This document shows positions 1 to 64,000 of a DNA stretch of 64,000 nt, piece after piece. Position 1 is the first letter of the stretch. Every line of letters begins with the position of its first letter. Under the pieces are notes generated by a model. It had not been told where the DNA came from, made no database searches, and saw only the letters and a list, made by a program, of their open reading frames with translations. Origin of the DNA: an uncultured Polyangiaceae bacterium (GTDB lineage Bacteria > Myxococcota_A > Polyangia > Polyangiales > Polyangiaceae). Both the position numbers and the translations under genes were made by a program. The stretch spans positions 484 through 64,483 of the forward strand of contig CAZSVU010000005.1 of the NCBI GenBank assembly GCA_964610275.1, read 5' to 3'.

Positions 1-732
1 GGCCGCGTGATAGCCGACGTTGCCCAGGCCCTGAACCACGACGCGCAATCCCCCGAGACCGGGCTCGATCCCCAGCGACTTCATGTCCTCGGCCACTGAA
101 ACGCACTCCTCGATGGCGTGGCACACGCCCCGACCGGTGGCCTCGGTGCGCCCTGGAATACCGTGCTGCTCCACCGGCTTGCCGGTGACGCAGGCCAGCG
201 CATCCAAGTCGTGCGGGCGCAGCATTCGGTAGGTGTCTGCAATCCAACCCATCTCCCGGGGCCCGGTGCCGTAGTCCGGAGCCGGCACGTCCACCGCCGG
301 ACCGATGAAGTCCTTCTTCAACAACTCGGCGGTGTAGCGGCGGGTGATCCGTTCGAGTTGCCCCTCGGTGCAGCGTTGCGGGTTGATGCGCACCCCGCCC
401 TTGGCGCCGCCGAAGGGCACCCGGACCAGCGCGCACTTGAAGGTCATGAGCGCGGCGAGCGCCATGACGTCGTCCTGAGTGACGTCCTCGCTGTATCGGA
501 TCCCGCCCTTGGTGGGCGTCCGGTGGTGGCTATGCTCCGCGCGAAACGCCTCTACGACCTCGATGGCCCCGTCCTCCATCCGGATCGGAAAGCGCATCCG
601 GTAGATGCCGTTGCAGTACTTGACCTGGTCCAGCAGCCCCGGATTGTGCTTGGTGTGGCGCGCCGCCTTGTCGAAGGTTGCGAGGACGCTTCCAAAGAAA
701 CCCGTTTCGGCCAGCCCCGGTGTGATCGCCAT
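1..732 (-). CDS. gdhA: Glutamate dehydrogenase (Glu/Leu/Phe/Val dehydrogenase family); C-terminal part lies outside the window
   Basis: Not in the ORF track because it runs off the window. My translation of the minus strand from ATG 732..730 gives [27 protein letters not shown]...[48 protein letters not shown]...[14 protein letters not shown]. The KGGIR and FGGAKGG motifs and the GxGNVG Rossmann start are GDH hallmarks. The listed 118..861(+) ORF is its antisense shadow. Confidence 0.85.
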
Positions 733-819
733 GTCCTGGTTCTGCCACGTCGGCGCGCCGGCTGCAGCACCGTTGGAGGGGTGGGACGGCGAGCGGTGGC
801 CTCGGTGGCGGTCGGCGAA

Positions 820-1035
820 TCAGAGCCGCGGTCTCGGCGGTCGCCGCGGTGCGCGCTCTAGCTCGGACTGCGCCCAGGACTCCCCGAACGTACGCAGAAA
901 CTCCTCGCCACATCGACAGCACCGAACGACTTCGTGCGACGATCCCGACGCTGGCTGCTGGAGCTCCCAGCAATGGGGACAGGCAACAGGAAGAGAGCGG
1001 GTGAGGGAGAGCACAGGTGCACGAAGGACAGTCAT
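820..1035 (-). CDS. Possible small zinc-ribbon protein (MJ0042-like CPxC...CxxCG finger)
   Basis: The 71-aa ORF contains ...VACPHCWELQQPASGSSHEVVRCCRCGEEF..., which is the CPxC / VRCxxCG pattern of zinc-ribbon N-termini. There is no clear Shine-Dalgarno sequence. Third-position GC is visibly lower than in neighbouring genes. Confidence 0.25.
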   Translation of the reverse strand: MTVLRAPVLSLTRSLPVACPHCWELQQPASGSSHEVVRCCRCGEEFLRTFGESWAQSELERAPRRPPRPRL

Positions 1036-1269
1036 GGATTCTGCCGTGCGGTGTGTGAGAGTTCGGTGAGCCGGCGATCCGGCCCGAGCGACCCCGGACC
1101 GCGCGCGGTGTGGACACCTGCACGCATGAACCGTGCCAAGCTTCCCGGGACAGATCGATTCTTGATTTCAAGTCTTGGGCGGGCGGGGGAGATCCCACAC
1201 CGCCGCATGGCCGAAAACGCGGTGGATTCCCCCCATGGCCGATGCCACTCCGACTAGCATCCAGCGGCC

Positions 1270-4029
1270 ATGGCTGAACGTCCCCCGGAGAGCAGCGCCG
1301 CGAAGCGCTGGCACGTGGTCGCGCAGGACGATCTCGCCTCCGAGCTCGGGGTCGATCCGGATCGGGGTCTGAGCGACGGCGAGGTGGCCCAGCGGCTGGG
1401 GAAATACGGACGCAACGAGCTCGAGGAGGGGGGGCTGCGTAGCCCGGTCCGCATCCTCTGGGAGCAGTTCACCGCCACGTTGGTGCTAATCCTGATCGGG
1501 GCTGCCGTCATTGCCGGTCTGCTCGGCGAGCACAAGGACGCCATCGCGATTGGGGCCATCGTCGTCCTGTTCGGGGTGCTCGGCTTCGTTCAGGAGTACC
1601 GGGCAGAGCGCGCCATGGCTGCGCTCAAGCGCCTGGCGGTGCCGTGGGTTCGCGTGCGGCGCGGAGGGGCCGTCCGGGAGGTATCGGCGCGGGAGTTGGT
1701 GCCGGGTGACGTCGTCCTGCTGGAGGTCGGGAACGTGCTCCCAGCCGACGGGCGGGTGCTCGAGAGCGTCAATCTCAGAGTGCAGGAAGCGGCGCTCACC
1801 GGCGAGTCGGAGCCCGTCGAAAAGCGTCCAGGAGAACTCGGGGATCCGGAACTGGCGCTGGGTGACCGCACCAACATGGCGTACTTCGGCACGGTCTGCT
1901 CCTACGGCCGCGGGAGCATGCTCGTGGTGGAGACCGGGATGCGCACCGAGATCGGGCGCATCGCCGGGCTGCTCGGCTCGGTTGAAGCCGAGGAAACCCC
2001 TTTGCAGCGACGGCTCGACCAGGTGGGCAAGGTGCTGGCGCTGGTCGGCGTGGGCGTCGCGATCCTGGTGTCCGCCCTCGGGCTGCTCCGTGGTGAGTCG
2101 TTCCGGGACATGCTGCTGATGGCCGTGAGCATCGCGGTGGCCGTAGTGCCGGAAGGGCTACCGGCGGTCGTGACCATCACTCTGGCGCTGGGCGCGCAGC
2201 GCATGCTCAAGCGCAACGCCCTGATTCGGAAGCTACCTGCTGTCGAGACCCTCGGTTCCACGACGGTGATCTGCTCGGACAAGACCGGAACGCTCACCGA
2301 GAACCGGATGACGGTGGTGCTGGTGGACGTGGCGGGCCATCGAGTCGAGCTGGTGCAGCCGCTGCGCCGCGGGATGCCCACGCTGGACCCGGCGAGCGAC
2401 GCGCCCGAGTCGTCAGCCTGCAGAGTCGGAGGAGTCCGCCTGCTGCTGGCGGGCGGGGCGCTCTGCAACGACGCCGTGCTGGCGCGGGACGCGTCCGGAC
2501 AGCGGGGCCGCACCACTGGTGATCCCACCGAGGCCGCGCTGCTGGTGGCTGCAGCCCAGGCCAAGCTCCTCAAGGACGAGCTGGAGGCCGCGCTGCCGCG
2601 GGTTGCCGAGGCGCCCTTCGACTCCGACCGCAAGCGGATGACCACGGTGCATGAGGTGACGGACGGCCACGGCCCGCTGGAGCTTCCGCCCGAGCTCGGC
2701 CCGTACCTGGCGTTCACCAAGGGTGCCGTTGATGGGCTGGTCGAGCTTTCGAGCGCGGTCTGGTCCGAGTGCCGCACCGAGCCGATGAACGACGAGTGGA
2801 AAGCACGCATCCAGGGAGCGAACGACGAGCTCGCCGAGCAGGGAATGCGGGTGCTCGGCGTGGCCTTCCGTCCGCTTTCGGTACGACCGGACCAGCCGAA
2901 GCCCGCTGAGCTCGAGACGGAGCTCGTGTTCGTGGGAATGGTCGGCATCATCGATCCCCCGCGCGCGGAAGTGCGCGACGCCGTGGCCATGTGCCAGACC
3001 GCCGGCATTCGGGCGGTCATGATCACCGGAGACCATCCCAAGACGGCGAGTCGGATTGCCGTTGATCTGGGGATCACCGACGACGATCGCGTGATGACCG
3101 GCCAGACCCTGGAGAAGACGTCCGAAGCAGCGCTAGCGGAACAGGTTGAGGGTACAAGCGTCTACGCGCGCGTGTCTCCAGAGCACAAGCTCCGCATCGT
3201 GCAAGCCCTGCAGTCGCGGGGTCACGTGGTGGCCATGACCGGAGACGGCGTCAACGACGCCCCGGCCCTGAAGCGTGCCGAGATCGGGGTCGCCATGGGA
3301 CTGTCCGGGACCGACGTGGCCAAGGAGGCCTCGGACATGGTGCTGCAGGATGACAACTTCGCCACCATCGTGGCCGCGGTCCAGGAAGGCCGCACCATCT
3401 ACGACAACCTGCGAAAGTTCGTGAAGTTCTCCGTGGCCGGAAACCTTGGAAAGGTCGCGGTCATGCTGGTGGCGCCGGTCCCGGGCATGCCCTTGCCGCT
3501 CACGCCGCTTCAGCTGCTCTGGCTCAATCTGTTGACCGACGGCCTGCTCGGATTGGGCTTGGGGGTCGAGCCACCGGAGCGAGGTGTCATGCGGCGCCCA
3601 CCGTACTCCCCCCAGGGAGGCGTCTTCAGCGATGGCGGCGGACGACACGTGTTGTGGGTGGGGCTCACCATCGGTGCCGTCGCCCTGGGCCTGGGCTACG
3701 CGTACTGGCTGGCCGATCCCGACGGCAACTGGCAGAGCATGATTTTCACGACCCTGGCCTTCGCACAGGTCGCCCAAGCCCTCGCAGCCCGCTCGTCGCA
3801 GGATTCGCTGTTCACCCTGGGGCTCCGCTCCAACCTGGCGGCCACACTCATCACGCTCATGACGTTGGCCCTCCAGCTGACCGTGGTGTACGTGCCGTTC
3901 TTCCAGGGCTTTTTTGGGACCAAGCCGCTGTCCCCGGCGGACCTGGCCTTGTGCGTCGCCCTCTCCAGCCTGGTCTTCGTCGGCATCGAGCTCGAGAAGT
4001 GGCGGCGTCGGGTGGCGACCCGCGGCTGA
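1270..4029 (+). CDS. Cation-translocating P-type ATPase (P2-type, Ca2+-ATPase-like)
   Basis: 919 aa. It has the DKTGTLT phosphorylation motif, PEGLP in TM4 ([17 protein letters not shown]), [10 protein letters not shown], and the hinge [22 protein letters not shown]. Multiple C-terminal TM helices are present. Confidence 0.93.
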
Positions 4030-4071
4030 GGCAGAGCGGGGCCTCCCCGAGCCCCGGCCACGCTCGCTGAT

Positions 4072-4938
4072 TCAGTCTGGCTGCTCGTCGAGAATGCGAT
4101 CCACGGTTCGCTGTGCTTGTTCGAGCCGGCGATGACGTGAGGAAGCGATGGCATCGGTGATCCAACGCCACAGCGTTGACCCCGACTCAGGCCTACTGAG
4201 AAACGCGAACGCACCACTGCGCAAGATGTCGAGCGCCTGTTGCGCGGACGGATGGCTGGCCAGCACGATCACCTCGAGCTCTGGTCGATTGTCCTTGAAG
4301 CATCGCACCAACCTGGCTCCCTCCAAACCTCCGACGGGCACGTCGATGAGGGCAACATCGAAGGAGAATCCCTCCGCCAGGCCCAGCGCATCGTCCGCCG
4401 AGTCAGCCGTGGCGACATCCAGTCCGCGGCTCTCGAGCTCAGCTGTGAGTGAAGCGCGGTACTCTCCGTCTTGCCCGGCGATCAGCACGCGCGCCCCCGC
4501 CACGGGCGGGCGCGAATCGCGCTGACTGCCCGCTCGCAGTAGCGCCCCGTGCTTGGCGGCAAGTTGCGCAATACGGGCCAAGCGCTCGACGTCGCACGGC
4601 TTGATCAGATATTCGAACGCCCCGTCGCGGGAGGTCTGGAACGCATCCGGGAAGGTGGGGTGCCCGGTGAGAATGATCACGGGAAGATCGGGGTCCAGCG
4701 TCTTGATCTTGTAGAACAGATCCACGCCGCTGATTCCCGGCATGCGCACATCGAGCACCGCCACGTCGAAGGTGGAGTGCGGCATGAGCTTGAGTGCGGT
4801 ATCGCCATTCTCGGCCAACGTGAGGGCAAAGCCGCGCCGCACCAGAGCTGGTGTGACCGCCTCCAGGAACTCCATTTCGTCATCCACCAGCAGCATCCTG
4901 ATCCGCGGCTCGTCCGTGCTCGTCATGTGCTTCTCCAA
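4072..4938 (-). CDS. Response regulator with two tandem receiver domains and no output domain
   Basis: REC1 is canonical (RMLLVDDEMEF, FDVAVLDVRMPGISG, IILTGH, YLIKP). REC2 (RVLIAGQDGE, FDVALIDVP, VLASH, FLSRP) keeps the Asp but lacks the acidic pair and the Lys. The start may be ATG 4926. Either start overlaps the upstream kinase gene. Confidence 0.85.
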   Translation of the reverse strand: MEKHMTSTDEPRIRMLLVDDEMEFLEAVTPALVRRGFALTLAENGDTALKLMPHSTFDVAVLDVRMPGISGVDLFYKIKTLDPDLPVIILTGHPTFPDAFQTSRDGAFEYLIKPCDVERLARIAQLAAKHGALLRAGSQRDSRPPVAGARVLIAGQDGEYRASLTAELESRGLDVATADSADDALGLAEGFSFDVALIDVPVGGLEGARLVRCFKDNRPELEVIVLASHPSAQQALDILRSGAFAFLSRPESGSTLWRWITDAIASSRHRRLEQAQRTVDRILDEQPD

Positions 4939-6760
4939 AAACAGAATCGTGTTCTCGACTCGACCTCGATGCGGACGACACCGTGGCCCGCTCAGGTGCC
5001 GGCGTCTCCGTTGCCTTCATGAACACCCGCAGTGTGGTGCCCTCGCCCCATCGACTCTCGGCCTCGATCCGTCCGCCCCACCCGCTGACGAGACCGTGAC
5101 ACACGCTGAGTCCCAAGCCGGTACCGGCCCCGGGTGGCTTGGTGGTGAAGAAGGGCTGGAACATGCGGTCCAGGTCCTCCGATGCGACGCCGCAGCCGTC
5201 GTCCTGGACCCAAAGTAGTACTTCAGCCGCGCTTTGCCGCGCGCCGATGACAACCACCCCCTGGCCCTGAAGGGCGTACAGCGCGTTGTTGACCAGGTTG
5301 ACCAAGACCTGCTCCAGCTCGTTTGGGTCGACCAGCACCGCAGGCAGGGGCGTGGCGATCGCCAATCTGAGCTCGATTTGGGCGCCCCGGGCGGAGTGAC
5401 TGAAGAGATCTCGGACCTCGTGCGCTACGGCCTCCACGTCCACGGGCACTACTCGGGGTTCGGACCTGCGCGAGAACTGCAGCATCTTCCCGGTGATGTC
5501 CGCGCAGCGCCGGACCTGCCGTTGGCACCGATCCAGCGAGCGTTGGACCTCCTCCATCAACGCGGGTCCCAGGTTCGCCTCGGTCAACACATCCGCGAGA
5601 TTCGTGCGCTCTGCACCCAGCACTGCGAGCGGATTGTTGATTTCGTGGGCGAGCCCGCTCGCCATCTCACCCAGTGATGCCAGACGTGCCGATCGGACCA
5701 ACTCGTCCCGCAGTCGGTTACGCTGCACGTTGGCTCGATCCACCTGCGCGTTCAGATGGCGAGTGGCCACCAGTGTGGCGGCGGCCACGAGCGCAAGAAA
5801 CAGCGCCAGAAGCCCCGCAGTCCGACGCGCCACTCGACTGACCGGCTCCAGGATGCGGTCCGCTGGCTGCTCGAGCACGAGCAGCCAGCGCCCCTCGTTG
5901 AGCCCAGCCGCGGCCCGGATCACCCGCGTGCGGTCGTCGAGCGGTTGCCCATCCGCCTCGTCCCGGTGAATGGTGCTGGCCTCGACCGCCGCAGGTTCCA
6001 GAATCTGCCGGGTTCGGGACGGGGTCTGGAGAATGCTGCCTCGATTGATCAGATAGGCGTCACTCTCGGCGTCCGGCGCGCCCGCACGGACGAGTGCGTG
6101 CAAGCTGTCATTGTTGATGGTGGCGCGCAGAACCCAAACCCGTCCTGCGTCGATTCGCTTCACTGCTATCACGCAGTGGGGAACCTTGCGGAATCCCAGA
6201 AAGACGTCGCTGATGTACGTGCCGCTCGACATCACCGTCCGAAACCAAGGTGCGTTTCGGTAGTTCTTGTCGGCGAGACGATACGGTCCCAGGTACGCAA
6301 GGTGGCGACCACGCGCGTCGATCACCCCGAGATCGACAAACGCCTTCGGGTAGCTCTTCTGCAGGTTGTCGAACAAGCCTTGGAGCCGCGAGTCGGTAGT
6401 GAGCTCATCGAACCGGTAGCTGAGGGAGGCCAACTGCAGGGCCCGCAGCCGCTCGGCCAGGTAGAAGTCCACCGCTGATGCGTGCGTGGTGGCGGCATTC
6501 TGCTGTTGCTGCAGCGCTAGCTTCAGGTGCAGCCCCCGGAAGTGGACCCATGCGCCGACCCCAAGCATGGCAATCGGTAGCAGGGATACGAGCACCAAGA
6601 CCGCCCCGATGCGTCGGCGAACCAGGGTTTCGAGCTTTGCATCCTCGCGTGTCAGCGGCGGCAGGGATTGAGAGCGCTGTTGCCGACGCTCTGCTGCACC
6701 TCGTTCGGCATCGCCTGAGGCGATGGTCGCACCCGCCGCGCCAGGCGACCCGGGTCTCAT
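4880..6760 (-). CDS. Sensor histidine kinase with periplasmic Cache/PDC-like domain
   Basis: H-box HEINNPLAVL, N-box LVNLVNNALYAL, DDGCGV, GTGLGLSV. Two TM segments flank the region ...YLGPYRLADKNYRNAPWFRTVMSSGTYISDVFLGFRKVPHCVIAV... Confidence 0.9.
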   Translation of the reverse strand: MRPGSPGAAGATIASGDAERGAAERRQQRSQSLPPLTREDAKLETLVRRRIGAVLVLVSLLPIAMLGVGAWVHFRGLHLKLALQQQQNAATTHASAVDFYLAERLRALQLASLSYRFDELTTDSRLQGLFDNLQKSYPKAFVDLGVIDARGRHLAYLGPYRLADKNYRNAPWFRTVMSSGTYISDVFLGFRKVPHCVIAVKRIDAGRVWVLRATINNDSLHALVRAGAPDAESDAYLINRGSILQTPSRTRQILEPAAVEASTIHRDEADGQPLDDRTRVIRAAAGLNEGRWLLVLEQPADRILEPVSRVARRTAGLLALFLALVAAATLVATRHLNAQVDRANVQRNRLRDELVRSARLASLGEMASGLAHEINNPLAVLGAERTNLADVLTEANLGPALMEEVQRSLDRCQRQVRRCADITGKMLQFSRRSEPRVVPVDVEAVAHEVRDLFSHSARGAQIELRLAIATPLPAVLVDPNELEQVLVNLVNNALYALQGQGVVVIGARQSAAEVLLWVQDDGCGVASEDLDRMFQPFFTTKPPGAGTGLGLSVCHGLVSGWGGRIEAESRWGEGTTLRVFMKATETPAPERATVSSASRSSREHDSVFGEAHDEHGRAADQDAAGG

Positions 6761-6869
6761 CGTGTCGATACCAGCACCAAGCGCCGGACAGCGCTGTCAC
6801 TGAAATGACAAATCAAGGGTAGCGGTAGTGACTACGGACTGAACGTCGACGGGACCGGGTCGGCCGTAT

Positions 6870-7340
6870 TCAGGCAACCTTGCTGAACTGTTGTGAGACC
6901 GCCGCGCGAAGCTCGTCTATCGCGAACGGCTTGCTGAGAACCAACACCGCGCCCAGGGCCAGGGCACGGTCGCGCTCTTCCCAGTTGCCGGCTCCGGTCA
7001 TCACGATGGTCCTCGGCAGGCATTGCGCCGTCGCAAGACTCGCCATGGCGTCCAGCCCGCTGAGACCGGGCATGTGAATGTCGGTGACGAGTATGTTGAC
7101 GTGTGGATAGACTGCGGGGTGCCGCAGCGAGCCCTCGACGTGGTTCAGGATCTCGCTGCCGCTGCCCACCTCGATCACTTCGTACCCGTCGTGGCGAAGG
7201 AACGCTGCGAGGAGGGATCGCAGCGAAGGATCGTCGTCCGCCAGCAGAATGGTCCGTGCCCCGGAGGCCCGTACGCCGCTCCGGATCCGAGGCTCGCGTT
7301 CATTCGGCATGCCCTCGGTGCGAAGCAAAGCGTGTGCCAC
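6870..7340 (-). CDS. Single-domain response regulator (receiver only)
   Basis: ILLADDDPSLRSLL, ILVTDIHMPGLSGLD, IVMTGAG, VLSKP. It lies upstream of the kinase on the same strand. The start is uncertain (7340 or 7310). Confidence 0.85.
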   Translation of the reverse strand: MAHALLRTEGMPNEREPRIRSGVRASGARTILLADDDPSLRSLLAAFLRHDGYEVIEVGSGSEILNHVEGSLRHPAVYPHVNILVTDIHMPGLSGLDAMASLATAQCLPRTIVMTGAGNWEERDRALALGAVLVLSKPFAIDELRAAVSQQFSKVA

Positions 7341-7774
7341 GATCCCATTCGGCCTCTGAGGCCATGCGGCTTCGAATGCGCCACGTCGTCGGGGCTTTTA
7401 GTGACAGCGTGCCCCAATTGGCACCACCGACCATCGGGTCGCGAGGGGCGTTCCAACTGGGCGCCCAGACCAGACGATTTGGTTCGGTCGGTCGCTGGTA
7501 CCTGCCCGCGGCATGCGCGGGCGTCTCGGTGAGGGGAGGGCGCGGTACCTCAAGGCGTGGCGGCCAACGTGTGCTCCTGACGGACACACGCGGGATGGGA
7601 AGCTACTTCGGAGGGGACCAGACCACATTGGTCCGGGTTGAATTGCAGCTGCAGTCCGATGGTCCTGGTGCAACATGGTTGCCGCCGAGCAGCACGTACG
7701 TATGCGACCCGCCGTGCTGGGACAGAGACTGGTGGCACGGAAGATGCTTCTACTCGAGGCAGAGGAGGGTCACT

Positions 7775-7933
7775 ATGTCCCTTACCACCGCTGCCACCAT
7801 CGAAGTGGACGACGGCGTCCGCATCATATTGAAAGAACGTGCCTGGAGGAAGGTCATGGTGATCTTCGCGCTGGTCGTGGCGTTCTCCGGGTTCGCCACC
7901 CTCATCAGCCTGATGTATCTCGACAAGTTCTGA
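7775..7933 (+). CDS. Possible 52-aa single-pass membrane protein
   Basis: ATG 7775 is preceded by GAGGAGGG about 7 nt upstream. The product is MSLTTAATIEVDDGVRIILKERAWRKVMVIFALVVAFSGFATLISLMYLDKF, with one clear hydrophobic helix. The rest of the 7103..7933 ORF looks like non-coding read-through. Confidence 0.35.
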   Translation: MSLTTAATIEVDDGVRIILKERAWRKVMVIFALVVAFSGFATLISLMYLDKF

Positions 7934-7954
7934 CGTGTCGAGCCACTTGCTCTG

Positions 7955-9913
7955 CTACCGCCCCACCAAATCGAGGACGTGCGCACCCTCGCGCACCCTA
8001 GCCATGCGACGACGCCCGTCGTCGGTCGCCAAGTAGCTGGGCATGAGTCGGGGCGGGGAGACGATCTTGCGGGCCAGTAGCTCGGTTACCAGGGGAACAT
8101 CGCGCAGCGCAATCTTCCCCAGGTAGAGTGGCTCTAGCTCGCCTCCCTTCTCCAGATGGTGCAGCACGGACTTCAAGCCGCGCAGGTAGATGAGGTCCTT
8201 GGTGAATCCGCCCCCGCGGAAGAGCCGCACGCAAACGTTGAAGGCAGTTCGAGGCGCGAACCCCCACCGGCGAAACACTCTGAAGACGTCCACGAAGCCG
8301 GCACTGTTCATCAACATCTCGGCGCCCAGCACCCGAGCGGCCAGGATCCTGATCCGCGCTGGGCTCAGACCGCCGCTCAAATACTCGGCCAGGATGGCCA
8401 GCCCCTCCTGCAGCTCGTCGTACCCGGCCAGGCCGGAGCGGAGTTGGGTGAAGCGCTGAGAACGTCCGTTGTGATAGGTGACGAGGTGGGTGCCAATCTC
8501 GTGATGCACCAACGCCTCCGCCTGCTGCTCGGCGACGCGGATGGTGTCCGACACCAGCAGCCGGCCGCGAGACACCATCAATCCGGCCACGACATCTGAG
8601 CGAACCTCCACCGACGCTTCGAAGCTCGGGTCCAGCTCGTGGTAGCTGGCCACTTCGCGCAGCGCTCGCTCGACCACATGCTGCGTGTCCAGGCGCCTGC
8701 GGGAACCCTCCTCGCGTGCGCCCGGTCCCAGTTGCTCGAGGATCTCTTCGGCCGTCCGCTTGAGCTTGGGCGTCACGGTGCCGTAGAGGGCCATGCTTCC
8801 GAACAGGAACCGAGGCGTGCCGCGGTCGACCAGCATGGTGATCTGCCGGTCGAGCTCCATTTGCTTGCGGAAGAAGAGCTCGGCCAGAGTTGGGTCCTCG
8901 ACGCGTTCGATGGGTACCGAAAATAGCTTGCGCTTGGCAGTCGTGGGATCGAATGGCAACGGCCGGTAGCGGAAGGGCGGCGGCTTCTCGAATTCGCCAC
9001 GGTGAAAGTTGTTCCAGAGATCGGAGAGATTCACTGGATTGACGGTGACCAGGAACTCGAATGCCGACGCCACTTCGTCGAGTTGCCGATCGACATCCCA
9101 GACGGCCTTGACCACCGCCCTCCGCCCGAGCACCTGGTAGTTCTTCGGTCGCAGGGTGGTTTGTTGCTCGGTGAAGCTGTAGAACGTCCGGCGGATCGCC
9201 CGACCCAGGCGTCCTCGGAGCGAACGCAGGATCATGGGGAACGCTTCGTTGCCCTCACGTCCCTGGTAGCTCGCCTCGATTTCCAGCCCCAGATGGGCGC
9301 AGTGAAGCTCCCGGGCTGCACTCAGTGAGAGCACCGACTGGCCGTAGGGGGGGCGGACCAGCTTGGTTGCGGCGACGCTGGCGCTGGCCTCGGACGTACC
9401 CACCGGCACGCGGGCGACGCGATGCGCGAGGATCTGGGCCATGTCCGCAGCTACTGGGTCGGACTTCGGGTAGTGGACGGTGAAACTCGCTTCGTCGACC
9501 TCGCCGGTTCGTGTCAGCGCGGGCGCGTCCTCGCTGGCAGGTCGAGACCAGAGCTCCAGCAGGAAGAAGCTGCCGAACTGTTCGAAAGCCAGCTCGGCCA
9601 GTGCGCGAATCAGTTTGCGTACGAACCGATCAGCAGCCGGAGTGGCAACGGCCGTGAGGTAGGCGGCCTCACTGATGACGAGCTCGTCCGTTCCTGGGTC
9701 GAGGCGGTCCGTCGGGCGCCGGTAGAGCAGCAAGAACGGTAGCAGGCGATCGACGTGCAATCGGCCGTGGCTGCCCAGACGGCGTCGCACCCTCCGATTG
9801 CTGCGGAGGCGGGTGCGCACCACGTCGATCAACGCGTCCAGGCGCGCGCCGTCGTCAGGGGCAACCGACGGGCGCTCGGTGCTTTCTGCTTCCTGATCCG
9901 GCATGGTTCGCAT
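7955..9913 (-). CDS. QEGLA-motif / DUF1704 family protein (MATCAP-like putative metallocarboxypeptidase, 'flavohemoglobin expression-modulating' family)
   Basis: 652 aa with a HExxH-type site (VHHEIGTHLVTYHNG). This is followed by ...LAGYDELQEGLAILAEYLSG..., the family-defining QEGLA motif. A long N-terminal extension precedes the conserved core. Confidence 0.8.
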   Translation of the reverse strand: MRTMPDQEAESTERPSVAPDDGARLDALIDVVRTRLRSNRRVRRRLGSHGRLHVDRLLPFLLLYRRPTDRLDPGTDELVISEAAYLTAVATPAADRFVRKLIRALAELAFEQFGSFFLLELWSRPASEDAPALTRTGEVDEASFTVHYPKSDPVAADMAQILAHRVARVPVGTSEASASVAATKLVRPPYGQSVLSLSAARELHCAHLGLEIEASYQGREGNEAFPMILRSLRGRLGRAIRRTFYSFTEQQTTLRPKNYQVLGRRAVVKAVWDVDRQLDEVASAFEFLVTVNPVNLSDLWNNFHRGEFEKPPPFRYRPLPFDPTTAKRKLFSVPIERVEDPTLAELFFRKQMELDRQITMLVDRGTPRFLFGSMALYGTVTPKLKRTAEEILEQLGPGAREEGSRRRLDTQHVVERALREVASYHELDPSFEASVEVRSDVVAGLMVSRGRLLVSDTIRVAEQQAEALVHHEIGTHLVTYHNGRSQRFTQLRSGLAGYDELQEGLAILAEYLSGGLSPARIRILAARVLGAEMLMNSAGFVDVFRVFRRWGFAPRTAFNVCVRLFRGGGFTKDLIYLRGLKSVLHHLEKGGELEPLYLGKIALRDVPLVTELLARKIVSPPRLMPSYLATDDGRRRMARVREGAHVLDLVGR

Positions 9914-10864
9914 CTAGTTCTCCGGTTGCCTCGGATCGCTGCTGTCTCCGATCACTTCGTGCACCACGCCGTTCTTGCCTCCGGCCTTCACACGGTACAT
10001 CAGCTCGTCCACCACTTGGATGGCTTCGCGACCGCTGGGTGGTGCCTCAGCGAACGTCGCTGCCCCGAAGCTGAACGTGACCGCCGACTCCTGGCGTCCC
10101 ATCTCTTGCAGCAGCGCCGTGCGCAGCTTCTCCATCACGCGCAGGGTCCCAGGAGGACTCGTATCCTCGAGCAGCACCGCGAACTCGTCCCCGCCCAGCC
10201 GGGCCAGCAGGTCGGTTGCCCTGAGCCCACTCTGGGCGCAGCCGACCACCGCTTGAAGCAGGCGGTCGCCGGCCACGTGCCCCTGGAGGTCGTTGACGAG
10301 CTTGAATCCATCCAAGTCGAAATATACCAGCCCGAATGGACGATTGCCCCGCCGCGCTCGCGCAATCTCCAGCTCCAGCCGACGGTAGAAGGCCCGGCTG
10401 TTGGCGGCGCCCGTCAGTGCGTCCGTGCGGGCCAACGCCTGCTCTGCGTCCCGCGCTTGGCGGAGGCGCGCTAGCAGGATGCCGATCGTCAAGAAGACGA
10501 ACAGGCGCGCGATGGCGTTCCAGAGCAGGATGCTGGGATGGCTGTAGGTGTGCGCGCCCGCGTCGGCTGCACTCCAGGCAACCGCCGATGCAACCGCGGC
10601 AGCGATGCCCAGCCCCAGGCCGCCGCGCCACACCACGAATGTCACGGGCAGAATGTAGAAGACCGAGAAGGCAATCTCCCCGCCGGTGGCCTTGTCCACC
10701 CACCAGACGCCGGCGATCAAGGTCGCGCCGAAGGCACCGACAGCGATTCGCTTGCCGAGCCCGCCATCGGGGGCTGGACTCGGCGTCCGTTCGTCGGCAG
10801 CGGGATCGCCCATCCAGCGAATGTAGCACGGTGCGCTACAGCCATGGCGGTCCTGACGATTCAC
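9914..10864 (-). CDS. Membrane-anchored diguanylate cyclase (GGDEF)
   Basis: The N-terminus has about 4 TM helices. The C-terminal part has ...DALTGAANSRAF...RLGGDEFAVLL...ADELMYRVKAGGKN. Its stop TAG (9916..9914) directly abuts the ATG (9913) of the next gene. The start may be ATG 10813. Confidence 0.9.
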   Translation of the reverse strand: MNRQDRHGCSAPCYIRWMGDPAADERTPSPAPDGGLGKRIAVGAFGATLIAGVWWVDKATGGEIAFSVFYILPVTFVVWRGGLGLGIAAAVASAVAWSAADAGAHTYSHPSILLWNAIARLFVFLTIGILLARLRQARDAEQALARTDALTGAANSRAFYRRLELEIARARRGNRPFGLVYFDLDGFKLVNDLQGHVAGDRLLQAVVGCAQSGLRATDLLARLGGDEFAVLLEDTSPPGTLRVMEKLRTALLQEMGRQESAVTFSFGAATFAEAPPSGREAIQVVDELMYRVKAGGKNGVVHEVIGDSSDPRQPEN

Positions 10865-11033
10865 AGGCCGGATCGCGCGACATCGATGGTCGCTTCCGCT
10901 CGTCCGCGCCGAGCGGCCATGATAGACGGACCGAGTTGTCCATGCCGAACGCGCGAGCGCTCCCCAGGGATGGTGGCCCGACCGGCAACAAGGTGATCTG
11001 GCGCGTCAGATTCGGCGTGCAGCACGGTCCGCC

Positions 11034-12734
11034 ATGACCGAGCGTCCTGCCAGGTACCGCCACCTGTGGCGGCAGACCGCATTGCGCCTGCTGCTGACCT
11101 ACTTGGCCCCCCTGGTCTTGCTGGCGGCGTACTTCAACTGGCAGTCACAGAACCTCGCCCGGGAAGGGCGCCAGCAGCACCTGCTGGCGATAGCGGAGAA
11201 CCAGGCCAAGACCCTGGATCTCTTCCTGCGGGAACGCCGCGTCAACCTCGCGAACATGCTCGAGGATCCGAGGCTGCCGGAGGGCCCGTCCGAAGAGCGA
11301 GCCAGCGACTGTCTCGACCGCCTGAAGCGGGACAGCGACGCATTCGTGGACGTGGGGTTCTTCGACGCCGGGGGTTCGATGGTCAGCTACGCCGGCCCTT
11401 TCCCTTCGTTGCGTGAGAAGAGGTACGGCAGCGAACAGTGGTTCGTGGCGTTGCGCTCGGCTGCAGAGCGCTCCGTGATCACCGACATGTACCTTGGCTT
11501 CCGGCAGAAGCCGCACTTCACCATCGCAGTGCTCCGGCCGGACGAGCGCGAGCCGGTGGCGGTGCGCGCCACGCTCGACCCCAAGCGATTCGGCGAATAC
11601 CTGACCACCCTGGAGGGGGCCGGAGAGGTGCAGAGCGTACTGGTCAGCGAGGCGGGGGCCTACCAGGCCGTCGACGTTCCGGCGGTGCTGGCCGGCGCGC
11701 AGCAGCCACCGGTCCCGCCCCGTTCCCCGAGCCTGGGCACGGGTCGAGTACAGACCGGAGATGGCGAGTACGACTACGCCTACTGCTGGCTCGGGCTGAC
11801 CAACTGGGCCCTCCTGTCGGTCTACGCCAAAGGACCCGCCGGCTCGGTTCTTGCAAATCTGAACGTGAGCCTACTAGCACTGTCGTTGGGTCTGATTCTG
11901 GCCGTGCTGTCCACCATCCTGATCCGAACCTCTCAGGTCGTGCGGCGTCAGCGGGAGCGAGACGCGACCGAGCGCGAGCTATCGGGCCAGCTCCACCATG
12001 CGGCTCGATTGGCCTCGGTGGGTGAGCTGGCGGCGGGCGTGGCCCACGAGATCAACAACCCGCTGGCCGTCGTCGCCGAGGAGGCAGGGCTGCTTCAGGA
12101 CATGATGGATCCCGAGCTGGGTCAGGGGGTGACCCCGGACGAGATGCACGAGCACCTGCAGGCCATCCATGATGCCGCCTTCCGAGCGCGCGACATCACC
12201 CGCAAGCTCCTGACGTTCGTTCGCAAGACCGACGTGCGCCTCGAGTGGCACGACGTCAACTCGATTCTCGAGGACGCCGTCGGCGGCTTCCTCGAACGCG
12301 AAATGACCGTGTCGAACATCTGCTTCGTGCGGGAGTACGGCGAGGGGCTGCCCCAGGTGCTCGCTGACCGTGGCCAGCTGGAGCAGGTGGTCATCAATCT
12401 CATCACCAACGCCATCGATGCGATGCCCAATGGTGGGCAGCTCACGTTGCGCACGCGCTCGGTCGGGGACGCAGTGCGGATTACCTTGGCCGACACAGGC
12501 GTGGGCATCTCACCGGAGCAGCTCGAACGGATCTTCGTTCCGTTCCACACCACCAAGGAAGTCGGTAAGGGTACGGGCCTCGGGTTGAGCGTGAGCTACG
12601 GTATCATCCAGAGCTACGGGGGAGACATCCTGGTGGACAGCCGGCTCGATGAAGGGAGCACCTTCACCGTCGTCGTTCCGGTACAGCCGCCGGAAGTAGC
12701 CGGGCCCAAAGCGCGCGGGGAGAAAGAAGCATGA
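11034..12734 (+). CDS. Sensor histidine kinase with Cache/PDC-like domain (paralogue of 4880..6760)
   Basis: H-box HEINNPLAVV, N-box VINLITNAIDAM, DTGVGI, GTGLGLSVSYG. The periplasmic stretch ...SYAGPFPSLREKRYGSEQWFVALRSAAERSVITDMYLGFRQKPHFTIAV... mirrors that of the other kinase. Confidence 0.9.
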   Translation: MTERPARYRHLWRQTALRLLLTYLAPLVLLAAYFNWQSQNLAREGRQQHLLAIAENQAKTLDLFLRERRVNLANMLEDPRLPEGPSEERASDCLDRLKRDSDAFVDVGFFDAGGSMVSYAGPFPSLREKRYGSEQWFVALRSAAERSVITDMYLGFRQKPHFTIAVLRPDEREPVAVRATLDPKRFGEYLTTLEGAGEVQSVLVSEAGAYQAVDVPAVLAGAQQPPVPPRSPSLGTGRVQTGDGEYDYAYCWLGLTNWALLSVYAKGPAGSVLANLNVSLLALSLGLILAVLSTILIRTSQVVRRQRERDATERELSGQLHHAARLASVGELAAGVAHEINNPLAVVAEEAGLLQDMMDPELGQGVTPDEMHEHLQAIHDAAFRARDITRKLLTFVRKTDVRLEWHDVNSILEDAVGGFLEREMTVSNICFVREYGEGLPQVLADRGQLEQVVINLITNAIDAMPNGGQLTLRTRSVGDAVRITLADTGVGISPEQLERIFVPFHTTKEVGKGTGLGLSVSYGIIQSYGGDILVDSRLDEGSTFTVVVPVQPPEVAGPKARGEKEA

Positions 12735-13300
12735 AAGCGACGGTCGTCCAGGACGTGATGTTGCCCCTGGTGGACGTGCCCACCATTCCCGAGGACGCTA
12801 CGCTCGCCGATGCGGTCTCGGCTCTGGCCCGGGCGCAGCACCGTCGCCCGGCTGGGCGACTCCCGTTTCGTGTCATCCTGGTGGTGAACTCGCACGGGCA
12901 CGTCGTCGGCAAGCTGGGGCACCTGGCGTTCGTGCAGGCGCTCGAGCCAGGCTTCGAGCCGCCCGACGAGCGGGAAACGCTGCAACGCGCCGGAGTGGAT
13001 CCGGCACTGGTGGAGTCGCTGTCGCAGTATCGGCGGTTCTGGGAAGGCGACCTGGAGCTGGCGTGCCACCGGGCGGCTCAGCTGCGAGTGGGCGACGTCA
13101 TGCGCGGCGTGGGCGAGAGCGTCGACGTCTCCATGCCTCTGCTACAGGCCATCTCCGCGCTGGTGCGCCTCGGCACGCTCTCCGTGCTGGTGCGCCGAGG
13201 CGACCTAGCCGTCGGCCTGCTGCGGTTGGCGGACGTGTACGAGTACACCGCGCGCCTGATCGCGCAGGAGCAAGACACAGAGAGCGACGAGTCCGTCTGA
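12731..13300 (+). CDS. CBS-pair domain protein
   Basis: 189 aa with two CBS-like modules (VQDVMLPLVDVPTIPEDATLADAVSAL... and LRVGDVMRGVGESVDVSMPLLQAISALVRLGTLSVLV). Its ATG overlaps the kinase stop (ATGA). Confidence 0.7.
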   Translation: MKATVVQDVMLPLVDVPTIPEDATLADAVSALARAQHRRPAGRLPFRVILVVNSHGHVVGKLGHLAFVQALEPGFEPPDERETLQRAGVDPALVESLSQYRRFWEGDLELACHRAAQLRVGDVMRGVGESVDVSMPLLQAISALVRLGTLSVLVRRGDLAVGLLRLADVYEYTARLIAQEQDTESDESV

Positions 13301-13312
13301 ACGGAGACGAAC

Positions 13313-15346
13313 ATGCCAAAGCTTTTGCTGGTCGATGACGAGGAGCGGTTTCGCACATCGCTGGCGCGGCGCCTTCAAGCCCGTGGCTACGAGACGGTGG
13401 ACCTGCCGGGAGGCGAGGAGGCCATCAAGCAAGTGCGCAGCAACGAGGGTATCGACGTCGTCGTGTTGGATCGGAAGATGCCAGATCTGTCCGGGGAAGA
13501 CGCCCTCAAGGGTATCAAGGAGTTTCGACCCGAGGTGCAGGTCATCATGCTCACGGGCCACCCCGACGTGGAGTCGGCGCGTGAGGCGGGCCAACTCGAC
13601 GCATTTGCCTATCTGCAGAAGCCGTGCGAGCTGGAGGAGCTCACGCGGGTGATCGACGAAGCCCGGGAGGCCACGGTACACGCCAAGCGTCGTTTCGAGG
13701 TTCCGCACGTCGAAGCACGGTCGCTGCGAGCCTGGCTGAAGGGGAGCCACCATTCCCGACCGGGACTTGTCCTGCTCGGCGCGCTACTGTTTGCGCTCAT
13801 CGTCTTGATGCCCACGCCGGCGCGGCTGACGCAGCTTCTCGCGGAGCCCAAGACCGGTCAGATCACGGACGCCACCGCCGGGTACGCCGACTACCGCAAG
13901 CTCGAGCCGGGGCAGACCATCGCCGAGTACTATGGCCACAAGGCCGAGCTCGAGCGGAAGGTCACCGAGGCTGACGGCAAGACGCGTGTGGTTTCCCTGA
14001 GTCCGGACGGGGCAGCGCTCCGAGCCAAGGTCATGCTCGGCACTCTGGTCGTCGCCGCGCTGTTCTGGGCCGTGGGTGCTGTACCGGTGGGGGTGACGGC
14101 CATGCTGGTCGGACTGATCATGTACCTCGCCGGAGTGCTGCGGCCGGACGGGGTTGCCCAGGCGTACGCCAAGGATGCGGTGATCTTCATCTTCGGGGTA
14201 CTGGCGCTGTCCAAGGCCATTTCTGGTACGGGCTTGGATCGACGCATCGGCCTGCTCCTGCTGGGCCCGGCCAAGACGTTACCAAGACTCCTGTTCTTGT
14301 TCCTACCCATGCTGTCGATGGCGTGCGCCTTCGTCTCCGAGCACGCGCTGGTGGCTTTCTTGATGCCGCTGTTCATGATCGTCTACACGTCTTCCGTGCG
14401 CGCGGCCGGCGTCAAGGTGGACAAGGCTCTGGCGGTGATGTTCGCGCTGAGCGTGTGCTTCGCCGCGAACGCTGGGGGCCCCGGCTCGCCCGCCGCCGGA
14501 GGACGCAATGCCGTGATGATTGGTATCCTCACGGAGTACGGCAACGCGCCGACCTTTGGCCAGTGGGTGGTGTACGGGTTGCCATTCGTGCCCGTGATGG
14601 CGCTGGTGATTGCAGCCTATTTCTACCTGGTCTTTCGCCGGAAGCTCAAAGTACGAAAGCTCGACGTGTCGTCGCTGGTGAAGGATGCGTCCGAACGTAT
14701 CGGGCCGATGAACCAGCGCGAGTACATTACGGCCGGCACCTTGCTCCTGGTCATCGCCCTCTGGGTGGGGGCCAGCGACATGCTGGGAATGGGGGGGCCG
14801 GTGCTCATCGGCCTGGTGCTGCTCAACTTGCTGCGTGTGCTCAAGTGGCGGGACGTCGCCGGAATCCAGTGGGAGGTCGTCGCGCTGTACGGTAGCGCCA
14901 CGGCCCTGGGCAAGGGGCTCGCCATGACGGGAGCGGCCCTGTACATGGCCGATGCGTTTGTGGCCGTCCTGCCCGAGTTTTTAACCCACGGAACGGGGCT
15001 GGCCGTCGCGACGAGCTTGTTCACGGGCATCACCACCAACTTCATGAGCGATGGAGCCACCGTGGCCGCCATCGGGCCCATCACCGTGCCCATGGCGACC
15101 ATTTCCGGCACCCATCCGTGGATGACCGGGTTCTCCACGGCGTTTGCCTCGTCGTTTGCCCACATGATGATCATCGGCACCCCCAACAACGCCATCGCCT
15201 ATGCCATGGCCAAGGATCCGATCACCGGGGAGCAGCTGGTGACCCTGGGCGACTTTTTCAAGCACGGTGCGGCAGTACTGCTGTTGTCGTTTGTCGTGCT
15301 GTGGGGCTGGTGTTTCATGGGATACTGGCGCTGGATTGGCTTCTGA
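13313..15346 (+). CDS. Receiver domain fused to a DASS/SLC13-family anion permease
   Basis: Residues about 1-120 form a canonical REC (LLLVDDEERF, VVVLDRKMPDLSG, IMLTGH, YLQKP). The remainder is a polytopic permease carrying the DASS signature ...AFASSFAHMMIIGTPNNAIAYA... Confidence 0.85.
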   Translation: MPKLLLVDDEERFRTSLARRLQARGYETVDLPGGEEAIKQVRSNEGIDVVVLDRKMPDLSGEDALKGIKEFRPEVQVIMLTGHPDVESAREAGQLDAFAYLQKPCELEELTRVIDEAREATVHAKRRFEVPHVEARSLRAWLKGSHHSRPGLVLLGALLFALIVLMPTPARLTQLLAEPKTGQITDATAGYADYRKLEPGQTIAEYYGHKAELERKVTEADGKTRVVSLSPDGAALRAKVMLGTLVVAALFWAVGAVPVGVTAMLVGLIMYLAGVLRPDGVAQAYAKDAVIFIFGVLALSKAISGTGLDRRIGLLLLGPAKTLPRLLFLFLPMLSMACAFVSEHALVAFLMPLFMIVYTSSVRAAGVKVDKALAVMFALSVCFAANAGGPGSPAAGGRNAVMIGILTEYGNAPTFGQWVVYGLPFVPVMALVIAAYFYLVFRRKLKVRKLDVSSLVKDASERIGPMNQREYITAGTLLLVIALWVGASDMLGMGGPVLIGLVLLNLLRVLKWRDVAGIQWEVVALYGSATALGKGLAMTGAALYMADAFVAVLPEFLTHGTGLAVATSLFTGITTNFMSDGATVAAIGPITVPMATISGTHPWMTGFSTAFASSFAHMMIIGTPNNAIAYAMAKDPITGEQLVTLGDFFKHGAAVLLLSFVVLWGWCFMGYWRWIGF

Positions 15347-15376
15347 GAGGGTGCCCGCGCCTGCGGGAGGTGGCAA

Positions 15377-15865
15377 GTGAGCGAGAAGATCAGGCTGCTC
15401 ATCGTGGACGACGAGGTCCGGTTTCTGGACGCCATCGCCAAGCGACTGGAGATGCGCGACTTCGAAGTGACCAAGGCTCCGGACGGCGCGTCAGCACTGG
15501 CTGCCGCCCAGGGCGTCAAGTTCGACGTTGCCCTGCTGGATCTCAAGATGCCCGGCATGGATGGCCGAGAGGTGCTGGAGGCGCTCAAGGCCGAGCACCG
15601 GTTTCTCGAGGTGATCATTCTCACCGGTCATGGCTCGCTGGATTCAGCGGTGGAGTGCACCAAGCTCGGTGCCTTCGGTTACCTGCCCAAGCCCTATGAG
15701 CTCGACCGGTTGATCGAGGTGCTCAAGGACGCGTACGAGCATCGGTTGCGTCGGAAGTTCGAGCATGACCAGGGGCGCCTCGACGAGTTGACCCAGGTGG
15801 CCCTCGGCAACAGTCCGCTGGCCATTCTTCGACGCATGCGCGAGCTCGATGACGAGCGGAAGTAG
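15377..15865 (+). CDS. Single-domain response regulator
   Basis: GTG start. Motifs: LLIVDDEVRFL, FDVALLDLKMPGMDG, IILTGHG, YLPKP. A short helical tail follows. Confidence 0.85.
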   Translation: MSEKIRLLIVDDEVRFLDAIAKRLEMRDFEVTKAPDGASALAAAQGVKFDVALLDLKMPGMDGREVLEALKAEHRFLEVIILTGHGSLDSAVECTKLGAFGYLPKPYELDRLIEVLKDAYEHRLRRKFEHDQGRLDELTQVALGNSPLAILRRMRELDDERK

Positions 15866-15939
15866 GGCCACCTCACCTTCGGCTTGGATCGAGCAGCATT
15901 GGGGTGTCTTCGGGGCCGGAACCGTGAGAATCTTGGCTC

Positions 15940-16836
15940 GTGCGTGTAGCCAGCAAGATCATGCGTGTGCTCATGCTCGCCTTCGTGCCCGTGGGGTTGG
16001 GCTTGGTCCTCTGGCCCCAGGCGGTCCGGCGCCGTGCTGCCCGGGCCAAGATGCCCAGGGCGCGAGCGGTTCTACACTCGGTGGCGCAGAGATACCCTTC
16101 CATCCCCTTCGCCCCGCCCCTGTCCGTCCCGCCACCTGACGTGTCCCTCTGTCCCGCGGACATGGTCCTGATCGACGGGCAGTACTGCCCGGAAATGGCG
16201 TTCCGCTGCCTCGAGTACTTGGGAGAGGGGCGCCTCCGGTGTGCGGAGTTCGCCAAGACGCGACGTTGTTTTGGAGCTCTGCAGAAGAAGCGCTTCTGCA
16301 TCGACAGCTACGAGTACCCCAACCAGGAGGGCAAGAAGCCTCGCCTGGCAATGACCTGGGAGGAGGCCAAGCTGCTCTGTCAGGCTGAGGGCAAGCGATT
16401 GTGCAAGGCCAGCGAGTGGACGCTGGCTTGCGAGGGGGCTGAGCCGCTGCCGTATCCCTACGGTTTTTCACGCGATTCGCGCCTCTGCAACATAGACCGA
16501 CCCTATCGCTTCCCCAACAACTCGGCGTACGCCAATCCTCAGACTCGGGCGCAGGAAGTTGCGCGCCTCGACCAGCGTGAACCGTCCGGTGCCCGCGCCG
16601 GCTGTGTGAGCCCCTACGGCGTGTACGACATGACGGGCAACGTCGATGAATGGGTGGTCAACGAGCAGGGGTCCCGGACCAAACCGCCCTACGTGAGTGG
16701 GCTGAAAGGGGGCTACTGGGGCCCGGTCCGCAATCGGTGCCGCCCCATCACCGACGTGCACAACATGTGGCACTCGGGCTACCAGATTGGCCTGCGGTGC
16801 TGCGCTGATCCCCCTCCCGAGGTTCAGTCCCCGTGA
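15940..16836 (+). CDS. Formylglycine-generating-enzyme (SUMF1/FGE) family protein, membrane-anchored
   Basis: There is an N-terminal TM helix. FGE-fold motifs follow: ...CIDSYEYPN..., ...CVSPYGVYDMTGNVDEWV..., ...GLKGGYWG..., ...GYQIGLRCCA. Confidence 0.75.
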   Translation: MRVASKIMRVLMLAFVPVGLGLVLWPQAVRRRAARAKMPRARAVLHSVAQRYPSIPFAPPLSVPPPDVSLCPADMVLIDGQYCPEMAFRCLEYLGEGRLRCAEFAKTRRCFGALQKKRFCIDSYEYPNQEGKKPRLAMTWEEAKLLCQAEGKRLCKASEWTLACEGAEPLPYPYGFSRDSRLCNIDRPYRFPNNSAYANPQTRAQEVARLDQREPSGARAGCVSPYGVYDMTGNVDEWVVNEQGSRTKPPYVSGLKGGYWGPVRNRCRPITDVHNMWHSGYQIGLRCCADPPPEVQSP

Positions 16837-16978
16837 GGCGCCCAGAACGGGCAACCCACCAGGGCGGACTGCGGGGCTGCGTCACGACTCGTGGCGATGG
16901 GGCGCTCCGGCGCTGGGACGGCAAGGACCCGTCGGCAGCGTCCCGGCGCAACGCCCAACTTGGGGATGACGCGGGAGC

Positions 16979-18499
16979 GTGATACTCCCGGAGTGGGTAG
17001 CTCGCGCCATGCCCGAAGAGCTCATCGTCTCCGCCACTGAACTCGTCCAACAGCTCCGCTGGGTGGACGTCGTGGACGTCACGGTGGTGTCCGCCCTGGT
17101 GTACGCCGCGATCAGTTGGCTGGGCCGCGCTCAATCCCGCTTCGTCGTGCGCGGTTTGGCCGGGGTCGTCGCGCTCTACTTCGTGGCGCGGCTGCTGGGA
17201 ATGCACCTGACGTTGTTCATCTTCCAGGCAGCCCTCACCGTCGCCGTGGTGGCACTGGTGGTCATTTTCCAGGAGGACATCCGCCGGGCGTTCGAGCGGA
17301 TCGCCACCCGTGCGCGGCTGGGGACCCCGAAGGCAGCCCCTCCTCGGGAACGGACGGTGCGTCTCGTCTGCCGGGTGGCAGCACAGCTGGCCGCCAATCG
17401 CATCGGCGCCTTGATCATCTTCAAAGGGCGCGAACCTCTCGACCGACACCTGACGGGTGGGATCGAGCTTCAGGGTCAACTCAGCGAGCAACTCTTGTTC
17501 AGCATCTTTGATCCGTCGTCGCCGGGGCACGATGGCGGCCTGGTGGTTCACCTGGGTGAGGTGGACCGATTCGGGGTGCATCTCCCGCTCTCGACCCAAC
17601 CGGACGCCGAGCCACGGGGCACCCGACACGCCGCTGCGCTGGGCCTGGCGGAGCGCTCTGACGCCCTGGTGGTGGTGGTCTCGGAGGAGCGCGGGACCAT
17701 CAGTGTGGCCCAGGCGGGCGCGATTGACGTCGTCAGCCCGCGTGCGCTTCGGGACCGGTTGACGGCGTTCATCAAGGCTCAGGCTTCGGAGCGACGAGTC
17801 GGGCAGGGCGGCTGGCTCAGGCGCACGGCCCTCAAGCTGCTTGCTGTGCTGCTCGCAGCCACGGCCTGGGCGATCGTGGCTCGTTCCCAGGCCGAGGTGG
17901 TCGAGCGGACGGTTACGCTGCCCGTGGTCTACCGGAACGTGCCCCATCATTGGCTAATCGAAGAGCCGGTCCCCGGCGAGGTGCGCGCCACGTTGAGCGG
18001 GCCAGCGGTCGACGTTCGGGGGCTGGATCCGGCACGCCTGCCTCTCACGTTGGACATGAGCGAGGTCGACGAAGGCAAGCAGGTCGTGACCGTCGATCCA
18101 GCGTCGGTCCGAATGCCGGCGGGGATCGTGCTCCAGCGCGTGCACCCGAGGACCGTGGACGTGGTGGCTCGCCGACTCGTCGAAGCTGAGCTTCGGGTCA
18201 CTGCTCACACCAAGGGCCACCTTCGCCGAGGGGTGGTGCTGGAGGCGCTGCGGGTCGAGCCCGAGCGGGTCACGGTCCTGGTTCCGGCCAAAGGGCGCCC
18301 GCTGATCCATTCGTTGGAGACGGCACCTCTCGACCTGAGCGAGCTCCGCACGACCACGACCGTGGAGCGCCGAGTCCTGCTGCCATCGGAAGTGGACAGT
18401 CCCGATGGCTCCCCCCTGACGGTCAAGGTCACAGCGGTGCTGGAGCAACGCGCGGTCCAACGGCCACCAAAACCGGTCGGGTCCGCTGCAGCGCCGTGA
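16979..18499 (+). CDS. cdaA: Diadenylate cyclase CdaA fused to YbbR (CdaR-like) repeats
   Basis: Three N-terminal TM helices are followed by a DAC domain (GALIIFKGREPL, SPGHDGGLVVH, GTRHAAALGLAERSDALVVVVSEERGTISVA). After that come a TM helix and about 230 aa of YbbR-like beta repeats (VTLPVVYRNVPHHWLIEEPVPGEVRATLSGP; RVTAHTKGHL...VEPERVTVLVP). Confidence 0.8.
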   Translation: MILPEWVARAMPEELIVSATELVQQLRWVDVVDVTVVSALVYAAISWLGRAQSRFVVRGLAGVVALYFVARLLGMHLTLFIFQAALTVAVVALVVIFQEDIRRAFERIATRARLGTPKAAPPRERTVRLVCRVAAQLAANRIGALIIFKGREPLDRHLTGGIELQGQLSEQLLFSIFDPSSPGHDGGLVVHLGEVDRFGVHLPLSTQPDAEPRGTRHAAALGLAERSDALVVVVSEERGTISVAQAGAIDVVSPRALRDRLTAFIKAQASERRVGQGGWLRRTALKLLAVLLAATAWAIVARSQAEVVERTVTLPVVYRNVPHHWLIEEPVPGEVRATLSGPAVDVRGLDPARLPLTLDMSEVDEGKQVVTVDPASVRMPAGIVLQRVHPRTVDVVARRLVEAELRVTAHTKGHLRRGVVLEALRVEPERVTVLVPAKGRPLIHSLETAPLDLSELRTTTTVERRVLLPSEVDSPDGSPLTVKVTAVLEQRAVQRPPKPVGSAAAP

Positions 18500-18582
18500 A
18501 GGTGTCCCCTCGCGATCCAGCTGTGGCAATAGGCAACAAGTGACGCGGTTCGGGACATGTCGAGCCCCGAAAGCACGCTGGA

Positions 18583-19107
18583 ATGACCGGGGATTCTGCC
18601 ATCGCGACGGGTACGCGATTTGCAGCGAGTCCACGCATGAACAGCGTGATGCCGACGTCCAGTCCCGGAATCCGAAAGGCTCGGGCCAGCCGCTTCCGCG
18701 GCGAGCTCGCACTGGCCCCGCTGGCGTTGGTCGGCGAACGTGACCCCCTACTCCGGCGTGCGCTCGCTGCGCTCCTCAGGCGGAAGGGCTACCGGGTTCG
18801 TGCCTGCAAGAGCGCCGAAGATCTCGTGAGCCAGCTGGCGGAGAGCCGCGGGGATCTGGACACGCCCGAGCACGTGGTCGTCGGCGTGGCCAGCGACGAG
18901 AGTGCCGCGTTGGAGGAGTTGGGCGCTCTGGACGTGGCGTTTGGATTACCACCCACCGTCGTGCTCCTTCCAGTCGCGGCGGACGAGCTGGCGCACCTGG
19001 CGCGATTGAGTGGCGCCTCGAGAGTGATGGACCGAGCACGCGCACTGAGCCTGCTGCCAGCGGCGGTAGCCGATGCGGCTCCCAGCCGCTGGGCCGACGA
19101 GGAATAG
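18583..19107 (+). CDS. Hypothetical protein with degenerate receiver-like fold
   Basis: ...LALVGERDPLLRRALAALLRRKGYRVRACKSAEDLV...EHVVVGVASDES...VVLLPVAADELA... has the REC alpha/beta rhythm. By hand alignment the phospho-acceptor Asp is replaced by Gly and the conserved Lys is absent. The start is uncertain (18637 and 18649 are alternatives). Confidence 0.35.
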   Translation: MTGDSAIATGTRFAASPRMNSVMPTSSPGIRKARASRFRGELALAPLALVGERDPLLRRALAALLRRKGYRVRACKSAEDLVSQLAESRGDLDTPEHVVVGVASDESAALEELGALDVAFGLPPTVVLLPVAADELAHLARLSGASRVMDRARALSLLPAAVADAAPSRWADEE

Positions 19108-19201
19108 GGGAGCGGGTCCCGCCGAGGCAACCGAGGTGACCTCAGTCGGATTGCACCCGATCGCTGTGCGGCCCCCACGAAACAATCTCCAAGCTTCCGC
19201 A

Positions 19202-19849
19202 ATGCTCACCGGCACGCATGCGTCACACGACCCGGCCGGCTACGGCCTGCTGGAGAAGGTCTATCCTGGCGACGACCTGCTGGAGCACTTCCGGTTCATT
19301 CGCGCACACGTTCGACGTGATCGTCCCGCCGTAGCGGCCGAGCTTCGGGTCGCGGCCGGGCGACTCGTGCTGTCCTCGTCGCGGCTCGATCCTGACAGGC
19401 GGTCCGCGACCGCTGCGGCGATCGAAGCGCTCGAGGACCTGGCCGTGCGGACCGAAGCGGGCGAGCCGGTCAAACAGGCGGAGCTCGACCAAGCCTTCGC
19501 TGCAGTGCGCATGGCAGCGGTCAGCGTCCGGTGGGCCACCCTGCTGGCACGCTGGCAGGCAGCGAGAAGCCTTCCGCCAGCAGAATGGGGCGAAGTCATT
19601 GCGGGCCCCGCCGAAGAGTTGGAGCAAGCTGTGTGGCTACTGGGCAGCGAGCTCGGTCGTGACGTCGACCCAGCGCTCAAGGCTGCGCGCGCCGTGGTCG
19701 GAGCATCGCAGGACACCGCCGCCGGAGCTGCAGCGCGGCTGCGGACCGAACTGGCCGTCGCAGAGGGGACACTAGTGCTCTTGCGGGTGCCGGGCGTCGG
19801 CGAGCGGGGGTGTCGGGTGGGTGGGCCACGACGCACCCAGGGCGGCTGA
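19202..19849 (+). CDS. Hypothetical helical protein
   Basis: The ORF is open from 19073, and ATG 19202 (MLTGTHASHDPAGYGLLEKVYPGDDLLEHF...) is the first plausible start. It is Ala/Arg/Leu-rich with no motif I recognise. Confidence 0.3.
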   Translation: MLTGTHASHDPAGYGLLEKVYPGDDLLEHFRFIRAHVRRDRPAVAAELRVAAGRLVLSSSRLDPDRRSATAAAIEALEDLAVRTEAGEPVKQAELDQAFAAVRMAAVSVRWATLLARWQAARSLPPAEWGEVIAGPAEELEQAVWLLGSELGRDVDPALKAARAVVGASQDTAAGAAARLRTELAVAEGTLVLLRVPGVGERGCRVGGPRRTQGG

Positions 19850-19891
19850 CACGCCAGGACTCCGGGATTGCGACCGGAGGGTTACCGAGGG

Positions 19892-20761
19892 CTACGCGGC
19901 CCGGGCCAGGCCCCGCAACGAGTCGTTGACCGGAGGGTCGAAGTGGACGTCGACCTGGGGGAAGGCGATGGTGATGCCGTGCTCCTTGAACGCCCACCAG
20001 ATGGCTTCGCGGAGCTGCGACGAATGCACGCGCGCGAGCCACGGATTGTCGGTCCACACGGCGACCTCGAAGTCTACCGAGGAGCTCCCGAAGTCCACCA
20101 GCAGGACCTGGCACGGCCGGTCCTGGAGTCTCCAGTCGAGCTTCTTCCCGACGTCCTCCAAAGTCTTTCGCACCAACGCCATGTCTGAGCCGTAGGTCAC
20201 CCCGACCACCACCCGCAGGCGGTAGAGCGCATCCTTCATCGTGTAGTTCTTGACCGTCGCCTGCACCAGCGTGGAGTTCGGGACGATCATCTCTTCCTCG
20301 TCCCGCGTGCGGACGAGGGTGGAACGAATGCCGGTCGTCTGCACCCGCACTACCGATCCTTCCACTTCGAGGACATCGCCAGTCTTGATGCTCCGCTCCA
20401 TGAGCAGGATGACGCCCGCAACGAAATTCTGGGCCAGAGTCTGCATGGCGAAGCCGAGACCCACGGCGAATACCGCGCCCGCGGCGAACAGGCCGCCGAG
20501 CTTCACGCCGGCCGTCTGCAGCGCCATGGCAATGCCGGTCGCCAGCACCGTGTAGTGAAGCAGCCGGGTGGCCACGCTGACGCTCCCCTGCGCCCCGACT
20601 CCCCGGCCCTTCAGTGAGCGCTGGATGACCACTCGCAGCGCCATCGAAAGCAGTTGCGCGGCGATCACGATGACCAGCCCGATGAGCAGGGTCGAGGTGG
20701 TGACCTTGACGTCGCCAATCATGAACAGCGACGCGTTGAGGATTGCGTGGACCTTCTGCAT
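19892..20761 (-). CDS. Small-conductance mechanosensitive channel (MscS family)
   Basis: Start ATG 20761 (MQKVHAIL...) is preceded by GGAGGG. Pore-helix and beta-domain signature: ...GLFAAGAVFAVGLGFAMQTLAQNFVAGVILLMERSIKTGDVLEVEGSVVRVQTTGIRSTLVRTRDEEEMIVPNSTL... The longer 367-aa ORF start would overlap corA. Confidence 0.88.
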   Translation of the reverse strand: MQKVHAILNASLFMIGDVKVTTSTLLIGLVIVIAAQLLSMALRVVIQRSLKGRGVGAQGSVSVATRLLHYTVLATGIAMALQTAGVKLGGLFAAGAVFAVGLGFAMQTLAQNFVAGVILLMERSIKTGDVLEVEGSVVRVQTTGIRSTLVRTRDEEEMIVPNSTLVQATVKNYTMKDALYRLRVVVGVTYGSDMALVRKTLEDVGKKLDWRLQDRPCQVLLVDFGSSSVDFEVAVWTDNPWLARVHSSQLREAIWWAFKEHGITIAFPQVDVHFDPPVNDSLRGLARAA

Positions 20762-20895
20762 GACCTGACCCTCCTGCCGAAAACGCGGCACGTTGGTCGC
20801 AAGAGCATGAAGAAGGACGGCAGGTGCCACAAGGGGCGTGCGGCCATTCTTCCGCACCGTTCGGCAGCCAGGCGCGTCGGACGGCCGGATCAGAG

Positions 20896-21957
20896 TCAGC
20901 GGCGCCGCTGGCCCAACCAGCCCTTGCGCCGGTAGTAGAACAGAAGCCCGACGGCGGTGGTCAGCATCACGCCCAGAAGACCCGGGTAGGCCCACCAGGC
21001 ACGTAGCTCTGGCATGTTCTCGAAGTTCATGCCGTACAGGCCGGCCATGAACGAGAGGGGAATGAAGATGCTGGCCATCATCGTCAGCACCTTCATGATC
21101 TCGTTGGCCTGATTTCCAGCCACGGCCAAGTGCGTGTCGAACAGACCCTGCAGGAACTCCCGGTACATCTCGGTGATGTCGGCAACCTGGACACAGTGGT
21201 CGCGGGTGTCGCGCAAGTACACTTTCGTTTCCTCGCTGATGAGGGCCCCCGTGCCGCGCAGCAACGTGTTGAGGCCGTCTCTCAGCGGCCAGACCGCACG
21301 GCGCAGCTGGAGCAAGTTTCGGCGCATCTGGTTGAGGCGCGCCAGCAGCGAATCGTCGCCGCTCTCCAGGACTTCATCCTCCAGGGTTTCCATGCGTGCC
21401 CCGAGCGCTTCCACGATGGGGTAGTAGCCATCCACCACCGTGTCGACGATCGAGTAGGCGAGATAATCGGCACCGGACCGCCGCATCGGCCCGAGACCTT
21501 CTTCCAGGCGCTGGCGTACCGGTCCCAGCAGGTCGTCACGTCCTTCCTGGAACGTGAGCGCCAGCCCTTCGCGGGCCAAGACGCCTACCTGTGAAACCAA
21601 CATGTCCCCACTGTCGTCGTGGCGCAGCGCGCGCACGACGAAGAGCTGGAAGTCCCCGCGAGGCTCGACCGCCGGCCGGTGCGGGACCTGCACCAAGTCT
21701 TCCAGCGTGAGCGGGTGGATGCCATACGTCTCGGCAACCCGACGAAGCAGCGCGGCATCCCCGAGTCCACGGATGTCGAGCCAGGTGATCGAACCAGGAG
21801 AGTGCGGAGCGGGCAGATCCTCGGCGAGGCTGAGCGTCCGAGAGGAGTATTCCTCCGCACCGTACACCACCACCTGAACCTCGGGCTTGGCCGCATGCTC
21901 GCTGATCGCGAGCGTCCCGGGGCGAGCGCCGATTGCGGGCAGAAGCTTGCGGAACAT
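20896..21957 (-). CDS. corA: Magnesium/cobalt transporter CorA
   Basis: Start ATG 21957 (MFRKLLPAIG...). The C-terminus has two TM helices with the YGMNFENMPE (GMN) motif. The 736-aa ORF in the track is this gene plus an upstream antisense shadow of 22126..23046. Confidence 0.9.
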   Translation of the reverse strand: MFRKLLPAIGARPGTLAISEHAAKPEVQVVVYGAEEYSSRTLSLAEDLPAPHSPGSITWLDIRGLGDAALLRRVAETYGIHPLTLEDLVQVPHRPAVEPRGDFQLFVVRALRHDDSGDMLVSQVGVLAREGLALTFQEGRDDLLGPVRQRLEEGLGPMRRSGADYLAYSIVDTVVDGYYPIVEALGARMETLEDEVLESGDDSLLARLNQMRRNLLQLRRAVWPLRDGLNTLLRGTGALISEETKVYLRDTRDHCVQVADITEMYREFLQGLFDTHLAVAGNQANEIMKVLTMMASIFIPLSFMAGLYGMNFENMPELRAWWAYPGLLGVMLTTAVGLLFYYRRKGWLGQRRR

Positions 21958-22125
21958 GTGTGTGAGTCTAGGGGCGCACGCCGCGGGTGACCACGCCCGC
22001 GTCTCGTGGCTCCAACAGCCTGAGATCGCTGCCGATTGCGACGATCCCCTCCCGCATGTGCCGCCGGGGTTGCCGCGCCACGCCGCTGACACCAGACTCG
22101 GCTGCGGTCGCGATCGCGATAGCGA

Positions 22126-23046
22126 GTGGCAATGCAATACGTGGAAGGGTGGTTCGGACGAGCCTGGGGCGGGCGCGCCGTTGCGCTCGTGGTGGGCCTG
22201 CTCATCGTGCTGGTGGCCACCCGCGTGCTGCGACGCTGGGCAACGAGGTATCTGGCCGACTCCAAGAGTCGCTACCACATGCGCAAGTCCGTGGCGCTGC
22301 TCGGCTATCTCGGCGCGCTGGCGGTGCTGATTACTGGCTTCAGCGGCAATCTGGGTGGCCTGGCCGTGGCTTTCGGCGCCATCGGCGCGGGGATTGCCTT
22401 CGCCCTGCAGGAAGTGATTATCTCGGTAGCGGGCTGGTTGGCGGTGTCGGGCGGTGGCTTCTACAAGGCGGGGGACCGCGTCCAGCTGGGCGGAATCAAG
22501 GGAGACGTGGTCGACATTGGTATTCTTCGCACCACCCTGATGGAGGTCGGAGAGTGGGTTCAGGGCGACCTGTACAGCGGCCGACTGGTGCGAGTGGCCA
22601 ACAGCTTCGTCTTCAAGGAGCCGGTGTTCAACTACTCGGCAGACTTTCCATTTCTGTGGGATGAGGTGCGCGTCCCCGTCCGGTTCGGGTCCGACTGGCG
22701 TCTGATGCGGGAGATCCTGCAGCGCGCTGCAGAAGAAATCACCGGTGAGTATGCAGCCCAGGCCCGTCAGACGTGGGACCAGATGGTGCGCAAATACCTG
22801 ATCGAGGACGCTCGCGTCGAGCCCGCGGTGACGCTCGTGGCCAACGACAACTGGATCGAATTCACCGTGCGCTATGTGGTCGATCACAAGGCCCGACGGT
22901 TGACCAAGGACCGGCTGTTCGAGCAGATCCTCGACGCCGTGGACGGCACCGGGGGCAAGGTGCAGTTGGCATCTGCCACGTTCGAGCTCGTGGCATCGCC
23001 GCTGCTGGATGTCCGGGTCGCTGCCGGCCAATCGGCGGAGAAGTAG
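22126..23046 (+). CDS. MscS-family mechanosensitive channel, paralogue 1 of operon
   Basis: Three TM helices plus ...GGLAVAFGAIGAGIAFALQEVIISVAGWLAVSGGGFYKAGDRVQLGGIKGDVVDIGILRTTLMEVGEW...RLVRVANSFV... Confidence 0.85.
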   Translation: MAMQYVEGWFGRAWGGRAVALVVGLLIVLVATRVLRRWATRYLADSKSRYHMRKSVALLGYLGALAVLITGFSGNLGGLAVAFGAIGAGIAFALQEVIISVAGWLAVSGGGFYKAGDRVQLGGIKGDVVDIGILRTTLMEVGEWVQGDLYSGRLVRVANSFVFKEPVFNYSADFPFLWDEVRVPVRFGSDWRLMREILQRAAEEITGEYAAQARQTWDQMVRKYLIEDARVEPAVTLVANDNWIEFTVRYVVDHKARRLTKDRLFEQILDAVDGTGGKVQLASATFELVASPLLDVRVAAGQSAEK

Positions 23047-23053
23047 ACGCGGT

Positions 23054-26000
23054 ATGGAAAACGACCCGCGACACGGTCTCGCAGGGGCGCCCCAACCCGG
23101 GTGCAAGAGGTGCTTCGCCTGCGGGTCGAGTCACCCCTCCCGGCACCTTCTCGCGATCGTACTGGTCGCGTTCGTGATCATGGCGGGTTGGCTGAGCGCT
23201 GCGGATGCGCGGCCCGCTCCGACCGCGTCCGCGTCCGCGTCTGCGGCAGTCGCATCGTCGCCTGATGCGGGTGACGGTGGAATCAACGACGCGGGCGTCG
23301 AAACCGAGCGTGCACGGCAGTGGCGGCAGACCGCGCAGCACATTCGTGAGCTGATCGCGGTCGAGCTCGCCCCCGAAGTCGAGCCCTCGAGCCTTTTCGA
23401 TGTTGCGCTCGACGACGAATCGGCGCTGGCGCTGGAGCGGAAGCGGCTGGAGGCACTGCTGCTCAGCGCTGAGGCTCGGTCGGATGCGGGTCCGAAGGAT
23501 GCCGAAGAGCGGCGGCCTCTGGCGTCCAGGCGAAAATCGGCCAAGCCAGCTGCCCCGGCCGAGGCGGAGCCAAGGCAGGCGGGAGACGCAGGCGCCGAGG
23601 CCGGCGTGGACGCGGCGGCGGCCGAGCCGGAACCCCCGGATCCTCGGGACTGGGCAGCGCGGTTGGAGCTCGACCGGGCGCGTCTCGCGTTCTACTCACT
23701 GCCCCGAGCGCGCCGCACCGAGCTGTTGGCCCGCCACGCACGGCGGCAGCAGGAGCGCGAGCAGGCGCAATCCGCTCGCGCACTGACCGCCGCTGAGAGC
23801 AAGGCCAAGAGCGCTTCCGAGGCGCAGCAGGAGGCTCTGAGAGAGGCCGGGCGGGCGCGCACCGAGGCCAAGCGGTTGCTCATCGAGGAGCGGGCACGTC
23901 TGCTCGGAGTCAAGGTGGAGCTGGCCCAGTTCGAGGCCGATCTGGCGCGACGTCGGCAGGCCCTGGATCAGGCCCGCGAGGGCGCCTTCGGCTGGCGTCG
24001 GCGGGTCAACGACCTGATCGAGCGGCGGCGCAATGGCCAGGCCGGGGACCAGGACGCCGATCGCCTGTACCCCGAGCTGCGCAGCGCACTGCGGGGACTG
24101 CGCGCCGAGTTGCGCGACGCGCTCTCGGCAGTCACGGCACCGTCATCGGTGCCCGTCGTGGGTCAGGATCCGCTGAGCGACTTGCCCGCGGAGGTCGACC
24201 GCACGGAGGTGGATGACGTGCGGCGGGAAGTCACTGCCCTGAGCACGCGAGTCGAGCAGGACGACGCCCAGTTGCGTTGGACCCGCGCCACGCTGCTGCG
24301 CGAGCTGGTGGGATCCCTCGACGAAGGACGCCTCGCGCTCTACCCGTACCTGTCCAGCGACCAGCGCACGAAGCTCACCAGCTTCAGTGCCTATGGGTGG
24401 GATCAGGCGTCGGCCGAGGGCTGGCAGGTGAGCCTGGTGCTCCGCCAACGCGTGCTGGCTGCGCGGCGCTGGGTGGGCGGGCTCTGGAGCGGCGAAGGCG
24501 GTCGCACCGAAGCGGTGTTTCTCGGCATCGACCTGCTCAAGATCCTGGGCCTGTTCGTCGTCCTGTGGTGGCTGCAGCGCCGCCTTGGTCCGCTGATTGC
24601 CAGCTTGCGTGCGCGATTCGAGACTCCCATGCTGGGGGCGGATCGAACCAGTCGAGCAGGTGGAGACCACGTCCTTCTTGTCGCGGATCGGGTGCGAAGA
24701 CCCCTGGGCTGGCTCGTGGCGACCTGGCTCGCCCTGGTGATAATGGGCGCGGAGGTCAGCGCGCTGTTGGAAGTGCAGCTGCTCTGGATCCTGGTGAGCT
24801 GGAATCTCGGTGGCGTCCTGGTCGTCAACCTCATCGATGCATTGGCCGCCGGGCACGACGTGGCCGATGCGCGGCGCCCGACCGCTGAGCTGCGTCTGCG
24901 TTCGTTGAAGCTGGTGGGTCGCGTGGTCGTGATCATCGGCCTCACCCTGGCGCTGACGAGTCACCTGGTGGGGCGCGGGACCATTTACAACTGGGTGCTC
25001 AGCACCTGCTGGTTCCTGGCCGTGCCCGTTGCGCTGTGGATCGTCATCTGGTGGCGGCGGGTCATCTTCGAGCGCCTCGAGCCGCGCGTCGAGGCCAGCA
25101 CGTTGGCCGCATGGGTGGTAGCGCGCAAGGACCGCTGGACGAGCCTGGTAGCGGCGACGGTGGGTGGTGTGTTCCTGCTTGGGCAGGGCACCGCCCGGGC
25201 CGTCGCGCGGTACGTGAGTGGCTTCGTGATCACCCGCCGCCTGCTGGCGTACCTGTTTCGCCGAGAGATCGCCAAGCAGACCCGGCGGCAGGAGGTGGAA
25301 GGCGCCCTCTCCCCATACCCCCGGAAGAAGTGCGCCGAATTCGATCCCGACACTCGCGCGACAGAGCTTCTTCCCACGGCGGCGGATGCAGACCTGCAGA
25401 GCGTGCTCGACGTCATCGACGCACCTGGGGGCGGGGTGTTTGCGCTGGTTGGAGAGCGTGGCAGTGGCAAATCCACCCTGCTCCGCCGGATCGTCGATGA
25501 GCATCCGCACTGCCTGCGTCTCCGCTGCCCCACCGGAGGGCTGACCGCGCTGCTCGCAGATCTCCGGCAGTTGCTCGAACTGGCCACCGACGCGACCGCG
25601 GAGCAGATCCGAACCGCGCTCGACACTCGCGCTGAAGACCATGCGTTGCTCATCGACGACTGCCAGCGACTCGTCGTTCCGACCATCAACGGCTTGCGGG
25701 ACCTCGACGCGCTATTGGAGATGGCGCGCACGTCGAGCGCGACGTGTGCGTGGGTGTTGGCCTTCGATTCCGCTCTCTGGGAGTTCGTGCAGCGTGCCCG
25801 CGGGGTTAGACCGCAGTTCGACGAGGTGCTGGTCATCCGCCCGTGGCCCGAGGAAGTGATCGCCGCTCTGGTGCGCCAGCGCAGCTCACAGGCTGGCCTG
25901 AAGCCCCGGTTCGATCATCTACTGCCGCCGGGCAACACCAATGAGTATCGTCGGGCCGAGCAGTTGGTGCGCACCGAGGCCGGCTACTACCGGCTACTCT

Positions 26001-26368
26001 GGGACTACTCGACCGGCAACCCCGCCGTAGCGCTGCGCTTCTGGTGTCACTCGCTCTACCTCGACGGCGACGGCGAGGTCTTCGTCCAGCTGTTTGCTAC
26101 GCCGGAAATGGCCGACCTCGAAGGGCTTCCGGACGCCACGGTGTTCGTGCTGCGCGCCGTGATGCAACTCGAGCCGGTGCGGATCTCGGACCTCGCCCTG
26201 GCCACTCGCATCTCGGCGCGCGAGGTCGAAGAAGCCGTCAGGTATGCTCGGGTTCGCGGCTACTTGAATGCGGATGGAGACCGGGTGCGGCTCAGCTGGG
26301 ACTGGTACCGAGCCGTATCTCGGTTGCTGCAGCGACGGCACCTGTTGGCGCTGCCGGGGAGTGCATGA
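23054..26368 (+). CDS. Membrane-anchored coiled-coil protein with C-terminal P-loop AAA+ ATPase and winged-helix domain
   Basis: The ORF is open from ATG 23009. ATG 23054 lies 7 nt after the upstream stop. The order is an N-terminal signal-anchor, then about 400 aa of Glu/Arg/Ala-rich predicted coiled coil, then about 6 TM helices. Next come Walker A (LVGERGSGKSTLLRRI) and Walker B (HALLIDDCQRL). The C-terminus is wHTH-like (ISDLALATRISAREVEEAVRYARVRGYL). Confidence 0.8.
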   Translation: MENDPRHGLAGAPQPGCKRCFACGSSHPSRHLLAIVLVAFVIMAGWLSAADARPAPTASASASAAVASSPDAGDGGINDAGVETERARQWRQTAQHIRELIAVELAPEVEPSSLFDVALDDESALALERKRLEALLLSAEARSDAGPKDAEERRPLASRRKSAKPAAPAEAEPRQAGDAGAEAGVDAAAAEPEPPDPRDWAARLELDRARLAFYSLPRARRTELLARHARRQQEREQAQSARALTAAESKAKSASEAQQEALREAGRARTEAKRLLIEERARLLGVKVELAQFEADLARRRQALDQAREGAFGWRRRVNDLIERRRNGQAGDQDADRLYPELRSALRGLRAELRDALSAVTAPSSVPVVGQDPLSDLPAEVDRTEVDDVRREVTALSTRVEQDDAQLRWTRATLLRELVGSLDEGRLALYPYLSSDQRTKLTSFSAYGWDQASAEGWQVSLVLRQRVLAARRWVGGLWSGEGGRTEAVFLGIDLLKILGLFVVLWWLQRRLGPLIASLRARFETPMLGADRTSRAGGDHVLLVADRVRRPLGWLVATWLALVIMGAEVSALLEVQLLWILVSWNLGGVLVVNLIDALAAGHDVADARRPTAELRLRSLKLVGRVVVIIGLTLALTSHLVGRGTIYNWVLSTCWFLAVPVALWIVIWWRRVIFERLEPRVEASTLAAWVVARKDRWTSLVAATVGGVFLLGQGTARAVARYVSGFVITRRLLAYLFRREIAKQTRRQEVEGALSPYPRKKCAEFDPDTRATELLPTAADADLQSVLDVIDAPGGGVFALVGERGSGKSTLLRRIVDEHPHCLRLRCPTGGLTALLADLRQLLELATDATAEQIRTALDTRAEDHALLIDDCQRLVVPTINGLRDLDALLEMARTSSATCAWVLAFDSALWEFVQRARGVRPQFDEVLVIRPWPEEVIAALVRQRSSQAGLKPRFDHLLPPGNTNEYRRAEQLVRTEAGYYRLLWDYSTGNPAVALRFWCHSLYLDGDGEVFVQLFATPEMADLEGLPDATVFVLRAVMQLEPVRISDLALATRISAREVEEAVRYARVRGYLNADGDRVRLSWDWYRAVSRLLQRRHLLALPGSA

Positions 26369-27312
26369 TGACTCGACGACATTGCATGAACGGAGCATGC
26401 GCAACGCTAGCGGCGCTCGGCTCGCTGTTGTGGACACCCATCGCAGCGGCAGCTGAGCCGGCGGCGCCGGAGTTCTCGCAGCTGGTCGGGTTCGTCCGCT
26501 GGAGCGGCGTGCTCGTGTCGATCGGCGTGGTCGTCGGAGCCATGATCCTGCTTCGGTTTCTCCACACGGCGGTGGAGCGCCTCGGCGCGCGTTTCGCGCA
26601 CCGGAGACTGACCTTCCAGAAAGTGGGCTCGTTCACCCGCTTCTTCGTCTACCTGGCCACGGCCATGGTGGTCATCCTGCTGAGCTTCCAGGTGAACCAG
26701 ACGGTGCTGGCACTGGTCGGCGGTACTTTTGCCGTGGCCGTCGGGTTTGCCATGCGCGACTTGGTGGCCGCGATGCTGGCGGGCGTCACCATCATGCTCG
26801 ATCGCCCGTTTCAGGTTGGCGATCGCGTGCAGTACGCGGGCGAGTACGGAGACATCCAGGCCATCGGCCTGAGGAGCGTGCGGATGCAGACCCTGGACGA
26901 CAACACGGTCACCATCCCCAACAACAAGGTCCTCACCGACGTGACGTCTTGCGGCAACTACGGGGCCCTCGACATGCAAGTTCAGGTCGATTTCCACGTC
27001 GGCACGGATCAGGACCTGGAACTGGCAGAGCGCCTGATCACCGAAGCCATCCTCACCAGTCGCTACGTCTACCTGAAGAAGCCCGTCGTCGTGCTGGTGA
27101 AGCAGGTCCTCAAGGATGATTTCGTTGCCGTGCACCTGCGTGGCAAAGCCTATGTGCTCGACACGAAGTACGAGAAGGCTTTCGAGACGGACGTCAGCAA
27201 GACCGTGTTGCGTGCATTTCGAGAGCACCGGATTCTGCCTCCGGCAGTCCTGCATCGATCCGCGGAGGTAGCTGCCAGGCCCTCTGCGCGGCGGGACGCT
27301 GGGGCAAACTGA
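26365..27312 (+). CDS. MscS-family mechanosensitive channel, paralogue 2 of operon
   Basis: ATG 26365 overlaps the upstream TGA (ATGA). A signal-like N-terminus is followed by ...LVGGTFAVAVGFAMRDLVAAMLAGVTIMLDRPFQVGDRVQYAGEYGDIQAIGLRSVRMQTLDDNTVTIPNNKV... Confidence 0.85.
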   Translation: MMTRRHCMNGACATLAALGSLLWTPIAAAAEPAAPEFSQLVGFVRWSGVLVSIGVVVGAMILLRFLHTAVERLGARFAHRRLTFQKVGSFTRFFVYLATAMVVILLSFQVNQTVLALVGGTFAVAVGFAMRDLVAAMLAGVTIMLDRPFQVGDRVQYAGEYGDIQAIGLRSVRMQTLDDNTVTIPNNKVLTDVTSCGNYGALDMQVQVDFHVGTDQDLELAERLITEAILTSRYVYLKKPVVVLVKQVLKDDFVAVHLRGKAYVLDTKYEKAFETDVSKTVLRAFREHRILPPAVLHRSAEVAARPSARRDAGAN

Positions 27313-27338
27313 GCATTCCCTGGCACGTTGGCTTGATC

Positions 27339-28169
27339 ATGGAGCCGGATGTGACTAACTCCCTCAGCGTGGCAGACGAGGAGACGAGTCGCGCGCAGTG
27401 GTGGGGGGACTTCGAGATCCCCGTGGGGTCTGCCGGCCGGTGGCGGGTGGGTCCGCTGATCCTCACCATTGCGCATCTACGCAGCGAGTGGCGCGTGTGT
27501 CGTGACAGCTCCGACGATCCAGCAGACCGGTCGCGAGCGGTCGAAATCCCGGTCGAGTTCTCCCGGGAGAGTAGCTGCGGGTTGCTCACGCGCTATGCGG
27601 CATCACCGGATGCCGATTCGATCTGCGTCACCCCGATCCTCGCGGACCGTTCGGTGGCCGCTCGACCCGAGCCGCCACTCACCGTTCCGGCACGCGGTGA
27701 AGTCGCCATCTACGTCGGCTCTCCGCTCTGGCTGCGTCTCAGCGAGAACGGCACCACGCCGCTCGAAGATTTGCCTGCCATCCGCCCCAACCTGACCTGG
27801 TGGGGCCCGAGCACCATCGAGGGTGAGCTCTGCTACGCGTCACACACGGCCGGGCGGATCCGACGTGAGGAAATGATCAGCTACCCGCATCGCGTGGTCA
27901 CGCAGGTGCGGATCGTCAACCGGGCGGACAGCTCGCTCGTGTTGGAGCGCCTCAATCTACCGGTGCGCCGGCTCGGGTTGTTCGCGACCGGGGAGGGAGT
28001 GCTCTGGACCGAGGCGGTGGTGTTGGAGCGCGGTCAGAAGCAGGACTACGCCGAGCTGAGCCTCACCGAAGGACCGCCAGATGTGGCCGGTGGCGCCGAG
28101 CGCGTGAGCGAGCCGCGTGACCGTGAAGGCACCGACCTCTTCCGGGCATTTGGCTCTCTGTTCAAGTAG
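27339..28169 (+). CDS. Conserved-looking protein of unknown function (no domain recognised)
   Basis: About 277 aa, soluble and beta-rich (…WWGDFEIPVGSAGRWRVGPLILTIAHLRSEWRVCR…, …HRVVTQVRIVNRADSSLVLERLNLPVRRLGLF…). The track starts it at TTG 27333; ATG 27339 is more likely. It lies 20-26 nt after the upstream gene and ends 3 nt before the next. Confidence 0.6.
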   Translation: MEPDVTNSLSVADEETSRAQWWGDFEIPVGSAGRWRVGPLILTIAHLRSEWRVCRDSSDDPADRSRAVEIPVEFSRESSCGLLTRYAASPDADSICVTPILADRSVAARPEPPLTVPARGEVAIYVGSPLWLRLSENGTTPLEDLPAIRPNLTWWGPSTIEGELCYASHTAGRIRREEMISYPHRVVTQVRIVNRADSSLVLERLNLPVRRLGLFATGEGVLWTEAVVLERGQKQDYAELSLTEGPPDVAGGAERVSEPRDREGTDLFRAFGSLFK

Positions 28170-28172
28170 GAG

Positions 28173-28991
28173 ATGAACATGTTGGACCGCGCCTGGGTTC
28201 GGATAGCCGGCTTCTTCACGGATGATCGCATCGAAATGGCGATCCGCGCGGCATTCATTCTCCTCGTCGGCCTGCTGGTGGCCCGACTGCTGTCCCGGCT
28301 GCTCGCGACCCTGGCGAAGAAGAGCTGGAACGCAGAACAGGCCGAGCTCGTGCGGCGCCTGGTCTTCTACGGCGCGTCGGTGGTCGTCGTGGCGTGGTGC
28401 GTGCAGCAGCTGGGCTTCGATTTGACCGTCGTGTTGGGCGCCGCGGGGATCGCTTCCGTGGCCCTGGGGTTTGCCTCCCAGACCTCTCTGTCGAACGTCA
28501 TCAGCGGCTTCCTGCTTTTCGGCGAGCGACCGTTCAAGGTTGGAGACCTCATCGAGGTGTCGGGTCAGACGGGTGAGGTCCTGGCGGTCAACCTCATCTC
28601 GACCACGCTGCGTACCTTCAACAACCGGTTCGTCCGCATTCCGAACGAGGTGATGATCAAGAGCACGGTGGTGAACCTTACCCGGTTCCCCATCCGGCGG
28701 CTGGATCTGTCCATCCCCATCGCGCACGCGGAAGATCTGGATCGAGTCAAGCAGGCACTGCTCGAGGCCGCCGAGCTCAATGCCCTGTGCTTGGAACAAC
28801 CTGCACCGCTCTTCTACATCACCGAATACGCCGACTCGCACGTCTTGGCTCAGTACTCGGTCTGGTGCGAGACTGGAAAGTGGCTCGGATTTCTCGAATC
28901 CATGACCACCGACGTCAAACGGGTGCTCGACCGGCACGAGATTCGGTTCCCGTACCCGCACCGCGTGGTGGTGACTGCTCCCGGCGGGTGA
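28173..28991 (+). CDS. MscS-family mechanosensitive channel, paralogue 3 of operon
   Basis: ...VVLGAAGIASVALGFASQTSLSNVISGFLLFGERPFKVGDLIEVSGQTGEVLAVNLISTTLRTFNNRFVRIPNEVM... An AGGAG overlaps the upstream stop. ATG 28179 has better SD spacing than ATG 28173. Confidence 0.88.
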   Translation: MNMLDRAWVRIAGFFTDDRIEMAIRAAFILLVGLLVARLLSRLLATLAKKSWNAEQAELVRRLVFYGASVVVVAWCVQQLGFDLTVVLGAAGIASVALGFASQTSLSNVISGFLLFGERPFKVGDLIEVSGQTGEVLAVNLISTTLRTFNNRFVRIPNEVMIKSTVVNLTRFPIRRLDLSIPIAHAEDLDRVKQALLEAAELNALCLEQPAPLFYITEYADSHVLAQYSVWCETGKWLGFLESMTTDVKRVLDRHEIRFPYPHRVVVTAPGG

Positions 28992-29102
28992 TCCGTAGCG
29001 CCGCGGCGGGGTTGAAGTCAGCGAAGACCTCGAGCGCGTTGCACCTGCGGTGACAGGGCGATGTAATGCGCCCCGGGCCAGCCCAGACACCTCGCGCCCG
29101 CT

Positions 29103-29146
29103 CGTGAGGAGAGGTCGGACTTCCGAGGCGCCACGCTCTCCTCACG
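29103..29146. terminator. Perfect 11-bp inverted repeat (CGTGAGGAGAG ... CTCTCCTCACG) with 22-nt loop, about 110 nt after the MscS operon
   Basis: Read directly from the sequence: 29103..29113 pairs with 29136..29146. No U-tract follows, so a terminator role is only a guess. Confidence 0.3.
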
Positions 29147-30016
29147 GGTATGGCGCGAGTCTGCCGAGTCTGGGTCGGGGTATCCGGAGTCGTGCGGGAC
29201 GATCGCCAGCGCCGTCCCCGGCAGAGTTTGGTTGGAACCCCGGCGTTTGGGGGCAAGTGATGAGGACTCGTCGCCCCGCCGGACCGGATTCGAGTTCGTG
29301 CCAGACTGACTCGCAACGCTCTGCCAAGCGTGGGCGTAGTGCTTGCTTGGGAGTCACCCGGTTGAGGGGGTGGATGGGTCGCGTGCGGCGGGAGACCGGC
29401 GGCAACGCGGCGACGTCCGGATCTACCGCAACTTCCATGGGCATGACGGCCGTTTCCGTTGCTCGGGCGTGGTGGGGAGCTGGCGAACTCGTGAATGCCA
29501 GGCGATGGTTCTGGATGTGCACCGCCATTCCGACCAGCAGCACGCCGCCAGAAACGGACGCAATGGCGAGGACTGCTTTGGCGGTGGCGAGGCTGGATGC
29601 ACCGATCATGGTCACCTTCGAGATCGGTCCGTGCACGATTCGAGCCACGGGCGGCTGCGCGCTCCGAGCCCAGCGTGTGCGGCGAGCGCCGCCAATGGCG
29701 GTGGCCCATTCTGTCCTACCCTGACCCGAAACGCATCGGTCGCAGTCGCCGTGTCGTGGGGTCAAGCAAACCGAAACCGCTGCGGTGAGACGTTCCGACA
29801 CGTATTCTAACTGTGCATCGGACACCGGTCGCAGCCGGCTGCACGCGCACGCGCCAGGGCCGTGCCCCGGGATCGTTCAGCTGAGAATGCTGGCTGGCCT
29901 CGTACGGCAGCCGACACAGTCCCACGAATGGGGTGCTCGCGGCGCCATGATCGCCTCTGCCAGCCACTCCCTCCCTACGCCGGGCGACGTGTGCCCTGGA
30001 CCGCTCTGCAGGGGCT

Positions 30017-30031
30017 TGGCATGCCAATTGC
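30017..30031 (+). promoter_or_regulatory. Candidate sigma-54 (-24/-12) promoter upstream of the giant repeat gene
   Basis: TGGCATGCCAATTGC compared with the consensus TGGCAC-N5-TTGC. GG (30018-19) and GC (30030-31) have the canonical 12-nt register. The element ends 49 nt upstream of ATG 30080. Confidence 0.5.
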
Positions 30032-30079
30032 GGTACCCCCTGTGTTTGCCGTTCGGCTTTCACCCCGGAAGCTACCTCA

Positions 30080-38485
<8,406 letters not shown>

Positions 38486-38620
38486 CTGCCTGGGTTCCTG
38501 TTCATCCCAAGATCCCTGCTGGGTCGGCGGCTGGCGGCTGACGAAACAGGGATCCTGGATGGCTCGCTCTGCGCAGGCGTTGCTGGCAGGGCGGCCGTGG
38601 GGTAAGGGAGGCCTTCGAGC

Positions 38621-40750
38621 ATGCCTTCCCTCTTCCCGCCTCCGATGCAGATCTGGCCCGGCGACCCCTATCCCCTGGGTGCCACCTATGACGGCAGCGG
38701 CACGAATTTCTCCGTGTTCTCCGAGGTGGCCGAGCGGGTCGAGCTCTGCTTGTTCGACGAGCGTGGCGTGGAGACTCGACTCGACCTACCGGAGGTCAGT
38801 GGCTACGTCTGGCACGGCTACGTCCCGCACGTGCGCCCGGGAACCCGGTACGGCTTGCGAGTGCACGGCCCCTACGATCCGCGTCAGGGGCACCGCTGCA
38901 ATCCCCACAAGCTGCTTCTGGATCCGTACGCCAAAGCCGTGCAGGGCGGTGTGACCTGGCACGGTTCGGTAGTTGGGTACGCCGACGGCAACCCAGACGG
39001 TTCCCCCGACGCGCGCGACAGCGCTCCCTACGTGCCCCGCTGCGTGGTGACCAACCCCTACTTTCACTGGGGCAACGACCGACATCCCTGCACTCCGTGG
39101 CACGAGACCATCATTTACGAGCTGCACGTCAAGGGCTTCACTGCCCTGCATCCGGAAGTGCCGCCCGAGCTCCGCGGAACCTATGCCGGTCTCGCCCACC
39201 CGGCAGTCGTCGACTATCTCGTGGATCTCGGGGTGACGGCCGTCGAGCTCATGCCGGTCCACCAATTCATCCACGATGGGATGCTTCTGGATAAGGGGCT
39301 ACGCAACTACTGGGGGTACAACTCCATCTGCTACCTGGCCCCGCACAACGAGTACGCTAGCGTCGGAGATGGCGGCGATCAGGTTCAGGAGTTCCGGCAG
39401 ATGGTGCGCATTCTGCACGAGGCCGGACTGGAGGTGATCCTGGACGTGGTCTACAACCACACCGGCGAAGGCAATCGCTTCGGCCCCACACTGGCGTACC
39501 GCGGGCTGGACAACCGCTCCTACTACCGGCTGCGCGCCCCCGAGTGGAACCGCTACGTCGACTACACCGGAACCGGCAACAGCTTGTACGTGCGTCATCC
39601 ACACGTCTTGCAGTTGATCATGGACTCGCTCCGCTACTGGGTGCTGGAGATGCACGTGGACGGGTTCCGCTTTGACCTGGCAGCGGCGTTGGCGCGTGAG
39701 TTCTACGAGGTCGATCGCCTTTCCGCCTTCCTCGACCTGATTCAGCAGGATCCCGTGATCAGCCAGGTGAAGCTGATCGCGGAGCCCTGGGACGTGGGCG
39801 AGCGCGGCTACCACGTCGGCAACTTTCCGCCACTTTGGTCGGAGTGGAACGGCAAGTACCGCGACACGGTGCGGGACTACTGGCGTGGCCAGGACCGAAC
39901 CCTGGGGGAGTTCGCCTATCGCCTGACGGGCAGCTCGGACCTGTACGCGTCCACCGGGCGCAAGCCCTTCGCCAGCGTCAACTTCGTCACCTGCCACGAC
40001 GGCTTCACGCTCAAGGATCTGGTCAGCTACAACCAGAAGCACAACGAGGCCAACGGTGAGGGCAACCGCGACGGTGAATCACACAATCGGTCGTGGAATT
40101 GCGGTGTGGAGGGCGAGACCCCCGACCCGAAGGTTCGGAAGCTTCGCGCTCGCCAGCAGCGGAACTTCCTGACCACGCTGCTCTTGTCCCAGGGCGTCCC
40201 GATGCTTCTGGCTGGCGACGAGCTCGGGCATTCCCAGCGCGGAAACAACAACGCCTACTGTCAGGACAACGAGGTGTCCTGGATCGAGCGGGAAAACGCG
40301 GACGAGGAGCTGCTCGAATTCACCCGGGGGTTGATTGCGCTGCGGCGCCGCCACCCGGTGTTTCGGCGCCGTCGGTGGTTCCAGGGCCGTTCGATCCGTG
40401 GCGAAGGGGCGACCGACATCAGCTGGTTCAAGCCGGACGGCACTGAGATGTCCGAGCAGGATTGGCAGGCCACGTACGCGAAGGCACTCGGCGTCTTGCT
40501 CAATGGCGCGGCCATCGCCACTCCGGACCGCCGCGGGCGAAGGGTGCTGGACGACCATTTCCTGGTGCTGTTCAATGCCGGCGCCGACCCGGTGCGCTTC
40601 CGGATCCCCGAGGGGATCCGGAAGCTACAGTGGGCCGAGTTGCTCGACACTGCCAGCGGACGGCTAGACCGGCGCGACCCCCCCACCGAGCACGACCCGG
40701 TAACCGTGGCCTCGCGCTCGGTGCGGGTTCTGCGCGCAGTGCGTCCTTGA
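38621..40750 (+). CDS. glgX: Glycogen debranching enzyme GlgX (GH13 isoamylase type)
   Basis: N-terminus PYPLGATYDGSGTNFSVFSEVAERVELCLF. GH13 motifs: DVVYNHT, GFRFDLAAAL, AEPWD, FVTCHDGFTL. Confidence 0.92.
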   Translation: MPSLFPPPMQIWPGDPYPLGATYDGSGTNFSVFSEVAERVELCLFDERGVETRLDLPEVSGYVWHGYVPHVRPGTRYGLRVHGPYDPRQGHRCNPHKLLLDPYAKAVQGGVTWHGSVVGYADGNPDGSPDARDSAPYVPRCVVTNPYFHWGNDRHPCTPWHETIIYELHVKGFTALHPEVPPELRGTYAGLAHPAVVDYLVDLGVTAVELMPVHQFIHDGMLLDKGLRNYWGYNSICYLAPHNEYASVGDGGDQVQEFRQMVRILHEAGLEVILDVVYNHTGEGNRFGPTLAYRGLDNRSYYRLRAPEWNRYVDYTGTGNSLYVRHPHVLQLIMDSLRYWVLEMHVDGFRFDLAAALAREFYEVDRLSAFLDLIQQDPVISQVKLIAEPWDVGERGYHVGNFPPLWSEWNGKYRDTVRDYWRGQDRTLGEFAYRLTGSSDLYASTGRKPFASVNFVTCHDGFTLKDLVSYNQKHNEANGEGNRDGESHNRSWNCGVEGETPDPKVRKLRARQQRNFLTTLLLSQGVPMLLAGDELGHSQRGNNNAYCQDNEVSWIERENADEELLEFTRGLIALRRRHPVFRRRRWFQGRSIRGEGATDISWFKPDGTEMSEQDWQATYAKALGVLLNGAAIATPDRRGRRVLDDHFLVLFNAGADPVRFRIPEGIRKLQWAELLDTASGRLDRRDPPTEHDPVTVASRSVRVLRAVRP

Positions 40751-40764
40751 TTTTGAGCAAAATC
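40749..40764. promoter_or_regulatory. AT-rich perfect palindrome GATTTTG-AG-CAAAATC overlapping the glgX stop codon
   Basis: Read directly from the sequence. It sits in an unusually AT-rich 50-nt island that also contains TATACT (40791..40796), 22 nt before the ATG of the NtrC-like gene. I found no convincing -35 element. Confidence 0.25.
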
Positions 40765-40817
40765 GGACTCGGGCTGGGCGAAATTCGCCCTATACTGCCG
40801 GCCGCACCGGAGACGCG

Positions 40818-42182
40818 ATGCCACGACACGTCCTCATCGTCGACGACGACCCCTCCACCTGTAGCCTCGTCCAGCTCGGCCTCAGGCCCGAGGGGTTCGA
40901 GGTGAGCTCGGCCACGAGCGGCGAGAAGGCGCTGCAGATGCTGGACAGCGAGGACATCGACGTCGTGCTGACCGACTTGAACATGGGGGGCATGAGCGGG
41001 CTGCAGCTGTGTCAGGAGATCGCACAACGGCACGCCAACGTACCGGTGGTCGTGGTGACGGCGTTCGGCAGCATGGAGACTGCCATCGCCGCCATTCGCG
41101 CGGGAGCCTACGATTTCGTCACCAAGCCCTTCGAAATGGAGGCCCTCGGGCTGGCGGTCGAACGCGCACTGCGATTCCGCGAGCTTCGCGCCGAAGTTCG
41201 GCGGCTGCAGGCCGCAGTTGGCGAAGGAGAGTGGAGTGACGACCTGATCGGCACCAGCCCGGCCATGACCGAGCTGCGGGCTCTGCTCGAGCGAGTTGCT
41301 CAGTCCGATGCCACCGTGCTCATCACCGGGGAGAGTGGGACGGGCAAGGAAGTCGTTGCCCGTGCCCTGCACCGGCATGGGCGGCCCCATCCTGGGTCGT
41401 TCGTGGCCGTGAACTGTGCGGCCATGCCCGAGCCCTTGTTGGAGAGTGAGCTATTTGGACATGTGCGTGGCGCCTTCACTGACGCGAAGACCGCTCGCTC
41501 CGGACTCATGGTGCAGGCGGACGGAGGCACCCTGCTCTTGGACGAGATCGGCGAGATGCCCCTGGGGCTGCAGCCCAAGCTGCTGCGAGCGCTCGAGGAA
41601 CGCCGCGTGCGCCCAGTAGGCGGAACGTCCGAGGTGCCGTTCAACACACGTCTCATTGCGTCCACCAACCGGGACCTCGAGACCGCCATCGAAGAGGGTC
41701 GCTTCCGCGAGGACCTCTACTATCGTATCAACGTCCTGAACGTCCCACTCCCACCGCTCAGGTCGCGCGGCGGTGACGTGCTGCTCTTGGCACAACACTT
41801 CATCGACCACTTCGCTCGACAAGCGAAGAAGGACGTCAAGGGCATGGCGAGCGGCACCGCTGACAAGCTCATGAACTACCCCTGGCCCGGGAACATACGC
41901 GAGCTCAAGAATTGCATGGAGCGCGCGGTGGCGTTGACCCGCTACGACAACATCACTCCCGACGACCTCCCCGAGAAGATACGCGGGTACCGCAGCCAGC
42001 ACGTGGTCGTGGCCGGGGACGATCTAGAGGAGCTGGTTCCGCTGGAAGAGGTCGAGCGACGCTACATCCTGCGGGTGTTGGAAGCAGCCGGTGGCAACAA
42101 GTCCCTGGCTGCTCAGACGCTGGGTCTCAACCGCAAGACCCTGTATCGCAAGCTGTCTCAGTACGGCGTGAGCGACAAGTAG
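40818..42182 (+). CDS. Sigma-54-dependent response regulator (NtrC family enhancer-binding protein)
   Basis: REC (VLIVDDDPST, VVLTDLNMGGMSG, VVVTAFG, FVTKP). AAA+ sigma-54 interaction domain (GESGTGKEVVARALH, ESELFGHVRGAFTDA). Fis-type HTH (AAQTLGLNRKTLYRKL). Confidence 0.93.
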   Translation: MPRHVLIVDDDPSTCSLVQLGLRPEGFEVSSATSGEKALQMLDSEDIDVVLTDLNMGGMSGLQLCQEIAQRHANVPVVVVTAFGSMETAIAAIRAGAYDFVTKPFEMEALGLAVERALRFRELRAEVRRLQAAVGEGEWSDDLIGTSPAMTELRALLERVAQSDATVLITGESGTGKEVVARALHRHGRPHPGSFVAVNCAAMPEPLLESELFGHVRGAFTDAKTARSGLMVQADGGTLLLDEIGEMPLGLQPKLLRALEERRVRPVGGTSEVPFNTRLIASTNRDLETAIEEGRFREDLYYRINVLNVPLPPLRSRGGDVLLLAQHFIDHFARQAKKDVKGMASGTADKLMNYPWPGNIRELKNCMERAVALTRYDNITPDDLPEKIRGYRSQHVVVAGDDLEELVPLEEVERRYILRVLEAAGGNKSLAAQTLGLNRKTLYRKLSQYGVSDK

Positions 42183-42214
42183 CGCGGCGCCGACTGCAGC
42201 CGTACGAGGGGAGC

Positions 42215-42255
42215 GGCAGCGGGTGCGCATCCCTTCGGGCTACGCACCCGCTGCC
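42215..42255. terminator. Hairpin between convergent genes (13-bp perfect stem)
   Basis: GGCAGCGGGTGCG (42215..42227) pairs with CGCACCCGCTGCC (42243..42255) around a 15-nt loop. It lies between the stops at 42182 (+) and 42329 (-). Confidence 0.5.
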
Positions 42256-42328
42256 TGGTCTTGGTTGGGAGGAGACGAGACTACTTTGGGATAGGCTACC
42301 TCGGGATAGGAGTGCTGGGATCGGGGGT

Positions 42329-42847
42329 TCAGTAGGCGAGCTGTAGTTCGACGCGACGGTCCTTGGCCCACCCGGCTTCATTCTTGCCGGTGGCTTCCAT
42401 TTCCCCGCGTGAGCTGGTGGAGACCTGTTCGCGCTTGAGGTTGCGCGCGATCAGCTCTCTGGCCACGGCGTCGGATCGACGGCCGCCCAGCGCGACATTG
42501 TACTCTTCGTCGCCGCGCGGATCGGCGTGGCCCACCAAGACCATTTCACGGCCAGACAGCGGACCCGTGACGAAACAGTCGACGATCTTCTTGAGCGCCT
42601 GGTCCTCGGTTGCGCGAATTCGGGCCGAGTCGAAATCGAAGTACGCCTCGGTGTCAGATAGGTTGCACGCCTGCCGGATCTCGTCGGAGACCTGGATACT
42701 GGTTGGCGGCATCGTCTGCTTGGCGGGCTTGGCTTCCGGTTGCTGGGTGTTACCGGCCGGGGCCACGGGCGGTGGGGTTTCCGGGCTGGCACAGCTGGCC
42801 AGCGCGAATGTGGTGGCGAGCCCAACAGCGAGAATGCGGAGTGACAT
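42329..42847 (-). CDS. OmpA-family peptidoglycan-binding lipoprotein (Pal-like)
   Basis: Start ATG 42847 (MSLRILAVGLATTFALASC, a lipobox) with GAGGGAG upstream. OmpA_C motifs: ...FDFDSARIR...LVGHADPRGDEEYNVALGGRRSDAV...NRRVELQL-like ending DRRVELQLAY. Confidence 0.85.
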   Translation of the reverse strand: MSLRILAVGLATTFALASCASPETPPPVAPAGNTQQPEAKPAKQTMPPTSIQVSDEIRQACNLSDTEAYFDFDSARIRATEDQALKKIVDCFVTGPLSGREMVLVGHADPRGDEEYNVALGGRRSDAVARELIARNLKREQVSTSSRGEMEATGKNEAGWAKDRRVELQLAY

Positions 42848-43166
42848 GACCGTGCTTGCTCCCTCGAATGGCGGCAACTGCACCGGGCGTGGACGTGCGC
42901 AGTGGCTAGCAGTCCCCGTTCACCGGGAGGCTGTCGTGTGGAATGAGACGGGGTGCTATCAAGGAGCATGCCAGGGGCTTCGAGCGTTGCGTGCGAAGCC
43001 TCCTCCGCAACTTTCGCCCCACGGGCGAAACGCAGGGGGGGCGGTGGCCGTGCGGCGAGTCCACTTTTGGGACAGCGCGGGTCAGAACGGGGCAGTGAAG
43101 CCTTCCGAGCGGGGAGGCCGCTGCGGTCAGGCCCGCGACCGTCGGATCGGCACGACCACGCTCGGT

Positions 43167-45461
43167 CTACGACAGGGACACGCCGTCGGAGCTGGTCACG
43201 AACAGCACTGCCGGTAGGCTGGGATGGCGCTGCAGGGCCGCGGCTCCCCCCTCCCGGAGCGCCTCCACTCGGGCGGCGCGGATCACCAGATCTGCGCCTG
43301 AGGAACGATCCTCGACCACGCCGTGGAAGTCTTCGCGGGAATTGAAGGGCATGAAATGGATGTTCTTCGGACTGATGGGTAGGCGGCCGTCCCCGATCAT
43401 GTCCAAGAACTGAGCGTGAGATGTGTCCACGCGCTCGCTGGGCAGCGCCGCAAACACGTGGATATTGGCGTGGCGCCAGTCGCGGTGGCCGAGCAGGACG
43501 TACGCTAGCATCACCATCAAGGTCGCATGGGACTCGTCATCCCAGGTGAGCCAGACATGCACGTTGCGCCGCTTGCCGAAGCCGGCCTCGGAGTGCCGGA
43601 ACACCAGCACGCTCTTGCCCACCGTGGCGGCAAATAGAGCGTTCTCCACCACTGAGCTGAAGACCTCGGGACTATCGCCCCGGCTGAGCTCGAGCATGAC
43701 GGCGTTGTTTTCCAGCCCCGACACCCCGGGAACTTGCAGGGCCTGAGCCAGCAGCGACCGCATGGACGGGCTGACCATCACCTCGACGTAGACCCCCGCG
43801 AGATCCTTGTCCTGCAGCTCGACCAGGCGGGCACGCAGCTCACGGCGCTGTCGCGCAGTATCCCCGTCCAAATAGCCCTTCACGTAGTGCAGGTAGGTGC
43901 CAAACCCCTGTCGCGCAGACAGCCAGCCCAGGAGCTTCATGGGCCAGTGACTGCCGGTGAACGTCCGGCCGCTCACCATGATGATGCTGGGGCGCCACCG
44001 GCCGGCACGGCGGGTGTCTTCGCGCTGGAGTCGGATGTGGAGGCGGCGCGTGAGCTGCGTCATGACTCCCCGCACCAGCGCCGCCACATCGTCTGCGTCC
44101 GCACCTGCCGGCGTGAACCGAGTAAGCCAGTAGAAGCCAGCCATGGCCACCAGAGCCAGGACCGCAAACACCGGGTCCATCTGGAACATCATGAGCAGGC
44201 AGAGCACGGCTCCCAGCAAGCTCAGATACCAGCGAGAGCGGAAGCTCGGTCGGTACCCTGGGGTTGCGGCGAAGTGCTCGAGAAAGCTCACGGAACACAG
44301 CGCACCGTAGGTCACCATGAAGAACATGGAGATCAGCCGGGCCACGAAATCGACGTCCCCTATGGTCACGATGCCAAGCGCCAGCAGTGCGGTGACGACG
44401 GTAGCAACGCGAGGCTCGTTCTCCTCGCCCACGCCGCGCGCCAACAGGCGATTGGCGGGGCCCACCAGGAACGCCTCGTCGCGCCCCAGCGCTTGCAGGG
44501 TGCGGGGCGCGACCAAGAGCGACCCAATGGCGGACGACAGCGTCGCACAAGCGAGTCCGATCGGAATGATGGGCGCCCAGAGCGCAATCCGTGACATGAC
44601 CAACTGGTCCTGGGCGAGCAACTCGGGAGGCGCGGAAATGCTGAGCTTGTAGACTAGTCCCACGTAGACCAGCATCCCGACGAGCGTGCCGAGCAGGGTC
44701 CCCAGCGGGATTGACCGGCGCGGCTTGGCCAGGTCACCGCTCAGCCCGACACCGGCCGTCATGCCGGTAAAGGCGGGGAAGCACACGGCAAACACCAGGA
44801 AGAACCCGTGCGGTTCGGCGATGCGCGCGGTCCAACGCAGGCTCTCTTCGGCCCCCTCCACGGGATGACCCAGGAAGAAAAGCACCAGCGAGGCGGCGAG
44901 GACTACTACCACCACGTACAGCGCCTTCACGCCCAGGGCTGCACCCTTGGTTAGCATGAGGAGCACCAACCCCAGTGTCACCGGGATCGACACCATCCGG
45001 GCTTGAAAGCGGATCTCAGTCAGTGACTCGAAGTGGCCGGCGAGCGGTGTGAACGCTTCGGCAAAAGCGATGCAGTAGAAGGCCACCGAGATGGCCTGCG
45101 AAAGGTAGAGGGACAGTCCAATCGCGGCGCCAATGCGCGGCCCAAAGGAGCGCGAGATGATGAAGTACTCGCCGCCTCCTTCCACCTTGCGGTTGGTGGC
45201 GATCTCGGAGATGGCCAGAGCAGTCGGGATGGTGATCACGTGTCCCAGCACGATCACGCCGAGCGAGCCGAGCAGGCCGAGGTGCCCTACCGCATAGCCG
45301 AAGCGCAGAAACATGACCGCGCCCAGGATGGTGCTGACCGCCGCGAGAAAGACCGGCAGGGTCCCGAAGCCGTGCCCTGAGTGGGCGGGACGGTCGGGTG
45401 ATCCCGCGACGCGCTGGTCGATCAGGCCCGGTCCACTCATCGAGGCGGCCTCGATGCGCAA
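43167..45461 (-). CDS. APC-superfamily permease with SLC12 (cation-chloride cotransporter)-like C-terminal domain
   Basis: 764 aa. About 12 TM helices in the first 480 aa or so, then a roughly 280-aa soluble C-terminal domain. This is the layout of bacterial SLC12-like transporters. The alternative start is 45440. Confidence 0.75.
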   Translation of the reverse strand: MRIEAASMSGPGLIDQRVAGSPDRPAHSGHGFGTLPVFLAAVSTILGAVMFLRFGYAVGHLGLLGSLGVIVLGHVITIPTALAISEIATNRKVEGGGEYFIISRSFGPRIGAAIGLSLYLSQAISVAFYCIAFAEAFTPLAGHFESLTEIRFQARMVSIPVTLGLVLLMLTKGAALGVKALYVVVVVLAASLVLFFLGHPVEGAEESLRWTARIAEPHGFFLVFAVCFPAFTGMTAGVGLSGDLAKPRRSIPLGTLLGTLVGMLVYVGLVYKLSISAPPELLAQDQLVMSRIALWAPIIPIGLACATLSSAIGSLLVAPRTLQALGRDEAFLVGPANRLLARGVGEENEPRVATVVTALLALGIVTIGDVDFVARLISMFFMVTYGALCSVSFLEHFAATPGYRPSFRSRWYLSLLGAVLCLLMMFQMDPVFAVLALVAMAGFYWLTRFTPAGADADDVAALVRGVMTQLTRRLHIRLQREDTRRAGRWRPSIIMVSGRTFTGSHWPMKLLGWLSARQGFGTYLHYVKGYLDGDTARQRRELRARLVELQDKDLAGVYVEVMVSPSMRSLLAQALQVPGVSGLENNAVMLELSRGDSPEVFSSVVENALFAATVGKSVLVFRHSEAGFGKRRNVHVWLTWDDESHATLMVMLAYVLLGHRDWRHANIHVFAALPSERVDTSHAQFLDMIGDGRLPISPKNIHFMPFNSREDFHGVVEDRSSGADLVIRAARVEALREGGAAALQRHPSLPAVLFVTSSDGVSLS

Positions 45462-45713
45462 TCAGTCTGTCTTGGCTGCATGCGATTCCCGCTCGCGTCG
45501 TCCTGCGTGAAGGTCCCGGCCTCGGGATCCCGAGGAGGTCGGCTGCCCGACTTCGACTCGGGCTGCGCGAGCATGCAGTATGGGCGTGCGGTTGGCCACC
45601 CCCCCGGGCGGCGGTGGCGGACACGTTCCCCCTTCCTGCGCGGCCGGGCCCGGGGCTTGCGGGTGCCCCTTGTCCCATTTCGCCTCGTTGCCCCCAAATG
45701 CGTCGAGACCGCC

Positions 45714-46184
45714 TCAGCCGGCGACTATCCGCTCCGCCGGGACCTCTTCGGCTACGATCGCCAGTACGGTCTCTGGCGCGTACGGCTTCTCTACCACCGC
45801 GGTCACACCGTTCTCGAACGCTCGGTCTCGCAACTGGTCCTCATCTTTGGGAATGAGCGCAATGCACGGCGGCAGACCCGAGGACTGCTCAATTGCTCCC
45901 AAGATATCCAGGACTCCCGGATTGCTACCAGAAACGCTGACCAGCACCATCGCGGGCCGGTCCAGCGAACCCAGCGCGGGATTCAGCTCGCCGAGCAACT
46001 CCGTATCCGTCACTGCCTCCCGGACGCGGTACCCGGACCCTCGCAGCGCTTCCACCAGCTGGGCGCTCGCTGCCGTATCCGGGTCGAGTAGCAGCACCAA
46101 CGGTCCCCGTTCCAGGGGAAGCGAGAAACCGATGGCTTCAGAGAGAGTAGAGGCGGGAATGGCGGGACGCGCTGGCAGGGTCAT
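45714..46184 (-). CDS. Degenerate receiver-domain protein (pseudo-receiver)
   Basis: MTLPARPA...PLVLLLDPDTAASAQLVEALRGSGYRV...PAMVLVSVSGSNPGVLDIL...CIALIPKDED...AVVEKPY. The REC fold and the Lys (EKP) are kept. By hand alignment the phospho-acceptor position is Ser rather than Asp. Confidence 0.55.
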   Translation of the reverse strand: MTLPARPAIPASTLSEAIGFSLPLERGPLVLLLDPDTAASAQLVEALRGSGYRVREAVTDTELLGELNPALGSLDRPAMVLVSVSGSNPGVLDILGAIEQSSGLPPCIALIPKDEDQLRDRAFENGVTAVVEKPYAPETVLAIVAEEVPAERIVAG

Positions 46185-46294
46185 GCCCGAGCCCCATGCA
46201 ACCGGCGTGCCCCGGCTCCGAATCCGGTTGCAGCCCTGGGTCCTCCCCAGGGGCATCTGACACCGCGCGGCTCGGTTGGGAAGGCCAGGAGAGA

Positions 46295-46597
46295 TCAGCC
46301 AGTGTCCTTCTCTTGATGAGCGCGGGCCGCTTCTTCTTCTTCTTCGATCAAGCGGTAGAGGTCTGGACCTCGGAACTCCTCCGGAAAGCCGCTTTCGTCC
46401 AACGTGTCCGATTGAGGGTCCGCGTCGTCAGCGGGTACCGGCGGGATCATCTCCTCGTAGGGGACTCTCTCTTGCACGTTGGCGTGGTTGGCCTGCGGGA
46501 TGGGGGGACTTTCGGGCGGGGCGGTCTTGTGCTTGGAGCACCCCACGGTGAGCGCTACGGCAAGGAGCGCGGCGACCGAAATGCTGTAGGTCTTCAT
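46295..46597 (-). CDS. Small acidic lipoprotein
   Basis: ATG 46597 is preceded by GGAGGTGG. The product is MKTYSISVAALLAVALTVGC (lipobox) followed by a Pro/Glu/Asp-rich 80 aa. The longer 173-aa ORF start is unlikely. Confidence 0.6.
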   Translation of the reverse strand: MKTYSISVAALLAVALTVGCSKHKTAPPESPPIPQANHANVQERVPYEEMIPPVPADDADPQSDTLDESGFPEEFRGPDLYRLIEEEEEAARAHQEKDTG

Positions 46598-46721
46598 GGT
46601 GCCACCTCCTGAAAATGGGGGCCTGGTAGGTGTCAAAGCATGAACTGCGCCACTGGCACTGGTGGCGGTGACACGAAGGGAGTGATTCAATGCATTCAAA
46701 CCTCTCTCTGGAGCTGGGTGC

Positions 46722-47846
46722 ATGAAGAGCAAGACGGGTTCGATCGGGATCCTGACCGCGGGGGGCGATTGCCCCGGACTGAACGCTTGCATTCGGGGCG
46801 TGGCCAAAGCCGCCATGCACTACGGCATGAAAGTGATTGGCATCCAGGACGGCTTTCGCGGACTAGTGGAGAACCGCACGGTGAGTCTCAACAGTGCTTC
46901 GCTGAGCGGGCTGCTCACTCAGGGCGGCACCCTGTTGGGCACCAGCCGCGACAAGCCGCACAAGATGAAGATGGGCAACAAGGTCATGAACATGACGGAG
47001 GTGGCCGTTGCCAACATGCACCACATGAATATCGACTGTCTCGTCTGCCTCGGGGGCAACGGAACTCAGAAGAACGCGCTGCGGCTCCGGCAGGCGAGTG
47101 ACGTGCCTGTCCTGACGCTACCGAAGACCATCGACAACGACGTCGCCGAAACCGAAATGACGTTCGGGTTCGATTCGGCGATGACCATCGCCACCGAGGC
47201 CATCGACCGCTTGCACACCACCGCGACCAGTCATCACCGTATCATCGTGTGCGAGATCATGGGACACGACGCGGGGTGGCTGGCGCTGGGCGCCGGCATC
47301 TCGGGCGGTGCGGACGTGATCCTGATCCCCGAGATCCCCTACGACCTCGACGTCGTGGCGCGCCACCTCATCCAGCGGCGCCATCTGGGCAAGCGGTTCT
47401 CGATCATCGCCGTGGCCGAGGGGGTTCGATCCCGACAGGAGGTGGAGAAGACGACCAAGAAGAAGGTCGACAAGAAGGTCGAGCCGCCACCTCCCGAGAA
47501 TCAGGCGCTGAACGGTCCGCATCTCGTCCGAGAGCCGGTGGCCAGCCGGATCGCAAGGGAGCTCCAGCAACTCACCCGCGTCGAGGCAAGAGTGACGTCA
47601 CTCGGGCATGTGCAGCGGGGCGGCGCACCGACGCCATTCGATCGACTGTTGTCCACCCGCCTCGGGACCAAGGCGGGGCACCTGCTGGCGCAAGGCACCT
47701 ACGACGTGATGGTCGCGCTGCAGGGCAACGCCTGTGTCCCCGTGCCTCTGGAGAAGGTGGCCGGCATCAAGCGCACCGTGCCCCCGGACCACCCGTGGAT
47801 CGAAACCGCACGGCTGGTGGAGACCTGTCTGGGCGAAGAACGATAG
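46722..47846 (+). CDS. pfkA: 6-phosphofructokinase
   Basis: GILTAGGDCPGLNACIRG, LVCLGGNGT, LPKTIDNDV, IMGHDAGWLAL, LGHVQRGG. It contains a Lys-rich insertion (…TTKKKVDKKVEPPPPEN…). Confidence 0.9.
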   Translation: MKSKTGSIGILTAGGDCPGLNACIRGVAKAAMHYGMKVIGIQDGFRGLVENRTVSLNSASLSGLLTQGGTLLGTSRDKPHKMKMGNKVMNMTEVAVANMHHMNIDCLVCLGGNGTQKNALRLRQASDVPVLTLPKTIDNDVAETEMTFGFDSAMTIATEAIDRLHTTATSHHRIIVCEIMGHDAGWLALGAGISGGADVILIPEIPYDLDVVARHLIQRRHLGKRFSIIAVAEGVRSRQEVEKTTKKKVDKKVEPPPPENQALNGPHLVREPVASRIARELQQLTRVEARVTSLGHVQRGGAPTPFDRLLSTRLGTKAGHLLAQGTYDVMVALQGNACVPVPLEKVAGIKRTVPPDHPWIETARLVETCLGEER

Positions 47847-48028
47847 CAGCGAAGTGTACTGATCGGGTGGGAGCCTGGCCACCAGGTGCGTGTCTCGCAA
47901 AGTAGATCGGCGCACGCTGCTCGGTCCTGGAGCGGGCGGCGCCCTATTCGGTGGCCGCGAGGGCTTCCAATTACCGAAATCCGGATCTAGAAGCAGGGCA
48001 GGGCAGCACGAGGGGCACGAGGAGGCAA

Positions 48029-50434
48029 ATGATGCGTTCGCTTCTGGGTCGTTGGAGCAGGTGCTTGCCGTGGTGTTACGTCGCCGCGGTCGCTTGTGGT
48101 GGTGCAGGGGGACAGCCGGCGACGCCGGTGGGCACGGCGCAGCCGTCCAGCGAGGCGTCGCAAGTTCAGCCCGCTGCGACCGGCACGCCGTTCGTCGAGC
48201 CCGAGAACATCGGCCCCACCCGTTTCCTGGTGCTGGGTCCCTTCGCCAGTTCCGCCGGCACCAACGTCCACCAGAGCTTGGACCACGACTACCTGCGTGA
48301 GGCCGGTGGCGAAGCCGCGATTCTGCTCGAAGACGGAAAGTCCCTGACACTCGCGGGGCAGACGCTAGTGGTCAAGCCGGTCGAAGCCCAGAACGCGATC
48401 GTCGACCTCGTGGCCCACTTTCACCAGGTTGCTCCCTCAGCATCGACAGAGGCCGAGAAGTCGAGCATCGACATGAATCAGAAAGTCGCCTACGCCTACG
48501 GAGAATTCGACGTCGCGGAAGCCGTGCCGGCCCTCGTGCTCTTTGGCTCGGACGATGGCGCGGTGGTGTGGCTCAACGGCGAGCGGGTGCACCGCGTTGC
48601 CGCGGACCGCGCGGTCGATCCCAACTCCGACAGCTTCGACGTCGCTCTCGCGCAGGGAAAGAACCGTGTACTGGTCAAGGTCGACAACGGCTGGGGTGGT
48701 TGGGGCTTCTCGCTTCGCATCTACGACGAAGAGGGGAAGCAGCGGATGGCGGCTCGAAAGGCTCGTCGTGAGCTCGGTGCGCTCGACCCGGGCCCGCGCG
48801 ACGACAGCTACCTGTTGGGCGATACGTTCCCAGAAATTACGTTCTGCAACGCCCCTCAGGCCGAGCAGGTGTTCGGAGAGGTCGAGCTCACGACACGCTG
48901 GTTTGGGCCCGACCGGACGCCAATCGAAGTTCCGGCCCAGGTCGGACGGTACGTTGCGCTCATCGAAGCGACGACGCGCGATGGGTTCCGCTATCGCAGA
49001 ATGCTCAGCTTCGCGAAGGTCCCCAAGGGCACGACGCCCTGGTTCCCCGTACCGCCGATGTCGGAGACCAAGCAAGTCATCCCGCTCCCCGAGAACGTCA
49101 AGCTGAACGAGGCACAACACGCGGAGCTCTCCCGCCACCTGTGGCATGGAGGACGCGAGTCGCTGTTCCGAGGTCAGTCCAGTGCAGTGGCGGCTGCGGC
49201 CCTGCATGAGTTGGCGCGGAACGCTCCTCGTGCGGACGAGCCCGCGTGGCTGAGCAGCGGCTTCGTCAGGAACGCCGAGCATCAGTTGGCACTCCGCATG
49301 AGCATCGAGGGCAGGACACCGATCCGGCTCGAACCCCCGAAGGAGATCAAGCCCAAGGCGCGCAGACTTCGCGAGGGCAAGGAAGCCGAGGCCGGGATGA
49401 AGCCGCGCACCGTGGCGCGGCTCCGAAAGCTGGCCAAGGAATGGGCCCAAGCCGACCCGAGCGGGTTTGTCGTGCTGGTGGCTCGGAAGGGCGTGGTCTT
49501 CATGCATGAGGGCTTCAACGGGTTCTCGGCAGACTCGACCTTTTTCCCGGCCAGCATTGGCAAGACCATTGCGGGCTTGACCTTTGCGCAAGCGGTGGAC
49601 CAGGGGCTGGTCAAGTTCGACCAACCCGTGGCGGGCATCCTGCCGGAGTGGAACACGCCGAAGACCAACGCAGTGACGTTCAGGCACTGCTTCAACCACG
49701 TCACCGGGCTGACCGGTCACCAGAGTCACGGCGGGTTGTTCAACGCCTACCTCGACAATGCCTTGTTGATACAGGACGCCGTGTTCACCGAGCCGGGCAC
49801 TGTGTTCTACTACAACGGAGACGGCTTCAACCTGGCCGGGCGCGCGCTGGAGCTCCTGACGGGCAAGTCCATCTTCAGGCTTCTCTACGAGCACGTGCAG
49901 AAGCCATTCGGGGAGCCGGTAACTCAGTTCGATCTCGGAGTGGGGGACAGCTACACCGCGATGTACCTGGCCAAGGTTGGGCAGACGTTCATTCAGGACG
50001 GAGCGTATGGCGCCTATCGCCTGTTCAAGCCGGGCTTCATGAAGTCGCTGTATCCTCGGCCGATTGCCGACACTGCCCCCAACCTGATCAACAAGGAAAT
50101 CGAAACGGGCATCGGGCTCACTTGGATGATCGATCCACCTGGAGATCGCGAGCAGGGCGTGCTGGGACCCAACGTGCTCGGCCACGGCTCTGGCAGCGGC
50201 ACCATGTGGCGCGTCGCGCTGGATCACGAGCTCATCATCGTGGTCGGTCGCAACAAGTTCAGCGATCAGGCGGAGAACGACCGGTGGATCACCAATTTCG
50301 CGACTGCAGTGGCCGAGCAGATCGAGCAGCCGCCGGAGAAGAAGCCGGGAAAGGGTGCCGGGAAGGCACCGCCGAAGAAGGCGGAGAAGAAGCGCGGCAA
50401 GAAGCCGGCGGCTGCGGCCAAGGGAGCCAACTGA
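48029..50434 (+). CDS. Beta-lactamase-fold serine hydrolase with large N-terminal non-catalytic region
   Basis: ATG 48029 follows GGAGG. Signal/lipobox-like YVAAVACGG. SxxK motif (FPASIGKT) and YxN (YYNGDGFN). The C-terminal tail is Lys/Pro/Ala-rich (EKKPGKGAGKAPPKKAEKKRGKKPAAAAKGAN). Confidence 0.8.
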   Translation: MMRSLLGRWSRCLPWCYVAAVACGGAGGQPATPVGTAQPSSEASQVQPAATGTPFVEPENIGPTRFLVLGPFASSAGTNVHQSLDHDYLREAGGEAAILLEDGKSLTLAGQTLVVKPVEAQNAIVDLVAHFHQVAPSASTEAEKSSIDMNQKVAYAYGEFDVAEAVPALVLFGSDDGAVVWLNGERVHRVAADRAVDPNSDSFDVALAQGKNRVLVKVDNGWGGWGFSLRIYDEEGKQRMAARKARRELGALDPGPRDDSYLLGDTFPEITFCNAPQAEQVFGEVELTTRWFGPDRTPIEVPAQVGRYVALIEATTRDGFRYRRMLSFAKVPKGTTPWFPVPPMSETKQVIPLPENVKLNEAQHAELSRHLWHGGRESLFRGQSSAVAAAALHELARNAPRADEPAWLSSGFVRNAEHQLALRMSIEGRTPIRLEPPKEIKPKARRLREGKEAEAGMKPRTVARLRKLAKEWAQADPSGFVVLVARKGVVFMHEGFNGFSADSTFFPASIGKTIAGLTFAQAVDQGLVKFDQPVAGILPEWNTPKTNAVTFRHCFNHVTGLTGHQSHGGLFNAYLDNALLIQDAVFTEPGTVFYYNGDGFNLAGRALELLTGKSIFRLLYEHVQKPFGEPVTQFDLGVGDSYTAMYLAKVGQTFIQDGAYGAYRLFKPGFMKSLYPRPIADTAPNLINKEIETGIGLTWMIDPPGDREQGVLGPNVLGHGSGSGTMWRVALDHELIIVVGRNKFSDQAENDRWITNFATAVAEQIEQPPEKKPGKGAGKAPPKKAEKKRGKKPAAAAKGAN

Positions 50435-50837
50435 TGCTTCGCCTGAAGGATACCGTCGACCCAACACTCCCCCGAGTTGACGCCCTCGCCCGCCAGCACG
50501 CGCCGACACTCTCGCCCGACTGCTGGTCCTCAAGCACGAAGCGCGCCAGGACCCTCGACGCCTGGAGACGAGAGCGGCACTGAAGTAGCCTAAGGGTCGT
50601 CGTGCGTCCGTACGACGCCACTCGGAGGAGCGATGAGTGACACTGCGCCGGCATCCGGCTCTGACGACGACCTCCTCGCCATTCGACCCGTGACGTACGA
50701 CCGGGTAAACGGTTCTCCGGAAGAGCTCCGAGCCGCCGCCACGATTCTACCCGCGAGAGTACGGTCAGGCTCCACCCCGGGTCAGTCGGAAGTCGGTGCG
50801 CGTGAATCCCAATTGGCGGCACAGAGGCCAACGCTGA

Positions 50838-52787
50838 TCAGTCCGGGGATGGGTCCGCCTCACCGCAGCACGAGGCACGTCGGAGCTCTTCGTAGTACTT
50901 CCGGAGTACATGAAATGCCTGCTTCTTCTTGCCTTGGTCGGAGACTAGGCCCTTGCGGTTCCAGTAGTCCTGAATTCTGGGTAGCGGACGTCGCGGCGAG
51001 CGGAAGTCGACCAGGATCCAGGGCGTCAGGCCGCGCAGGAACGGGATGCGTTTGAGCATTCTCACCTGCTGTTCGTACACGTTGGCTTGATACTCCTCGG
51101 TCCACCGTGTGAGCGGGTCTCCGTGCAGGCCCTGCAACGCCCCGGCCCCGAGCTCCGTGATGATGAGGGGCTTGTCGTAGCTCATCTTCCAGTTGGCCTT
51201 GCTGGCCTTGTCGGGCAGCCCGTCGTACCAGCCGAGATACTCGTTGCACCCGATCACGTCGAGCTCGGCTCCGAGTGGGTCGTCGATGAGCTGGGTGTTC
51301 TCCTCGATGGCCCGGCGCTCCAGCGCAGCGCTGACCAGCCGTGACGCGTCGAGGTGCCGAGCTGTTCGGACGAGCTTGGTCATGAAGCTCAGGCGTGCTT
51401 CCGTTCGCGGCGTCTCGTTGCCCACCGACCAGATGATCACCGAGGCGCGATTTCTGTCCCGAGTGATCATTTCGGTGAGCTGCTGTTGGGCACTGTGCAG
51501 CGTCGCCGGGTGGTCTCAGAGAATCGTCCAGTAGACCGGGATCTCCGACCAGACCAACATGCCCAGCTCATCGGCCACGCGGGTCATGTGTCGGTTGTGC
51601 GGGTAGTGGGCGAGGCGCACGAAGTTCGCGCCGAGCTCACGCGCCCACCCCAGGAGCTCGCGGGCGTCGGCTTCGCTGTGGGCACGGCCTTCTCGCAGCG
51701 GGGCCTGCTCGTGAATGGAGATGCCTCGCAAGAACACCGGCTTCTCGTTGACGAGAATGTCCTGCCCACGGACTTCCACCGTGCGGAACCCGATGCGCTC
51801 GCTGACGCGATCAGCCTGTGTCTGGAACTGGACGTCGTAGAGGCGCGGGCGCTCTGGTGCCCAGCGATCCAACTTCGCGGTCAGGGCGAACTCAGCGAAC
51901 CCACTGTCGTTCGTGCGCACGCGGGCCTTTGCCCCGACCTCGGGAATGTGGATGCTGACCTCCTGGCAGAGCTCCGGACCGTCCAGCTGCACCCACCCGA
52001 CGAGCTGGTGCTTTGCGGTTGCCTCGAGCTCAATCGAGTAGTCCCGAATGAACGTCCCGGGGACGCTCGCCAGTGATACGTCCCGCGTGAGGCCACCGTA
52101 GTTCCACCAATCCGTGTTGGTCGTCGGCACGCCCTCTCGGCGCCGCGTGTTGTCGACCTTGACGATCAAAAAGTTCTTGCCCGGGCGCAGCTGCTCCGTG
52201 ACCTCGAAGTTGAAGGGAGTGAAACCGCCCTCGTGCTCACCGAGGCTCTGACCATTGAGGGCCACCTTCGCGTCGTAGTTGGCTGCGCCGAAGTGGAGGA
52301 AGGTGCGGTGCCCGGGCTCGGGCTGATAGTCGAAGTCCGTCTTGTACCAGATGGTTCCCTCGTAGAAGAACAGCTCGCGCTTCTGAGAGTTCCAGTCCCC
52401 GGGCACCTGCAGTGACTCGCTCGCATCAAAGTCGTACTCCACCCGGTCCGACTTGGAGGTCGGCTTGGCGTTGGCAAAGTAGCTTTCTTCGATCTGCGGC
52501 TGACCGTGGTAGGTGCGGTAGCCCATCTCGTAGGGGTCGATGATGACGCGCCAGGCGCCGTTCAGGCTGAGGACCTGCCGAGCGGACACGTTCTGAATGA
52601 GGGGAACCGGTGCGACCATTGTTGTGACCCTCTCCATCGAAGGGTTGGATCGGGGTGAACCCAACTCGGGCGTCGCCGTGTGCGGAGACTGCACCGGTTG
52701 CTGGGGGCACCGTTCGCTCCCACCGCATCCGGGCGTCAGACACACGAACCACGCGAACGCTACGCAGTAGGCTCTCAAGGCAGACAC
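50838..52787 (-). pseudogene. GH2 glycosidase (beta-glucuronidase/beta-galactosidase-like) lipoprotein interrupted by one in-frame TGA
   Basis: Track ORFs 51516..52787 and 50838..51470 are in the same frame. My read across the gap is ...[46 protein letters not shown]... The stop is tca at 51516..51518 on the plus strand. GH2 motifs lie on both sides: GGFTPFNFEVT and WWNYGGLTRDV upstream, WSVGNE and IITELG downstream. GTG start; lipobox LTPGC. Confidence 0.8.
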
Positions 52788-52797
52788 CCGGAATGCC

Positions 52798-53409
52798 TCA
52801 AAACAGACCGGAGATGGTGCCGGCGTCGTCGACGTCGATCTTCAGCGCGGCGGGTTGTTTGGCCAGGCCGGGCATCGTCACCACGTCCCCGGGGTACACC
52901 ACAACGTAGATCTTCTGACTGATGGCCGTGATCTTGTCGACGATGGACGCGTCGAGCGGGTACTGGAACTCGAGCTCTGACGGCTGCTCGCAAAGCTCGC
53001 AGACTTTGTTCGCGAGCTCAGTCCCTCCGGCGCCCCCTGACTCTCGATAGTCCGTCACCAGCGCCTCCACGCCCGCCGCCCGACAGGCGCGTTGGATGTC
53101 GAGCAGGTCCTCGTCCGGGTCGCCGAGGAAGAGATTGATGGACACGAGCACCGGCAGGTACTTCTGAACCGAGAGCTCGAGGCCGGTGTCCTCGGCGAGA
53201 TCCTTCACCATGGCGGAGAGGTCCTCCAGGCGAAGCTCGGTGTCGGAAAGATCCACCACCATATACAGGGTAGACAGCCCGTGCAGCACGTCTTGCCGCA
53301 GATCCACGATGCTGCCACCGGCCTTGCCGATGGGCGCCGTGATGGTGCCCACCAGCCCCACCGCGTCGTGGCCGTGACCCTGAACGATGTACAGCCGCTG
53401 TCGCGCCAT
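52798..53409 (-). CDS. ACT-domain protein fused to a truncated, internally deleted formate-tetrahydrofolate ligase C-terminal segment
   Basis: ATG 53409 is preceded by GAGGAGGAG. Residues 1-85 are ACT-like (RLYIVQGHGHDAVGLVGTITAPIGKAGGSIVDLRQDVLHGLSTLYMVVDLSD...). Residues about 90-203 (…VLVSINLFLGDPDEDL…ESGGAGGTELANKV…IVDKITAISQKIY…VVTMPGLAKQPAALKIDVDDAGTISGLF) match my recollection of the FTHFS C-terminus. About 70 aa appear to be missing before the TMPGLP motif. Confidence 0.6.
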   Translation of the reverse strand: MARQRLYIVQGHGHDAVGLVGTITAPIGKAGGSIVDLRQDVLHGLSTLYMVVDLSDTELRLEDLSAMVKDLAEDTGLELSVQKYLPVLVSINLFLGDPDEDLLDIQRACRAAGVEALVTDYRESGGAGGTELANKVCELCEQPSELEFQYPLDASIVDKITAISQKIYVVVYPGDVVTMPGLAKQPAALKIDVDDAGTISGLF

Positions 53410-53615
53410 TGGCTCTCCTCCTCTGTGGCCCGGGGAGGAGCATTCTATACTGGTTGGAAGTTGGTCGACGAAAAAGGGGGAACGGCCGCTGTGCTGGAGC
53501 GCGACCCCCCCGACGACCCCGCTGCTTCGCGCGATTGTGTGTTCTCCGCTGGGCACGCGCCGTGCACTTGAGAAGAGCGTACCGCGGGAGCTACTCTGAC
53601 GCGGCGGAGCGCGCG

Positions 53616-53855
53616 ATGAGATGGGTACTGGCAGCAGCGGTCGTGGCACTTTCGAGTGTCTGTCTTGCGCAGGTGAACGTCGAGCCGCTGCCCGACCGGT
53701 TGGAGGACGCGGGCTTCGCGTTTCAGCTCGACAGACGGAGTACCGTGGTGGGGCCCCACCCCAAACCCGTTGCGCCAGGTCCCGGCGCACCTAGCGCTGC
53801 GAACTACCTAGACATCGTCGGTGCTGACGCCCCTCGCGTGCGGCAGTTCGTTTGA
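53616..53855 (+). CDS. Possible short secreted protein or truncated gene remnant
   Basis: MRWVLAAAVVALSSVCLAQ looks like a signal peptide and is followed by only about 60 aa. It is the internal start of the 53409..53855 ORF. No SD was checked convincingly. Confidence 0.2.
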   Translation: MRWVLAAAVVALSSVCLAQVNVEPLPDRLEDAGFAFQLDRRSTVVGPHPKPVAPGPGAPSAANYLDIVGADAPRVRQFV

Positions 53856-54139
53856 CGCCATCCAGACGCGGCGCTTCGCTGTCCGGGTGAGGCCGTGGGC
53901 AGCCGTGATGGGCGCGGCAGAACTCGCGCCTGGTGATCCGGCTTTGGTGTCGGAGGAGGCGGACCGGAATTGTCCAGTCTCGCCGCAAGTGCATCGCGAG
54001 GATATCCCGAGATCCGCGTTCGACATGGACGGTGGCCAAGCTCTGCGACATGCTTGCGGCACCTCCTCCCGCACCGAGGACTGTGCGGCACTTGGCGCGA
54101 GAGAGGCATCAGACAGGCGTGAACTGACCGGGAGGCACC

Positions 54140-55078
54140 ATGCGCACTCGCTTCATGGTTGCGGGTTTGTCATTGGCGTTGCTGTGTTCGTGTGGCTCAG
54201 AGTCCGACGATTCCGAGGTCGCTGGCGACGAGAATACCGGTGGCAGTGTTGGCAGCGGCGGGGGCTCATCCGCGAGCGACGGAGGCTCGAATCCGGTTGG
54301 AACAGGAGGCGGAGCGAACCCGAGTGGAAGCGGCGGGAGCTCGAACCCAACCGGATCCGGCGGGGGCGCTACCCTCGGCTGCGACCGGGCGGGTCTGGAG
54401 GCGGCGGCCAGCAGCTACATCGCGGCCTTGCAGGCCGGGGATCCATCGATCCTGTCACTGGCCGTCGGAGCGACCTACGTTGAGAATGATTCCTCCTCCG
54501 CGTTCGGGCAGGGGGTCTGGCAGGCCCCCGTGCCCGTGGACTTTCACCGGAACCTTCTCGACGTCCAACGCTGTGGGACCTTCACCGAAGTGATCTCCGC
54601 CAGCGCGAGCCACCAGTACGTTCTCGGAGCTCGGCTGCAGGTCGAAGACAGTGAGATCACCGAAGTCGAGGTGGTGGCCACGGATGACGGCGACTGGCTG
54701 TTCGACGCTGACGCTTACCTGCAGTACTCGTCCGGCGAGGACTGGTCGCTGGTGCCCGAGGGCGAACGGCTCAGCTACGACGAGCTCCGCGACGCGGCGT
54801 ACTCCTACTTCGAATACTGGGCCGACAGGTCGGTACAGGTGCCCTGGGGTACGCCGTGCGCCCGCCTGGAGGGCGGTGCCTATACGGGCGACTTTCCCAA
54901 CTCGAGCTGCGATGTTGGCATCCCCGACCAGGGCTTTGCTCCCCAACCACGCGACCATCTCGTCGACGTGGACTACGGAATGGCGGTGTTGCTCTTGAAT
55001 CTGGGTGGGGCCGATACCCACCTCTTCCGGGTGCTCAACACGGGGATTCGGTACGTGCACACGCTGACGGTGCAGTAG
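54140..55078 (+). CDS. Lipoprotein of unknown function
   Basis: MRTRFMVAGLSLALLCSC (lipobox) is followed by a Gly/Ser-rich linker (GGSVGSGGGSSASDGGSNPVGTGGGANPSGSGGSSNPTGSGGGA). A roughly 230-aa globular part follows with no motif I recognise. Confidence 0.7.
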   Translation: MRTRFMVAGLSLALLCSCGSESDDSEVAGDENTGGSVGSGGGSSASDGGSNPVGTGGGANPSGSGGSSNPTGSGGGATLGCDRAGLEAAASSYIAALQAGDPSILSLAVGATYVENDSSSAFGQGVWQAPVPVDFHRNLLDVQRCGTFTEVISASASHQYVLGARLQVEDSEITEVEVVATDDGDWLFDADAYLQYSSGEDWSLVPEGERLSYDELRDAAYSYFEYWADRSVQVPWGTPCARLEGGAYTGDFPNSSCDVGIPDQGFAPQPRDHLVDVDYGMAVLLLNLGGADTHLFRVLNTGIRYVHTLTVQ

Positions 55079-55351
55079 GTACTGGGGAACGGGCGAGGGC
55101 GCGGCGGTCGATCGGTGCTGCTTGCGCGCGGTCATGGCGCAGGCTCTTCGAGGAACTGAGTAGGCCCGGCGCGCCGCGTGGAGAAAGGTGCCGACCAGTG
55201 AGCCGAGGTGCCCGACGCAAAGCAAGTCGGGTGCCCACTCCAGGGTTGTTGCGGCACGATGGCCACGGGTCGCGGCAGCACGCCAGGCGCGATCGCGTTT
55301 TCAGCCGGGGCGGGTGCCACACGCTTGCGCTGCCGTCTGAACGGACAAACA

Positions 55352-55594
55352 ATGAACGTGATGGCCGACGAGACCCGAGCCAGGCCGGATGAGGCGCCGA
55401 CCAAGGTGATCGGTCGTCGAAGGGCGCCACGGCCGGGCCTCGCGCAGGCCGCACCGTTTCTGGAACTGGTGGTCGCGCTGCGTGGGAAGCGGCCGTTCGT
55501 GCCGCGTGGAGTGCACCGGTTTGCGAGCTTCGAGGAGAGTCAGGAGTGGTCGCTGAAGATGATGGCACGCTCGAGTCGCGACCCCCGACCCTGA
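55352..55594 (+). CDS. Possible small basic protein upstream of, and overlapping, the nucleotidyltransferase-like gene
   Basis: MNVMADETRARPDEAPTKVIGRRRAPRPG...RGVHRFASFEESQEWSLKMM... It overlaps the next ORF by 49 nt, so one of the two start or stop assignments may be wrong. Confidence 0.3.
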   Translation: MNVMADETRARPDEAPTKVIGRRRAPRPGLAQAAPFLELVVALRGKRPFVPRGVHRFASFEESQEWSLKMMARSSRDPRP

Positions 55595-56037
55595 ACGACC
55601 TCGTTGCGCTCTGCGGGCGCCTCAACGACGCAGAGGCGAGGTATGTGGTGATCGGGGGGATGGCGGTGATCCAAGCAGGCTTCGTGCGCGCCACCGAGGA
55701 CATCGACCTGCTCATCGATGCGTCTCCGGACAACGTTCAGAAGGTCAGGCGCGCGCTGGCGCAGTTGCCTGACGGTGCTGCACAGGAGCTGTCTGACGAC
55801 GACGTGGAACGCTACACGGTGGTGCGCGTGGCGGACGAAATTGTCGTCGACCTTCTCAAGCTGGCCTGTGGTGTCACCTACGACGACGCCAAGTCCGACG
55901 TCGAACACGTCACCATTGACGGGGTCCGAATCCCGTTTGCCACGCCAGAGCTGCTCTGGCGAACCAAGCAGACCGTTCGCGACAAGGACGTGCTCGACCG
56001 TACGTTTCTGGCTCGACTGCTGGGCAAGTCAGCGTAG
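55546..56037 (+). CDS. Minimal nucleotidyltransferase-fold protein (toxin-antitoxin-type NTase-like)
   Basis: ...RYVVIGGMAVIQAGFVRATEDIDLLID... is the G-G-x9-13-D-x-D pattern of small nucleotidyltransferases. The protein is 163 aa. The GTG start sits directly after AGGAG, which is poor spacing, so the N-terminus is uncertain. Confidence 0.5.
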   Translation: MVAEDDGTLESRPPTLNDLVALCGRLNDAEARYVVIGGMAVIQAGFVRATEDIDLLIDASPDNVQKVRRALAQLPDGAAQELSDDDVERYTVVRVADEIVVDLLKLACGVTYDDAKSDVEHVTIDGVRIPFATPELLWRTKQTVRDKDVLDRTFLARLLGKSA

Positions 56038-56503
56038 CCGCGCCACCAACACCGGGCCATGATGGATCGGATCGTGGCGGGCGCGCAGTGTTCATCTACC
56101 TCCTCGCCGGCACATACACCGCCCCGCGGTCGAGCCCGCGAAGGCTCGACCGCATCCAGGCGGGTGGCGCCTTCCGAAACCTCCTCCGTTGCCACGCCGT
56201 CTCAACCCCGAGGCTCATCCCCATGAGCCTCAGCGCGGAACCCTGGTGGCGCTCTGGCACCGCCGCAGCGGGCTAGATCAGGGAGCCCGAATGTCGATCA
56301 CTGTCTTCGAGCACGCCGTTTGGGATCCCACTCGTGGGGAGGAGTCTGGGGAAGACCCCGAAAAGGCAATGGCAATTTGGGTCGAGTACACGCGCGGCTC
56401 TCTGAGTTCTTGCGAGCCCTCACCCTGCGGGTGGTCGCAGGACCGTTCGAGGATCGCGCTGGCTGATTCAGCCCCGCCCGGTACGTGACACTCGCGTCTC
56501 GCG

Positions 56504-57130
56504 TCAGTCGTCGCCCAGCGTATCGGTCAGGAACGCGCACATCGCACCGAAAGCCCGTCGGTCGACGTCCGCTTGTGTTTCACTCGCGGCCTGCAGCGCT
56601 CGCTTTCCGACTTCGAGGGAATGGCTGCCGCCTTCGACGACGAAGAGCGAACTCTTGGCCTTCATCTTTTTGCGTACGCCCTCGAGCGCGTCGAGTGGGC
56701 ACAGCGAGTCGCGCGATCCCTGCACGAAGAGGATGGGAGTGTCCAGCTGCCTGAGGACCTCGTCGCGGAGTTGCGCGCGTTGGCTCATTCCGCGCAATGG
56801 GTAGCCCAGGCAGATCACTGCCGGCACGCGTTCTTCCAGTGCCAGGTGACAGCCCACCCGGGACCCCATGCTCTTGCCCACCAGCACCACTGGGCGCCGG
56901 CTTCGTCCGCGTGCAGCTGCGAGGGCCGCTCGGTGGGCTTCAATCAGCACCGGCAGCTTGTCCGGAGCCTTTCTCCCGGCTTGCATGTACGGGTAGTCGA
57001 AGGGCACCACTCGACCCAGCTTCCCGAGTAGCTCCGCCCACTTCACCATCCACGGATGAGAGGACGGAGCGCCAGCACCGTGCGCGAAGAGCAGGATGGG
57101 CTTTCCGGCCATCTTGCCCGGATCGGTCAC
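56504..57130 (-). CDS. Alpha/beta hydrolase (dienelactone-hydrolase / KANL3-Tex30-like)
   Basis: PILLFAHGAGAPSSHPWM..., nucleophile elbow VLVGKSMGSRV, ...FVQGSRDSLCP..., ...GGSHSL. Confidence 0.75.
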   Translation of the reverse strand: MTDPGKMAGKPILLFAHGAGAPSSHPWMVKWAELLGKLGRVVPFDYPYMQAGRKAPDKLPVLIEAHRAALAAARGRSRRPVVLVGKSMGSRVGCHLALEERVPAVICLGYPLRGMSQRAQLRDEVLRQLDTPILFVQGSRDSLCPLDALEGVRKKMKAKSSLFVVEGGSHSLEVGKRALQAASETQADVDRRAFGAMCAFLTDTLGDD

Positions 57131-57636
57131 GGCGCGACGATGCGCCCGGGCGCCCCGTTGGCCCCGGCCTCGGTGTGGCAGGTGTTGCAGGAGGCTTCGG
57201 AGAACTCGCTTGCCATCGCGTTCTCTTGACCACCCGAGACCACTCGGACCGTGTACGGCGGAGCGGGACTCGAGCCGGCGCTCAACGTGAAGTTGCCAGC
57301 CGCGTTGCTCGTCATCGAGAAGACCTCACCATTCGAGTCGGTGAGCTCGATAGTGGCGCCCGCCATCCCAAAGCAGTCGTTCGCCTGCCCCGACTCGGAA
57401 AACACCGTTCCGGCGACGGCGAAGCTCGGCCCTTCCCCGCGCTCTTGGTGACAGCCGATGCAGTCACGCCCCGGATGCATCAGCGGGCTTTCCTCGTCAC
57501 CACCGCCCCATTGTCTGCCGCTCGCACACACGTCGGTGGACACGTCGTTGATTGCCACTTCATCTTCCTGTTCGCTGTCCTCAAAACCGCAGGCGAAGGC
57601 GAGAAGGAATACGACAGGATAGATCGAGTACCGCAT
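57127..57636 (-). CDS. Lipoprotein with two CxxCH haem-binding motifs
   Basis: MRYSIYPVVFLLAFAC (lipobox). Haem motifs CIGCH and CNTCH. The central stretch is carboxypeptidase-regulatory-like (GATIELTDSNGEVFSMTSNAAGNFTL). The 3' end overlaps the hydrolase start by 4 nt. Confidence 0.7.
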   Translation of the reverse strand: MRYSIYPVVFLLAFACGFEDSEQEDEVAINDVSTDVCASGRQWGGGDEESPLMHPGRDCIGCHQERGEGPSFAVAGTVFSESGQANDCFGMAGATIELTDSNGEVFSMTSNAAGNFTLSAGSSPAPPYTVRVVSGGQENAMASEFSEASCNTCHTEAGANGAPGRIVAP

Positions 57637-57992
57637 CGACTGAGTGTCCCACCCGCGGCAGGGTCGTCAAACACGCGGCTGGAACCGGGGATTGAATTGG
57701 ATGAGCGTCGATGGATTCGGTCTCGGTAGTTTGCCTCAGGTGGATCGGGCGTGGTCCGAGGGCTTGGGGGGCACACGCCGAGAGGTTCGTTCATCAGACC
57801 CAACGAGGCGACGCCTTCGGCACGTTGCGCATGGCGCGTCACAGGTAAGCTACTGGAGCCAACTCGTCACAACGCTCTGACCACGCCAGCCAAGCAAGCG
57901 CGCAGAGAACGGACTTCTGGTGGTCTCGGGTTGAGAGGGCGCCCTTGAACAGCCGTGCCGGGCTCTGAGAAAACCGCTACCATGTCGCCACC

Positions 57993-58787
57993 GTGTCTGA
58001 TCTCGACCTGCACTCCATCCGACTCTTCCTGTTCGACGTGGACGGCGTCTTCCTCGCTGGCAAGACCAGCCCGCGCCTGATCTCCGGTCGGCGCGCGATC
58101 GCGGCACTGCGAGTGCGCAACTTGCCGTTCCGTCTGCTCACCAACACCTCCACCCATCCGCGATCCCATCTGGCAGAAACGCTTCAGAACCTCGGAGTTG
58201 GGGTAGAGCCCGGAGAGATCCACTCTGCGCTCGAGACCACGATCGCGGTGGCAGCGCGGCGCTTTCCCGGTGGTCGCTGCCTCGTCGTGGGCGAAGCCGG
58301 CATGCGAGACCTCGCAGCTCGGTCGGGTCTCGAGCTCGTCGATGAGGCGCCCGCCGATGTGGTGCTGGTCGGTCTCACCCGCGAAGCCAACTACGAGCTC
58401 TTGTCTGCCGCGGCGCGCTGTCTCGTGCGGGGCGCGGCACTGCTCGGCGCGCATCGAAACAAGCTCTGGCGAGACGAGAAGGGTCGCGCGCTGTCCTGTG
58501 GCCCTTGGGTGGCTGCGCTGGAGTACGCCACTGGGGTACAGGCTGAGACCTTTGGCAAGCCCTCCGGTGCATTCTTCGACGAGGCGTGCGAGCCACTCGG
58601 TATCCCCGCATCATCCACTCTCATGATTGGAGATGACGCCACCGTGGATGTCCGTGGCGCGCAGGCGGCGGGCCTCCGCGCCGGCCTCGTGCTCACCGGG
58701 AAGACCAGCCGCGATGACATCGTCCGGCTCGGGATCAGCCCTGAACTCGTCCTCGAGGAAGTGGACGACCTGGTCGAGCTACTGTAG
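57993..58787 (+). CDS. HAD-superfamily hydrolase, subfamily IIA-like
   Basis: GTG start. Motifs: FLFDVDGVFL (DxDG nucleophile motif), LLTNTS, GKPSGAFF, MIGDDATVDVRGA. Confidence 0.8.
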   Translation: MSDLDLHSIRLFLFDVDGVFLAGKTSPRLISGRRAIAALRVRNLPFRLLTNTSTHPRSHLAETLQNLGVGVEPGEIHSALETTIAVAARRFPGGRCLVVGEAGMRDLAARSGLELVDEAPADVVLVGLTREANYELLSAAARCLVRGAALLGAHRNKLWRDEKGRALSCGPWVAALEYATGVQAETFGKPSGAFFDEACEPLGIPASSTLMIGDDATVDVRGAQAAGLRAGLVLTGKTSRDDIVRLGISPELVLEEVDDLVELL

Positions 58788-58863
58788 CGGCGGCACTTTC
58801 CCATTCGCGGCTTGGTCCCTGCCGGCGGTGGGTGATACCCTGCCATGCAGGAGGCGACGCGAC

Positions 58864-59133
58864 GTGGGCGAGGTCATTTCCTTCACTTGCACTGGTTGCG
58901 GGTACCGCGCTGAGCGCCTCCCGTTGGGGCCGGCGCCGCACCCCGATCGATTCGACCCGGTGCTGGCGAGTTGCGCCGCGTGCAAGCGGCTCACGGTCGT
59001 ACACCGCCCCAAGGTGGGGGCCGGCTGTCCCAAGTGTGGCAGCGCGCTCAGAGTCGAAGATGAGACCGAGACCGTCGACTGTCCGCGGTGCGGCAGCAGG
59101 CTCGAACGCGAGCTGGCCGCGATCTGGGATTGA
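58864..59133 (+). CDS. Possible 89-aa double zinc-ribbon protein
   Basis: From GTG 58864 the product is VGEVISFTCTGCGY...ASCAACKRL...GAGCPKCGSAL...VDCPRCGSRL, with four CxxC pairs. The start codon is uncertain. Confidence 0.4.
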   Translation: MGEVISFTCTGCGYRAERLPLGPAPHPDRFDPVLASCAACKRLTVVHRPKVGAGCPKCGSALRVEDETETVDCPRCGSRLERELAAIWD

Positions 59134-59317
59134 AGGGTTTCGAGCGAGCGCAATCCCCACGCCGCGTTTCGAAACCGTGTGCCCACGGTACACACGAGGC
59201 GGCATCACGCAGCCCGCGCTTGGGCGCAGTCGGATGGGCAGCGGTGAGCACCTCAGCGCGCACCACTGCCCCGTCGTTCGGCTGGACTCCACGATCTCAT
59301 CGAGACCGCGTGCAAGC

Positions 59318-60184
59318 TCAAACCTCGGCGCCCGTCACCACATTGAACGCCTTGACGACCGGTGGATTGTCACCGACTGCCACGGAAATCCTGATTTCCG
59401 CGTACTGCAGCGACAGCGTCTCGACCGAAGCTTCGCTGAGCGCGCCGCTGTTGCCGACCTCGTACCCGGACACGAGTATTTGCTTGAGCCTGTACTCGGT
59501 CGTGGTGACCACGCCACCAGTCTCGCTGACGAGCGTGATGAGCGCTTCGGGAATGTGGGTGCCTGTCGCAGTGTTCAGCAGCAGTAGGGGGGACGAAGCG
59601 TCGATTCTCTTCGTGACTTTGAATTCGGTGAATTCCGACCTGCCGGCGCTGGCTCCCGTGGCCACGTGGTCGGTGTCGACCTGCGCTGCCCCGAGCCCAA
59701 ACGAGAGGATCGGGATGTCGTCGCCTAGCCCCGCAAGCTTGATGGTGCCCACGACATCCTGGTTCTGCGAAAGTGGTCCGTAGCCGGGTGGACCAGCGGG
59801 TCCCTCCGGTCCTTCCGGGCCCTCCGGTCCGGGCGGACCTGCCGCGCCCGGGCTTCCAGTCAGGCCTTGAGCCCCCTGCGGCCCGGGCGGACCAGCGGGT
59901 CCCTCGGCTCCCGGTTCACCGGCGGGTCCTGCAGGACCTGCCACACCTGCCGGACCCTGAGGCCCGACCTGGTTCCACTGCACCGGGGTCTCTCTGCGCC
60001 CGCATGCCGCCCTCTCGGACACGATGCGGACGCGGCCTGAGCCCTCGTCGACGCAAGCGCGAATCACCCCGTCTGGTCCCACGATGGCTGCGCTGGCCAC
60101 GGCGGCCAGCCCGAGCGCCGTGAGCATGCCCAACAGACCGACGACCACGCGACCACGCTTCGATTTGGGGAACGACAAACGCAT
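59318..60184 (-). CDS. Secreted collagen-triple-helix-repeat protein with C-terminal Hcp-like (T6SS tube / phage tube fold) domain
   Basis: AGGAGG lies 7 nt before ATG 60184. The N-terminus is a signal/anchor ([21 protein letters not shown]). There are 20 uninterrupted G-X-Y triplets (aa 74-133, nt 59786..59965). The C-terminal 150 aa or so (…[12 protein letters not shown]…[39 protein letters not shown]…[14 protein letters not shown]…[14 protein letters not shown]…) aligns by eye with Hcp1 (…IDVLAWSWGMSQ…VNVQDLSFTKYIDKSTPNLMMACSSGKHYPQAKLTIR…LKEVLVSSVS…NVTLNFAQVQVDY). Confidence 0.8.
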
Positions 60185-60538
60185 CTAGCACCTCCTGTGG
60201 GTGCGGAACCTACATCGGTACAGATCCGTTCGTCCAGGGGAAGACAGAGCCCACGCAGGCGTCCGATTCGATGGAATTTTCGGCTGCGGGGTGACGGCCT
60301 TGGTTCACCCAACAGAGCACTAGTGCCCTGTCTCGGAAGTAACAATCCATGAACGCGCCGTACCGCATGATTGTGGGACTCCCAGGTGGCTGTCGAGATA
60401 GGGCACATGACGCACCGAAGGTGCCGCATGAAAGACAGGGTGCTCTGGCTAGATCGCAGCGGAGCTGTCCTCCGCCGGGCCGCCACCCTCGCGTTCGGCC
60501 CGGCGGAGGACAACGATTGCGACTTGTGAGACACAGCA

Positions 60539-62542
60539 CTAGCCCGCGTGTTCGCAGCAGCCGAGGTCCGGGGCGCCCACGCTGTCGTCGTTGATGCCCG
60601 GGATCTCCATGCCGCGGTCGATGTTGGGGCTGTCCGCTCGGAGAGTGAAATCCCCGGCGGCTGCGTCGACCAGGCCCGGGTCGTCTTCGTGACCATTGCA
60701 CTCGAGCGCGGTGGCCTCGCAGAGCTCTGCTGCGGTGTCGTAGCGCACGTTCTCCCACTTGAAGTGTGGCTCGTCGGCACCACGAGTGGTGTGCCAGTTG
60801 TCCCAGTCCCAGTCGTGACCCGTGTTGCCTTCGAACGACACCTCGAATGCGTAGCGGGTGCCACTGAAGACGTTGTTGCGCAGGGTGCTGTTGTGCACCT
60901 CGCTACCGATGGTCATGGCGTTGCGTCCCTCGCCCCCTTCATCCACCCAGGAGGTATTGTGGTAGATGAATACCACCCCGTCCGACTCGATGCCCCACTT
61001 GAAGCTGGTGCTCGCGAAGTTGGAGAAGACTGAGCGTAGCACCCAAGCTGGTCCGTGGGTGATGGGTGCGAGCGACATGCCCACCAGCCCTTGGTCGAAC
61101 GTATTGTCACGAAAGCGATGGTTGATGCACGCGCCCTCGGGTTCGAAACCGTCGTCCCCGATGAAGCGGATCTGGTTATCGTACACATCGACGTCGTGGG
61201 CGATTTCCACGTTTTCGAGATCGCCCCAGCGACCCGTGTACACGCCATTGAAGAAGTGGTGAATGTCGTTGCGGCGCACGATCGCGCCACGGTGGCTGGC
61301 CACCGAGATGGCCGAGCCTTCCATGCTGGTGCCCTTGACCGCGTCCCAGGGCCAGGCCTCGACCGGCGGGTCGTAGATTTCGTTGTCTTCGATACGAGTG
61401 TCATTGCTGCGGTTCGGGTCCTCGGCCGTCCAGTTGACGGTGATTCCGTCCGGGACCCCGTGAATGGTGTTCTCGCGGACCACCACGTGCGACGCATTCT
61501 TGAGGTAGATCCCCTGCGACCACTCCGCCTGACCGTAGAAGCGGATCTCGAACCCCTCGATCCAGATCCAGTCTTGCGCATCGACCTCGAAGGCGCGACT
61601 GAAGCGCGGGAGCTGCCAGGAGTGACTGCGCGGGTCGTCGAGGCATCTGACCCAGAGGGTGGTCTCGTCGGGATCGACGTAGAAGCCTTCGTCCATGGGC
61701 ACGTCATCGTCGCCGAGCCCCGCGAGGAGCCCATCCAGATCGTTGAAGCGGTAGAATCGCTCCTCGTCCCGAGCCAGATACCAGAATGAGCCTCCGGCCT
61801 CGGCACTGTACACGTCGGTCACGGAAGCGTGCGGCGTCCAGGTGAGCAGCGAGGTCAAGTGCTCGGCACCGTCGAGGACGGCGCCGTCGCCTTCGGCACT
61901 GATCTGAACCCAGTCATTCTCCGCCCCGGAGACGTCGACGCTGACCGACTCGTGGTAGACCCCATCGGCTACCAAGACGCGGGTGCCCGGCCCAGCGGAG
62001 TTCACCGCTGCCTGGATGGTCCGAAACGGTGCGTCTGGGCTTCCGTCGCCACCGGCGGCGGCTGCCGCGTCGACGTGGAGCGTGGTCGCAGGCGAGAACG
62101 AGAGTTCCTCGGGTTGGGTCACGACGGTCGTGCATGCGTCCACGCCACTGCCCGCAACGCGCACGTCATAATCCATGGCGCCCTCCAGCCCGAACAAGCT
62201 GCCCGCCAGGCGCCCGTCGTCGATGCGGACGACCGGATGTCCAATACGCCACCCCTCGGTCCCGCTCCCGGCGGCCCGGTACCAGAGCTCGGCGCTCTCG
62301 GGCACCTCCCTGCCACTGACCACCACGCCGACGGTCTCGATGTTCGCGATCAGATCTAGGTTTCCCGTGCCGCCCGAGCACACCGACGGAGCGCCCGCAG
62401 TCCCGCCATCGGGCCCAGTCGACTCCGAGTCTCCGGCCGTGCCCTGGCCGTCTTCACCAGCAGCGCCATCCTCGCCACCACACCCACTCAGCGCCAACGT
62501 CGCGATTAGCGTGCCCGCAACCTGCCTGACTCGATCGTCCAT
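60539..62542 (-). CDS. Right-handed parallel beta-helix repeat lipoprotein (pectate-lyase-fold)
   Basis: Lipobox LALSGC. ...GSPDAPFRTIQAAVNSAGPGTRVLVADGVYHESV... Successive rungs follow: VRENTIHGVPDGITVNW, IEDNEIYD, VRRNDIHHFFNGVY, VYDNQIRFIGDDGFE, FRDNTF. Confidence 0.75.
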   Translation of the reverse strand: MDDRVRQVAGTLIATLALSGCGGEDGAAGEDGQGTAGDSESTGPDGGTAGAPSVCSGGTGNLDLIANIETVGVVVSGREVPESAELWYRAAGSGTEGWRIGHPVVRIDDGRLAGSLFGLEGAMDYDVRVAGSGVDACTTVVTQPEELSFSPATTLHVDAAAAAGGDGSPDAPFRTIQAAVNSAGPGTRVLVADGVYHESVSVDVSGAENDWVQISAEGDGAVLDGAEHLTSLLTWTPHASVTDVYSAEAGGSFWYLARDEERFYRFNDLDGLLAGLGDDDVPMDEGFYVDPDETTLWVRCLDDPRSHSWQLPRFSRAFEVDAQDWIWIEGFEIRFYGQAEWSQGIYLKNASHVVVRENTIHGVPDGITVNWTAEDPNRSNDTRIEDNEIYDPPVEAWPWDAVKGTSMEGSAISVASHRGAIVRRNDIHHFFNGVYTGRWGDLENVEIAHDVDVYDNQIRFIGDDGFEPEGACINHRFRDNTFDQGLVGMSLAPITHGPAWVLRSVFSNFASTSFKWGIESDGVVFIYHNTSWVDEGGEGRNAMTIGSEVHNSTLRNNVFSGTRYAFEVSFEGNTGHDWDWDNWHTTRGADEPHFKWENVRYDTAAELCEATALECNGHEDDPGLVDAAAGDFTLRADSPNIDRGMEIPGINDDSVGAPDLGCCEHAG

Positions 62543-62624
62543 GACTCACCCCGTCGGAGGTGCATGGTAGCACGGCAGCGTGGTGCGGGCGGAGCGCGGG
62601 CCGGCGCGGTAGACGGTTACCGGC

Positions 62625-64000
62625 TCACCGCCACGCCTCGTAGATCTCCGCGTTGCCGTTGCGATTAGAGGCGAAGACGATGTACCGCAGATCCTCCGAC
62701 GGCCAGGGATCGAACTCATCGTTTGCCGTGTTGATCCCGCTGAGCGGCTGCGCGGGCGAGAACGGGTCGCTGAGCGTGGCGCGCTCAGCGTAGAAGATGT
62801 CCTGTCCGTTCACTCGATTTCGGTCCGAGCAGAAGACGATCACGCGCCCACCCAGCACGAAGCGACCAGCGTACTCGTTGGCAGCGGTGTTCACTCCGGG
62901 AATTGGCTCCGGAGGTCCCCAGGAGTCAGTCACCGTCGCGCGCGTGGTCTGGTACAGGTCGTGACCACCCGCTCCACCCGCGCGGTCCATTTCCAGCACC
63001 ATGAGCAATCCGGACTGAAGCACCTGGGGCGCTACCTCCTCGGATGGCGTGTTCAGCTCGGTGACCGCCGCCGGCGGGGCCCAGGTGCTCGTTCGGTCAG
63101 CGCGCGTGGACATCCAGAGGTCGTACTGTCCCACGGCCCCGGGCCGAGTGCTGGCAAACCAGATCGTGAGACCGTCGCCCTCGATACCGGGGGTGGTGTC
63201 CTGGTAGCCACTACTGTTGAGCTCGTTGATGGCATGCGGCGGTCCCCAGGGATCCGACGGTGTTGCGCGAGTGGACACCCAGAGGCTGTCGTCGTTGGGG
63301 GAGGATGTGTCCCGGTCGGTGTTGAAGGCGAGCTCGAGCAGATCGGCGGTGACGGTGGGATCGTCGTCGAATGAGCTGGCGTCGGCTAGCGCCTCGACCA
63401 ACGCGGGAGGCTCGAAGGTGACCACCCCCAGGCCGCCCGCGCTCCCACCTGATCCGCCCAGCTGTGCCTGGTCCCCGCCCACACCCGCGCCCGCGGTGCC
63501 GCCCGTGCCCGTGCCGGCGGCCCCACCCACCGCGGCTCCGGCTGCGCCTGCCGCGCCTCCGGCGTCACTGCCTGCCCCGCCGGCTGCACCGCCCACTCCC
63601 ATGGGGCTGCCTGCTGTGCCTCCGACTGCCGGGCTCGAAGCGCCCGCTCCGGCCGCCCCGCCTTCTGCCCCACCCCTGCCGTCGCCAGCCGCCCCGCCCG
63701 CTGCAAAGGTGTCGCCTGCAGCTCCGCCGACGCCCGGGGTCGCCAGCCCGCCTCCCGCGGCGCCACCGGCGTCTCCGGCCATCGCTCCTGCGGCGCCTCC
63801 GTCGCTCACGTCACTCGCGACGACGGTCAACGCAGCCTCCAATCCGTCGGTGTCGCCGCTCGGAGACGTGACCGTCAAGTCGTGCTGGCCCACCGGAAGC
63901 CCGTCCGGAACGACGATGGCCAAGGTCGACTCGTCGACTCGCGTGGCGGGCTGATCGACCACGTCCGTTCCGGGAATGGTGAAGCGCCAGCCTCGCCTGA
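62625..64000 (-). CDS. IPT/TIG-like + Gly/Ala-rich linker + PD40 (TolB-like) beta-propeller repeat protein; N-terminus outside window
   Basis: The frame stays open upstream of the track start (63962) to the window edge (…RFTIPGTDVVDQPATRVDESTLAIVVPDGLPVGQHDLTVTSPSG…). A roughly 130-aa Gly/Ala linker follows. After it come repeated ...LWVSTRA...W.PP..I.ELNS... blades (DLWMSTRADRTSTWAPPAAVTELNTP; DIFYAERATLSDPFSPAQPLSGINTA; IVFASNRNGNAEIYEA). Confidence 0.7.
   Translation of the reverse strand, partial: RRGWRFTIPGTDVVDQPATRVDESTLAIVVPDGLPVGQHDLTVTSPSGDTDGLEAALTVVASDVSDGGAAGAMAGDAGGAAGGGLATPGVGGAAGDTFAAGGAAGDGRGGAEGGAAGAGASSPAVGGTAGSPMGVGGAAGGAGSDAGGAAGAAGAAVGGAAGTGTGGTAGAGVGGDQAQLGGSGGSAGGLGVVTFEPPALVEALADASSFDDDPTVTADLLELAFNTDRDTSSPNDDSLWVSTRATPSDPWGPPHAINELNSSGYQDTTPGIEGDGLTIWFASTRPGAVGQYDLWMSTRADRTSTWAPPAAVTELNTPSEEVAPQVLQSGLLMVLEMDRAGGAGGHDLYQTTRATVTDSWGPPEPIPGVNTAANEYAGRFVLGGRVIVFCSDRNRVNGQDIFYAERATLSDPFSPAQPLSGINTANDEFDPWPSEDLRYIVFASNRNGNAEIYEAWR

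Follow-up and report, generated by a model that had tools for sequence, protein, structure and literature searches.

MscS-type mechanosensitive channels gate without accessory proteins according to the consensus in the field (PMC13591265), and near-obligate partner genes for such channels stand out against that view. A locus in the 64,000-nucleotide stretch of Polyangiaceae DNA analyzed here (the window) raises the question of what three MscS-family channel genes do when interleaved with genes for a membrane ATPase and a soluble protein. A preliminary description had treated the five genes as a single unit; comparative genomics instead separated them into two independently conserved gene pairs and one extra channel. 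With modest confidence, we regard the cluster as two independent, widely conserved modules, each a partner with its dedicated MscS channel, accompanied by an additional MscS and set in a neighborhood of ion and osmolyte homeostasis.

Organization of the locus

In DNA of 66% G+C, the locus holds five forward-strand open reading frames, g1 to g5, at positions 22126-28991. A 7-nt junction joins g1 (22126-23046, 306 aa) to g2 (23054-26368, 1104 aa); starting g2 at ATG 23009 instead would lengthen its product to 1119 aa and make it overlap g1 by 38 nt, and the public gene call uses the 1104-aa version. The third gene, g3, runs from 26365 or 26368 to 27312 (315 or 314 aa), meeting g2 in an ATGA overlap (-4) or, with the later start, in TGATG (1 nt). 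Depending on whether g4 starts at 27333, 27339 or 27351 (278, 276 or 272 aa, ending at 28169), 20-38 nt separate it from g3, and its junction with g5 (28173-28991, 272 aa) is 3 nt. These coordinates bear out the gene order and tight junctions of the preliminary description. Its three diverged MscS paralogues were likewise recovered: the MscS β-domain family PF00924, with a gathering cut-off of 20.2 bits, scored above that value in g1 (32.6), g3 (58.4) and g5 (73.1), and pairwise identities of 26-31% mark the three as old paralogues.

A membrane ATPase encoded ahead of an MscS channel

The first pair, module A, consists of g2 and g3. In the AlphaFold2 model (mean pLDDT 79.9), g2 runs from an N-terminal transmembrane (TM) anchor through a helical domain in the periplasm and a bundle of five TM helices to a cytoplasmic nucleotide-binding domain (NBD) with a lid and winged helix, a topology supported by hydropathy and the positive-inside pattern. 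The anchor or signal-like helix (23135-23200, forward strand; residues 28-49 in the model, hydropathy peak at 32-50) is followed by a periplasmic domain of ~435 aa composed of long helices (23201-24499, forward strand; residues 50-482), in which helices 85-479 were modeled with pLDDT mostly 80-93. Alignment revealed conserved motifs in this domain in full-length members; short members lack it, as in the 691-aa ATPase of locus L017, whose match is confined to g2 profile positions 455-1064. The TM bundle (24500-25087, forward strand; residues 483-678), delineated by hydropathy, model and alignment, has the highest conservation of the family outside the ATPase, with invariant W583, G640, G642, W647, W653, P658 and W667. 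Its sequence matched none of the PDB chains searched, MscK, MscM and YnaI included, and a profile of the TM region retrieved 347 clusters, built at 50% identity, with E ≤ 1e-30.

The cytoplasmic module (25376-26335, forward strand; residues 775-1094) matches PF13401 (AAA_22) at 44.7 bits against a cut-off of 27 (E 2e-11). There are 25 full-length homologues of g2, 35-47% identical; across 25 family members, Pfam matches were to AAA_22 in 25, AAA_16 in 21, NB-ARC in 11 and NACHT in 10. A Foldseek search of the PDB with the g2 model placed Cdc6/Orc1 first (1fnn, E 2e-7), with 2qby, 2v1u, 2qen and NLRs among the other matches, in agreement with the earlier assignment of an ORC/STAND-like ATPase with a winged helix; the module resembles both Orc1/Cdc6 and the minimal NOD (NBD-HD-WHD) of STAND NTPases. 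The Walker A motif is GERGSGKST, its lysine replaced by arginine in three family members, and Walker B is LLIDD (hhhhD[D/N/E] in the family), hhhhDD being found in many STAND proteins. Unlike these relatives, g2 is membrane-embedded, carries a large periplasmic extra domain, has no link to replication origins or immune effectors, and has a lid motif, GNP[A/G/S], without the sensor-2 arginine of GxPR/GDAR. The winged helix also comes last: it ends the protein, with no cytoplasmic sensor domain or repeats C-terminal to it.

The partner gene, g3 (26365-27312, forward strand), encodes an MscS-family channel with a signal-like N-terminus, three TM segments, a β-domain and an α-β domain; residues 87-287 align with Thermoanaerobacter tengcongensis MscS (3t9n, E 5e-14). 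Linkage of ATPase homologues to MscS genes, raised as a question in the preliminary description, proved recurrent: of 73 testable metagenome loci, 70 have a same-strand MscS ORF immediately after the ATPase gene, and the other three are fragmented contigs. The same order was found in all six gene-called contigs, with junctions of -14 to +21 nt, and, viewed from the channel, the ATPase lies directly upstream of the g3-type gene in both Mb-scale contigs. Nearly all ATPase-adjacent MscS ORFs (80/83) are g3-type, with a median of 343 bits to g3 against at most 64 for other classes, and the subfamily is very well conserved (58-87% identity). The g3-type channels are a dedicated MscS subfamily of the ATPase.

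A DUF432 protein encoded ahead of a canonical MscS

Module B pairs g4 with g5. The product of g4 (27339-28169 with the middle start, forward strand), a 277-aa protein previously considered unassignable, belongs to the DUF432 family: precomputed annotation places PF04254.20 on g4 and on all 120 listed homologues. An older copy of Pfam fails to detect DUF432 in g4. The AlphaFold2 model (pLDDT 88.6, pTM 0.85) is all-β with ~20 strands; fold searches of PDB and BFVD returned nothing better than E 0.1, with TM-scores of at most 0.25. Hydropathy identified no TM segment, consistent with a soluble protein. Downstream, g5 (28173-28991, forward strand) encodes a canonical small MscS of 272 aa with all three Pfam MscS domains, a match to NF007662 (E 1e-36) and a full-length alignment with Escherichia coli MscS (E 1e-34).

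Homologues of the 277-aa protein are also linked to MscS genes, as the preliminary description had wondered. Of 77 testable genome loci with DUF432, 76 have an MscS ORF directly after it, at a median gap of ~8 nt, and so do three of three gene-called contigs; 79 of 81 DUF432-adjacent MscS ORFs are g5-type. Among the genome loci the pair spans ten or more phyla, with hosts in Myxococcota, Trueperaceae, Thioalkalivibrio, Nitrospirota, Chloroflexota, Rhodothermales, Desulfobacterota, Bdellovibrionota and Acidobacteriota.

Relationship between the modules

For both pairs, partner-channel adjacency exceeds chance, recurring in ~96-99% of testable related loci. Each partner keeps its own MscS subfamily, leaving the earlier idea of a heteromeric channel built from three paralogues without comparative support, although g1 may pair with g3. 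Strongly diverged, with three predicted TM segments and a match of residues 23-199 to E. coli MscS in the PDB (E 1.5e-4), g1 represents a third MscS subfamily; of 61 module A loci with enough sequence around them, 7 have such a gene nearby. Its relatives beside ATPase pairs (L001/L002, L005, L093, L097, L154 and L168; 314-387 bits) vary in position and orientation, and g1 is probably an optional third type of channel accompanying module A.

The adjacency of modules A and B and g1 in the window might itself be incidental, the five genes forming neither one functional unit nor one transcript and the modules functioning independently, a reading to which we give real but less than even weight. In its favor, DUF432 is present in none of 80 ATPase loci and the ATPase in only 2 of 80 DUF432 loci, and gene order changes where the modules meet: DUF432-MscS-ATPase-MscS in L017, with an additional MscS between the modules in L008. 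Against it, the modules stand side by side in four loci (this window, the metagenome contig L008 and the Myxococcota MAGs L017 and L018), and in the window they share a strand and are just 20-38 nt apart. The two different gene orders among co-located modules hint at selection for co-location. Incidental adjacency is in any case compatible with our preferred explanation, which already separates the modules.

Partner-regulated gating as a candidate function

In E. coli MscK (KefA) and MscM (YjeP), gating is controlled in cis by a ~470-aa helical periplasmic domain, together with additional TM helices and a cytoplasmic helix in contact with the α-β subdomain (PMC13591265). Taken together, g2 and g3 are made of the same components: a signal or anchor at the N-terminus, long helices forming a periplasmic domain of ~435-470 aa, further helices in the membrane and the cytoplasm, and a core of MscS pore, β and α-β domains, to which the proposed role of g2 and g3 in ion or osmotic homeostasis adds a further likeness. 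In contrast to MscK and MscM, the sensor half (g2) and pore half (g3) are separate polypeptides, the extra TM helices number five rather than eight, and the sensor half bears an ORC/STAND-like ATPase found in no described MscS-like channel. In sequence, the N-terminal two-thirds of g2 does not detectably resemble MscK, MscM or YnaI, and MscK was absent from the top 50 fold matches of the g2 model; the likeness is one of architecture only. Relative to E. coli MscS (YggB), g1 and g3 retain the TM3 and β-domain core and g5 matches throughout; the E. coli channel works alone, whereas the g3- and g5-type subfamilies nearly always directly follow a specific partner gene.

Both modules are most likely partner-regulated osmotic or ionic release valves, and of the two functions suggested in the preliminary description, regulated release fits better than abortive infection. 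We infer physical complexes, nucleotide control of gating and an osmotic or ionic role. As the pore subunit of module A, g3 would be synthesized in fixed proportion to g2 through translational coupling, and g2 would assemble around or under the heptameric channel, providing in trans the periplasmic ring and auxiliary TM helices that MscK and MscM carry in cis. Nucleotide-dependent oligomerization of the cytoplasmic module may then license or lock gating; the degenerate catalytic motifs of g2 point to a slow nucleotide switch, not a motor. In module B, we propose that the DUF432 protein serves the canonical MscS g5 from the cytoplasm, as an accessory or regulatory subunit. Among the best 150 of 638 family clusters, the g2 TM region was never fused to an MscS core, which leaves no "Rosetta stone" argument for a complex.

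Gating tuned by a cytoplasmic nucleotide-binding module is a concept shared with ligand-regulated MscS relatives, the bCNG channels, and with the nucleotide-regulated K+ systems Trk/Ktr. These do so through cNMP-binding or RCK domains that are either fused or arranged as peripheral rings. We know of none among these with an AAA+/STAND-type module or a DUF432 protein. The preliminary description knew of no comparable system, and our literature and database searches agree: the literature searched held no named system of known function and no description of either pair, and both the ATPase-MscS and the DUF432-MscS pair therefore appear to be new.

Tight adjacency could instead reflect a regulator and its target gene. 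As a membrane-tethered transcription regulator, g2 would receive an envelope signal through its periplasmic domain, bind DNA with its winged helix in the manner of Orc1/Cdc6, and switch on the adjacent channel gene or genes. Regulator genes commonly lie beside their targets, the C-terminal module of g2 is nearest in fold to the DNA-binding initiators Cdc6/Orc1, and a conserved basic C-terminal helix ending in RRHLL falls inside the predicted winged helix. We nonetheless consider this unlikely. STAND/ORC-type winged helices serve protein-protein packing too, the ATPase lies upstream in a shared operon, and its start/stop overlaps or gaps of ≤21 nt with the MscS gene suggest equimolar synthesis, unusual for a regulator. 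A polytopic protein of 1000 aa would also be costly for one 310-aa target, and the partner MscS subfamily, at 58-87% identity, is exclusive to the ATPase.

It is quite unlikely that g2, and possibly the DUF432 protein, is an assembly or quality-control factor, an AAA+-type chaperone that would help to insert, oligomerize or turn over its dedicated channel. ExeA/GspA, an AAA_22 ATPase that aids type II secretin assembly, offers a model: like g2, it is membrane-anchored, has a periplasmic domain and forms a two-gene unit with a membrane partner, ExeB. Unlike g2, ExeA has an N-terminal ATPase, crosses the membrane once and binds peptidoglycan through its periplasmic domain, and ExeB is no channel; g2 showed no specific similarity to ExeA other than the Pfam AAA_22 match. 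The degenerate catalytic motifs of g2 argue against a working motor, and its conserved periplasmic and TM domains resemble sensor or structural parts. MscS-family channels, moreover, self-assemble in heterologous hosts and liposomes (PMC13591265).

Genomic neighborhood

Release valves would be in fitting company. The window also encodes a CdaA-type diadenylate cyclase (c-di-AMP synthase) fused to YbbR (16979-18499, forward strand; PF02457 (DAC) at E 3.5e-32, CdaA_N and YbbR) and a receiver-fused anion transporter. We surveyed 253 flanking ORFs elsewhere (129 at 31 ATPase loci, 124 at 43 DUF432 loci) through ranked Pfam tables of the top 25 families each. Near other loci lie osmolyte genes (OtsA/OtsB, TreT, TreY/TreZ-like enzymes and cyclic-glucan synthase), ion transport genes (TrkA-type K+ channels, a Castor/Pollux channel, Na+/H+ antiporters and an N-type ATPase) and the stress protein Usp. 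The flanks differ greatly in content, and many of their genes have no relation to osmotic stress.

Abortive infection, in which a STAND/ORC-like ATPase would sense phage infection and open MscS-type pores, collapsing the membrane potential, is highly improbable: the NBD-lid-winged helix does resemble STAND immune ATPases (Foldseek lists Roq1, RPP1 and CED-4, and there are weak NB-ARC, NACHT and nSTAND Pfam matches) and membrane-permeabilizing effectors are common in defense systems, but a PADLOC scan gave no significant match, only P-loop-level hits (E ~1e-3), the top 25 families of each flank table include no restriction, Abi, CBASS or toxin-antitoxin family, the neighbors are housekeeping, ion and osmolyte genes, the ATPase lacks cytoplasmic sensor repeats past its winged helix and has its large extra domain in the periplasm, the channel partner shows high conservation and not the mark of fast evolution, a viral structure library gave no match and a literature search no link. 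The sole conflict-type match in the flank tables was one T6SS Tle1-like phospholipase effector domain.

The locus extends beyond its earlier bounds, with a CorA gene and a fourth MscS just upstream of g1. The CorA Mg2+/Co2+ channel gene (20896-21957, reverse strand; PF01544, E 4e-61) and g1 point away from each other with 168 nt between them, and CorA occurs beside DUF432-MscS pairs elsewhere in 3 of the 124 flanking ORFs. Downstream of it, g0 (19892-20761, reverse strand) matches PF00924, PF21082 and PF21088; relatives of the g0 type also occur close to one ATPase pair (L092) and one DUF432 pair (L032).

Gene layout and channel assignments

Between positions 22126 and 28991 the window carries five plus-strand genes: g1 (22126-23046; 306 aa), a diverged MscS; g2 (23054-26368), a membrane ATPase of 1104 aa, the form also given by the public gene call; g3 (26365/26368-27312; 315/314 aa), an MscS of the ATPase-partner type; g4 (27333/27339/27351-28169; 278/276/272 aa), a probable DUF432 protein; and g5 (28173-28991; 272 aa), a canonical MscS. 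The tight junctions reported in the preliminary description are confirmed, with 7 nt between g1 and g2, an ATGA (or TGATG) junction between g2 and g3, 20-38 nt between g3 and g4 (the value varies with the g4 start chosen) and 3 nt between g4 and g5. Because the promoter and terminator scan of the window was uninformative, yielding no promoters and terminator-like sites no more numerous than in shuffled sequence, it is gene spacing alone that suggests co-transcription of g1-g5. On the minus strand, divergent from g1 and separated from it by 168 nt, lies a corA gene (20896-21957), followed by a fourth MscS gene, g0 (19892-20761), so that the opposing pair occupies 19892-21957.

Three of the five products had been assigned to the MscS family and described as clearly diverged from one another, and both statements hold. 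The PF00924 beta-domain scores above its gathering cut-off (20.2 bits) in g1 (32.6 bits), g3 (58.4 bits) and g5 (73.1 bits), pairwise identities among the three paralogues are 26-31%, and in each a Gly/Ala-rich pore helix (TM3), alignable to MscS structures that have been solved, directly precedes the beta-domain. NCBIfam agrees with the Pfam families, with g5 alone resembling canonical MscS (E 1e-36). Alignment of g5 with 9p0o and 2oau (E 1e-34) covered TM2/TM3 and the beta-domain, and its alignment with E. coli MscS was whole-length; g3 aligned with 3t9n, the T. tengcongensis MscS (E 5e-14), from TM2 to the alpha-beta domain, and the weak alignment of g1 with 4agf (E 1.5e-4) spanned TM2/TM3 and the beta-domain. 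The C-terminal alpha-beta domain PF21082 was found in g5 (35.9 bits) and had no Pfam match in g3, though the 3t9n alignment extends to residue 287; neither Pfam nor alignment to solved structures detected it in g1.

The ATPase is paired with a dedicated MscS channel

A word-indexed search returned 25 full-length homologues of g2 at 35-47% identity. A profile of the g2 transmembrane region, searched against 1.84 billion representatives, matched 638 clusters, 347 of these at E<=1e-30; the best 150 of the 638 were all of the ATPase architecture or fragments of it, and none of these 150 fused the region to an MscS core.

The proposed pairing of this ATPase with MscS genes recurs in gene neighbourhoods. 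In 6/6 gene-called contigs the ATPase gene is followed directly by an MscS gene that matches PF00924 only, with junctions of -14 to +21 nt. For 80 metagenome ATPase loci, in which ORFs were called and scored with custom HMMs, an MscS ORF lies directly downstream on the same strand in 70 of the 73 loci having at least 500 nt of downstream sequence; the contigs of the other three are fragmented or frameshifted. These partner channels form a subfamily of their own: 80/83 are g3-type, with a median score to g3 of 343 bits versus at most 64 for other MscS classes. The association also holds from the channel side, since two g3-type genes selected solely for their location on Mb-scale contigs both had an AAA_22 ATPase (1032 or 1058 aa) directly upstream.

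The channel is the better conserved member of the pair, the top 120 g3-type matches, Plesiocystis pacifica among them, showing 58-87% identity versus 35-47% for the ATPase; within one genome (contig of 230271 nt) the respective values relative to the window proteins are 61% and 41%. Judged by these identities, the ATPase partner is evolving faster than the pore. Short ATPase members that lack the periplasmic domain, such as the 691-aa protein of L017 (one of the compared loci), retain the transmembrane bundle, the ATPase and the partner channel.

Architecture and motifs of the ATPase

Hydropathy and arginine distribution predict that g2 has a cytoplasmic N-terminus, a TM helix at residues 32-50, a periplasmic region of ~435 aa, five more TM helices and a cytoplasmic C-terminus. 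An AlphaFold2 model built from 25 homologues (mean pLDDT 79.9) places long periplasmic helices at 85-479 and TM helices at 483-678, followed by two linker helices, an alpha/beta nucleotide-binding domain (775-960), a helical lid (964-1000) and a winged helix (1019-1094). Residues 775-1094 thus fit the domain order of ORC-Cdc6-STAND-type NTPases, in which the nucleotide-binding domain is followed by the lid and the winged helix. Foldseek comparison with the PDB gave Cdc6/Orc1 (1fnn, E 2e-7; 2qby, 2v1u) and ORC subunits as top matches at probability 1.00, with PAB2304, RuvB and TnsC and the NLRs Roq1, RPP1 and CED-4 further down. Together, the modelled layout and the Cdc6/Orc1 matches bear out the earlier assignment of g2 as a P-loop ATPase with a winged helix. 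The C-terminal sensor repeats of STAND proteins (TPR, WD40, LRR) are absent; g2 ends 10 residues past the winged helix and no repeat families match.

AAA_22 matches g2 at 44.7 bits against a cut-off of 27, with GERGSGKST as Walker A and LLIDD as Walker B. Across the 25 sequences of the family, G803, G805 and D868 are invariant, Walker A reads GxxGxGK[ST] in all but three members, and the Walker B pattern hhhhD continues with D, N, E or A. Sensor-2 arginines sit in lid motifs such as GDAR in Cdc6 and GxPR in ExeA and TniB-type proteins; the corresponding motif here is GNP[A/G/S] in 25/25 sequences and the arginine is absent. From the Walker and lid motifs we infer that g2 may be a nucleotide switch that hydrolyses weakly or not at all. 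Three Steroidobacteraceae-type members of the family alignment (P0012, P0013 and P0014) replace the Walker A lysine with arginine (GSGRST) and have asparagine at the second Walker B acidic position, and these ATPases are probably unable to hydrolyse ATP. The partner channel is retained in these members despite the substituted Walker motifs (L001).

DUF432 precedes a second MscS subfamily

The preliminary description found g4 unassignable, a label that probably does not stand: a precomputed PF04254.20 (DUF432) match exists on g4's own protein (P0026) and on all 119 other listed homologues, and the family is also present in three gene-called contigs. The Pfam version matters here, as PF04254.20 covers bacterial DUF432-like proteins and the older PF04254.18 misses g4 and reaches only E 0.071 for the homologue P0094. 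The AlphaFold2 model of g4, built from 60 sequences, is all-beta (pLDDT 88.6, pTM 0.85), and comparison with the PDB and BFVD gave nothing better than E 0.1. The hits returned, mostly sliding clamps and spike domains, had TM-scores of at most 0.25; we regard them as noise and not as homology.

Homologues of g4 show the recurrent MscS linkage on which the original grouping depended. DUF432 is followed directly by an MscS gene in 3/3 gene-called contigs, and in a census of 80 loci from species-representative genomes an MscS ORF lies directly downstream in 76 of 77 testable loci (median gap ~8 nt), with an MscS directly upstream in 0/75. The adjacent channels are g5-type in 79/81. DUF432 proteins occur in at least 150 loci of species-representative genomes from many phyla, and hosts of the DUF432-MscS pair include Myxococcota, Trueperaceae, Thioalkalivibrio, Marinobacterium, Nitrospirota, Chloroflexota, Rhodothermales/Salinivenus, Desulfobacterota, Bdellovibrionota and Acidobacteriota, among others. 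Many host record titles mention a saline or alkaline habitat, an impression and not a statistic.

In many gammaproteobacterial loci an ORF of ~560-580 aa directly follows the MscS gene (about 5700-7440 in L020, L022, L034, L036, L037, L048, L055, L071, L083 and L084), and in L010 the gene in the same position (8770-10332) encodes a methyltransferase of 520 aa that carries MethyTransf_Reg and WHD_PKMT domains. The methyltransferase does not figure among the most frequent families counted with Pfam, possibly because these ORFs were called on the wrong strand.

Relationship between the two modules

The cluster had been presented as one five-gene unit, and on this point the comparison disagrees. 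DUF432 occurs in 0/80 ATPase loci and the ATPase in 2/80 DUF432 loci. Co-location of module A (g2 and g3) with module B (g4 and g5) recurs in L017 and L018, both Myxococcota MAGs, and in contig L008, in differing arrangements. L017 reads DUF432, g5-type MscS, short ATPase, g3-type MscS, and L018 is identical in gene order; L008, whose g4 homologue is 78-79% identical to g4, reads g3-type MscS (cut by the contig end), extra MscS, DUF432, g5-type MscS, and is syntenic with the window, sharing the downstream isoamylase, sigma-54 regulator and amino-acid permease genes. Given these counts and the differing orders, the five-gene cluster is, as judged by comparative genomics, a lineage-specific juxtaposition of two modules. 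Of the rival explanations, that in which the adjacency of the modules is incidental is the one these counts favour, with the recurrence in three further loci on the other side. The remaining channel, g1, represents a third MscS subfamily that lies beside module A in 7/61 loci with room, in upstream, downstream or convergent position. For a heteromeric g1/g3/g5 channel, the one fact that bears on the question is that g3 and g5 belong to separately inherited modules.

Partner-regulated channels as the best-supported reading

MscS-type channels are the standard example of gating purely by lipid-bilayer force. Here, two MscS subfamilies almost always lie directly after a specific partner gene, encoding either DUF432 or a member of an ATPase family that numbers at least 347 clusters (50% identity). 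What is new is the obligate partners, the channels themselves being known already. On the best-supported reading, modules A and B represent two kinds of partner-regulated MscS channel acting in ion and osmolyte homeostasis.

In module A, the closest architectural parallel is MscK/MscM, in which a periplasmic helical domain and extra TM helices are joined covalently to the MscS core, whereas here the periplasmic domain and TM helices reside in g2 and the core in g3, as separate ORFs. Gating in MscK/MscM is shaped by the periplasmic helical ring and extra TM helices and, in the case of MscM, also by a cytoplasmic helix in contact with the alpha-beta subdomain (PMC13591265). By analogy, g2 would provide in trans the parts that MscK and MscM contain in cis, together with a nucleotide-switched ORC/STAND-like module lying below the channel. 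We rejected the notion that g2 and g3 are a split MscK by homology: the N-terminal models of MscK/MscM (Pfam MscS_porin and MscS_TM; NCBIfam MscK and MscM) had no match in g2 or its 25 homologues at E<=1, and neither the whole protein nor the TM-region profile gave a PDB sequence match outside the ATPase. MscK is also missing from the top 50 fold matches of g2, a list dominated by the AAA+ module. The resemblance would thus be one of architectural analogy only. The DUF432 protein of module B would serve its MscS as a cytoplasmic subunit or regulator. We infer these partner mechanisms from architecture and context, together with translational coupling and the exclusivity of the partner subfamilies.

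Two less likely readings of g2 are an assembly factor, which would serve the dedicated g3-type channel, and a membrane-tethered transcription regulator, which would bind DNA through its winged helix. An abortive-infection system, the defence-type reading of the preliminary description, fares worst: matches in PADLOC-DB reached only E about 1e-3, on the P-loop (mad3, mad8) or a 70-residue MscS stretch (PDC-S18), and none was significant; ranked Pfam tables (top 25 families each) for the flanks of 31 ATPase and 43 DUF432 loci held no recognised defence family, a T6SS Tle1-like effector domain being their single conflict-type match; and defence genes were absent from 12 gene-called contexts.

The suggestion that no described system pairs MscS with a winged-helix P-loop ATPase holds within the literature searched, where nothing was found linking MscS to an AAA+/STAND partner, accessory proteins or defence, and DUF432 was not mentioned. 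A 2026 review states that MscS-type channels need no accessory proteins and mentions neither ATP nor a partner (PMC13591265). The chance that the ATPase-coupled form represents a new class of regulated channel is substantial. The broader proposal, which we advance tentatively and hold to be somewhat doubtful, is that the pairs constitute two new classes of MscS complex, one NTPase-controlled and one combining canonical MscS with a new-fold cytoplasmic DUF432 in more than ten phyla. In the former, a membrane-embedded STAND/ORC-like NTPase would provide a periplasmic ring, sensor paddles and a nucleotide-switched cytoplasmic ring in trans, the last of which might be seven-fold to match the MscS heptamer. 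If so, gating would be set by nucleotide state or an envelope signal and not by membrane tension alone, and the two classes would overturn the notion that MscS-type channels have no use for accessory proteins. Should the partners gate or tune their channels, bacterial turgor and ion release would come under nucleotide- or ligand-dependent control, DUF432 would gain a function and the ORC/STAND module a new membrane use. The system is testable, as downshock and patch-clamp assays are standard and the genes are present in cultured organisms (Plesiocystis pacifica, Thioalkalivibrio species and Marinobacterium jannaschii DSM 6295).

Genomic context

Upstream of the cluster, a plus-strand gene (13313-15346) encodes a response-regulator receiver fused N-terminally to a Na_sulph_symp/CitMHS-type anion transporter, which would apparently be under direct phosphorylation control; in L001 the ATPase pair has a CitMHS transporter with TrkA_C domains nearby. 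It is followed on the same strand by a CdaA-type diadenylate cyclase (CdaA_N and DAC) with YbbR fused at its C-terminus (16979-18499), 3.6 kb from the channel cluster. The regulator YbbR/CdaR of Firmicutes is a protein of its own, and c-di-AMP acts there and elsewhere in bacteria as a master regulator of K+ and osmolyte homeostasis. No match, c-di-AMP riboswitches included, came from Rfam and tRNA scans of the window. In L092 a g0-type channel lies upstream of an ATPase pair at a distance of 202 nt, and in L032 one lies upstream of a DUF432 pair at 1 kb; CorA accounts for three of the 124 ORFs flanking DUF432 pairs.

Downstream of g5, the 1.1-kb stretch 28992-30079 has no Pfam, Rfam or tRNA match, and its sole long ORFs (29142-29825, minus; 29050-29724, plus) match no family; either non-coding DNA or an orphan gene may be present here. 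The next gene (30080-38485, plus strand) encodes a giant 2801-aa protein with dozens of Cys-rich DUF4215 repeats (C..DDGN...GDGC....C) and a non-repeat middle, and relative to L008 it is an insertion between g5 and the isoamylase gene, which in the window lies further downstream of the cluster. Together with the best matches and a G+C content of 66%, this repeat protein suggests a Polyangiaceae-like myxobacterium as the source.

Pfam analysis of the 129 and 124 ORFs flanking ATPase and DUF432 pairs, respectively, showed no recurrent third gene; Na+/H+ transporters and CorA were each seen more than once. Near ATPase pairs elsewhere are genes for osmolyte synthesis (OtsA/OtsB, TreT, TreY/TreZ-like enzymes with GH77, cyclic-glucan synthase), for ion transport (TrkA-type K+ channels, a Castor/Pollux channel, Na+/H+ antiporters, an N-type ATPase operon) and for stress and other functions (Usp, TerC, CapB/CapC). 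Among these, TreY/TreZ-like alpha-amylases with GH77 and the CapB/CapC poly-gamma-glutamate genes recur within 10 kb of ATPase-MscS pairs in different Myxococcota genomes (L171, 342-4641 and 11784-13435; L172, 1-4825 and 15631-17285; L004, 5156-6826).

Follow-up and report, generated by a model that had tools for sequence, protein, structure and literature searches.

Mechanosensitive channels of the MscS family are, in the textbook account, self-sufficient homo-heptamers with 'force-from-lipid' gating. Among the larger relatives, E. coli MscK (KefA, PDB 7UW5 / 7UX1) and also MscM (YjeP) carry a signal sequence, a helical periplasmic domain of ~450–500 aa and a multi-helix peripheral bundle. 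We analysed a stretch of 64,000 nucleotides from an uncultured Polyangiaceae bacterium (the window) in which one gene, here called the target, encodes a protein with the same three elements. Like MscK, the target goes with an MscS-type pore, but its pore and vestibule lie on a separate polypeptide; MscK has no ATPase, whereas the target carries an AAA+ module. A 2026 review of bacterial MscS-like channels mentions neither an ATPase nor a partner subunit (PMC13591265), and joint action of an ATPase membrane protein and an MscS-type channel has not been described so far for this family. The features of the locus are collected in Table 1.

Table 1. Features of the target gene, its protein regions and the neighbouring genes, with window coordinates and the basis of each assignment
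Feature	Position	Strand	Basis
Target gene, 1104 aa: periplasmic helical domain, 5-TM bundle, cytoplasmic AAA+/winged-helix module	23054..26368	+	ORF, translation, full-length homologues
Signal anchor or signal peptide (32-50) after a basic N-terminus	23147..23203	+	Hydropathy 2.55; hydrophobic segment near the N-terminus of most homologues
Periplasmic all-helical domain, residues 51-486 (~435 aa)	23204..24511	+	AlphaFold N-half model, alignment
Five-helix TM bundle, residues 487-668	24512..25057	+	Hydropathy, positive-inside pattern, conservation, Foldseek match to MscK
Cytoplasmic juxtamembrane and amphipathic helices, residues 669-745, linking bundle to ATPase	25058..25288	+	N-half model helices 599-606 and 613-660; weak hydrophobic stretch 696-716
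AAA+ nucleotide-binding base, residues 791-935; candidate sensor-1 D905, candidate Arg finger R914/R916	25424..25858	+	Pfam AAA_22/AAA_16, model, Foldseek, motif counts
Walker A GERGSGKST, residues 800-808	25451..25477	+	Sequence
Walker B LLIDD, residues 865-869, followed by CQ (to 871)	25646..25660	+	Sequence, motif counts
Lid / helical domain, residues 936-1000, motif R-L-L-W-D-Y-x-x-G-N-P	25859..26053	+	Motif counts, model
Winged-helix domain and C-terminal basic helix, residues 1001-1104	26054..26365	+	Model strands 326-329 and 332-335 between helices; Foldseek to Cdc6/Orc1; weak AspA match
Partner gene for a 315-aa MscS-like channel: signal peptide, three TM helices, beta domain, C-terminal domain	26365..27312	+	Pfam, NCBIfam, sequence
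Second MscS-like paralogue, 306 aa, stop 8 nt before target	22126..23046	+	Pfam MS_channel_2nd 8.6e-8
Orphan ORF, 278 aa, soluble, between partner channel and next MscS gene	27333..28169	+	ORF
Canonical MscS, 272 aa, end of the tightly spaced same-strand run	28173..28991	+	Three MscS Pfam domains; NCBIfam MscS 1e-36
Canonical MscS paralogue, 367 aa	19892..20995	-	Pfam, NCBIfam

The target ORF is intact (the longest frame is 23009-26368), and its ATG at 23054 lies 8 nt past the stop of the upstream MscS-like gene. Both Walker motifs that the first-pass annotation had read from it were located in the 1104-aa translation, and the ORF is real. A fusion artefact of mis-assembly, which that annotation had considered, is contradicted by 24 full-length homologues, by relatives encoded at 180 loci of GTDB species genomes, and by a profile of the N-terminal half that matches 754 protein clusters (50% identity clusters). 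The relatives come chiefly from Polyangiaceae MAGs. In the best 150 of the 754 clusters the N-terminal half is followed by ~360 aa, short entries excepted; none of these 150 contains a fused MscS core, and there is no room for one. Members of the family are currently annotated just as 'AAA family ATPase' or 'hypothetical protein'. The family is usually present in 1–2 copies per genome and is conserved across a clade.

The N-terminal half was modelled by AlphaFold with a pLDDT of 83, the exported region being built from helices of 30–56 residues. This region consists of a conserved N-subdomain (85-145), a disordered low-complexity linker (~148-191) and the long helices that follow. Hydropathy places TM helices at 487-507, 552-572, 576-596, 620-640 and 647-668, and the Arg/Lys-rich loops agree with a predicted topology in which the N-terminus is inside, the periplasmic domain outside and the ATPase inside. 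With a cytoplasmic ATPase, the weak amphipathic stretch at 696-716 could not cross the membrane; by this count, five TM helices follow the periplasmic domain, and not about six as had been counted earlier. Within the target, conservation peaks in the TM4-loop-TM5 hairpin (620-668), at 0.67–0.71 compared with 0.54 for the AAA base.

A kinship of this half with the extra modules of MscK had been proposed; a weak fold match points that way, but the sequence does not. When the N-half model was compared with 350,542 chains by Foldseek, the top two, and the only ones close to significance, were both E. coli MscK, 7uw5_A (E 0.019, probability 0.92) and 7ux1_A (E 0.027, probability 0.96); the next match had an E of 2.6, a gap of ~100-fold. 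The fold match itself is weak, with TM-scores of 0.17–0.19 and an rmsd >20 Å over ~480–490 columns. At the level of sequence, MscS_porin (PF12795) gave no match at E <= 1 among 25 family members and MscS_TM (PF12794) none among the same number, whereas EcMscK scores 4.6e-61 and 2.3e-100, respectively; these two domains cover EcMscK residues 50-289 and 509-826 and are not matched by the target. No match was obtained between the target and the NCBIfam MscK/MscM models, and PDB profile searches were negative. An hhalign comparison of a 70-sequence N-half profile with an MscK alignment of low diversity (Neff about 1.5) returned a probability of 0.2%. Taken together, the Pfam, NCBIfam, hhalign and PDB profile results ruled out the target as a sequence member of the MscK modules. 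The target likewise has no MS_channel Pfam domain; the core sits on the next gene. The view that the locus represents a simply split large mechanosensitive channel also fails: the target has five TM helices ending in the cytoplasm, while MscK has eight outer ones ending in the periplasm, and therefore a simple cut of an MscK-type gene does not account for it.

That an AAA+ ATPase and a winged helix stand where the channel domain would be expected was borne out. Pfam recognised AAA_22 (2e-11, above cut-off) and AAA_16 in the target and no other domains, and the C-terminal 359 aa were modelled by AlphaFold as an AAA+ base, a lid and a winged helix (pLDDT 92). The top PDB folds for this model in Foldseek were Cdc6/Orc1 (E 5e-10 to 1e-8), with alignments covering the full length (5e-10 to 7e-9); RuvB was also matched. 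In sequence, the winged helix weakly resembles that of AspA, a DNA-binding protein (E 0.004). The basic helix at the C-terminus is conserved in the family, and the presumed recognition helix is acidic.

Conservation of the nucleotide-binding motifs, suggested earlier as a check, was counted in 190 members. In Walker A, G803 and G805 are invariant (190/190), and K806 is kept in 184/190, with Arg instead in 6/190. In Walker B, D868 is present in 187/190, and an acidic residue (D/E) occupies position 869 in 160/190 (Asp 157, Glu 3; otherwise Asn 19 and Gly 6 among others), and DD is found in 156/190; the second acid is absent from about 17% of members. After the sensor-1 strand, R916 (183/190) and R914 (169/190) are candidates for the Arg finger. 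The lid carries G988 (190), N989 (188) and P990 (185) within G-N-P-(G/A)-V-A-L, which we equate, by its place among AAA+ motifs, with the sensor-2 position; at residue 991 most members have Gly (108) or Ala (65), and just 2 of the 190 have Arg, so that the sensor-2 arginine is missing after GNP. Gating coupled to nucleotide hydrolysis had been proposed; with the DD Walker B, the GNP without a sensor-2 arginine, the natural K-to-R variants and the missing second acid, the ATPase motifs look less like a motor driven by hydrolysis than like a STAND/ORC-type switch that works by nucleotide binding or exchange.

The proposal that the MscS pore is supplied in trans was strengthened by the gene order. 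In the window, the ATG of the partner gene overlaps the TGA of the target (ATGA). The partner matches Pfam MS_channel_2nd (PF00924) at 7.9e-16, and its strongest match to an NCBIfam MscS model has an E of 2.8e-16; PF21082, the Pfam model for the C-terminal domain, gave no match in it. Among 80 loci retrieved from other genomes, 78 have an MscS-like gene of ~300 aa (50–81% identity) directly downstream of the target relative and on the same strand, as do loci L001–L004; locus L023 has a target relative without a partner gene. A 4-nt stop/start overlap is possible in about half of 71 loci, and in most of the remaining loci a candidate start lies no more than ~20 nt away, consistent with translational coupling. 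The pairing spans Myxococcota and Gammaproteobacteria, and all other neighbours vary. Mean pairwise identity is 0.60 for the partner and 0.39 for the target, and the two pairwise identities correlate (r = 0.67). Conservation of the MscS pore helix TM3 and beta domain of the partner reaches 0.84–0.89. In a manual alignment of the pore helix, the gate positions of the partner are Val and Phe, the same as the MscK gate residues V921/F925 (PMC9653487). The target and the downstream MscS-type channel probably work together.

Other genes of the neighbourhood are less tightly bound to the pair. Orthologues of the 22126-23046 paralogue (>50% identity over most of the protein) lie beside the module at 16 loci, representing 14 distinct genome places, with 3 more that are weaker or partial; this paralogue is a frequent, non-obligate companion of the module. 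In the window it had been masked, since it runs antisense to a spurious extension at the N-terminus of the CorA ORF. For the orphan ORF (27333-28169) no Pfam or NCBIfam match was found, nor a homologue at the other loci, and its membership in the module is doubtful. Further neighbours in the window and at related loci form an ion/osmotic setting: more MscS paralogues, CorA, P-type cation ATPases, K+ channels, trehalose synthesis, an N-type ATPase and the diadenylate cyclase CdaA.

Our preferred reading, to which we assign a probability of roughly 0.55, is that the target is a regulatory subunit, itself without a pore, in a conserved MscS-family channel module made up of two genes. It draws on what the data support directly, namely the domain anatomy, the predicted topology, the near-universal pairing and coupling, the motif conservation and the ion/osmotic context; a physical complex, the direction of signalling and an effect of nucleotide on gating are what we infer from these. 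The target would be exported, with an N-terminal half whose predicted fold comes closest to the periplasmic ring and peripheral helices of MscK and a C-terminal ORC/Cdc6-STAND switch in the cytoplasm, and the small downstream MscS-type protein would give the pore helix and the cytoplasmic vestibule. Both proteins would come together in the inner membrane, probably in contact through the target's TM4-loop-TM5 hairpin. The periplasmic and membrane parts may then provide an additional sensor paddle or gating ring, and the ATP- or ADP-bound state of the switch could bias channel assembly or gating, such that solute release would be set by energy or nucleotide status in addition to membrane tension. 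A stronger form, which we put forward only tentatively, is that the pair is an obligate heteromeric mechanosensitive channel, in which a small MscS-type pore would be ringed by pore-less subunits contributing an MscK-like periplasmic ring, membrane paddles and, on the cytoplasmic side, a ring of STAND/ORC-like NTPase switches. Counting against a two-protein complex, MscS is a heptamer and ORC/STAND modules usually form other assemblies. Against the subunit reading in general stand the missing partner gene at L023, the likeness to MscK that is weak and confined to the fold, and the accepted view that MscS-type channels need no accessory proteins for gating (PMC13591265).

The same motifs could also serve signalling from outside to inside. 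The membrane half, perhaps with the MscS-like protein as a tension or ion sensor, would then switch the STAND/ORC-like module towards oligomerisation or, through the winged helix, DNA binding, with an output in the cytoplasm or in transcription; the target would be a membrane-tethered osmosensor and not a regulator of the channel. The STAND-like combination of DD Walker B, GNP and winged helix agrees with this, as do the AspA match, the conserved basic C-terminal helix and the dispensability of hydrolysis residues in some clades. However, the target has no effector domain or DNA-binding signature above threshold, the acidic recognition helix speaks against DNA binding, and coupling with strict adjacency to a channel gene suits a stoichiometric complex better than a regulator-target pair; we regard this explanation as rather unlikely. 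STAND-like motifs, and the abundance of NTPase-based conflict systems in myxobacteria (PMC7159879), would likewise fit an anti-phage or other conflict system in which an NTPase sensor triggers the MscS-like pore as a membrane-permeabilising effector. This we hold to be highly improbable: the PADLOC defence models gave only P-loop-length matches to mad3 and mad8 (E about 1e-3), which are noise, the neighbours are housekeeping ion/osmotic genes and not defence islands, the putative sensor is periplasmic, the family is clade-conserved at low copy number, and MscS is absent from surveys of STAND systems.

The coupled gene order, ATPase first and channel second, would also be expected if the ATPase served in the assembly, insertion or quality control of the MscS-like heptamer without being a permanent subunit; the AAA_22 relatives ExeA/GspA help to assemble envelope machines. 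But canonical MscS assembles unaided, the large conserved periplasmic domain and TM hairpin exceed the needs of a chaperone, and about 17% of members have lost catalytic residues, which makes such a role improbable. Another alternative is that the two genes are merely co-regulated, independent neighbours in an osmotic-stress island, the MscK fold match having arisen by chance among long-helix membrane proteins. The E of 0.02 with its very low TM-score, the uniformly negative MscK sequence tests and the many unrelated ion-transport genes nearby would allow this. We give it little likelihood, since the adjacency holds in 78/80 loci and across Myxococcota and Gammaproteobacteria with overlapping stop/start and variable other neighbours, and MscK stands at the top of all chains searched, with a 100-fold gap to the next.

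The module is widespread (754 clusters, 180 GTDB loci), one gene carrying the putative sensor together with the nucleotide switch and the following gene carrying the pore. If the regulatory-subunit reading is true and the complex exists, it would be a natural test of unattached peripheral helices and periplasmic rings acting on an MscS pore, would provide osmotic valves able to integrate energy or nucleotide status, and would place AAA+ / STAND modules in a membrane-embedded setting; a large family now lacking a descriptive name would also gain both a name and a testable role. If the pair were an obligate heteromer, it would be the first case in bacteria of an MscS-family channel dependent on an accessory subunit, and ATP/ADP would set its gating or assembly.

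The cytoplasmic module can be compared with two groups of nucleotide switches. The AAA+ initiators, archaeal Cdc6/Orc1 and eukaryotic ORC/Cdc6 (e.g., 1FNN, 2QBY, 7JGR), share with the target the succession of AAA+ base, lid and C-terminal winged helix, and the ORC/Cdc6-type Walker A GxxGxGK[ST] and Walker B hhhhD[DE] are present in the target. It differs from Cdc6/Orc1 in its low identity (11–15%), in a Walker B with DD and not DE, in the GNP without sensor-2 arginine, in being membrane-tethered and in having no link to replication. An hhhhDD Walker B, a GxP motif and a winged helix are the marks of STAND NTPases such as MalT, NB-ARC/NLR and archaeal ATPase_2 (e.g., PAB2304, PDB 2QEN), and the target has all three; GNP is found in at least 185/190 members, and 2QEN and NLR resistosomes are among the Foldseek matches of the C-half. 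The curated STAND models nSTAND_NTPase5, NACHT and NB-ARC all remained below their cut-offs (best 6.2e-5; weak nSTAND_NTPase5 matches in 8/25 members). Unlike STAND NTPases, the target carries no C-terminal repeat sensor or recognisable effector: the chain stops with the winged helix, and its N-terminal side is formed by a polytopic membrane module.

Two channel systems resemble the pair as a whole. In KATP channels, the pore-less ABC-ATPase subunit SUR, a membrane protein with a P-loop nucleotide site in the cytoplasm, co-assembles with the small Kir6 pore subunit and sets its gating according to ATP/ADP; with the target pair only a working principle may be shared, as the families are unrelated, KATP is eukaryotic and no common ancestry is implied. 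Closer to the pore, bCNG channels set a precedent as MscS relatives with roles outside emergency valves (PMC13591265), and, like the target pair, they tie an MscS-family pore to a cytoplasmic nucleotide-binding regulatory domain. In bCNG channels this domain binds cNMP as its ligand and forms one polypeptide with the pore subunit, whereas here a P-loop NTPase is carried by a separate and much larger subunit.

The gene under study encodes a membrane protein with a C-terminal AAA+ ATPase and winged helix (the ATPase protein). In the best-supported reading it serves as a regulatory or sensor subunit without a pore of its own and would assemble with a co-translated MscS-type pore, the product of the next gene (the partner). 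The ORF is real; 8 nt separate its ATG from the preceding gene's stop. The first-pass annotation had named a mis-assembly fusion as a possible refutation, and such an artefact was ruled out by the recurrence of the same full-length architecture in hundreds of clusters. A word-indexed search gave 24 full-length homologues (995–1151 aa, 35–47% identity, aligned end to end), and 180 loci encoding relatives came from a scan in which each GTDB species was represented by a single genome. When the N-terminal half (residues 85–745) was made into a profile and searched exhaustively with HMMER, 754 cluster representatives were matched at E ≤ 1e-3, 434 of them at E ≤ 1e-30, and about 130 matches fell between E 1e-10 and 1e-3. 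The architecture was read from the best 150 of the 754 representatives; the full-length entries among these had about 360 further residues after the N-terminal half, that is, space for the ATPase module, and none had space for a fused MscS core. Of two short family members examined, one was truncated at the edge of its contig; the other came from a frameshift-ridden assembly.

The locus comparisons used 80 of the 180 loci. Nearly all of these were from MAGs labelled Polyangiaceae, Polyangiales, Myxococcales or 'delta proteobacterium', with a few labelled Steroidobacteraceae or Gammaproteobacteria. Three MAGs carried the whole two-gene module twice, on different contigs (locus pairs L022/L032, L024/L071 and L057/L080). 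Since the copies were only about 40% (ATPase protein) and 52–64% (channel) identical, these duplications or acquisitions are old.

The partner has a signal peptide, three TM helices in the standard MscS topology and an MscS beta domain (Pfam 8e-16), and it also matched the NCBIfam MscS models. Its ATG shares bases with the TGA of the ATPase gene (ATGA). When the 80 loci were searched by tblastn, a partner orthologue was found directly downstream on the same strand in 78, at 50–81% identity where the gene was complete; the same was true of four further loci fetched by exact protein look-up. The earlier proposal that flanking genes supply the MscS pore in trans is supported by this arrangement. 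The two exceptions were L041, where the contig ends, and L023, the only intact locus among the 80 that lacks the partner; there the ATPase gene is directly followed by a CASTOR/POLLUX-like cation channel. A channel of this type (about 650 aa) also follows the partner in loci L001, L017, L026 and L027, of which L001 and L026 carry identical proteins. The 4-nt start/stop overlap was available in about half of 71 loci, and most of the remainder had a candidate partner start within about 20 nt. The partner was markedly more conserved than the ATPase protein, with a mean pairwise identity of 0.60 compared to 0.39, and the pairwise identities of the two protein sets correlate (r = 0.67). The other neighbours differ from locus to locus.

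The topology of the ATPase protein was derived from hydropathy and the positive-inside pattern. Five TM helices were counted, rather than the roughly six initially described, because a membrane crossing at the weaker sixth hydrophobic stretch would place the ATPase in the periplasm. Pfam matched AAA_22 (2e-11, above its cut-off) and AAA_16 and nothing else, and NCBIfam and PADLOC scans gave only P-loop-length noise. The Walker A and Walker B motifs lie where the first-pass annotation had placed them.

The C-terminal half was modelled from a 22-sequence alignment with high confidence (pLDDT 92, pTM 0.90), as an alpha/beta P-loop base, a helical lid and a winged helix. A Foldseek search of the PDB placed Cdc6, Orc1 and ORC subunits at the top (7jgr_G, E 4.8e-10; 1fnn_A, 6.4e-10; 2qby_A, 4.2e-9), followed by RuvB; lower in the list were the archaeal ATPase PAB2304 (2qen) and plant NLR resistosomes. 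Of the families suggested beforehand for this region, ORC/Cdc6 and STAND were recovered in this search, the former as the best.

Motifs were counted over 190 unique family members. In Walker A, G803 and G805 were invariant (190/190) and K806 was present in 184, with Arg in the other six; in Walker B, D868 was found in 187. Residue 869 was Asp in 157 and Glu in 3, and non-acidic in 30. The check proposed beforehand, conservation of the Walker motifs among orthologues, thus showed the nucleotide-binding residues to be conserved. R916 was retained in 183 and R914 in 169, and the lid residues G988, N989 and P990 in 190, 188 and 185, respectively; the lid GNP motif is not followed by a conserved arginine (Arg in only 2 of the 190 members). 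STAND, the sister group of ORC/Cdc6, is marked by DD in Walker B together with a GxP motif in the lid and a winged helix after it; STAND modules are ADP/ATP exchange switches and not motors. Judging from the motif counts and the STAND-type motifs, nucleotide binding looks conserved in the family and fast hydrolysis dispensable. It may be noted that five of the six members with Arg in Walker A also have Asp-Asn in Walker B, and several come from MAGs labelled Steroidobacteraceae or Gammaproteobacteria. In this subclade (GSGRST; loci L002, L033 and L045; proteins P0013, P0176 and P0206) the rest of the module is still conserved, which suggests that hydrolysis has been lost there.

The first-pass annotation had likened the N-terminal half to the extra modules of MscK. 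Membership in these was rejected by every sequence-based test. No Pfam MscS_porin or MscS_TM match appeared at E ≤ 1 in any of 25 family members, while EcMscK itself gave 5e-61 and 2e-100; the NCBIfam MscK/MscM models did not match the ATPase protein, and PDB profile searches with the N-terminal half found nothing. The hhalign probability was 0.2% against both EcMscK and a 27-sequence MscK alignment, the latter being shallow and its negative weak because the search for EcMscK homologues returned only close enterobacterial sequences (≥ 82% identity). What stood was a weak fold match. The model of this half (21 sequences, pLDDT 83) is all helical. It opens with a small conserved subdomain and a linker that is disordered and of low complexity, after which come periplasmic helices of 30–56 residues, membrane helices and a long cytoplasmic helix. 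Foldseek against 350,542 PDB chains brought only two near significance, those of E. coli MscK in its closed and open states (7uw5_A, E 0.019, probability 0.92, 482 columns; 7ux1_A, E 0.027, probability 0.96, 492 columns). After these, the best match was at E 2.6. The aligned length would roughly equal what remains of the 713–723 modelled MscK residues after subtraction of the MscS-like core. TM-scores were low (0.17–0.19), so the overall arrangement differs from that of MscK, in which a periplasmic helix bundle forming a gating ring, an amphipathic helix and a peripheral TM1–6 bundle accompany the TM7–11 core (PMC9653487). The resemblance in the model is plausible and specific but weak, and homology is putative.

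In the window, five same-strand genes with gaps of -4 to 21 nt run in the order MscS-like paralogue, ATPase gene, partner, orphan ORF, canonical MscS. A second MscS-like paralogue adjoins the module, on either side, in 16 loci (14 distinct genome places), and canonical MscS genes are often near it in related loci, as seen by tblastn. The paralogue in the window lies opposite a spurious 430-aa N-terminal extension of a CorA ORF. A CorA with a long extension was rejected: used as tblastn query, the extension matched MscS genes of other loci in antisense. The orphan ORF matched no family, had homologues in none of the other loci, and may be lineage-specific or not a gene.

Also encoded in the window are a P-type cation ATPase, Cache histidine kinases, a DASS transporter fused to a receiver domain and with two of these kinases nearby, CdaA-YbbR, CorA and four MscS paralogues. 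In other loci there are genes for trehalose synthesis, K+ channels, an N-type ATPase and Usp proteins. These neighbours point to a setting of ion and osmotic homeostasis. The CdaA-YbbR ORF, which precedes the channel cluster by about 4.5 kb, resembles a fusion of the CdaA-CdaR type; c-di-AMP is a regulator of K+ and osmolyte transport. Elsewhere in the window are a giant ORF with DUF4215 repeats and, at another place, a protein that strongly matches MATCAP, a family named after a eukaryotic microtubule-associated tyrosine carboxypeptidase.

Coordinates of genes in the window, of segments of the ATPase protein, and of channel genes in two related loci
Feature	Position	Strand	Size	Remarks
Cache histidine kinase	4880-6760	-
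MATCAP protein	7955-9913	-	652 aa	Pfam MATCAP 2e-91
Cache histidine kinase	11034-12734	+
Receiver-transporter fusion	13313-15346	+	677 aa	response-regulator receiver at N-terminus of DASS/CitMHS-type transporter
CdaA-YbbR ORF	16979-18499	+	506 aa	CdaA N-terminal TM domain, diadenylate cyclase (DAC) and YbbR in one ORF
'CorA' ORF	20896-23106	-	736 aa	CorA only in last ~300 aa (Pfam residues 439-727)
MscS-like paralogue	22126-23046	+
ATPase gene, longest frame	23009-26368	+
ATPase gene, from ATG	23054-26368	+	1104 aa
Partner	26365-27312	+	315 aa
Orphan ORF	27333-28169	+	278 aa	soluble
Giant ORF	30080-38485	+	2801 aa	21 DUF4215 repeats in first 1000 aa alone (E 7e-111)
Basic N-terminus	before residue 32			cytoplasmic side
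Signal anchor	residues 32-50
Exported region	residues 51-486
TM1 to TM5	residues 487-507, 552-572, 576-596, 620-640, 647-668
Remainder	after residue 668			cytoplasmic
Sixth hydrophobic stretch	residues 696-716			rejected as TM helix
N-terminal half, modelled	residues 85-745
C-terminal half, modelled	residues 746-1104
TM4-loop-TM5 hairpin	residues 620-668
Walker A	residues 800-808			GERGSGKST
Walker B	residues 865-869			LLIDD
CASTOR/POLLUX-like channel, locus L023	9018-10988
CASTOR/POLLUX-like channel, locus L001	14387-16336

Beyond the observed anatomy, pairing, coupling and motif conservation of the module, we infer a complex of the two proteins, a direction of signalling and a nucleotide effect. 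The ATPase protein and the partner would assemble, the partner being the pore; its pore helix is conserved and, in a manual alignment, has Val and Phe at the gate positions, as in MscK V921/F925 (PMC9653487). The most conserved part of the ATPase protein is the TM4-loop-TM5 hairpin (consensus LVGxGTIYxWVxSTCW...P...WWR), with a conservation of 0.67–0.71 versus 0.54 for the ATPase base. Since this is not expected of a mere lipid-facing anchor, the hairpin is a candidate contact or ion site. The cytoplasmic switch may bias gating or assembly by ATP or ADP.

A rival reading would have the two proteins as independent neighbours. Other rivals take the ATPase protein as an assembly factor, or as a membrane-to-cytoplasm sensor of which the winged helix is the output. 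A defence system is not supported, as PADLOC returned noise and the gene contexts of related loci speak against it.

The subunit reading had initially been put as a split or re-wired large channel, and of these 're-wired' describes the module better. The MscS-like core of MscK starts N-out, so the eight helices that precede it have to end in the periplasm. In contrast, the ATPase protein has five helices, which must end in the cytoplasm because the ATPase must reach nucleotide, and the partner's own signal peptide puts its N-terminus outside. Such an arrangement is not obtainable by cutting an MscK-type gene. In the literature, no MscS-family channel with an ATPase partner was found. A review from September 2026 on bacterial MscS-like channels restates gating without accessory proteins and makes no mention of ATP, heteromers or partner proteins (PMC13591265), and MscS is absent from surveys of STAND and NTPase conflict systems. 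We rate the pair as a channel module of the MscS family whose in-trans subunit, joining MscK-like sensor parts to a STAND/ORC-like switch, is unprecedented.

What the first reader, a model, noticed from the sequence alone, without database searches (positions are those of the whole stretch)
59318..60184. Signal-peptide + collagen triple-helix + Hcp-like domain fusion with no T6SS genes nearby
Hcp is normally a cytoplasmically assembled, signal-less hexameric tube subunit of type VI secretion. Here an Hcp-like domain of about 150 aa is preceded by three other elements:
- A Sec-type hydrophobic N-terminus.
- A Cys-containing hairpin motif ([15 protein letters not shown]...C...VQWNQ).
- 20 uninterrupted G-X-Y triplets, which would trimerise.

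A trimerising stalk attached to a ring-forming tube domain, exported by Sec, is an architecture I have not seen described. No T6SS, phage-tail or contractile-injection genes are visible in the 64-kb window. The neighbours are secreted beta-helix and PD40 proteins.
Basis: partly seen in the sequence, partly recalled or inferred. Interest (0 to 1): 0.72.

Follow-up and report, generated by a model that had tools for sequence, protein, structure and literature searches.

The report
Secreted collagen-stalked Hcp-like protein
A myxobacterial gene encodes an exported protein with a collagen-like stalk and a head shaped like the type VI secretion tube subunit Hcp; it belongs to an undescribed family that appears to use this ring-forming fold outside any secretion machine.

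Summary
Window 59318-60184 (-) encodes a 288-aa protein with four parts:
- a signal-peptide-like N-terminus
- a conserved two-cysteine beta module
- 21 uninterrupted G-X-Y triplets
- a C-terminal Hcp domain (Pfam PF05638, 74 bits; Foldseek to Hcp1, E about 5e-10, TM 0.7-0.8)

No T6SS, phage-tail or contractile-injection gene was found in the window or in any of 10 distinct relatives' loci.

It is not a one-off. About 30 protein clusters in the two searches share the architecture. A sister group with collagen plus two Hcp domains sits on contigs of Candidatus Nanopelagicales (Actinomycetota), a phylum in which, to my knowledge, no T6SS is known.

An exhaustive profile search also found many proteins with tandem Hcp domains. 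The count peaks sharply at six and never exceeds six full domains. Collagen-bearing members carry only one or two.

Best reading: a Sec-exported, T6SS-independent, collagen-stalked protein whose Hcp heads assemble into a six-domain ring, here from two trimers. The ring is inferred, not shown, and the function is unknown.

I found no literature on this. Novelty: new variant of a known kind.

The parts
59318..60184 (-). Complete ORF, 288 aa plus stop: the collagen-stalked Hcp-like protein (= P0001)
   Evidence: ORF list. An identical 288-aa protein is in the public collection on a 65,193-bp NCBI contig. Pfam finds both domains.
60191..60196 (-). Shine-Dalgarno AGGAGG, 6 nt upstream of the ATG at 60184
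   Evidence: Read directly from the sequence. It supports the long N-terminus as the true start.
60089..60184 (-). Signal-peptide-like N-terminus, aa 1-32: [12 protein letters not shown] / [17 protein letters not shown] / ASA|A
   Evidence: Net charge of the n-region is +5, followed by an uncharged hydrophobic core and small-x-small sites at aa 31-33. The same layout occurs in 31 of 31 family members. AF2 gives a low-confidence helix at aa 9-30. Cleavage is inferred, not predicted by SignalP.
59966..60088 (-). Conserved N-terminal two-cysteine beta module, aa 33-73 ([34 protein letters not shown])
   Evidence: I41, C44, G50, R53, C61 and E65 are invariant (W70 in at least 90%) in 22 homologues. 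AF2 predicts strands 40-46, 52-55 and 65-71 with pLDDT about 90. The module is present in at least 82 of 120 collagen-like hits carrying other C-terminal domains. It has no Pfam family and no PDB relative by sequence.
59777..59965 (-). Collagen-like region, aa 74-136: 21 uninterrupted G-X-Y triplets, 18 of 63 residues Pro. That corresponds to a triple helix of about 18 nm if formed.
   Evidence: Pfam PF01391, E=3.6e-9. Triplet count. The length estimate uses 0.286 nm rise per residue (established knowledge).
59321..59776 (-). Short linker plus C-terminal Hcp-fold domain, aa 137-288 (Pfam match aa 143-266)
   Evidence: PF05638, 74 bits. The family HMM scores 158.7 bits over aa 137-287. Foldseek against PDB puts Hcp1 on top, E about 5e-10, TM 0.7-0.8. 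Phage tube proteins match much more weakly, E at best 2e-5 and TM at most 0.58. K192 and D195 are invariant.

Best explanation
The gene encodes a Sec-exported protein that works independently of type VI secretion.

**Proposed assembly.**
1. The signal peptide is removed, probably after A32.
2. Three chains form a collagen triple-helical stalk of about 18 nm. It is capped at the N-terminal end by a small disulfide-stabilised beta module.
3. At the C-terminal end, about eight residues after the helix, each chain carries an Hcp-fold head.
4. The heads keep the ring-forming habit of Hcp. Two trimers are proposed to pair so that six heads close one ring.

The same six-domain unit is reached by relatives in other ways: collagen plus two Hcp domains per chain (3 x 2), or six tandem Hcp domains in one chain (1 x 6).

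**Where it fits.** The protein belongs to a large modular class of bacterial secreted collagen-like proteins. These share the same leader, Cys module and stalk but carry interchangeable C-terminal heads.

**Likely role.** A structural, scaffolding or adhesive oligomer in the cell envelope or extracellular matrix.

**Shown:**
- the domain composition
- the Hcp fold
- conservation of the architecture
- absence of T6SS or phage genes at every locus examined
- presence of the sister architecture in an actinobacterial lineage
- the ceiling of six domains

**Inferred:**
- signal-peptide cleavage
- triple-helix formation
- the disulfide
- ring formation and the dimer-of-trimers stoichiometry
- localisation and role
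For: **Domains and fold:**

**Conserved architecture.** Signal peptide, Cys module, collagen and Hcp recur in 22 aligned homologues. About 30 protein clusters in the two searches have it.

**Signal-peptide layout:** 31 of 31 family members. A strong RBS precedes the long start.

**No T6SS, phage-tail or CIS genes:**
- in the window
- next to relatives P0017, P0006, P0002, P0133, P0121, P0058, P0036, P0125, P0139 and P0137
- no second Hcp-like gene in the window or in loci L001-L016

**Actinobacterial sister group.** The collagen + 2xHcp relatives (P0011/P0125) lie on contigs whose neighbouring proteins cluster at 90% identity or more with Candidatus Nanopelagicales MAG proteins. That order belongs to Actinomycetota. 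To my knowledge no T6SS is known in that phylum.

**Six as a fixed stoichiometry.** I searched 1.84 billion representatives exhaustively with the family's Hcp profile. Among the 145 new top hits the full-domain counts were 1:12, 2:22, 3:9, 4:12, 5:13 and 6:73. None had more than six full domains, although proteins with more would rank highest. Many 4- and 5-domain entries are truncated or have room for a further domain. Collagen-bearing members have one domain (32) or two (15), never three or more.

**N-terminal passengers tolerate ring formation.** Engineered GspE-, Vps4- and TrwK-Hcp1 fusions in the PDB carry Hcp1 at the C-terminus. The GspE fusion entry is titled a hexamer.

**NCBIfam.** The TssD model TIGR03344 scores 32.7 bits against a cut-off of 58.9, so the protein is not called a T6SS tube subunit by that model.
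Against: - No oligomeric state was computed or measured. The AF2 run on the two-domain relative failed (pLDDT 39.8).
- A single-domain chain in a trimer gives three heads, not six, so the dimer-of-trimers step is pure inference. The linker of about 8 residues may not allow a canonical ring.
- The target's first Hcp strand lacks the 'GES..D..HK' loop of canonical Hcp1 that some relatives keep. Ring contacts may therefore differ.
- Signal-peptide cleavage rests on heuristics.
- Myxococcota commonly have a T6SS (own knowledge; an M. xanthus T6SS sheath structure appears). One elsewhere in this genome cannot be excluded.
- Gene neighbourhoods are not conserved, so there is no functional clue from context.
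- In a diderm host, Sec export reaches only the periplasm. The route beyond it is unknown.
Confidence: 0.45

Rival explanations
1. The export route and collagen stalk are as in the best explanation, but the Hcp-fold head does not form a six-membered ring. It stays a three-headed globular knob. It nucleates and registers the triple helix and binds a ligand or surface, as the C-terminal heads of BclA or C1q do. The Hcp fold is simply one of many heads that this cassette can carry.
For: The same signal peptide, Cys module and collagen cassette carries many unrelated C-terminal domains, for example PF07484 Collar, PF00932 LTD, PF18998 and PF07603. This argues for a generic stalk-plus-head logic. 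A trimer gives three heads. The linker to the head is only about 8 residues. The target lacks the canonical N-terminal Hcp loop.
Against: The tandem-domain relatives stop sharply at six. Collagen-bearing relatives stop at two domains per chain. Both are hard to explain unless six domains form a closed unit. Solved Hcp proteins are described as hexameric rings in the literature (abstract of PMC13035841; own knowledge); their chains were the top fold matches.
Confidence: 0.3
2. It is a specialised T6SS Hcp. The hydrophobic N-terminus is not cleaved, or is irrelevant. The protein is loaded into, or caps, a T6SS tube encoded elsewhere in the genome, with the collagen part as an N-terminal extension or effector.
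For: There is a genuine Hcp-family match. Public annotation pipelines name relatives 'type VI secretion system tube protein Hcp'. Orphan hcp genes away from T6SS clusters are common, and Myxococcota often have a T6SS (both own knowledge). The rest of the genome is not visible.
Against: A signal-peptide-like N-terminus is conserved in 31 of 31 members. No T6SS gene was seen at any of 10 relatives' loci or in the window. The sister architecture occurs in Actinomycetota. The score falls below the TssD NCBIfam cut-off. Known extended Hcps carry C-terminal, not N-terminal, extensions (own knowledge). An 18-nm trimeric rod on each subunit would be hard to fit inside a sheath.
Confidence: 0.08
3. It is a remnant or moron of a phage, tailocin or extracellular contractile injection system: a collagen-type tail fibre fused to a tube-like domain.
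For: The collagen region matches PHROG tail-fibre families, and aa 156-267 match an uncharacterised phage family, phrog_27303, at E=6e-8. The tube fold is shared with phage tails.
Against: There are no phage or CIS genes in the window or in relatives' loci (same calls as above). A scan of viral contigs for close relatives found nothing. The fold matches Hcp far better than phage tube proteins: E 5e-10 and TM 0.7-0.8, against E 2e-5 and TM at most 0.58. The PHROG collagen hits are compositional. The Sec signal is atypical for virion proteins.
Confidence: 0.05

Closest known systems
T6SS tube protein Hcp/TssD (e.g. P. aeruginosa Hcp1 PA0085, PDB 1Y12; Pfam PF05638)
   Same: The C-terminal 150 aa share the fold and sequence family. 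The Gly-rich loop and the K-x-(I/V)-D-x-x-S-P-x-L motif are conserved.
   Different: It has a signal peptide, a Cys module and a collagen stalk at the N-terminus, and is 288 aa against about 160-170 aa. No T6SS genes lie nearby. It falls below the NCBIfam TssD cut-off. Relatives occur in a phylum in which, to my knowledge, no T6SS is known.
Extended or 'evolved' Hcps with C-terminal toxin domains (Hcp-ET; own knowledge)
   Same: An Hcp domain is fused to another module.
   Different: In those proteins the extension is C-terminal, is a toxin, and is delivered by the T6SS. Here the extension is N-terminal, is a structural collagen stalk, and carries an export signal.
Bacterial collagen-like surface proteins (BclA of Bacillus, Scl1/Scl2 of Streptococcus, Lcl of Legionella)
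   Same: A secreted protein with an uninterrupted G-X-Y stalk flanked by globular domains. NCBIfam and PDB hits fall on the collagen part only.
   Different: There is no LPXTG or other recognised anchor. The scores fall far below those families' cut-offs. The head is an Hcp fold rather than a C1q/TNF-like or V domain. The N-terminal Cys module is not part of those families.
VgrG / phage T4 gp27-gp5 hub (own knowledge)
   Same: A trimer in which two tube-fold domains per chain make a pseudo-hexameric ring on the axis of a trimeric rod. This is the closest analogy for the collagen + 2xHcp relatives.
   Different: The order is reversed, with the rod N-terminal and the ring C-terminal. The rod is collagen, not a beta-helix. 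The protein has an export signal. The window's protein has only one tube-fold domain per chain. No homology beyond the tube fold was tested.
Engineered Hcp1 fusions used to force hexamers (GspE-Hcp1 4KSR/4KSS, Vps4-Hcp1 6AP1, TrwK-Hcp1 7O42)
   Same: An N-terminal passenger with a C-terminal Hcp1. Per its PDB title, at least the GspE fusion crystallised as a hexamer.
   Different: These are artificial constructs. They show only that this topology is compatible with ring formation.
C1q, collectins and adiponectin (own knowledge)
   Same: Collagen stalks with globular heads that assemble into higher-order bouquets. Adiponectin forms dimers of trimers through N-terminal cysteines.
   Different: These are eukaryotic proteins with unrelated heads. 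This is an analogy only.

Membership tests
T6SS tube subunit Hcp/TssD | Sequence and fold membership in the Hcp family (PF05638) | tested here: met
   PF05638 at 74 bits against a cut-off of 23.5. Foldseek top hits are Hcp1 structures with TM 0.7-0.8.
T6SS tube subunit Hcp/TssD | Passes NCBI's curated TssD model (TIGR03344) | tested here: not met
   32.7 bits against a cut-off of 58.9.
T6SS tube subunit Hcp/TssD | No signal peptide; assembled in the cytoplasm | tested here: not met
   The N-terminus has an n-region of +5, a hydrophobic core and ASA|A. This layout is conserved in 31 of 31 members. The check is heuristic, and SignalP was not available.
T6SS tube subunit Hcp/TssD | Encoded with, or in a genome that has, T6SS core genes (tssA-M, vgrG) | tested here: inconclusive
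   None were found in the 64-kb window or at 10 relatives' loci. The rest of this genome cannot be seen.
T6SS tube subunit Hcp/TssD | Forms hexameric rings that stack into a tube inside the sheath | not testable with these tools
   No multimer prediction was available. The indirect support for a six-domain unit comes only from domain counts in relatives.
Bacterial collagen-like proteins (Pfam Collagen PF01391-containing secreted proteins) | Uninterrupted G-X-Y repeat region long enough for a triple helix | tested here: met
   21 triplets at aa 74-136. PF01391 at 36.7 bits against a cut-off of 27.2.
Bacterial collagen-like proteins (Pfam Collagen PF01391-containing secreted proteins) | Export signal | tested here: met
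   Heuristic signal-peptide features.
Bacterial collagen-like proteins (Pfam Collagen PF01391-containing secreted proteins) | Actual trimeric triple-helix formation | not testable with these tools
   This needs CD melting or SEC-MALS on recombinant protein.
Named collagen adhesins Scl1/Scl2, Lcl | Passes the NCBIfam equivalog models (NF038329, NF038330, NF046116) and has the family's anchor or head | tested here: not met
   Scores are 27-38 bits against cut-offs of 325-500, and match on the collagen part only. No LPXTG is present in the sequence.
Phage tail tube / CIS tube proteins | Closest fold relatives are phage tube proteins, and the gene lies in a tail or CIS cluster | tested here: not met
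   BFVD best hit is E=2e-5 with TM at most 0.58, against Hcp at E=5e-10 with TM 0.7-0.8. There are no tail genes nearby. There are no close relatives in viral contigs.
Modular 'signal peptide + Cys module + collagen + variable head' proteins (unnamed class seen here) | N-terminal I-x-A-C-[VY]...G..R-[IV]-[IV]...C...E...W-N module directly followed by G-X-Y repeats | tested here: met
   The motif is at aa 41-71. It is shared by at least 82 of the 120 best hits. C10, C27 and W36 of the module alignment are invariant. It has no Pfam or PDB counterpart.

The most novel reading that the evidence does not exclude
Hcp-fold rings have a second, T6SS-independent life as exported extracellular or envelope ring modules. 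Their six-fold stoichiometry is written into gene architecture in four ways:
- six tandem domains in one chain (mostly with Planctomycetota-like N-termini)
- three domains x 2 chains
- two domains x 3 chains held by a collagen trimer (Actinomycetota and others)
- one domain x 3 chains x 2 trimers (this Myxococcota protein)

The multi-domain forms are functionally tied to a PKMT-like methyltransferase encoded next to them. This would be a previously unrecognised, phylogenetically broad class of secreted ring proteins, currently mis-annotated as T6SS tube subunits.
Probability: 0.35. Interest if true: 0.85.

Novelty: new variant of a known kind. Interest (0 to 1): 0.66.

Why it matters
Hcp is treated as a diagnostic marker of type VI secretion. 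Here the fold sits behind an export signal on a collagen stalk, and sister proteins occur in Actinomycetota, where to my knowledge no T6SS is known. Three consequences follow.

- **Annotation.** Calls of 'T6SS tube protein Hcp' and T6SS censuses based on hcp are wrong for this family.
- **Evolution of the fold.** The tube fold has been recruited for a T6SS-independent extracellular role.
- **A natural experiment in stoichiometry.** Domain copy numbers of 1, 2, 3 and 6, with collagen trimerisation, offer a way to study how a six-fold ring is encoded. This is also useful for protein design, where Hcp1 is already used as a hexamerisation scaffold.

The conserved N-terminal Cys module is itself an uncharacterised, very widespread leader of bacterial collagen-like proteins.

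Tried and rejected
- **Look-up of the window protein's own contig.** Not on record, so there is no precomputed neighbourhood.
- **Scan of species-representative genomes.** The P0001/P0002 pair alignment ran but chose poor patterns. It returned only two unrelated collagen proteins, from an actinobacterium and a Dehalococcoidia MAG. The source genome was not recovered, so its T6SS content is unknown.
- **Viral contig scan with the Hcp domain.** No relative found.
- **Metagenome scan.** Returned only another contig of the P0002 organism. Its upstream genes differ from the window's, so there is no conserved synteny.
- **AF2 of the collagen + 2xHcp relative.** This was meant to test ring-neighbour packing. 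It gave pLDDT 39.8 and was unusable.
- **PADLOC.** No defence-system match for the target or its neighbours.
- **Rfam and tRNA scans of the window.** Nothing found.
- **Promoter and terminator scan.** One weak promoter-like site at 60367-60396 (-) and nothing decisive.
- **Literature.** Five full-text searches found nothing on collagen-Hcp fusions, tandem Hcp domains or Hcp-like proteins in Planctomycetes.
- **PKMT-like methyltransferase.** I considered whether the methyltransferase next to multi-domain relatives also accompanies the target. tblastn finds none in the window or at single-domain loci.
- **Zn-ribbon ORF.** I considered the ORF downstream of the target as a partner, because P0121 loci have a DZR protein nearby. 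Position and orientation differ and the matches are weak, so I did not pursue it.
Full report
**1. What is in the sequence**

The ORF at 59318..60184 on the minus strand is intact, 288 aa with an ATG start. A canonical AGGAGG lies six nucleotides upstream, at 60191-60196, so the long N-terminus is the real start. An identical 288-aa protein is in the public protein collection, on a 65,193-bp NCBI contig. The window therefore covers almost the whole contig.

Pfam finds two domains:
- T6SS_HCP (PF05638) at aa 143-266, E=1.8e-20, 74 bits against a cut-off of 23.5
- Collagen (PF01391) at aa 74-132, E=3.6e-9

phmmer against PDB sequences finds P. aeruginosa Hcp1 (1y12) at E=6.5e-12, plus other Hcp proteins. 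I built an AlphaFold2 model from a 22-sequence family alignment. Mean pLDDT is 77.7, mostly 84-97 in the Hcp part apart from two loop blocks, and about 90 in a small N-terminal three-stranded module. The collagen stretch is low, as expected for a monomer model.

Foldseek against the PDB returns Hcp structures almost exclusively, at E 5e-10 to 1e-8 and target TM 0.7-0.8. The best viral (BFVD) matches are tail-tube proteins at E 2e-5 or worse and TM at most 0.58. The head is therefore Hcp proper, not a generic phage tube fold.

The G-X-Y run is 21 triplets (aa 74-136), with 18 prolines in 63 residues.

**2. The N-terminus**

Residues 1-32 read [12 protein letters not shown] / [17 protein letters not shown] / ASA|A. 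That is five basic residues, an uncharged hydrophobic core and a small-x-small site.

I could not run SignalP. I did check 31 family members with a simple rule: a net-positive or very short n-region, a Kyte-Doolittle 10-residue maximum of at least 1.8, and a small-x-small site before the conserved module. All 31 pass. The conserved Cys module usually starts about 5-14 residues after the last such site. Several relatives have short h-regions of 12-17 residues, typical of cleaved signals rather than membrane anchors. Cleavage is inferred.

**3. The cysteine module**

In 22 aligned homologues, I41, C44, G50, R53, C61 and E65 are invariant and W70 is nearly so. The motif I-x-A-C-[VY]...G..R-[IV]-[IV]...C...E...W-N leads straight into the first G-X-Y.

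A loose regular expression finds this motif in at least 82 of the 120 best hits. Most of those carry other C-terminal domains or short unknown heads. Examples are phage tail-collar PF07484, lamin-tail PF00932, PF18998 and PF07603.

A profile of 40 such modules has no match in PDB sequences, and the members have no Pfam family. The signal peptide, Cys module and collagen stalk thus form a widespread, uncharacterised cassette that displays interchangeable heads. Hcp is one of those heads.

**4. Surroundings**

I called 43 genes using codon usage. I scanned nearly all sizeable ones against Pfam. They encode:
- a P-type ATPase
- histidine kinases and response regulators
- GGDEF and MscS-type channels, and CorA
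- a MATCAP/DUF1704 protein and an FGE-sulfatase-like protein
- CdaA
- an AAA protein
- GlgX and a sigma-54 activator
- an OmpA-like lipoprotein and an amino-acid permease
- PFK
- a beta-lactamase-fold protein
- a split GH2 gene
- an alpha/beta hydrolase and a HAD hydrolase

The two upstream same-strand genes are a beta-helix/DUF1565 protein and a PD40 protein. No T6SS, phage-tail or CIS family appears.

A family HMM on the six-frame translation finds only the target, and there is only one collagen run in the window.

The host is a member of Myxococcota. The 2801-aa protein at 30080-38485 is packed with TIGR02232 'myxo_disulf_rpt' repeats. The PFK is 77% identical to that of a Polyangiaceae MAG. 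Myxococcota often have a T6SS (own knowledge), so one elsewhere in this genome cannot be excluded.

**5. Relatives**

The word-indexed search returned 24 clusters with collagen plus Hcp among its top 120 hits: 19 with both Pfam domains on record, plus five more by my own triplet count. The closest is P0002, at 59% identity. Some are annotated by pipelines as 'type VI secretion system tube protein Hcp', from Polyangiaceae and Anaeromyxobacteraceae MAGs.

I read the neighbourhoods of ten distinct relatives:

| Relative | Neighbourhood |
|---|---|
| P0017 | toxin-antitoxin genes, kinase |
| P0006 | radical SAM, RCC1, kinase |
| P0002 | HNH-like protein, membrane protein; a second contig shows a different upstream gene |
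| P0121 | divergent ECF sigma, zf-HC2 anti-sigma, DZR |
| P0058 | peptidase S9, PAP2 |
| P0036 | CutA1, hemerythrin |
| P0133 and P0125 | carbonic anhydrase, MFS, methyltransferase |
| P0139 and P0137 (six-domain) | PSCyt/PSD1 genes, methyltransferase |

None has a T6SS or tail gene. None shares synteny with the window. None of the loci L001-L016 has a second Hcp-like gene. The gene is a stand-alone unit.

**6. A phylum in which no T6SS is known**

P0011/P0125 have the same leader, a variant Cys module, 30-34 G-X-Y triplets and two Hcp domains. Their neighbours cluster at 90% identity or more with proteins of Candidatus Nanopelagicales MAGs. That order belongs to Actinomycetota.

To my knowledge, T6SS is not known in this monoderm phylum. 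This is the strongest argument that the architecture works without a T6SS.

**7. Six as a ceiling**

I searched 1.84 billion representative proteins exhaustively with a profile of the family's Hcp domain. There were 19,632 hits at E<=1e-3. The top of the list is dominated by long proteins with tandem Hcp domains.

Re-scoring the 145 new representatives locally gave these domain counts: 1:12, 2:22, 3:9, 4:12, 5:13, 6:73. The four nominal '7-8' cases are not arrays of more than six intact domains: three are runs of short partial matches of about 50-70 residues, and the fourth (P0158) has seven unevenly spaced stretches that look like split domains. Many 4- and 5-domain entries start inside a domain or leave room for another.

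Proteins with more domains would score higher and so rank first. The absence of more than six full domains is therefore meaningful. Among collagen-bearing proteins, 32 have one domain, 15 have two and none has three or more. Note that many of the 15 belong to one 90% cluster; about eight are distinct at 50% identity.

Copy numbers of 1, 2, 3 and 6, combined with trimerising collagen, fit a closed unit of six Hcp domains. The two-domain collagen proteins would be a reversed analogue of VgrG/gp27, with a trimeric rod on the axis of a pseudo-hexameric ring.

Engineered fusions in the PDB (GspE-, Vps4- and TrwK-Hcp1) carry the passenger N-terminal and Hcp1 C-terminal. The GspE fusion entry is titled a hexamer. 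The topology is therefore compatible with ring formation.

For the window's one-domain protein, a ring needs two trimers. This is inference. My attempt to test domain packing with AF2 on P0011 failed at pLDDT 39.8.

**8. Mechanism proposed**

*Inferred steps:*
1. Sec export and signal-peptide cleavage.
2. Folding of the N-terminal beta module, with a C44-C61 disulfide.
3. Trimerisation into a stalk of about 18 nm (63 residues x 0.286 nm).
4. Hcp heads eight residues beyond the helix associate. Two trimers pair to close a six-domain ring.

The product would be a stalked ring, or a fibre-forming unit, in the envelope or matrix.

*Shown:* the composition, the fold, family conservation, the lack of T6SS context, and the six-domain ceiling in relatives.

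*Main rival:* the heads stay as a three-headed knob, as in BclA or C1q, and merely nucleate the helix or bind a ligand. The T6SS-cargo and phage-remnant readings are unlikely for the reasons above. In addition, the protein fails NCBI's TssD model, at 32.7 bits against a cut-off of 58.9.

**9. Comparison and novelty**

The head is a member of the Hcp sequence and fold family. The protein fails three features that define a T6SS tube subunit:
- it has a signal peptide
- it is not a stand-alone protein of about 165 aa
- it does not pass the TssD model

A fourth feature, T6SS linkage, is unmet locally and undecidable genome-wide.

It is a bacterial collagen-like protein in the general sense. It is not a member of the named Scl, Lcl or BclA families.

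Five full-text searches found no description of collagen-Hcp fusions, tandem Hcp domains or secreted Hcp-like proteins. Subscription-only literature was not searchable.

I rate it a new variant of a known kind. It is real, conserved, mis-annotated in databases and of unknown function. It also comes with a testable structural hypothesis and a broader family that may be of more interest than the single gene.

Noticed in passing
Related proteins P0137-P0150 and others; loci L017:8084-11461 and the P0139 contig: There is a large set of proteins of about 900-3600 aa with exactly six tandem Hcp domains (73 of 145 top representatives, period about 167 aa). Many begin with an N-terminal 'LE.LE.R.LLS' motif, and the two contigs read have planctomycete-type neighbours (PSCyt, PSD1). 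None has more than six full domains. This suggests single-chain Hcp rings. I found no literature on them.
   Followed up: partly
L017:11619-13190 (-); P0139 contig 2120-3691 (-); L014:11410-12684, L015:8989-10263, L016:4453-5727, L005:11661-12335: A PKMT-like methyltransferase lies directly next to multi-domain Hcp genes in both Planctomycetota-like and Candidatus Nanopelagicales contigs, at all three multi-domain gene families whose context was read. Its domains are Methyltransf_23/11/12/25/31 + PF10119 MethyTransf_Reg + PF21782 WHD_PKMT. The two versions are 33% identical (E=3e-46). In L005 the gene looks broken into frames. None was found in the window or beside single-domain collagen-Hcp genes.
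   Followed up: partly
window 59966-60088 (-), and at least 82 of 120 hits: The N-terminal two-cysteine module (I-x-A-C-[VY]..G..R-[IV]-[IV]..C..E...W-N) that precedes the collagen repeats is very widespread. It leads bacterial collagen-like proteins with many different C-terminal heads. It has no Pfam family and no PDB relative by sequence.
   Followed up: partly
window 58864-59133 (+): A small ORF of about 89 aa with two CxxC pairs (zinc-ribbon matches, best Zn_ribbon_LysW E=8e-7, DZR E=6e-4) converges on the 3' end of the target. My gene caller did not call it. P0121 loci also have a DZR protein nearby, beyond the ECF sigma and anti-sigma genes, but in a different arrangement. It may well be coincidence.
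   Followed up: partly
window 30080-38485 (+): A 2801-aa secreted protein made largely of TIGR02232 'myxo_disulf_rpt' Cys-rich acidic repeats (7 copies in a 300-aa slice, E=1e-70). It has non-repeat central regions. It marks the contig as Myxococcota.
   Followed up: partly
window 50838-51470 (-) and 51516-52619 (-): A glycoside hydrolase family 2 gene appears split into two adjacent ORFs. The N-terminal sugar-binding part is in the upstream ORF and the end of the TIM barrel is in the downstream one. This could be a frameshift, a pseudogene or an assembly error.
   Followed up: no
window 52798-53409 (-): A 203-aa ORF combines an ACT domain with a fragment of formate-tetrahydrofolate ligase (profile positions 367-456 of 556). 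It could be a truncated or remnant FTHFS, or an odd fusion.
   Followed up: no
window 7955-9913 (-): A 652-aa protein gives a strong match to Pfam MATCAP (PF08014, the microtubule-associated tyrosine carboxypeptidase family, E=2e-91). It lies next to a GGDEF gene.
   Followed up: no
window 57127-57636 (-): A small secreted protein (169 aa) has two CxxCH haem-binding motifs (CIGCH, CNTCH) and a CarboxypepD_reg-like domain. It sits two genes downstream of the target region.
   Followed up: no
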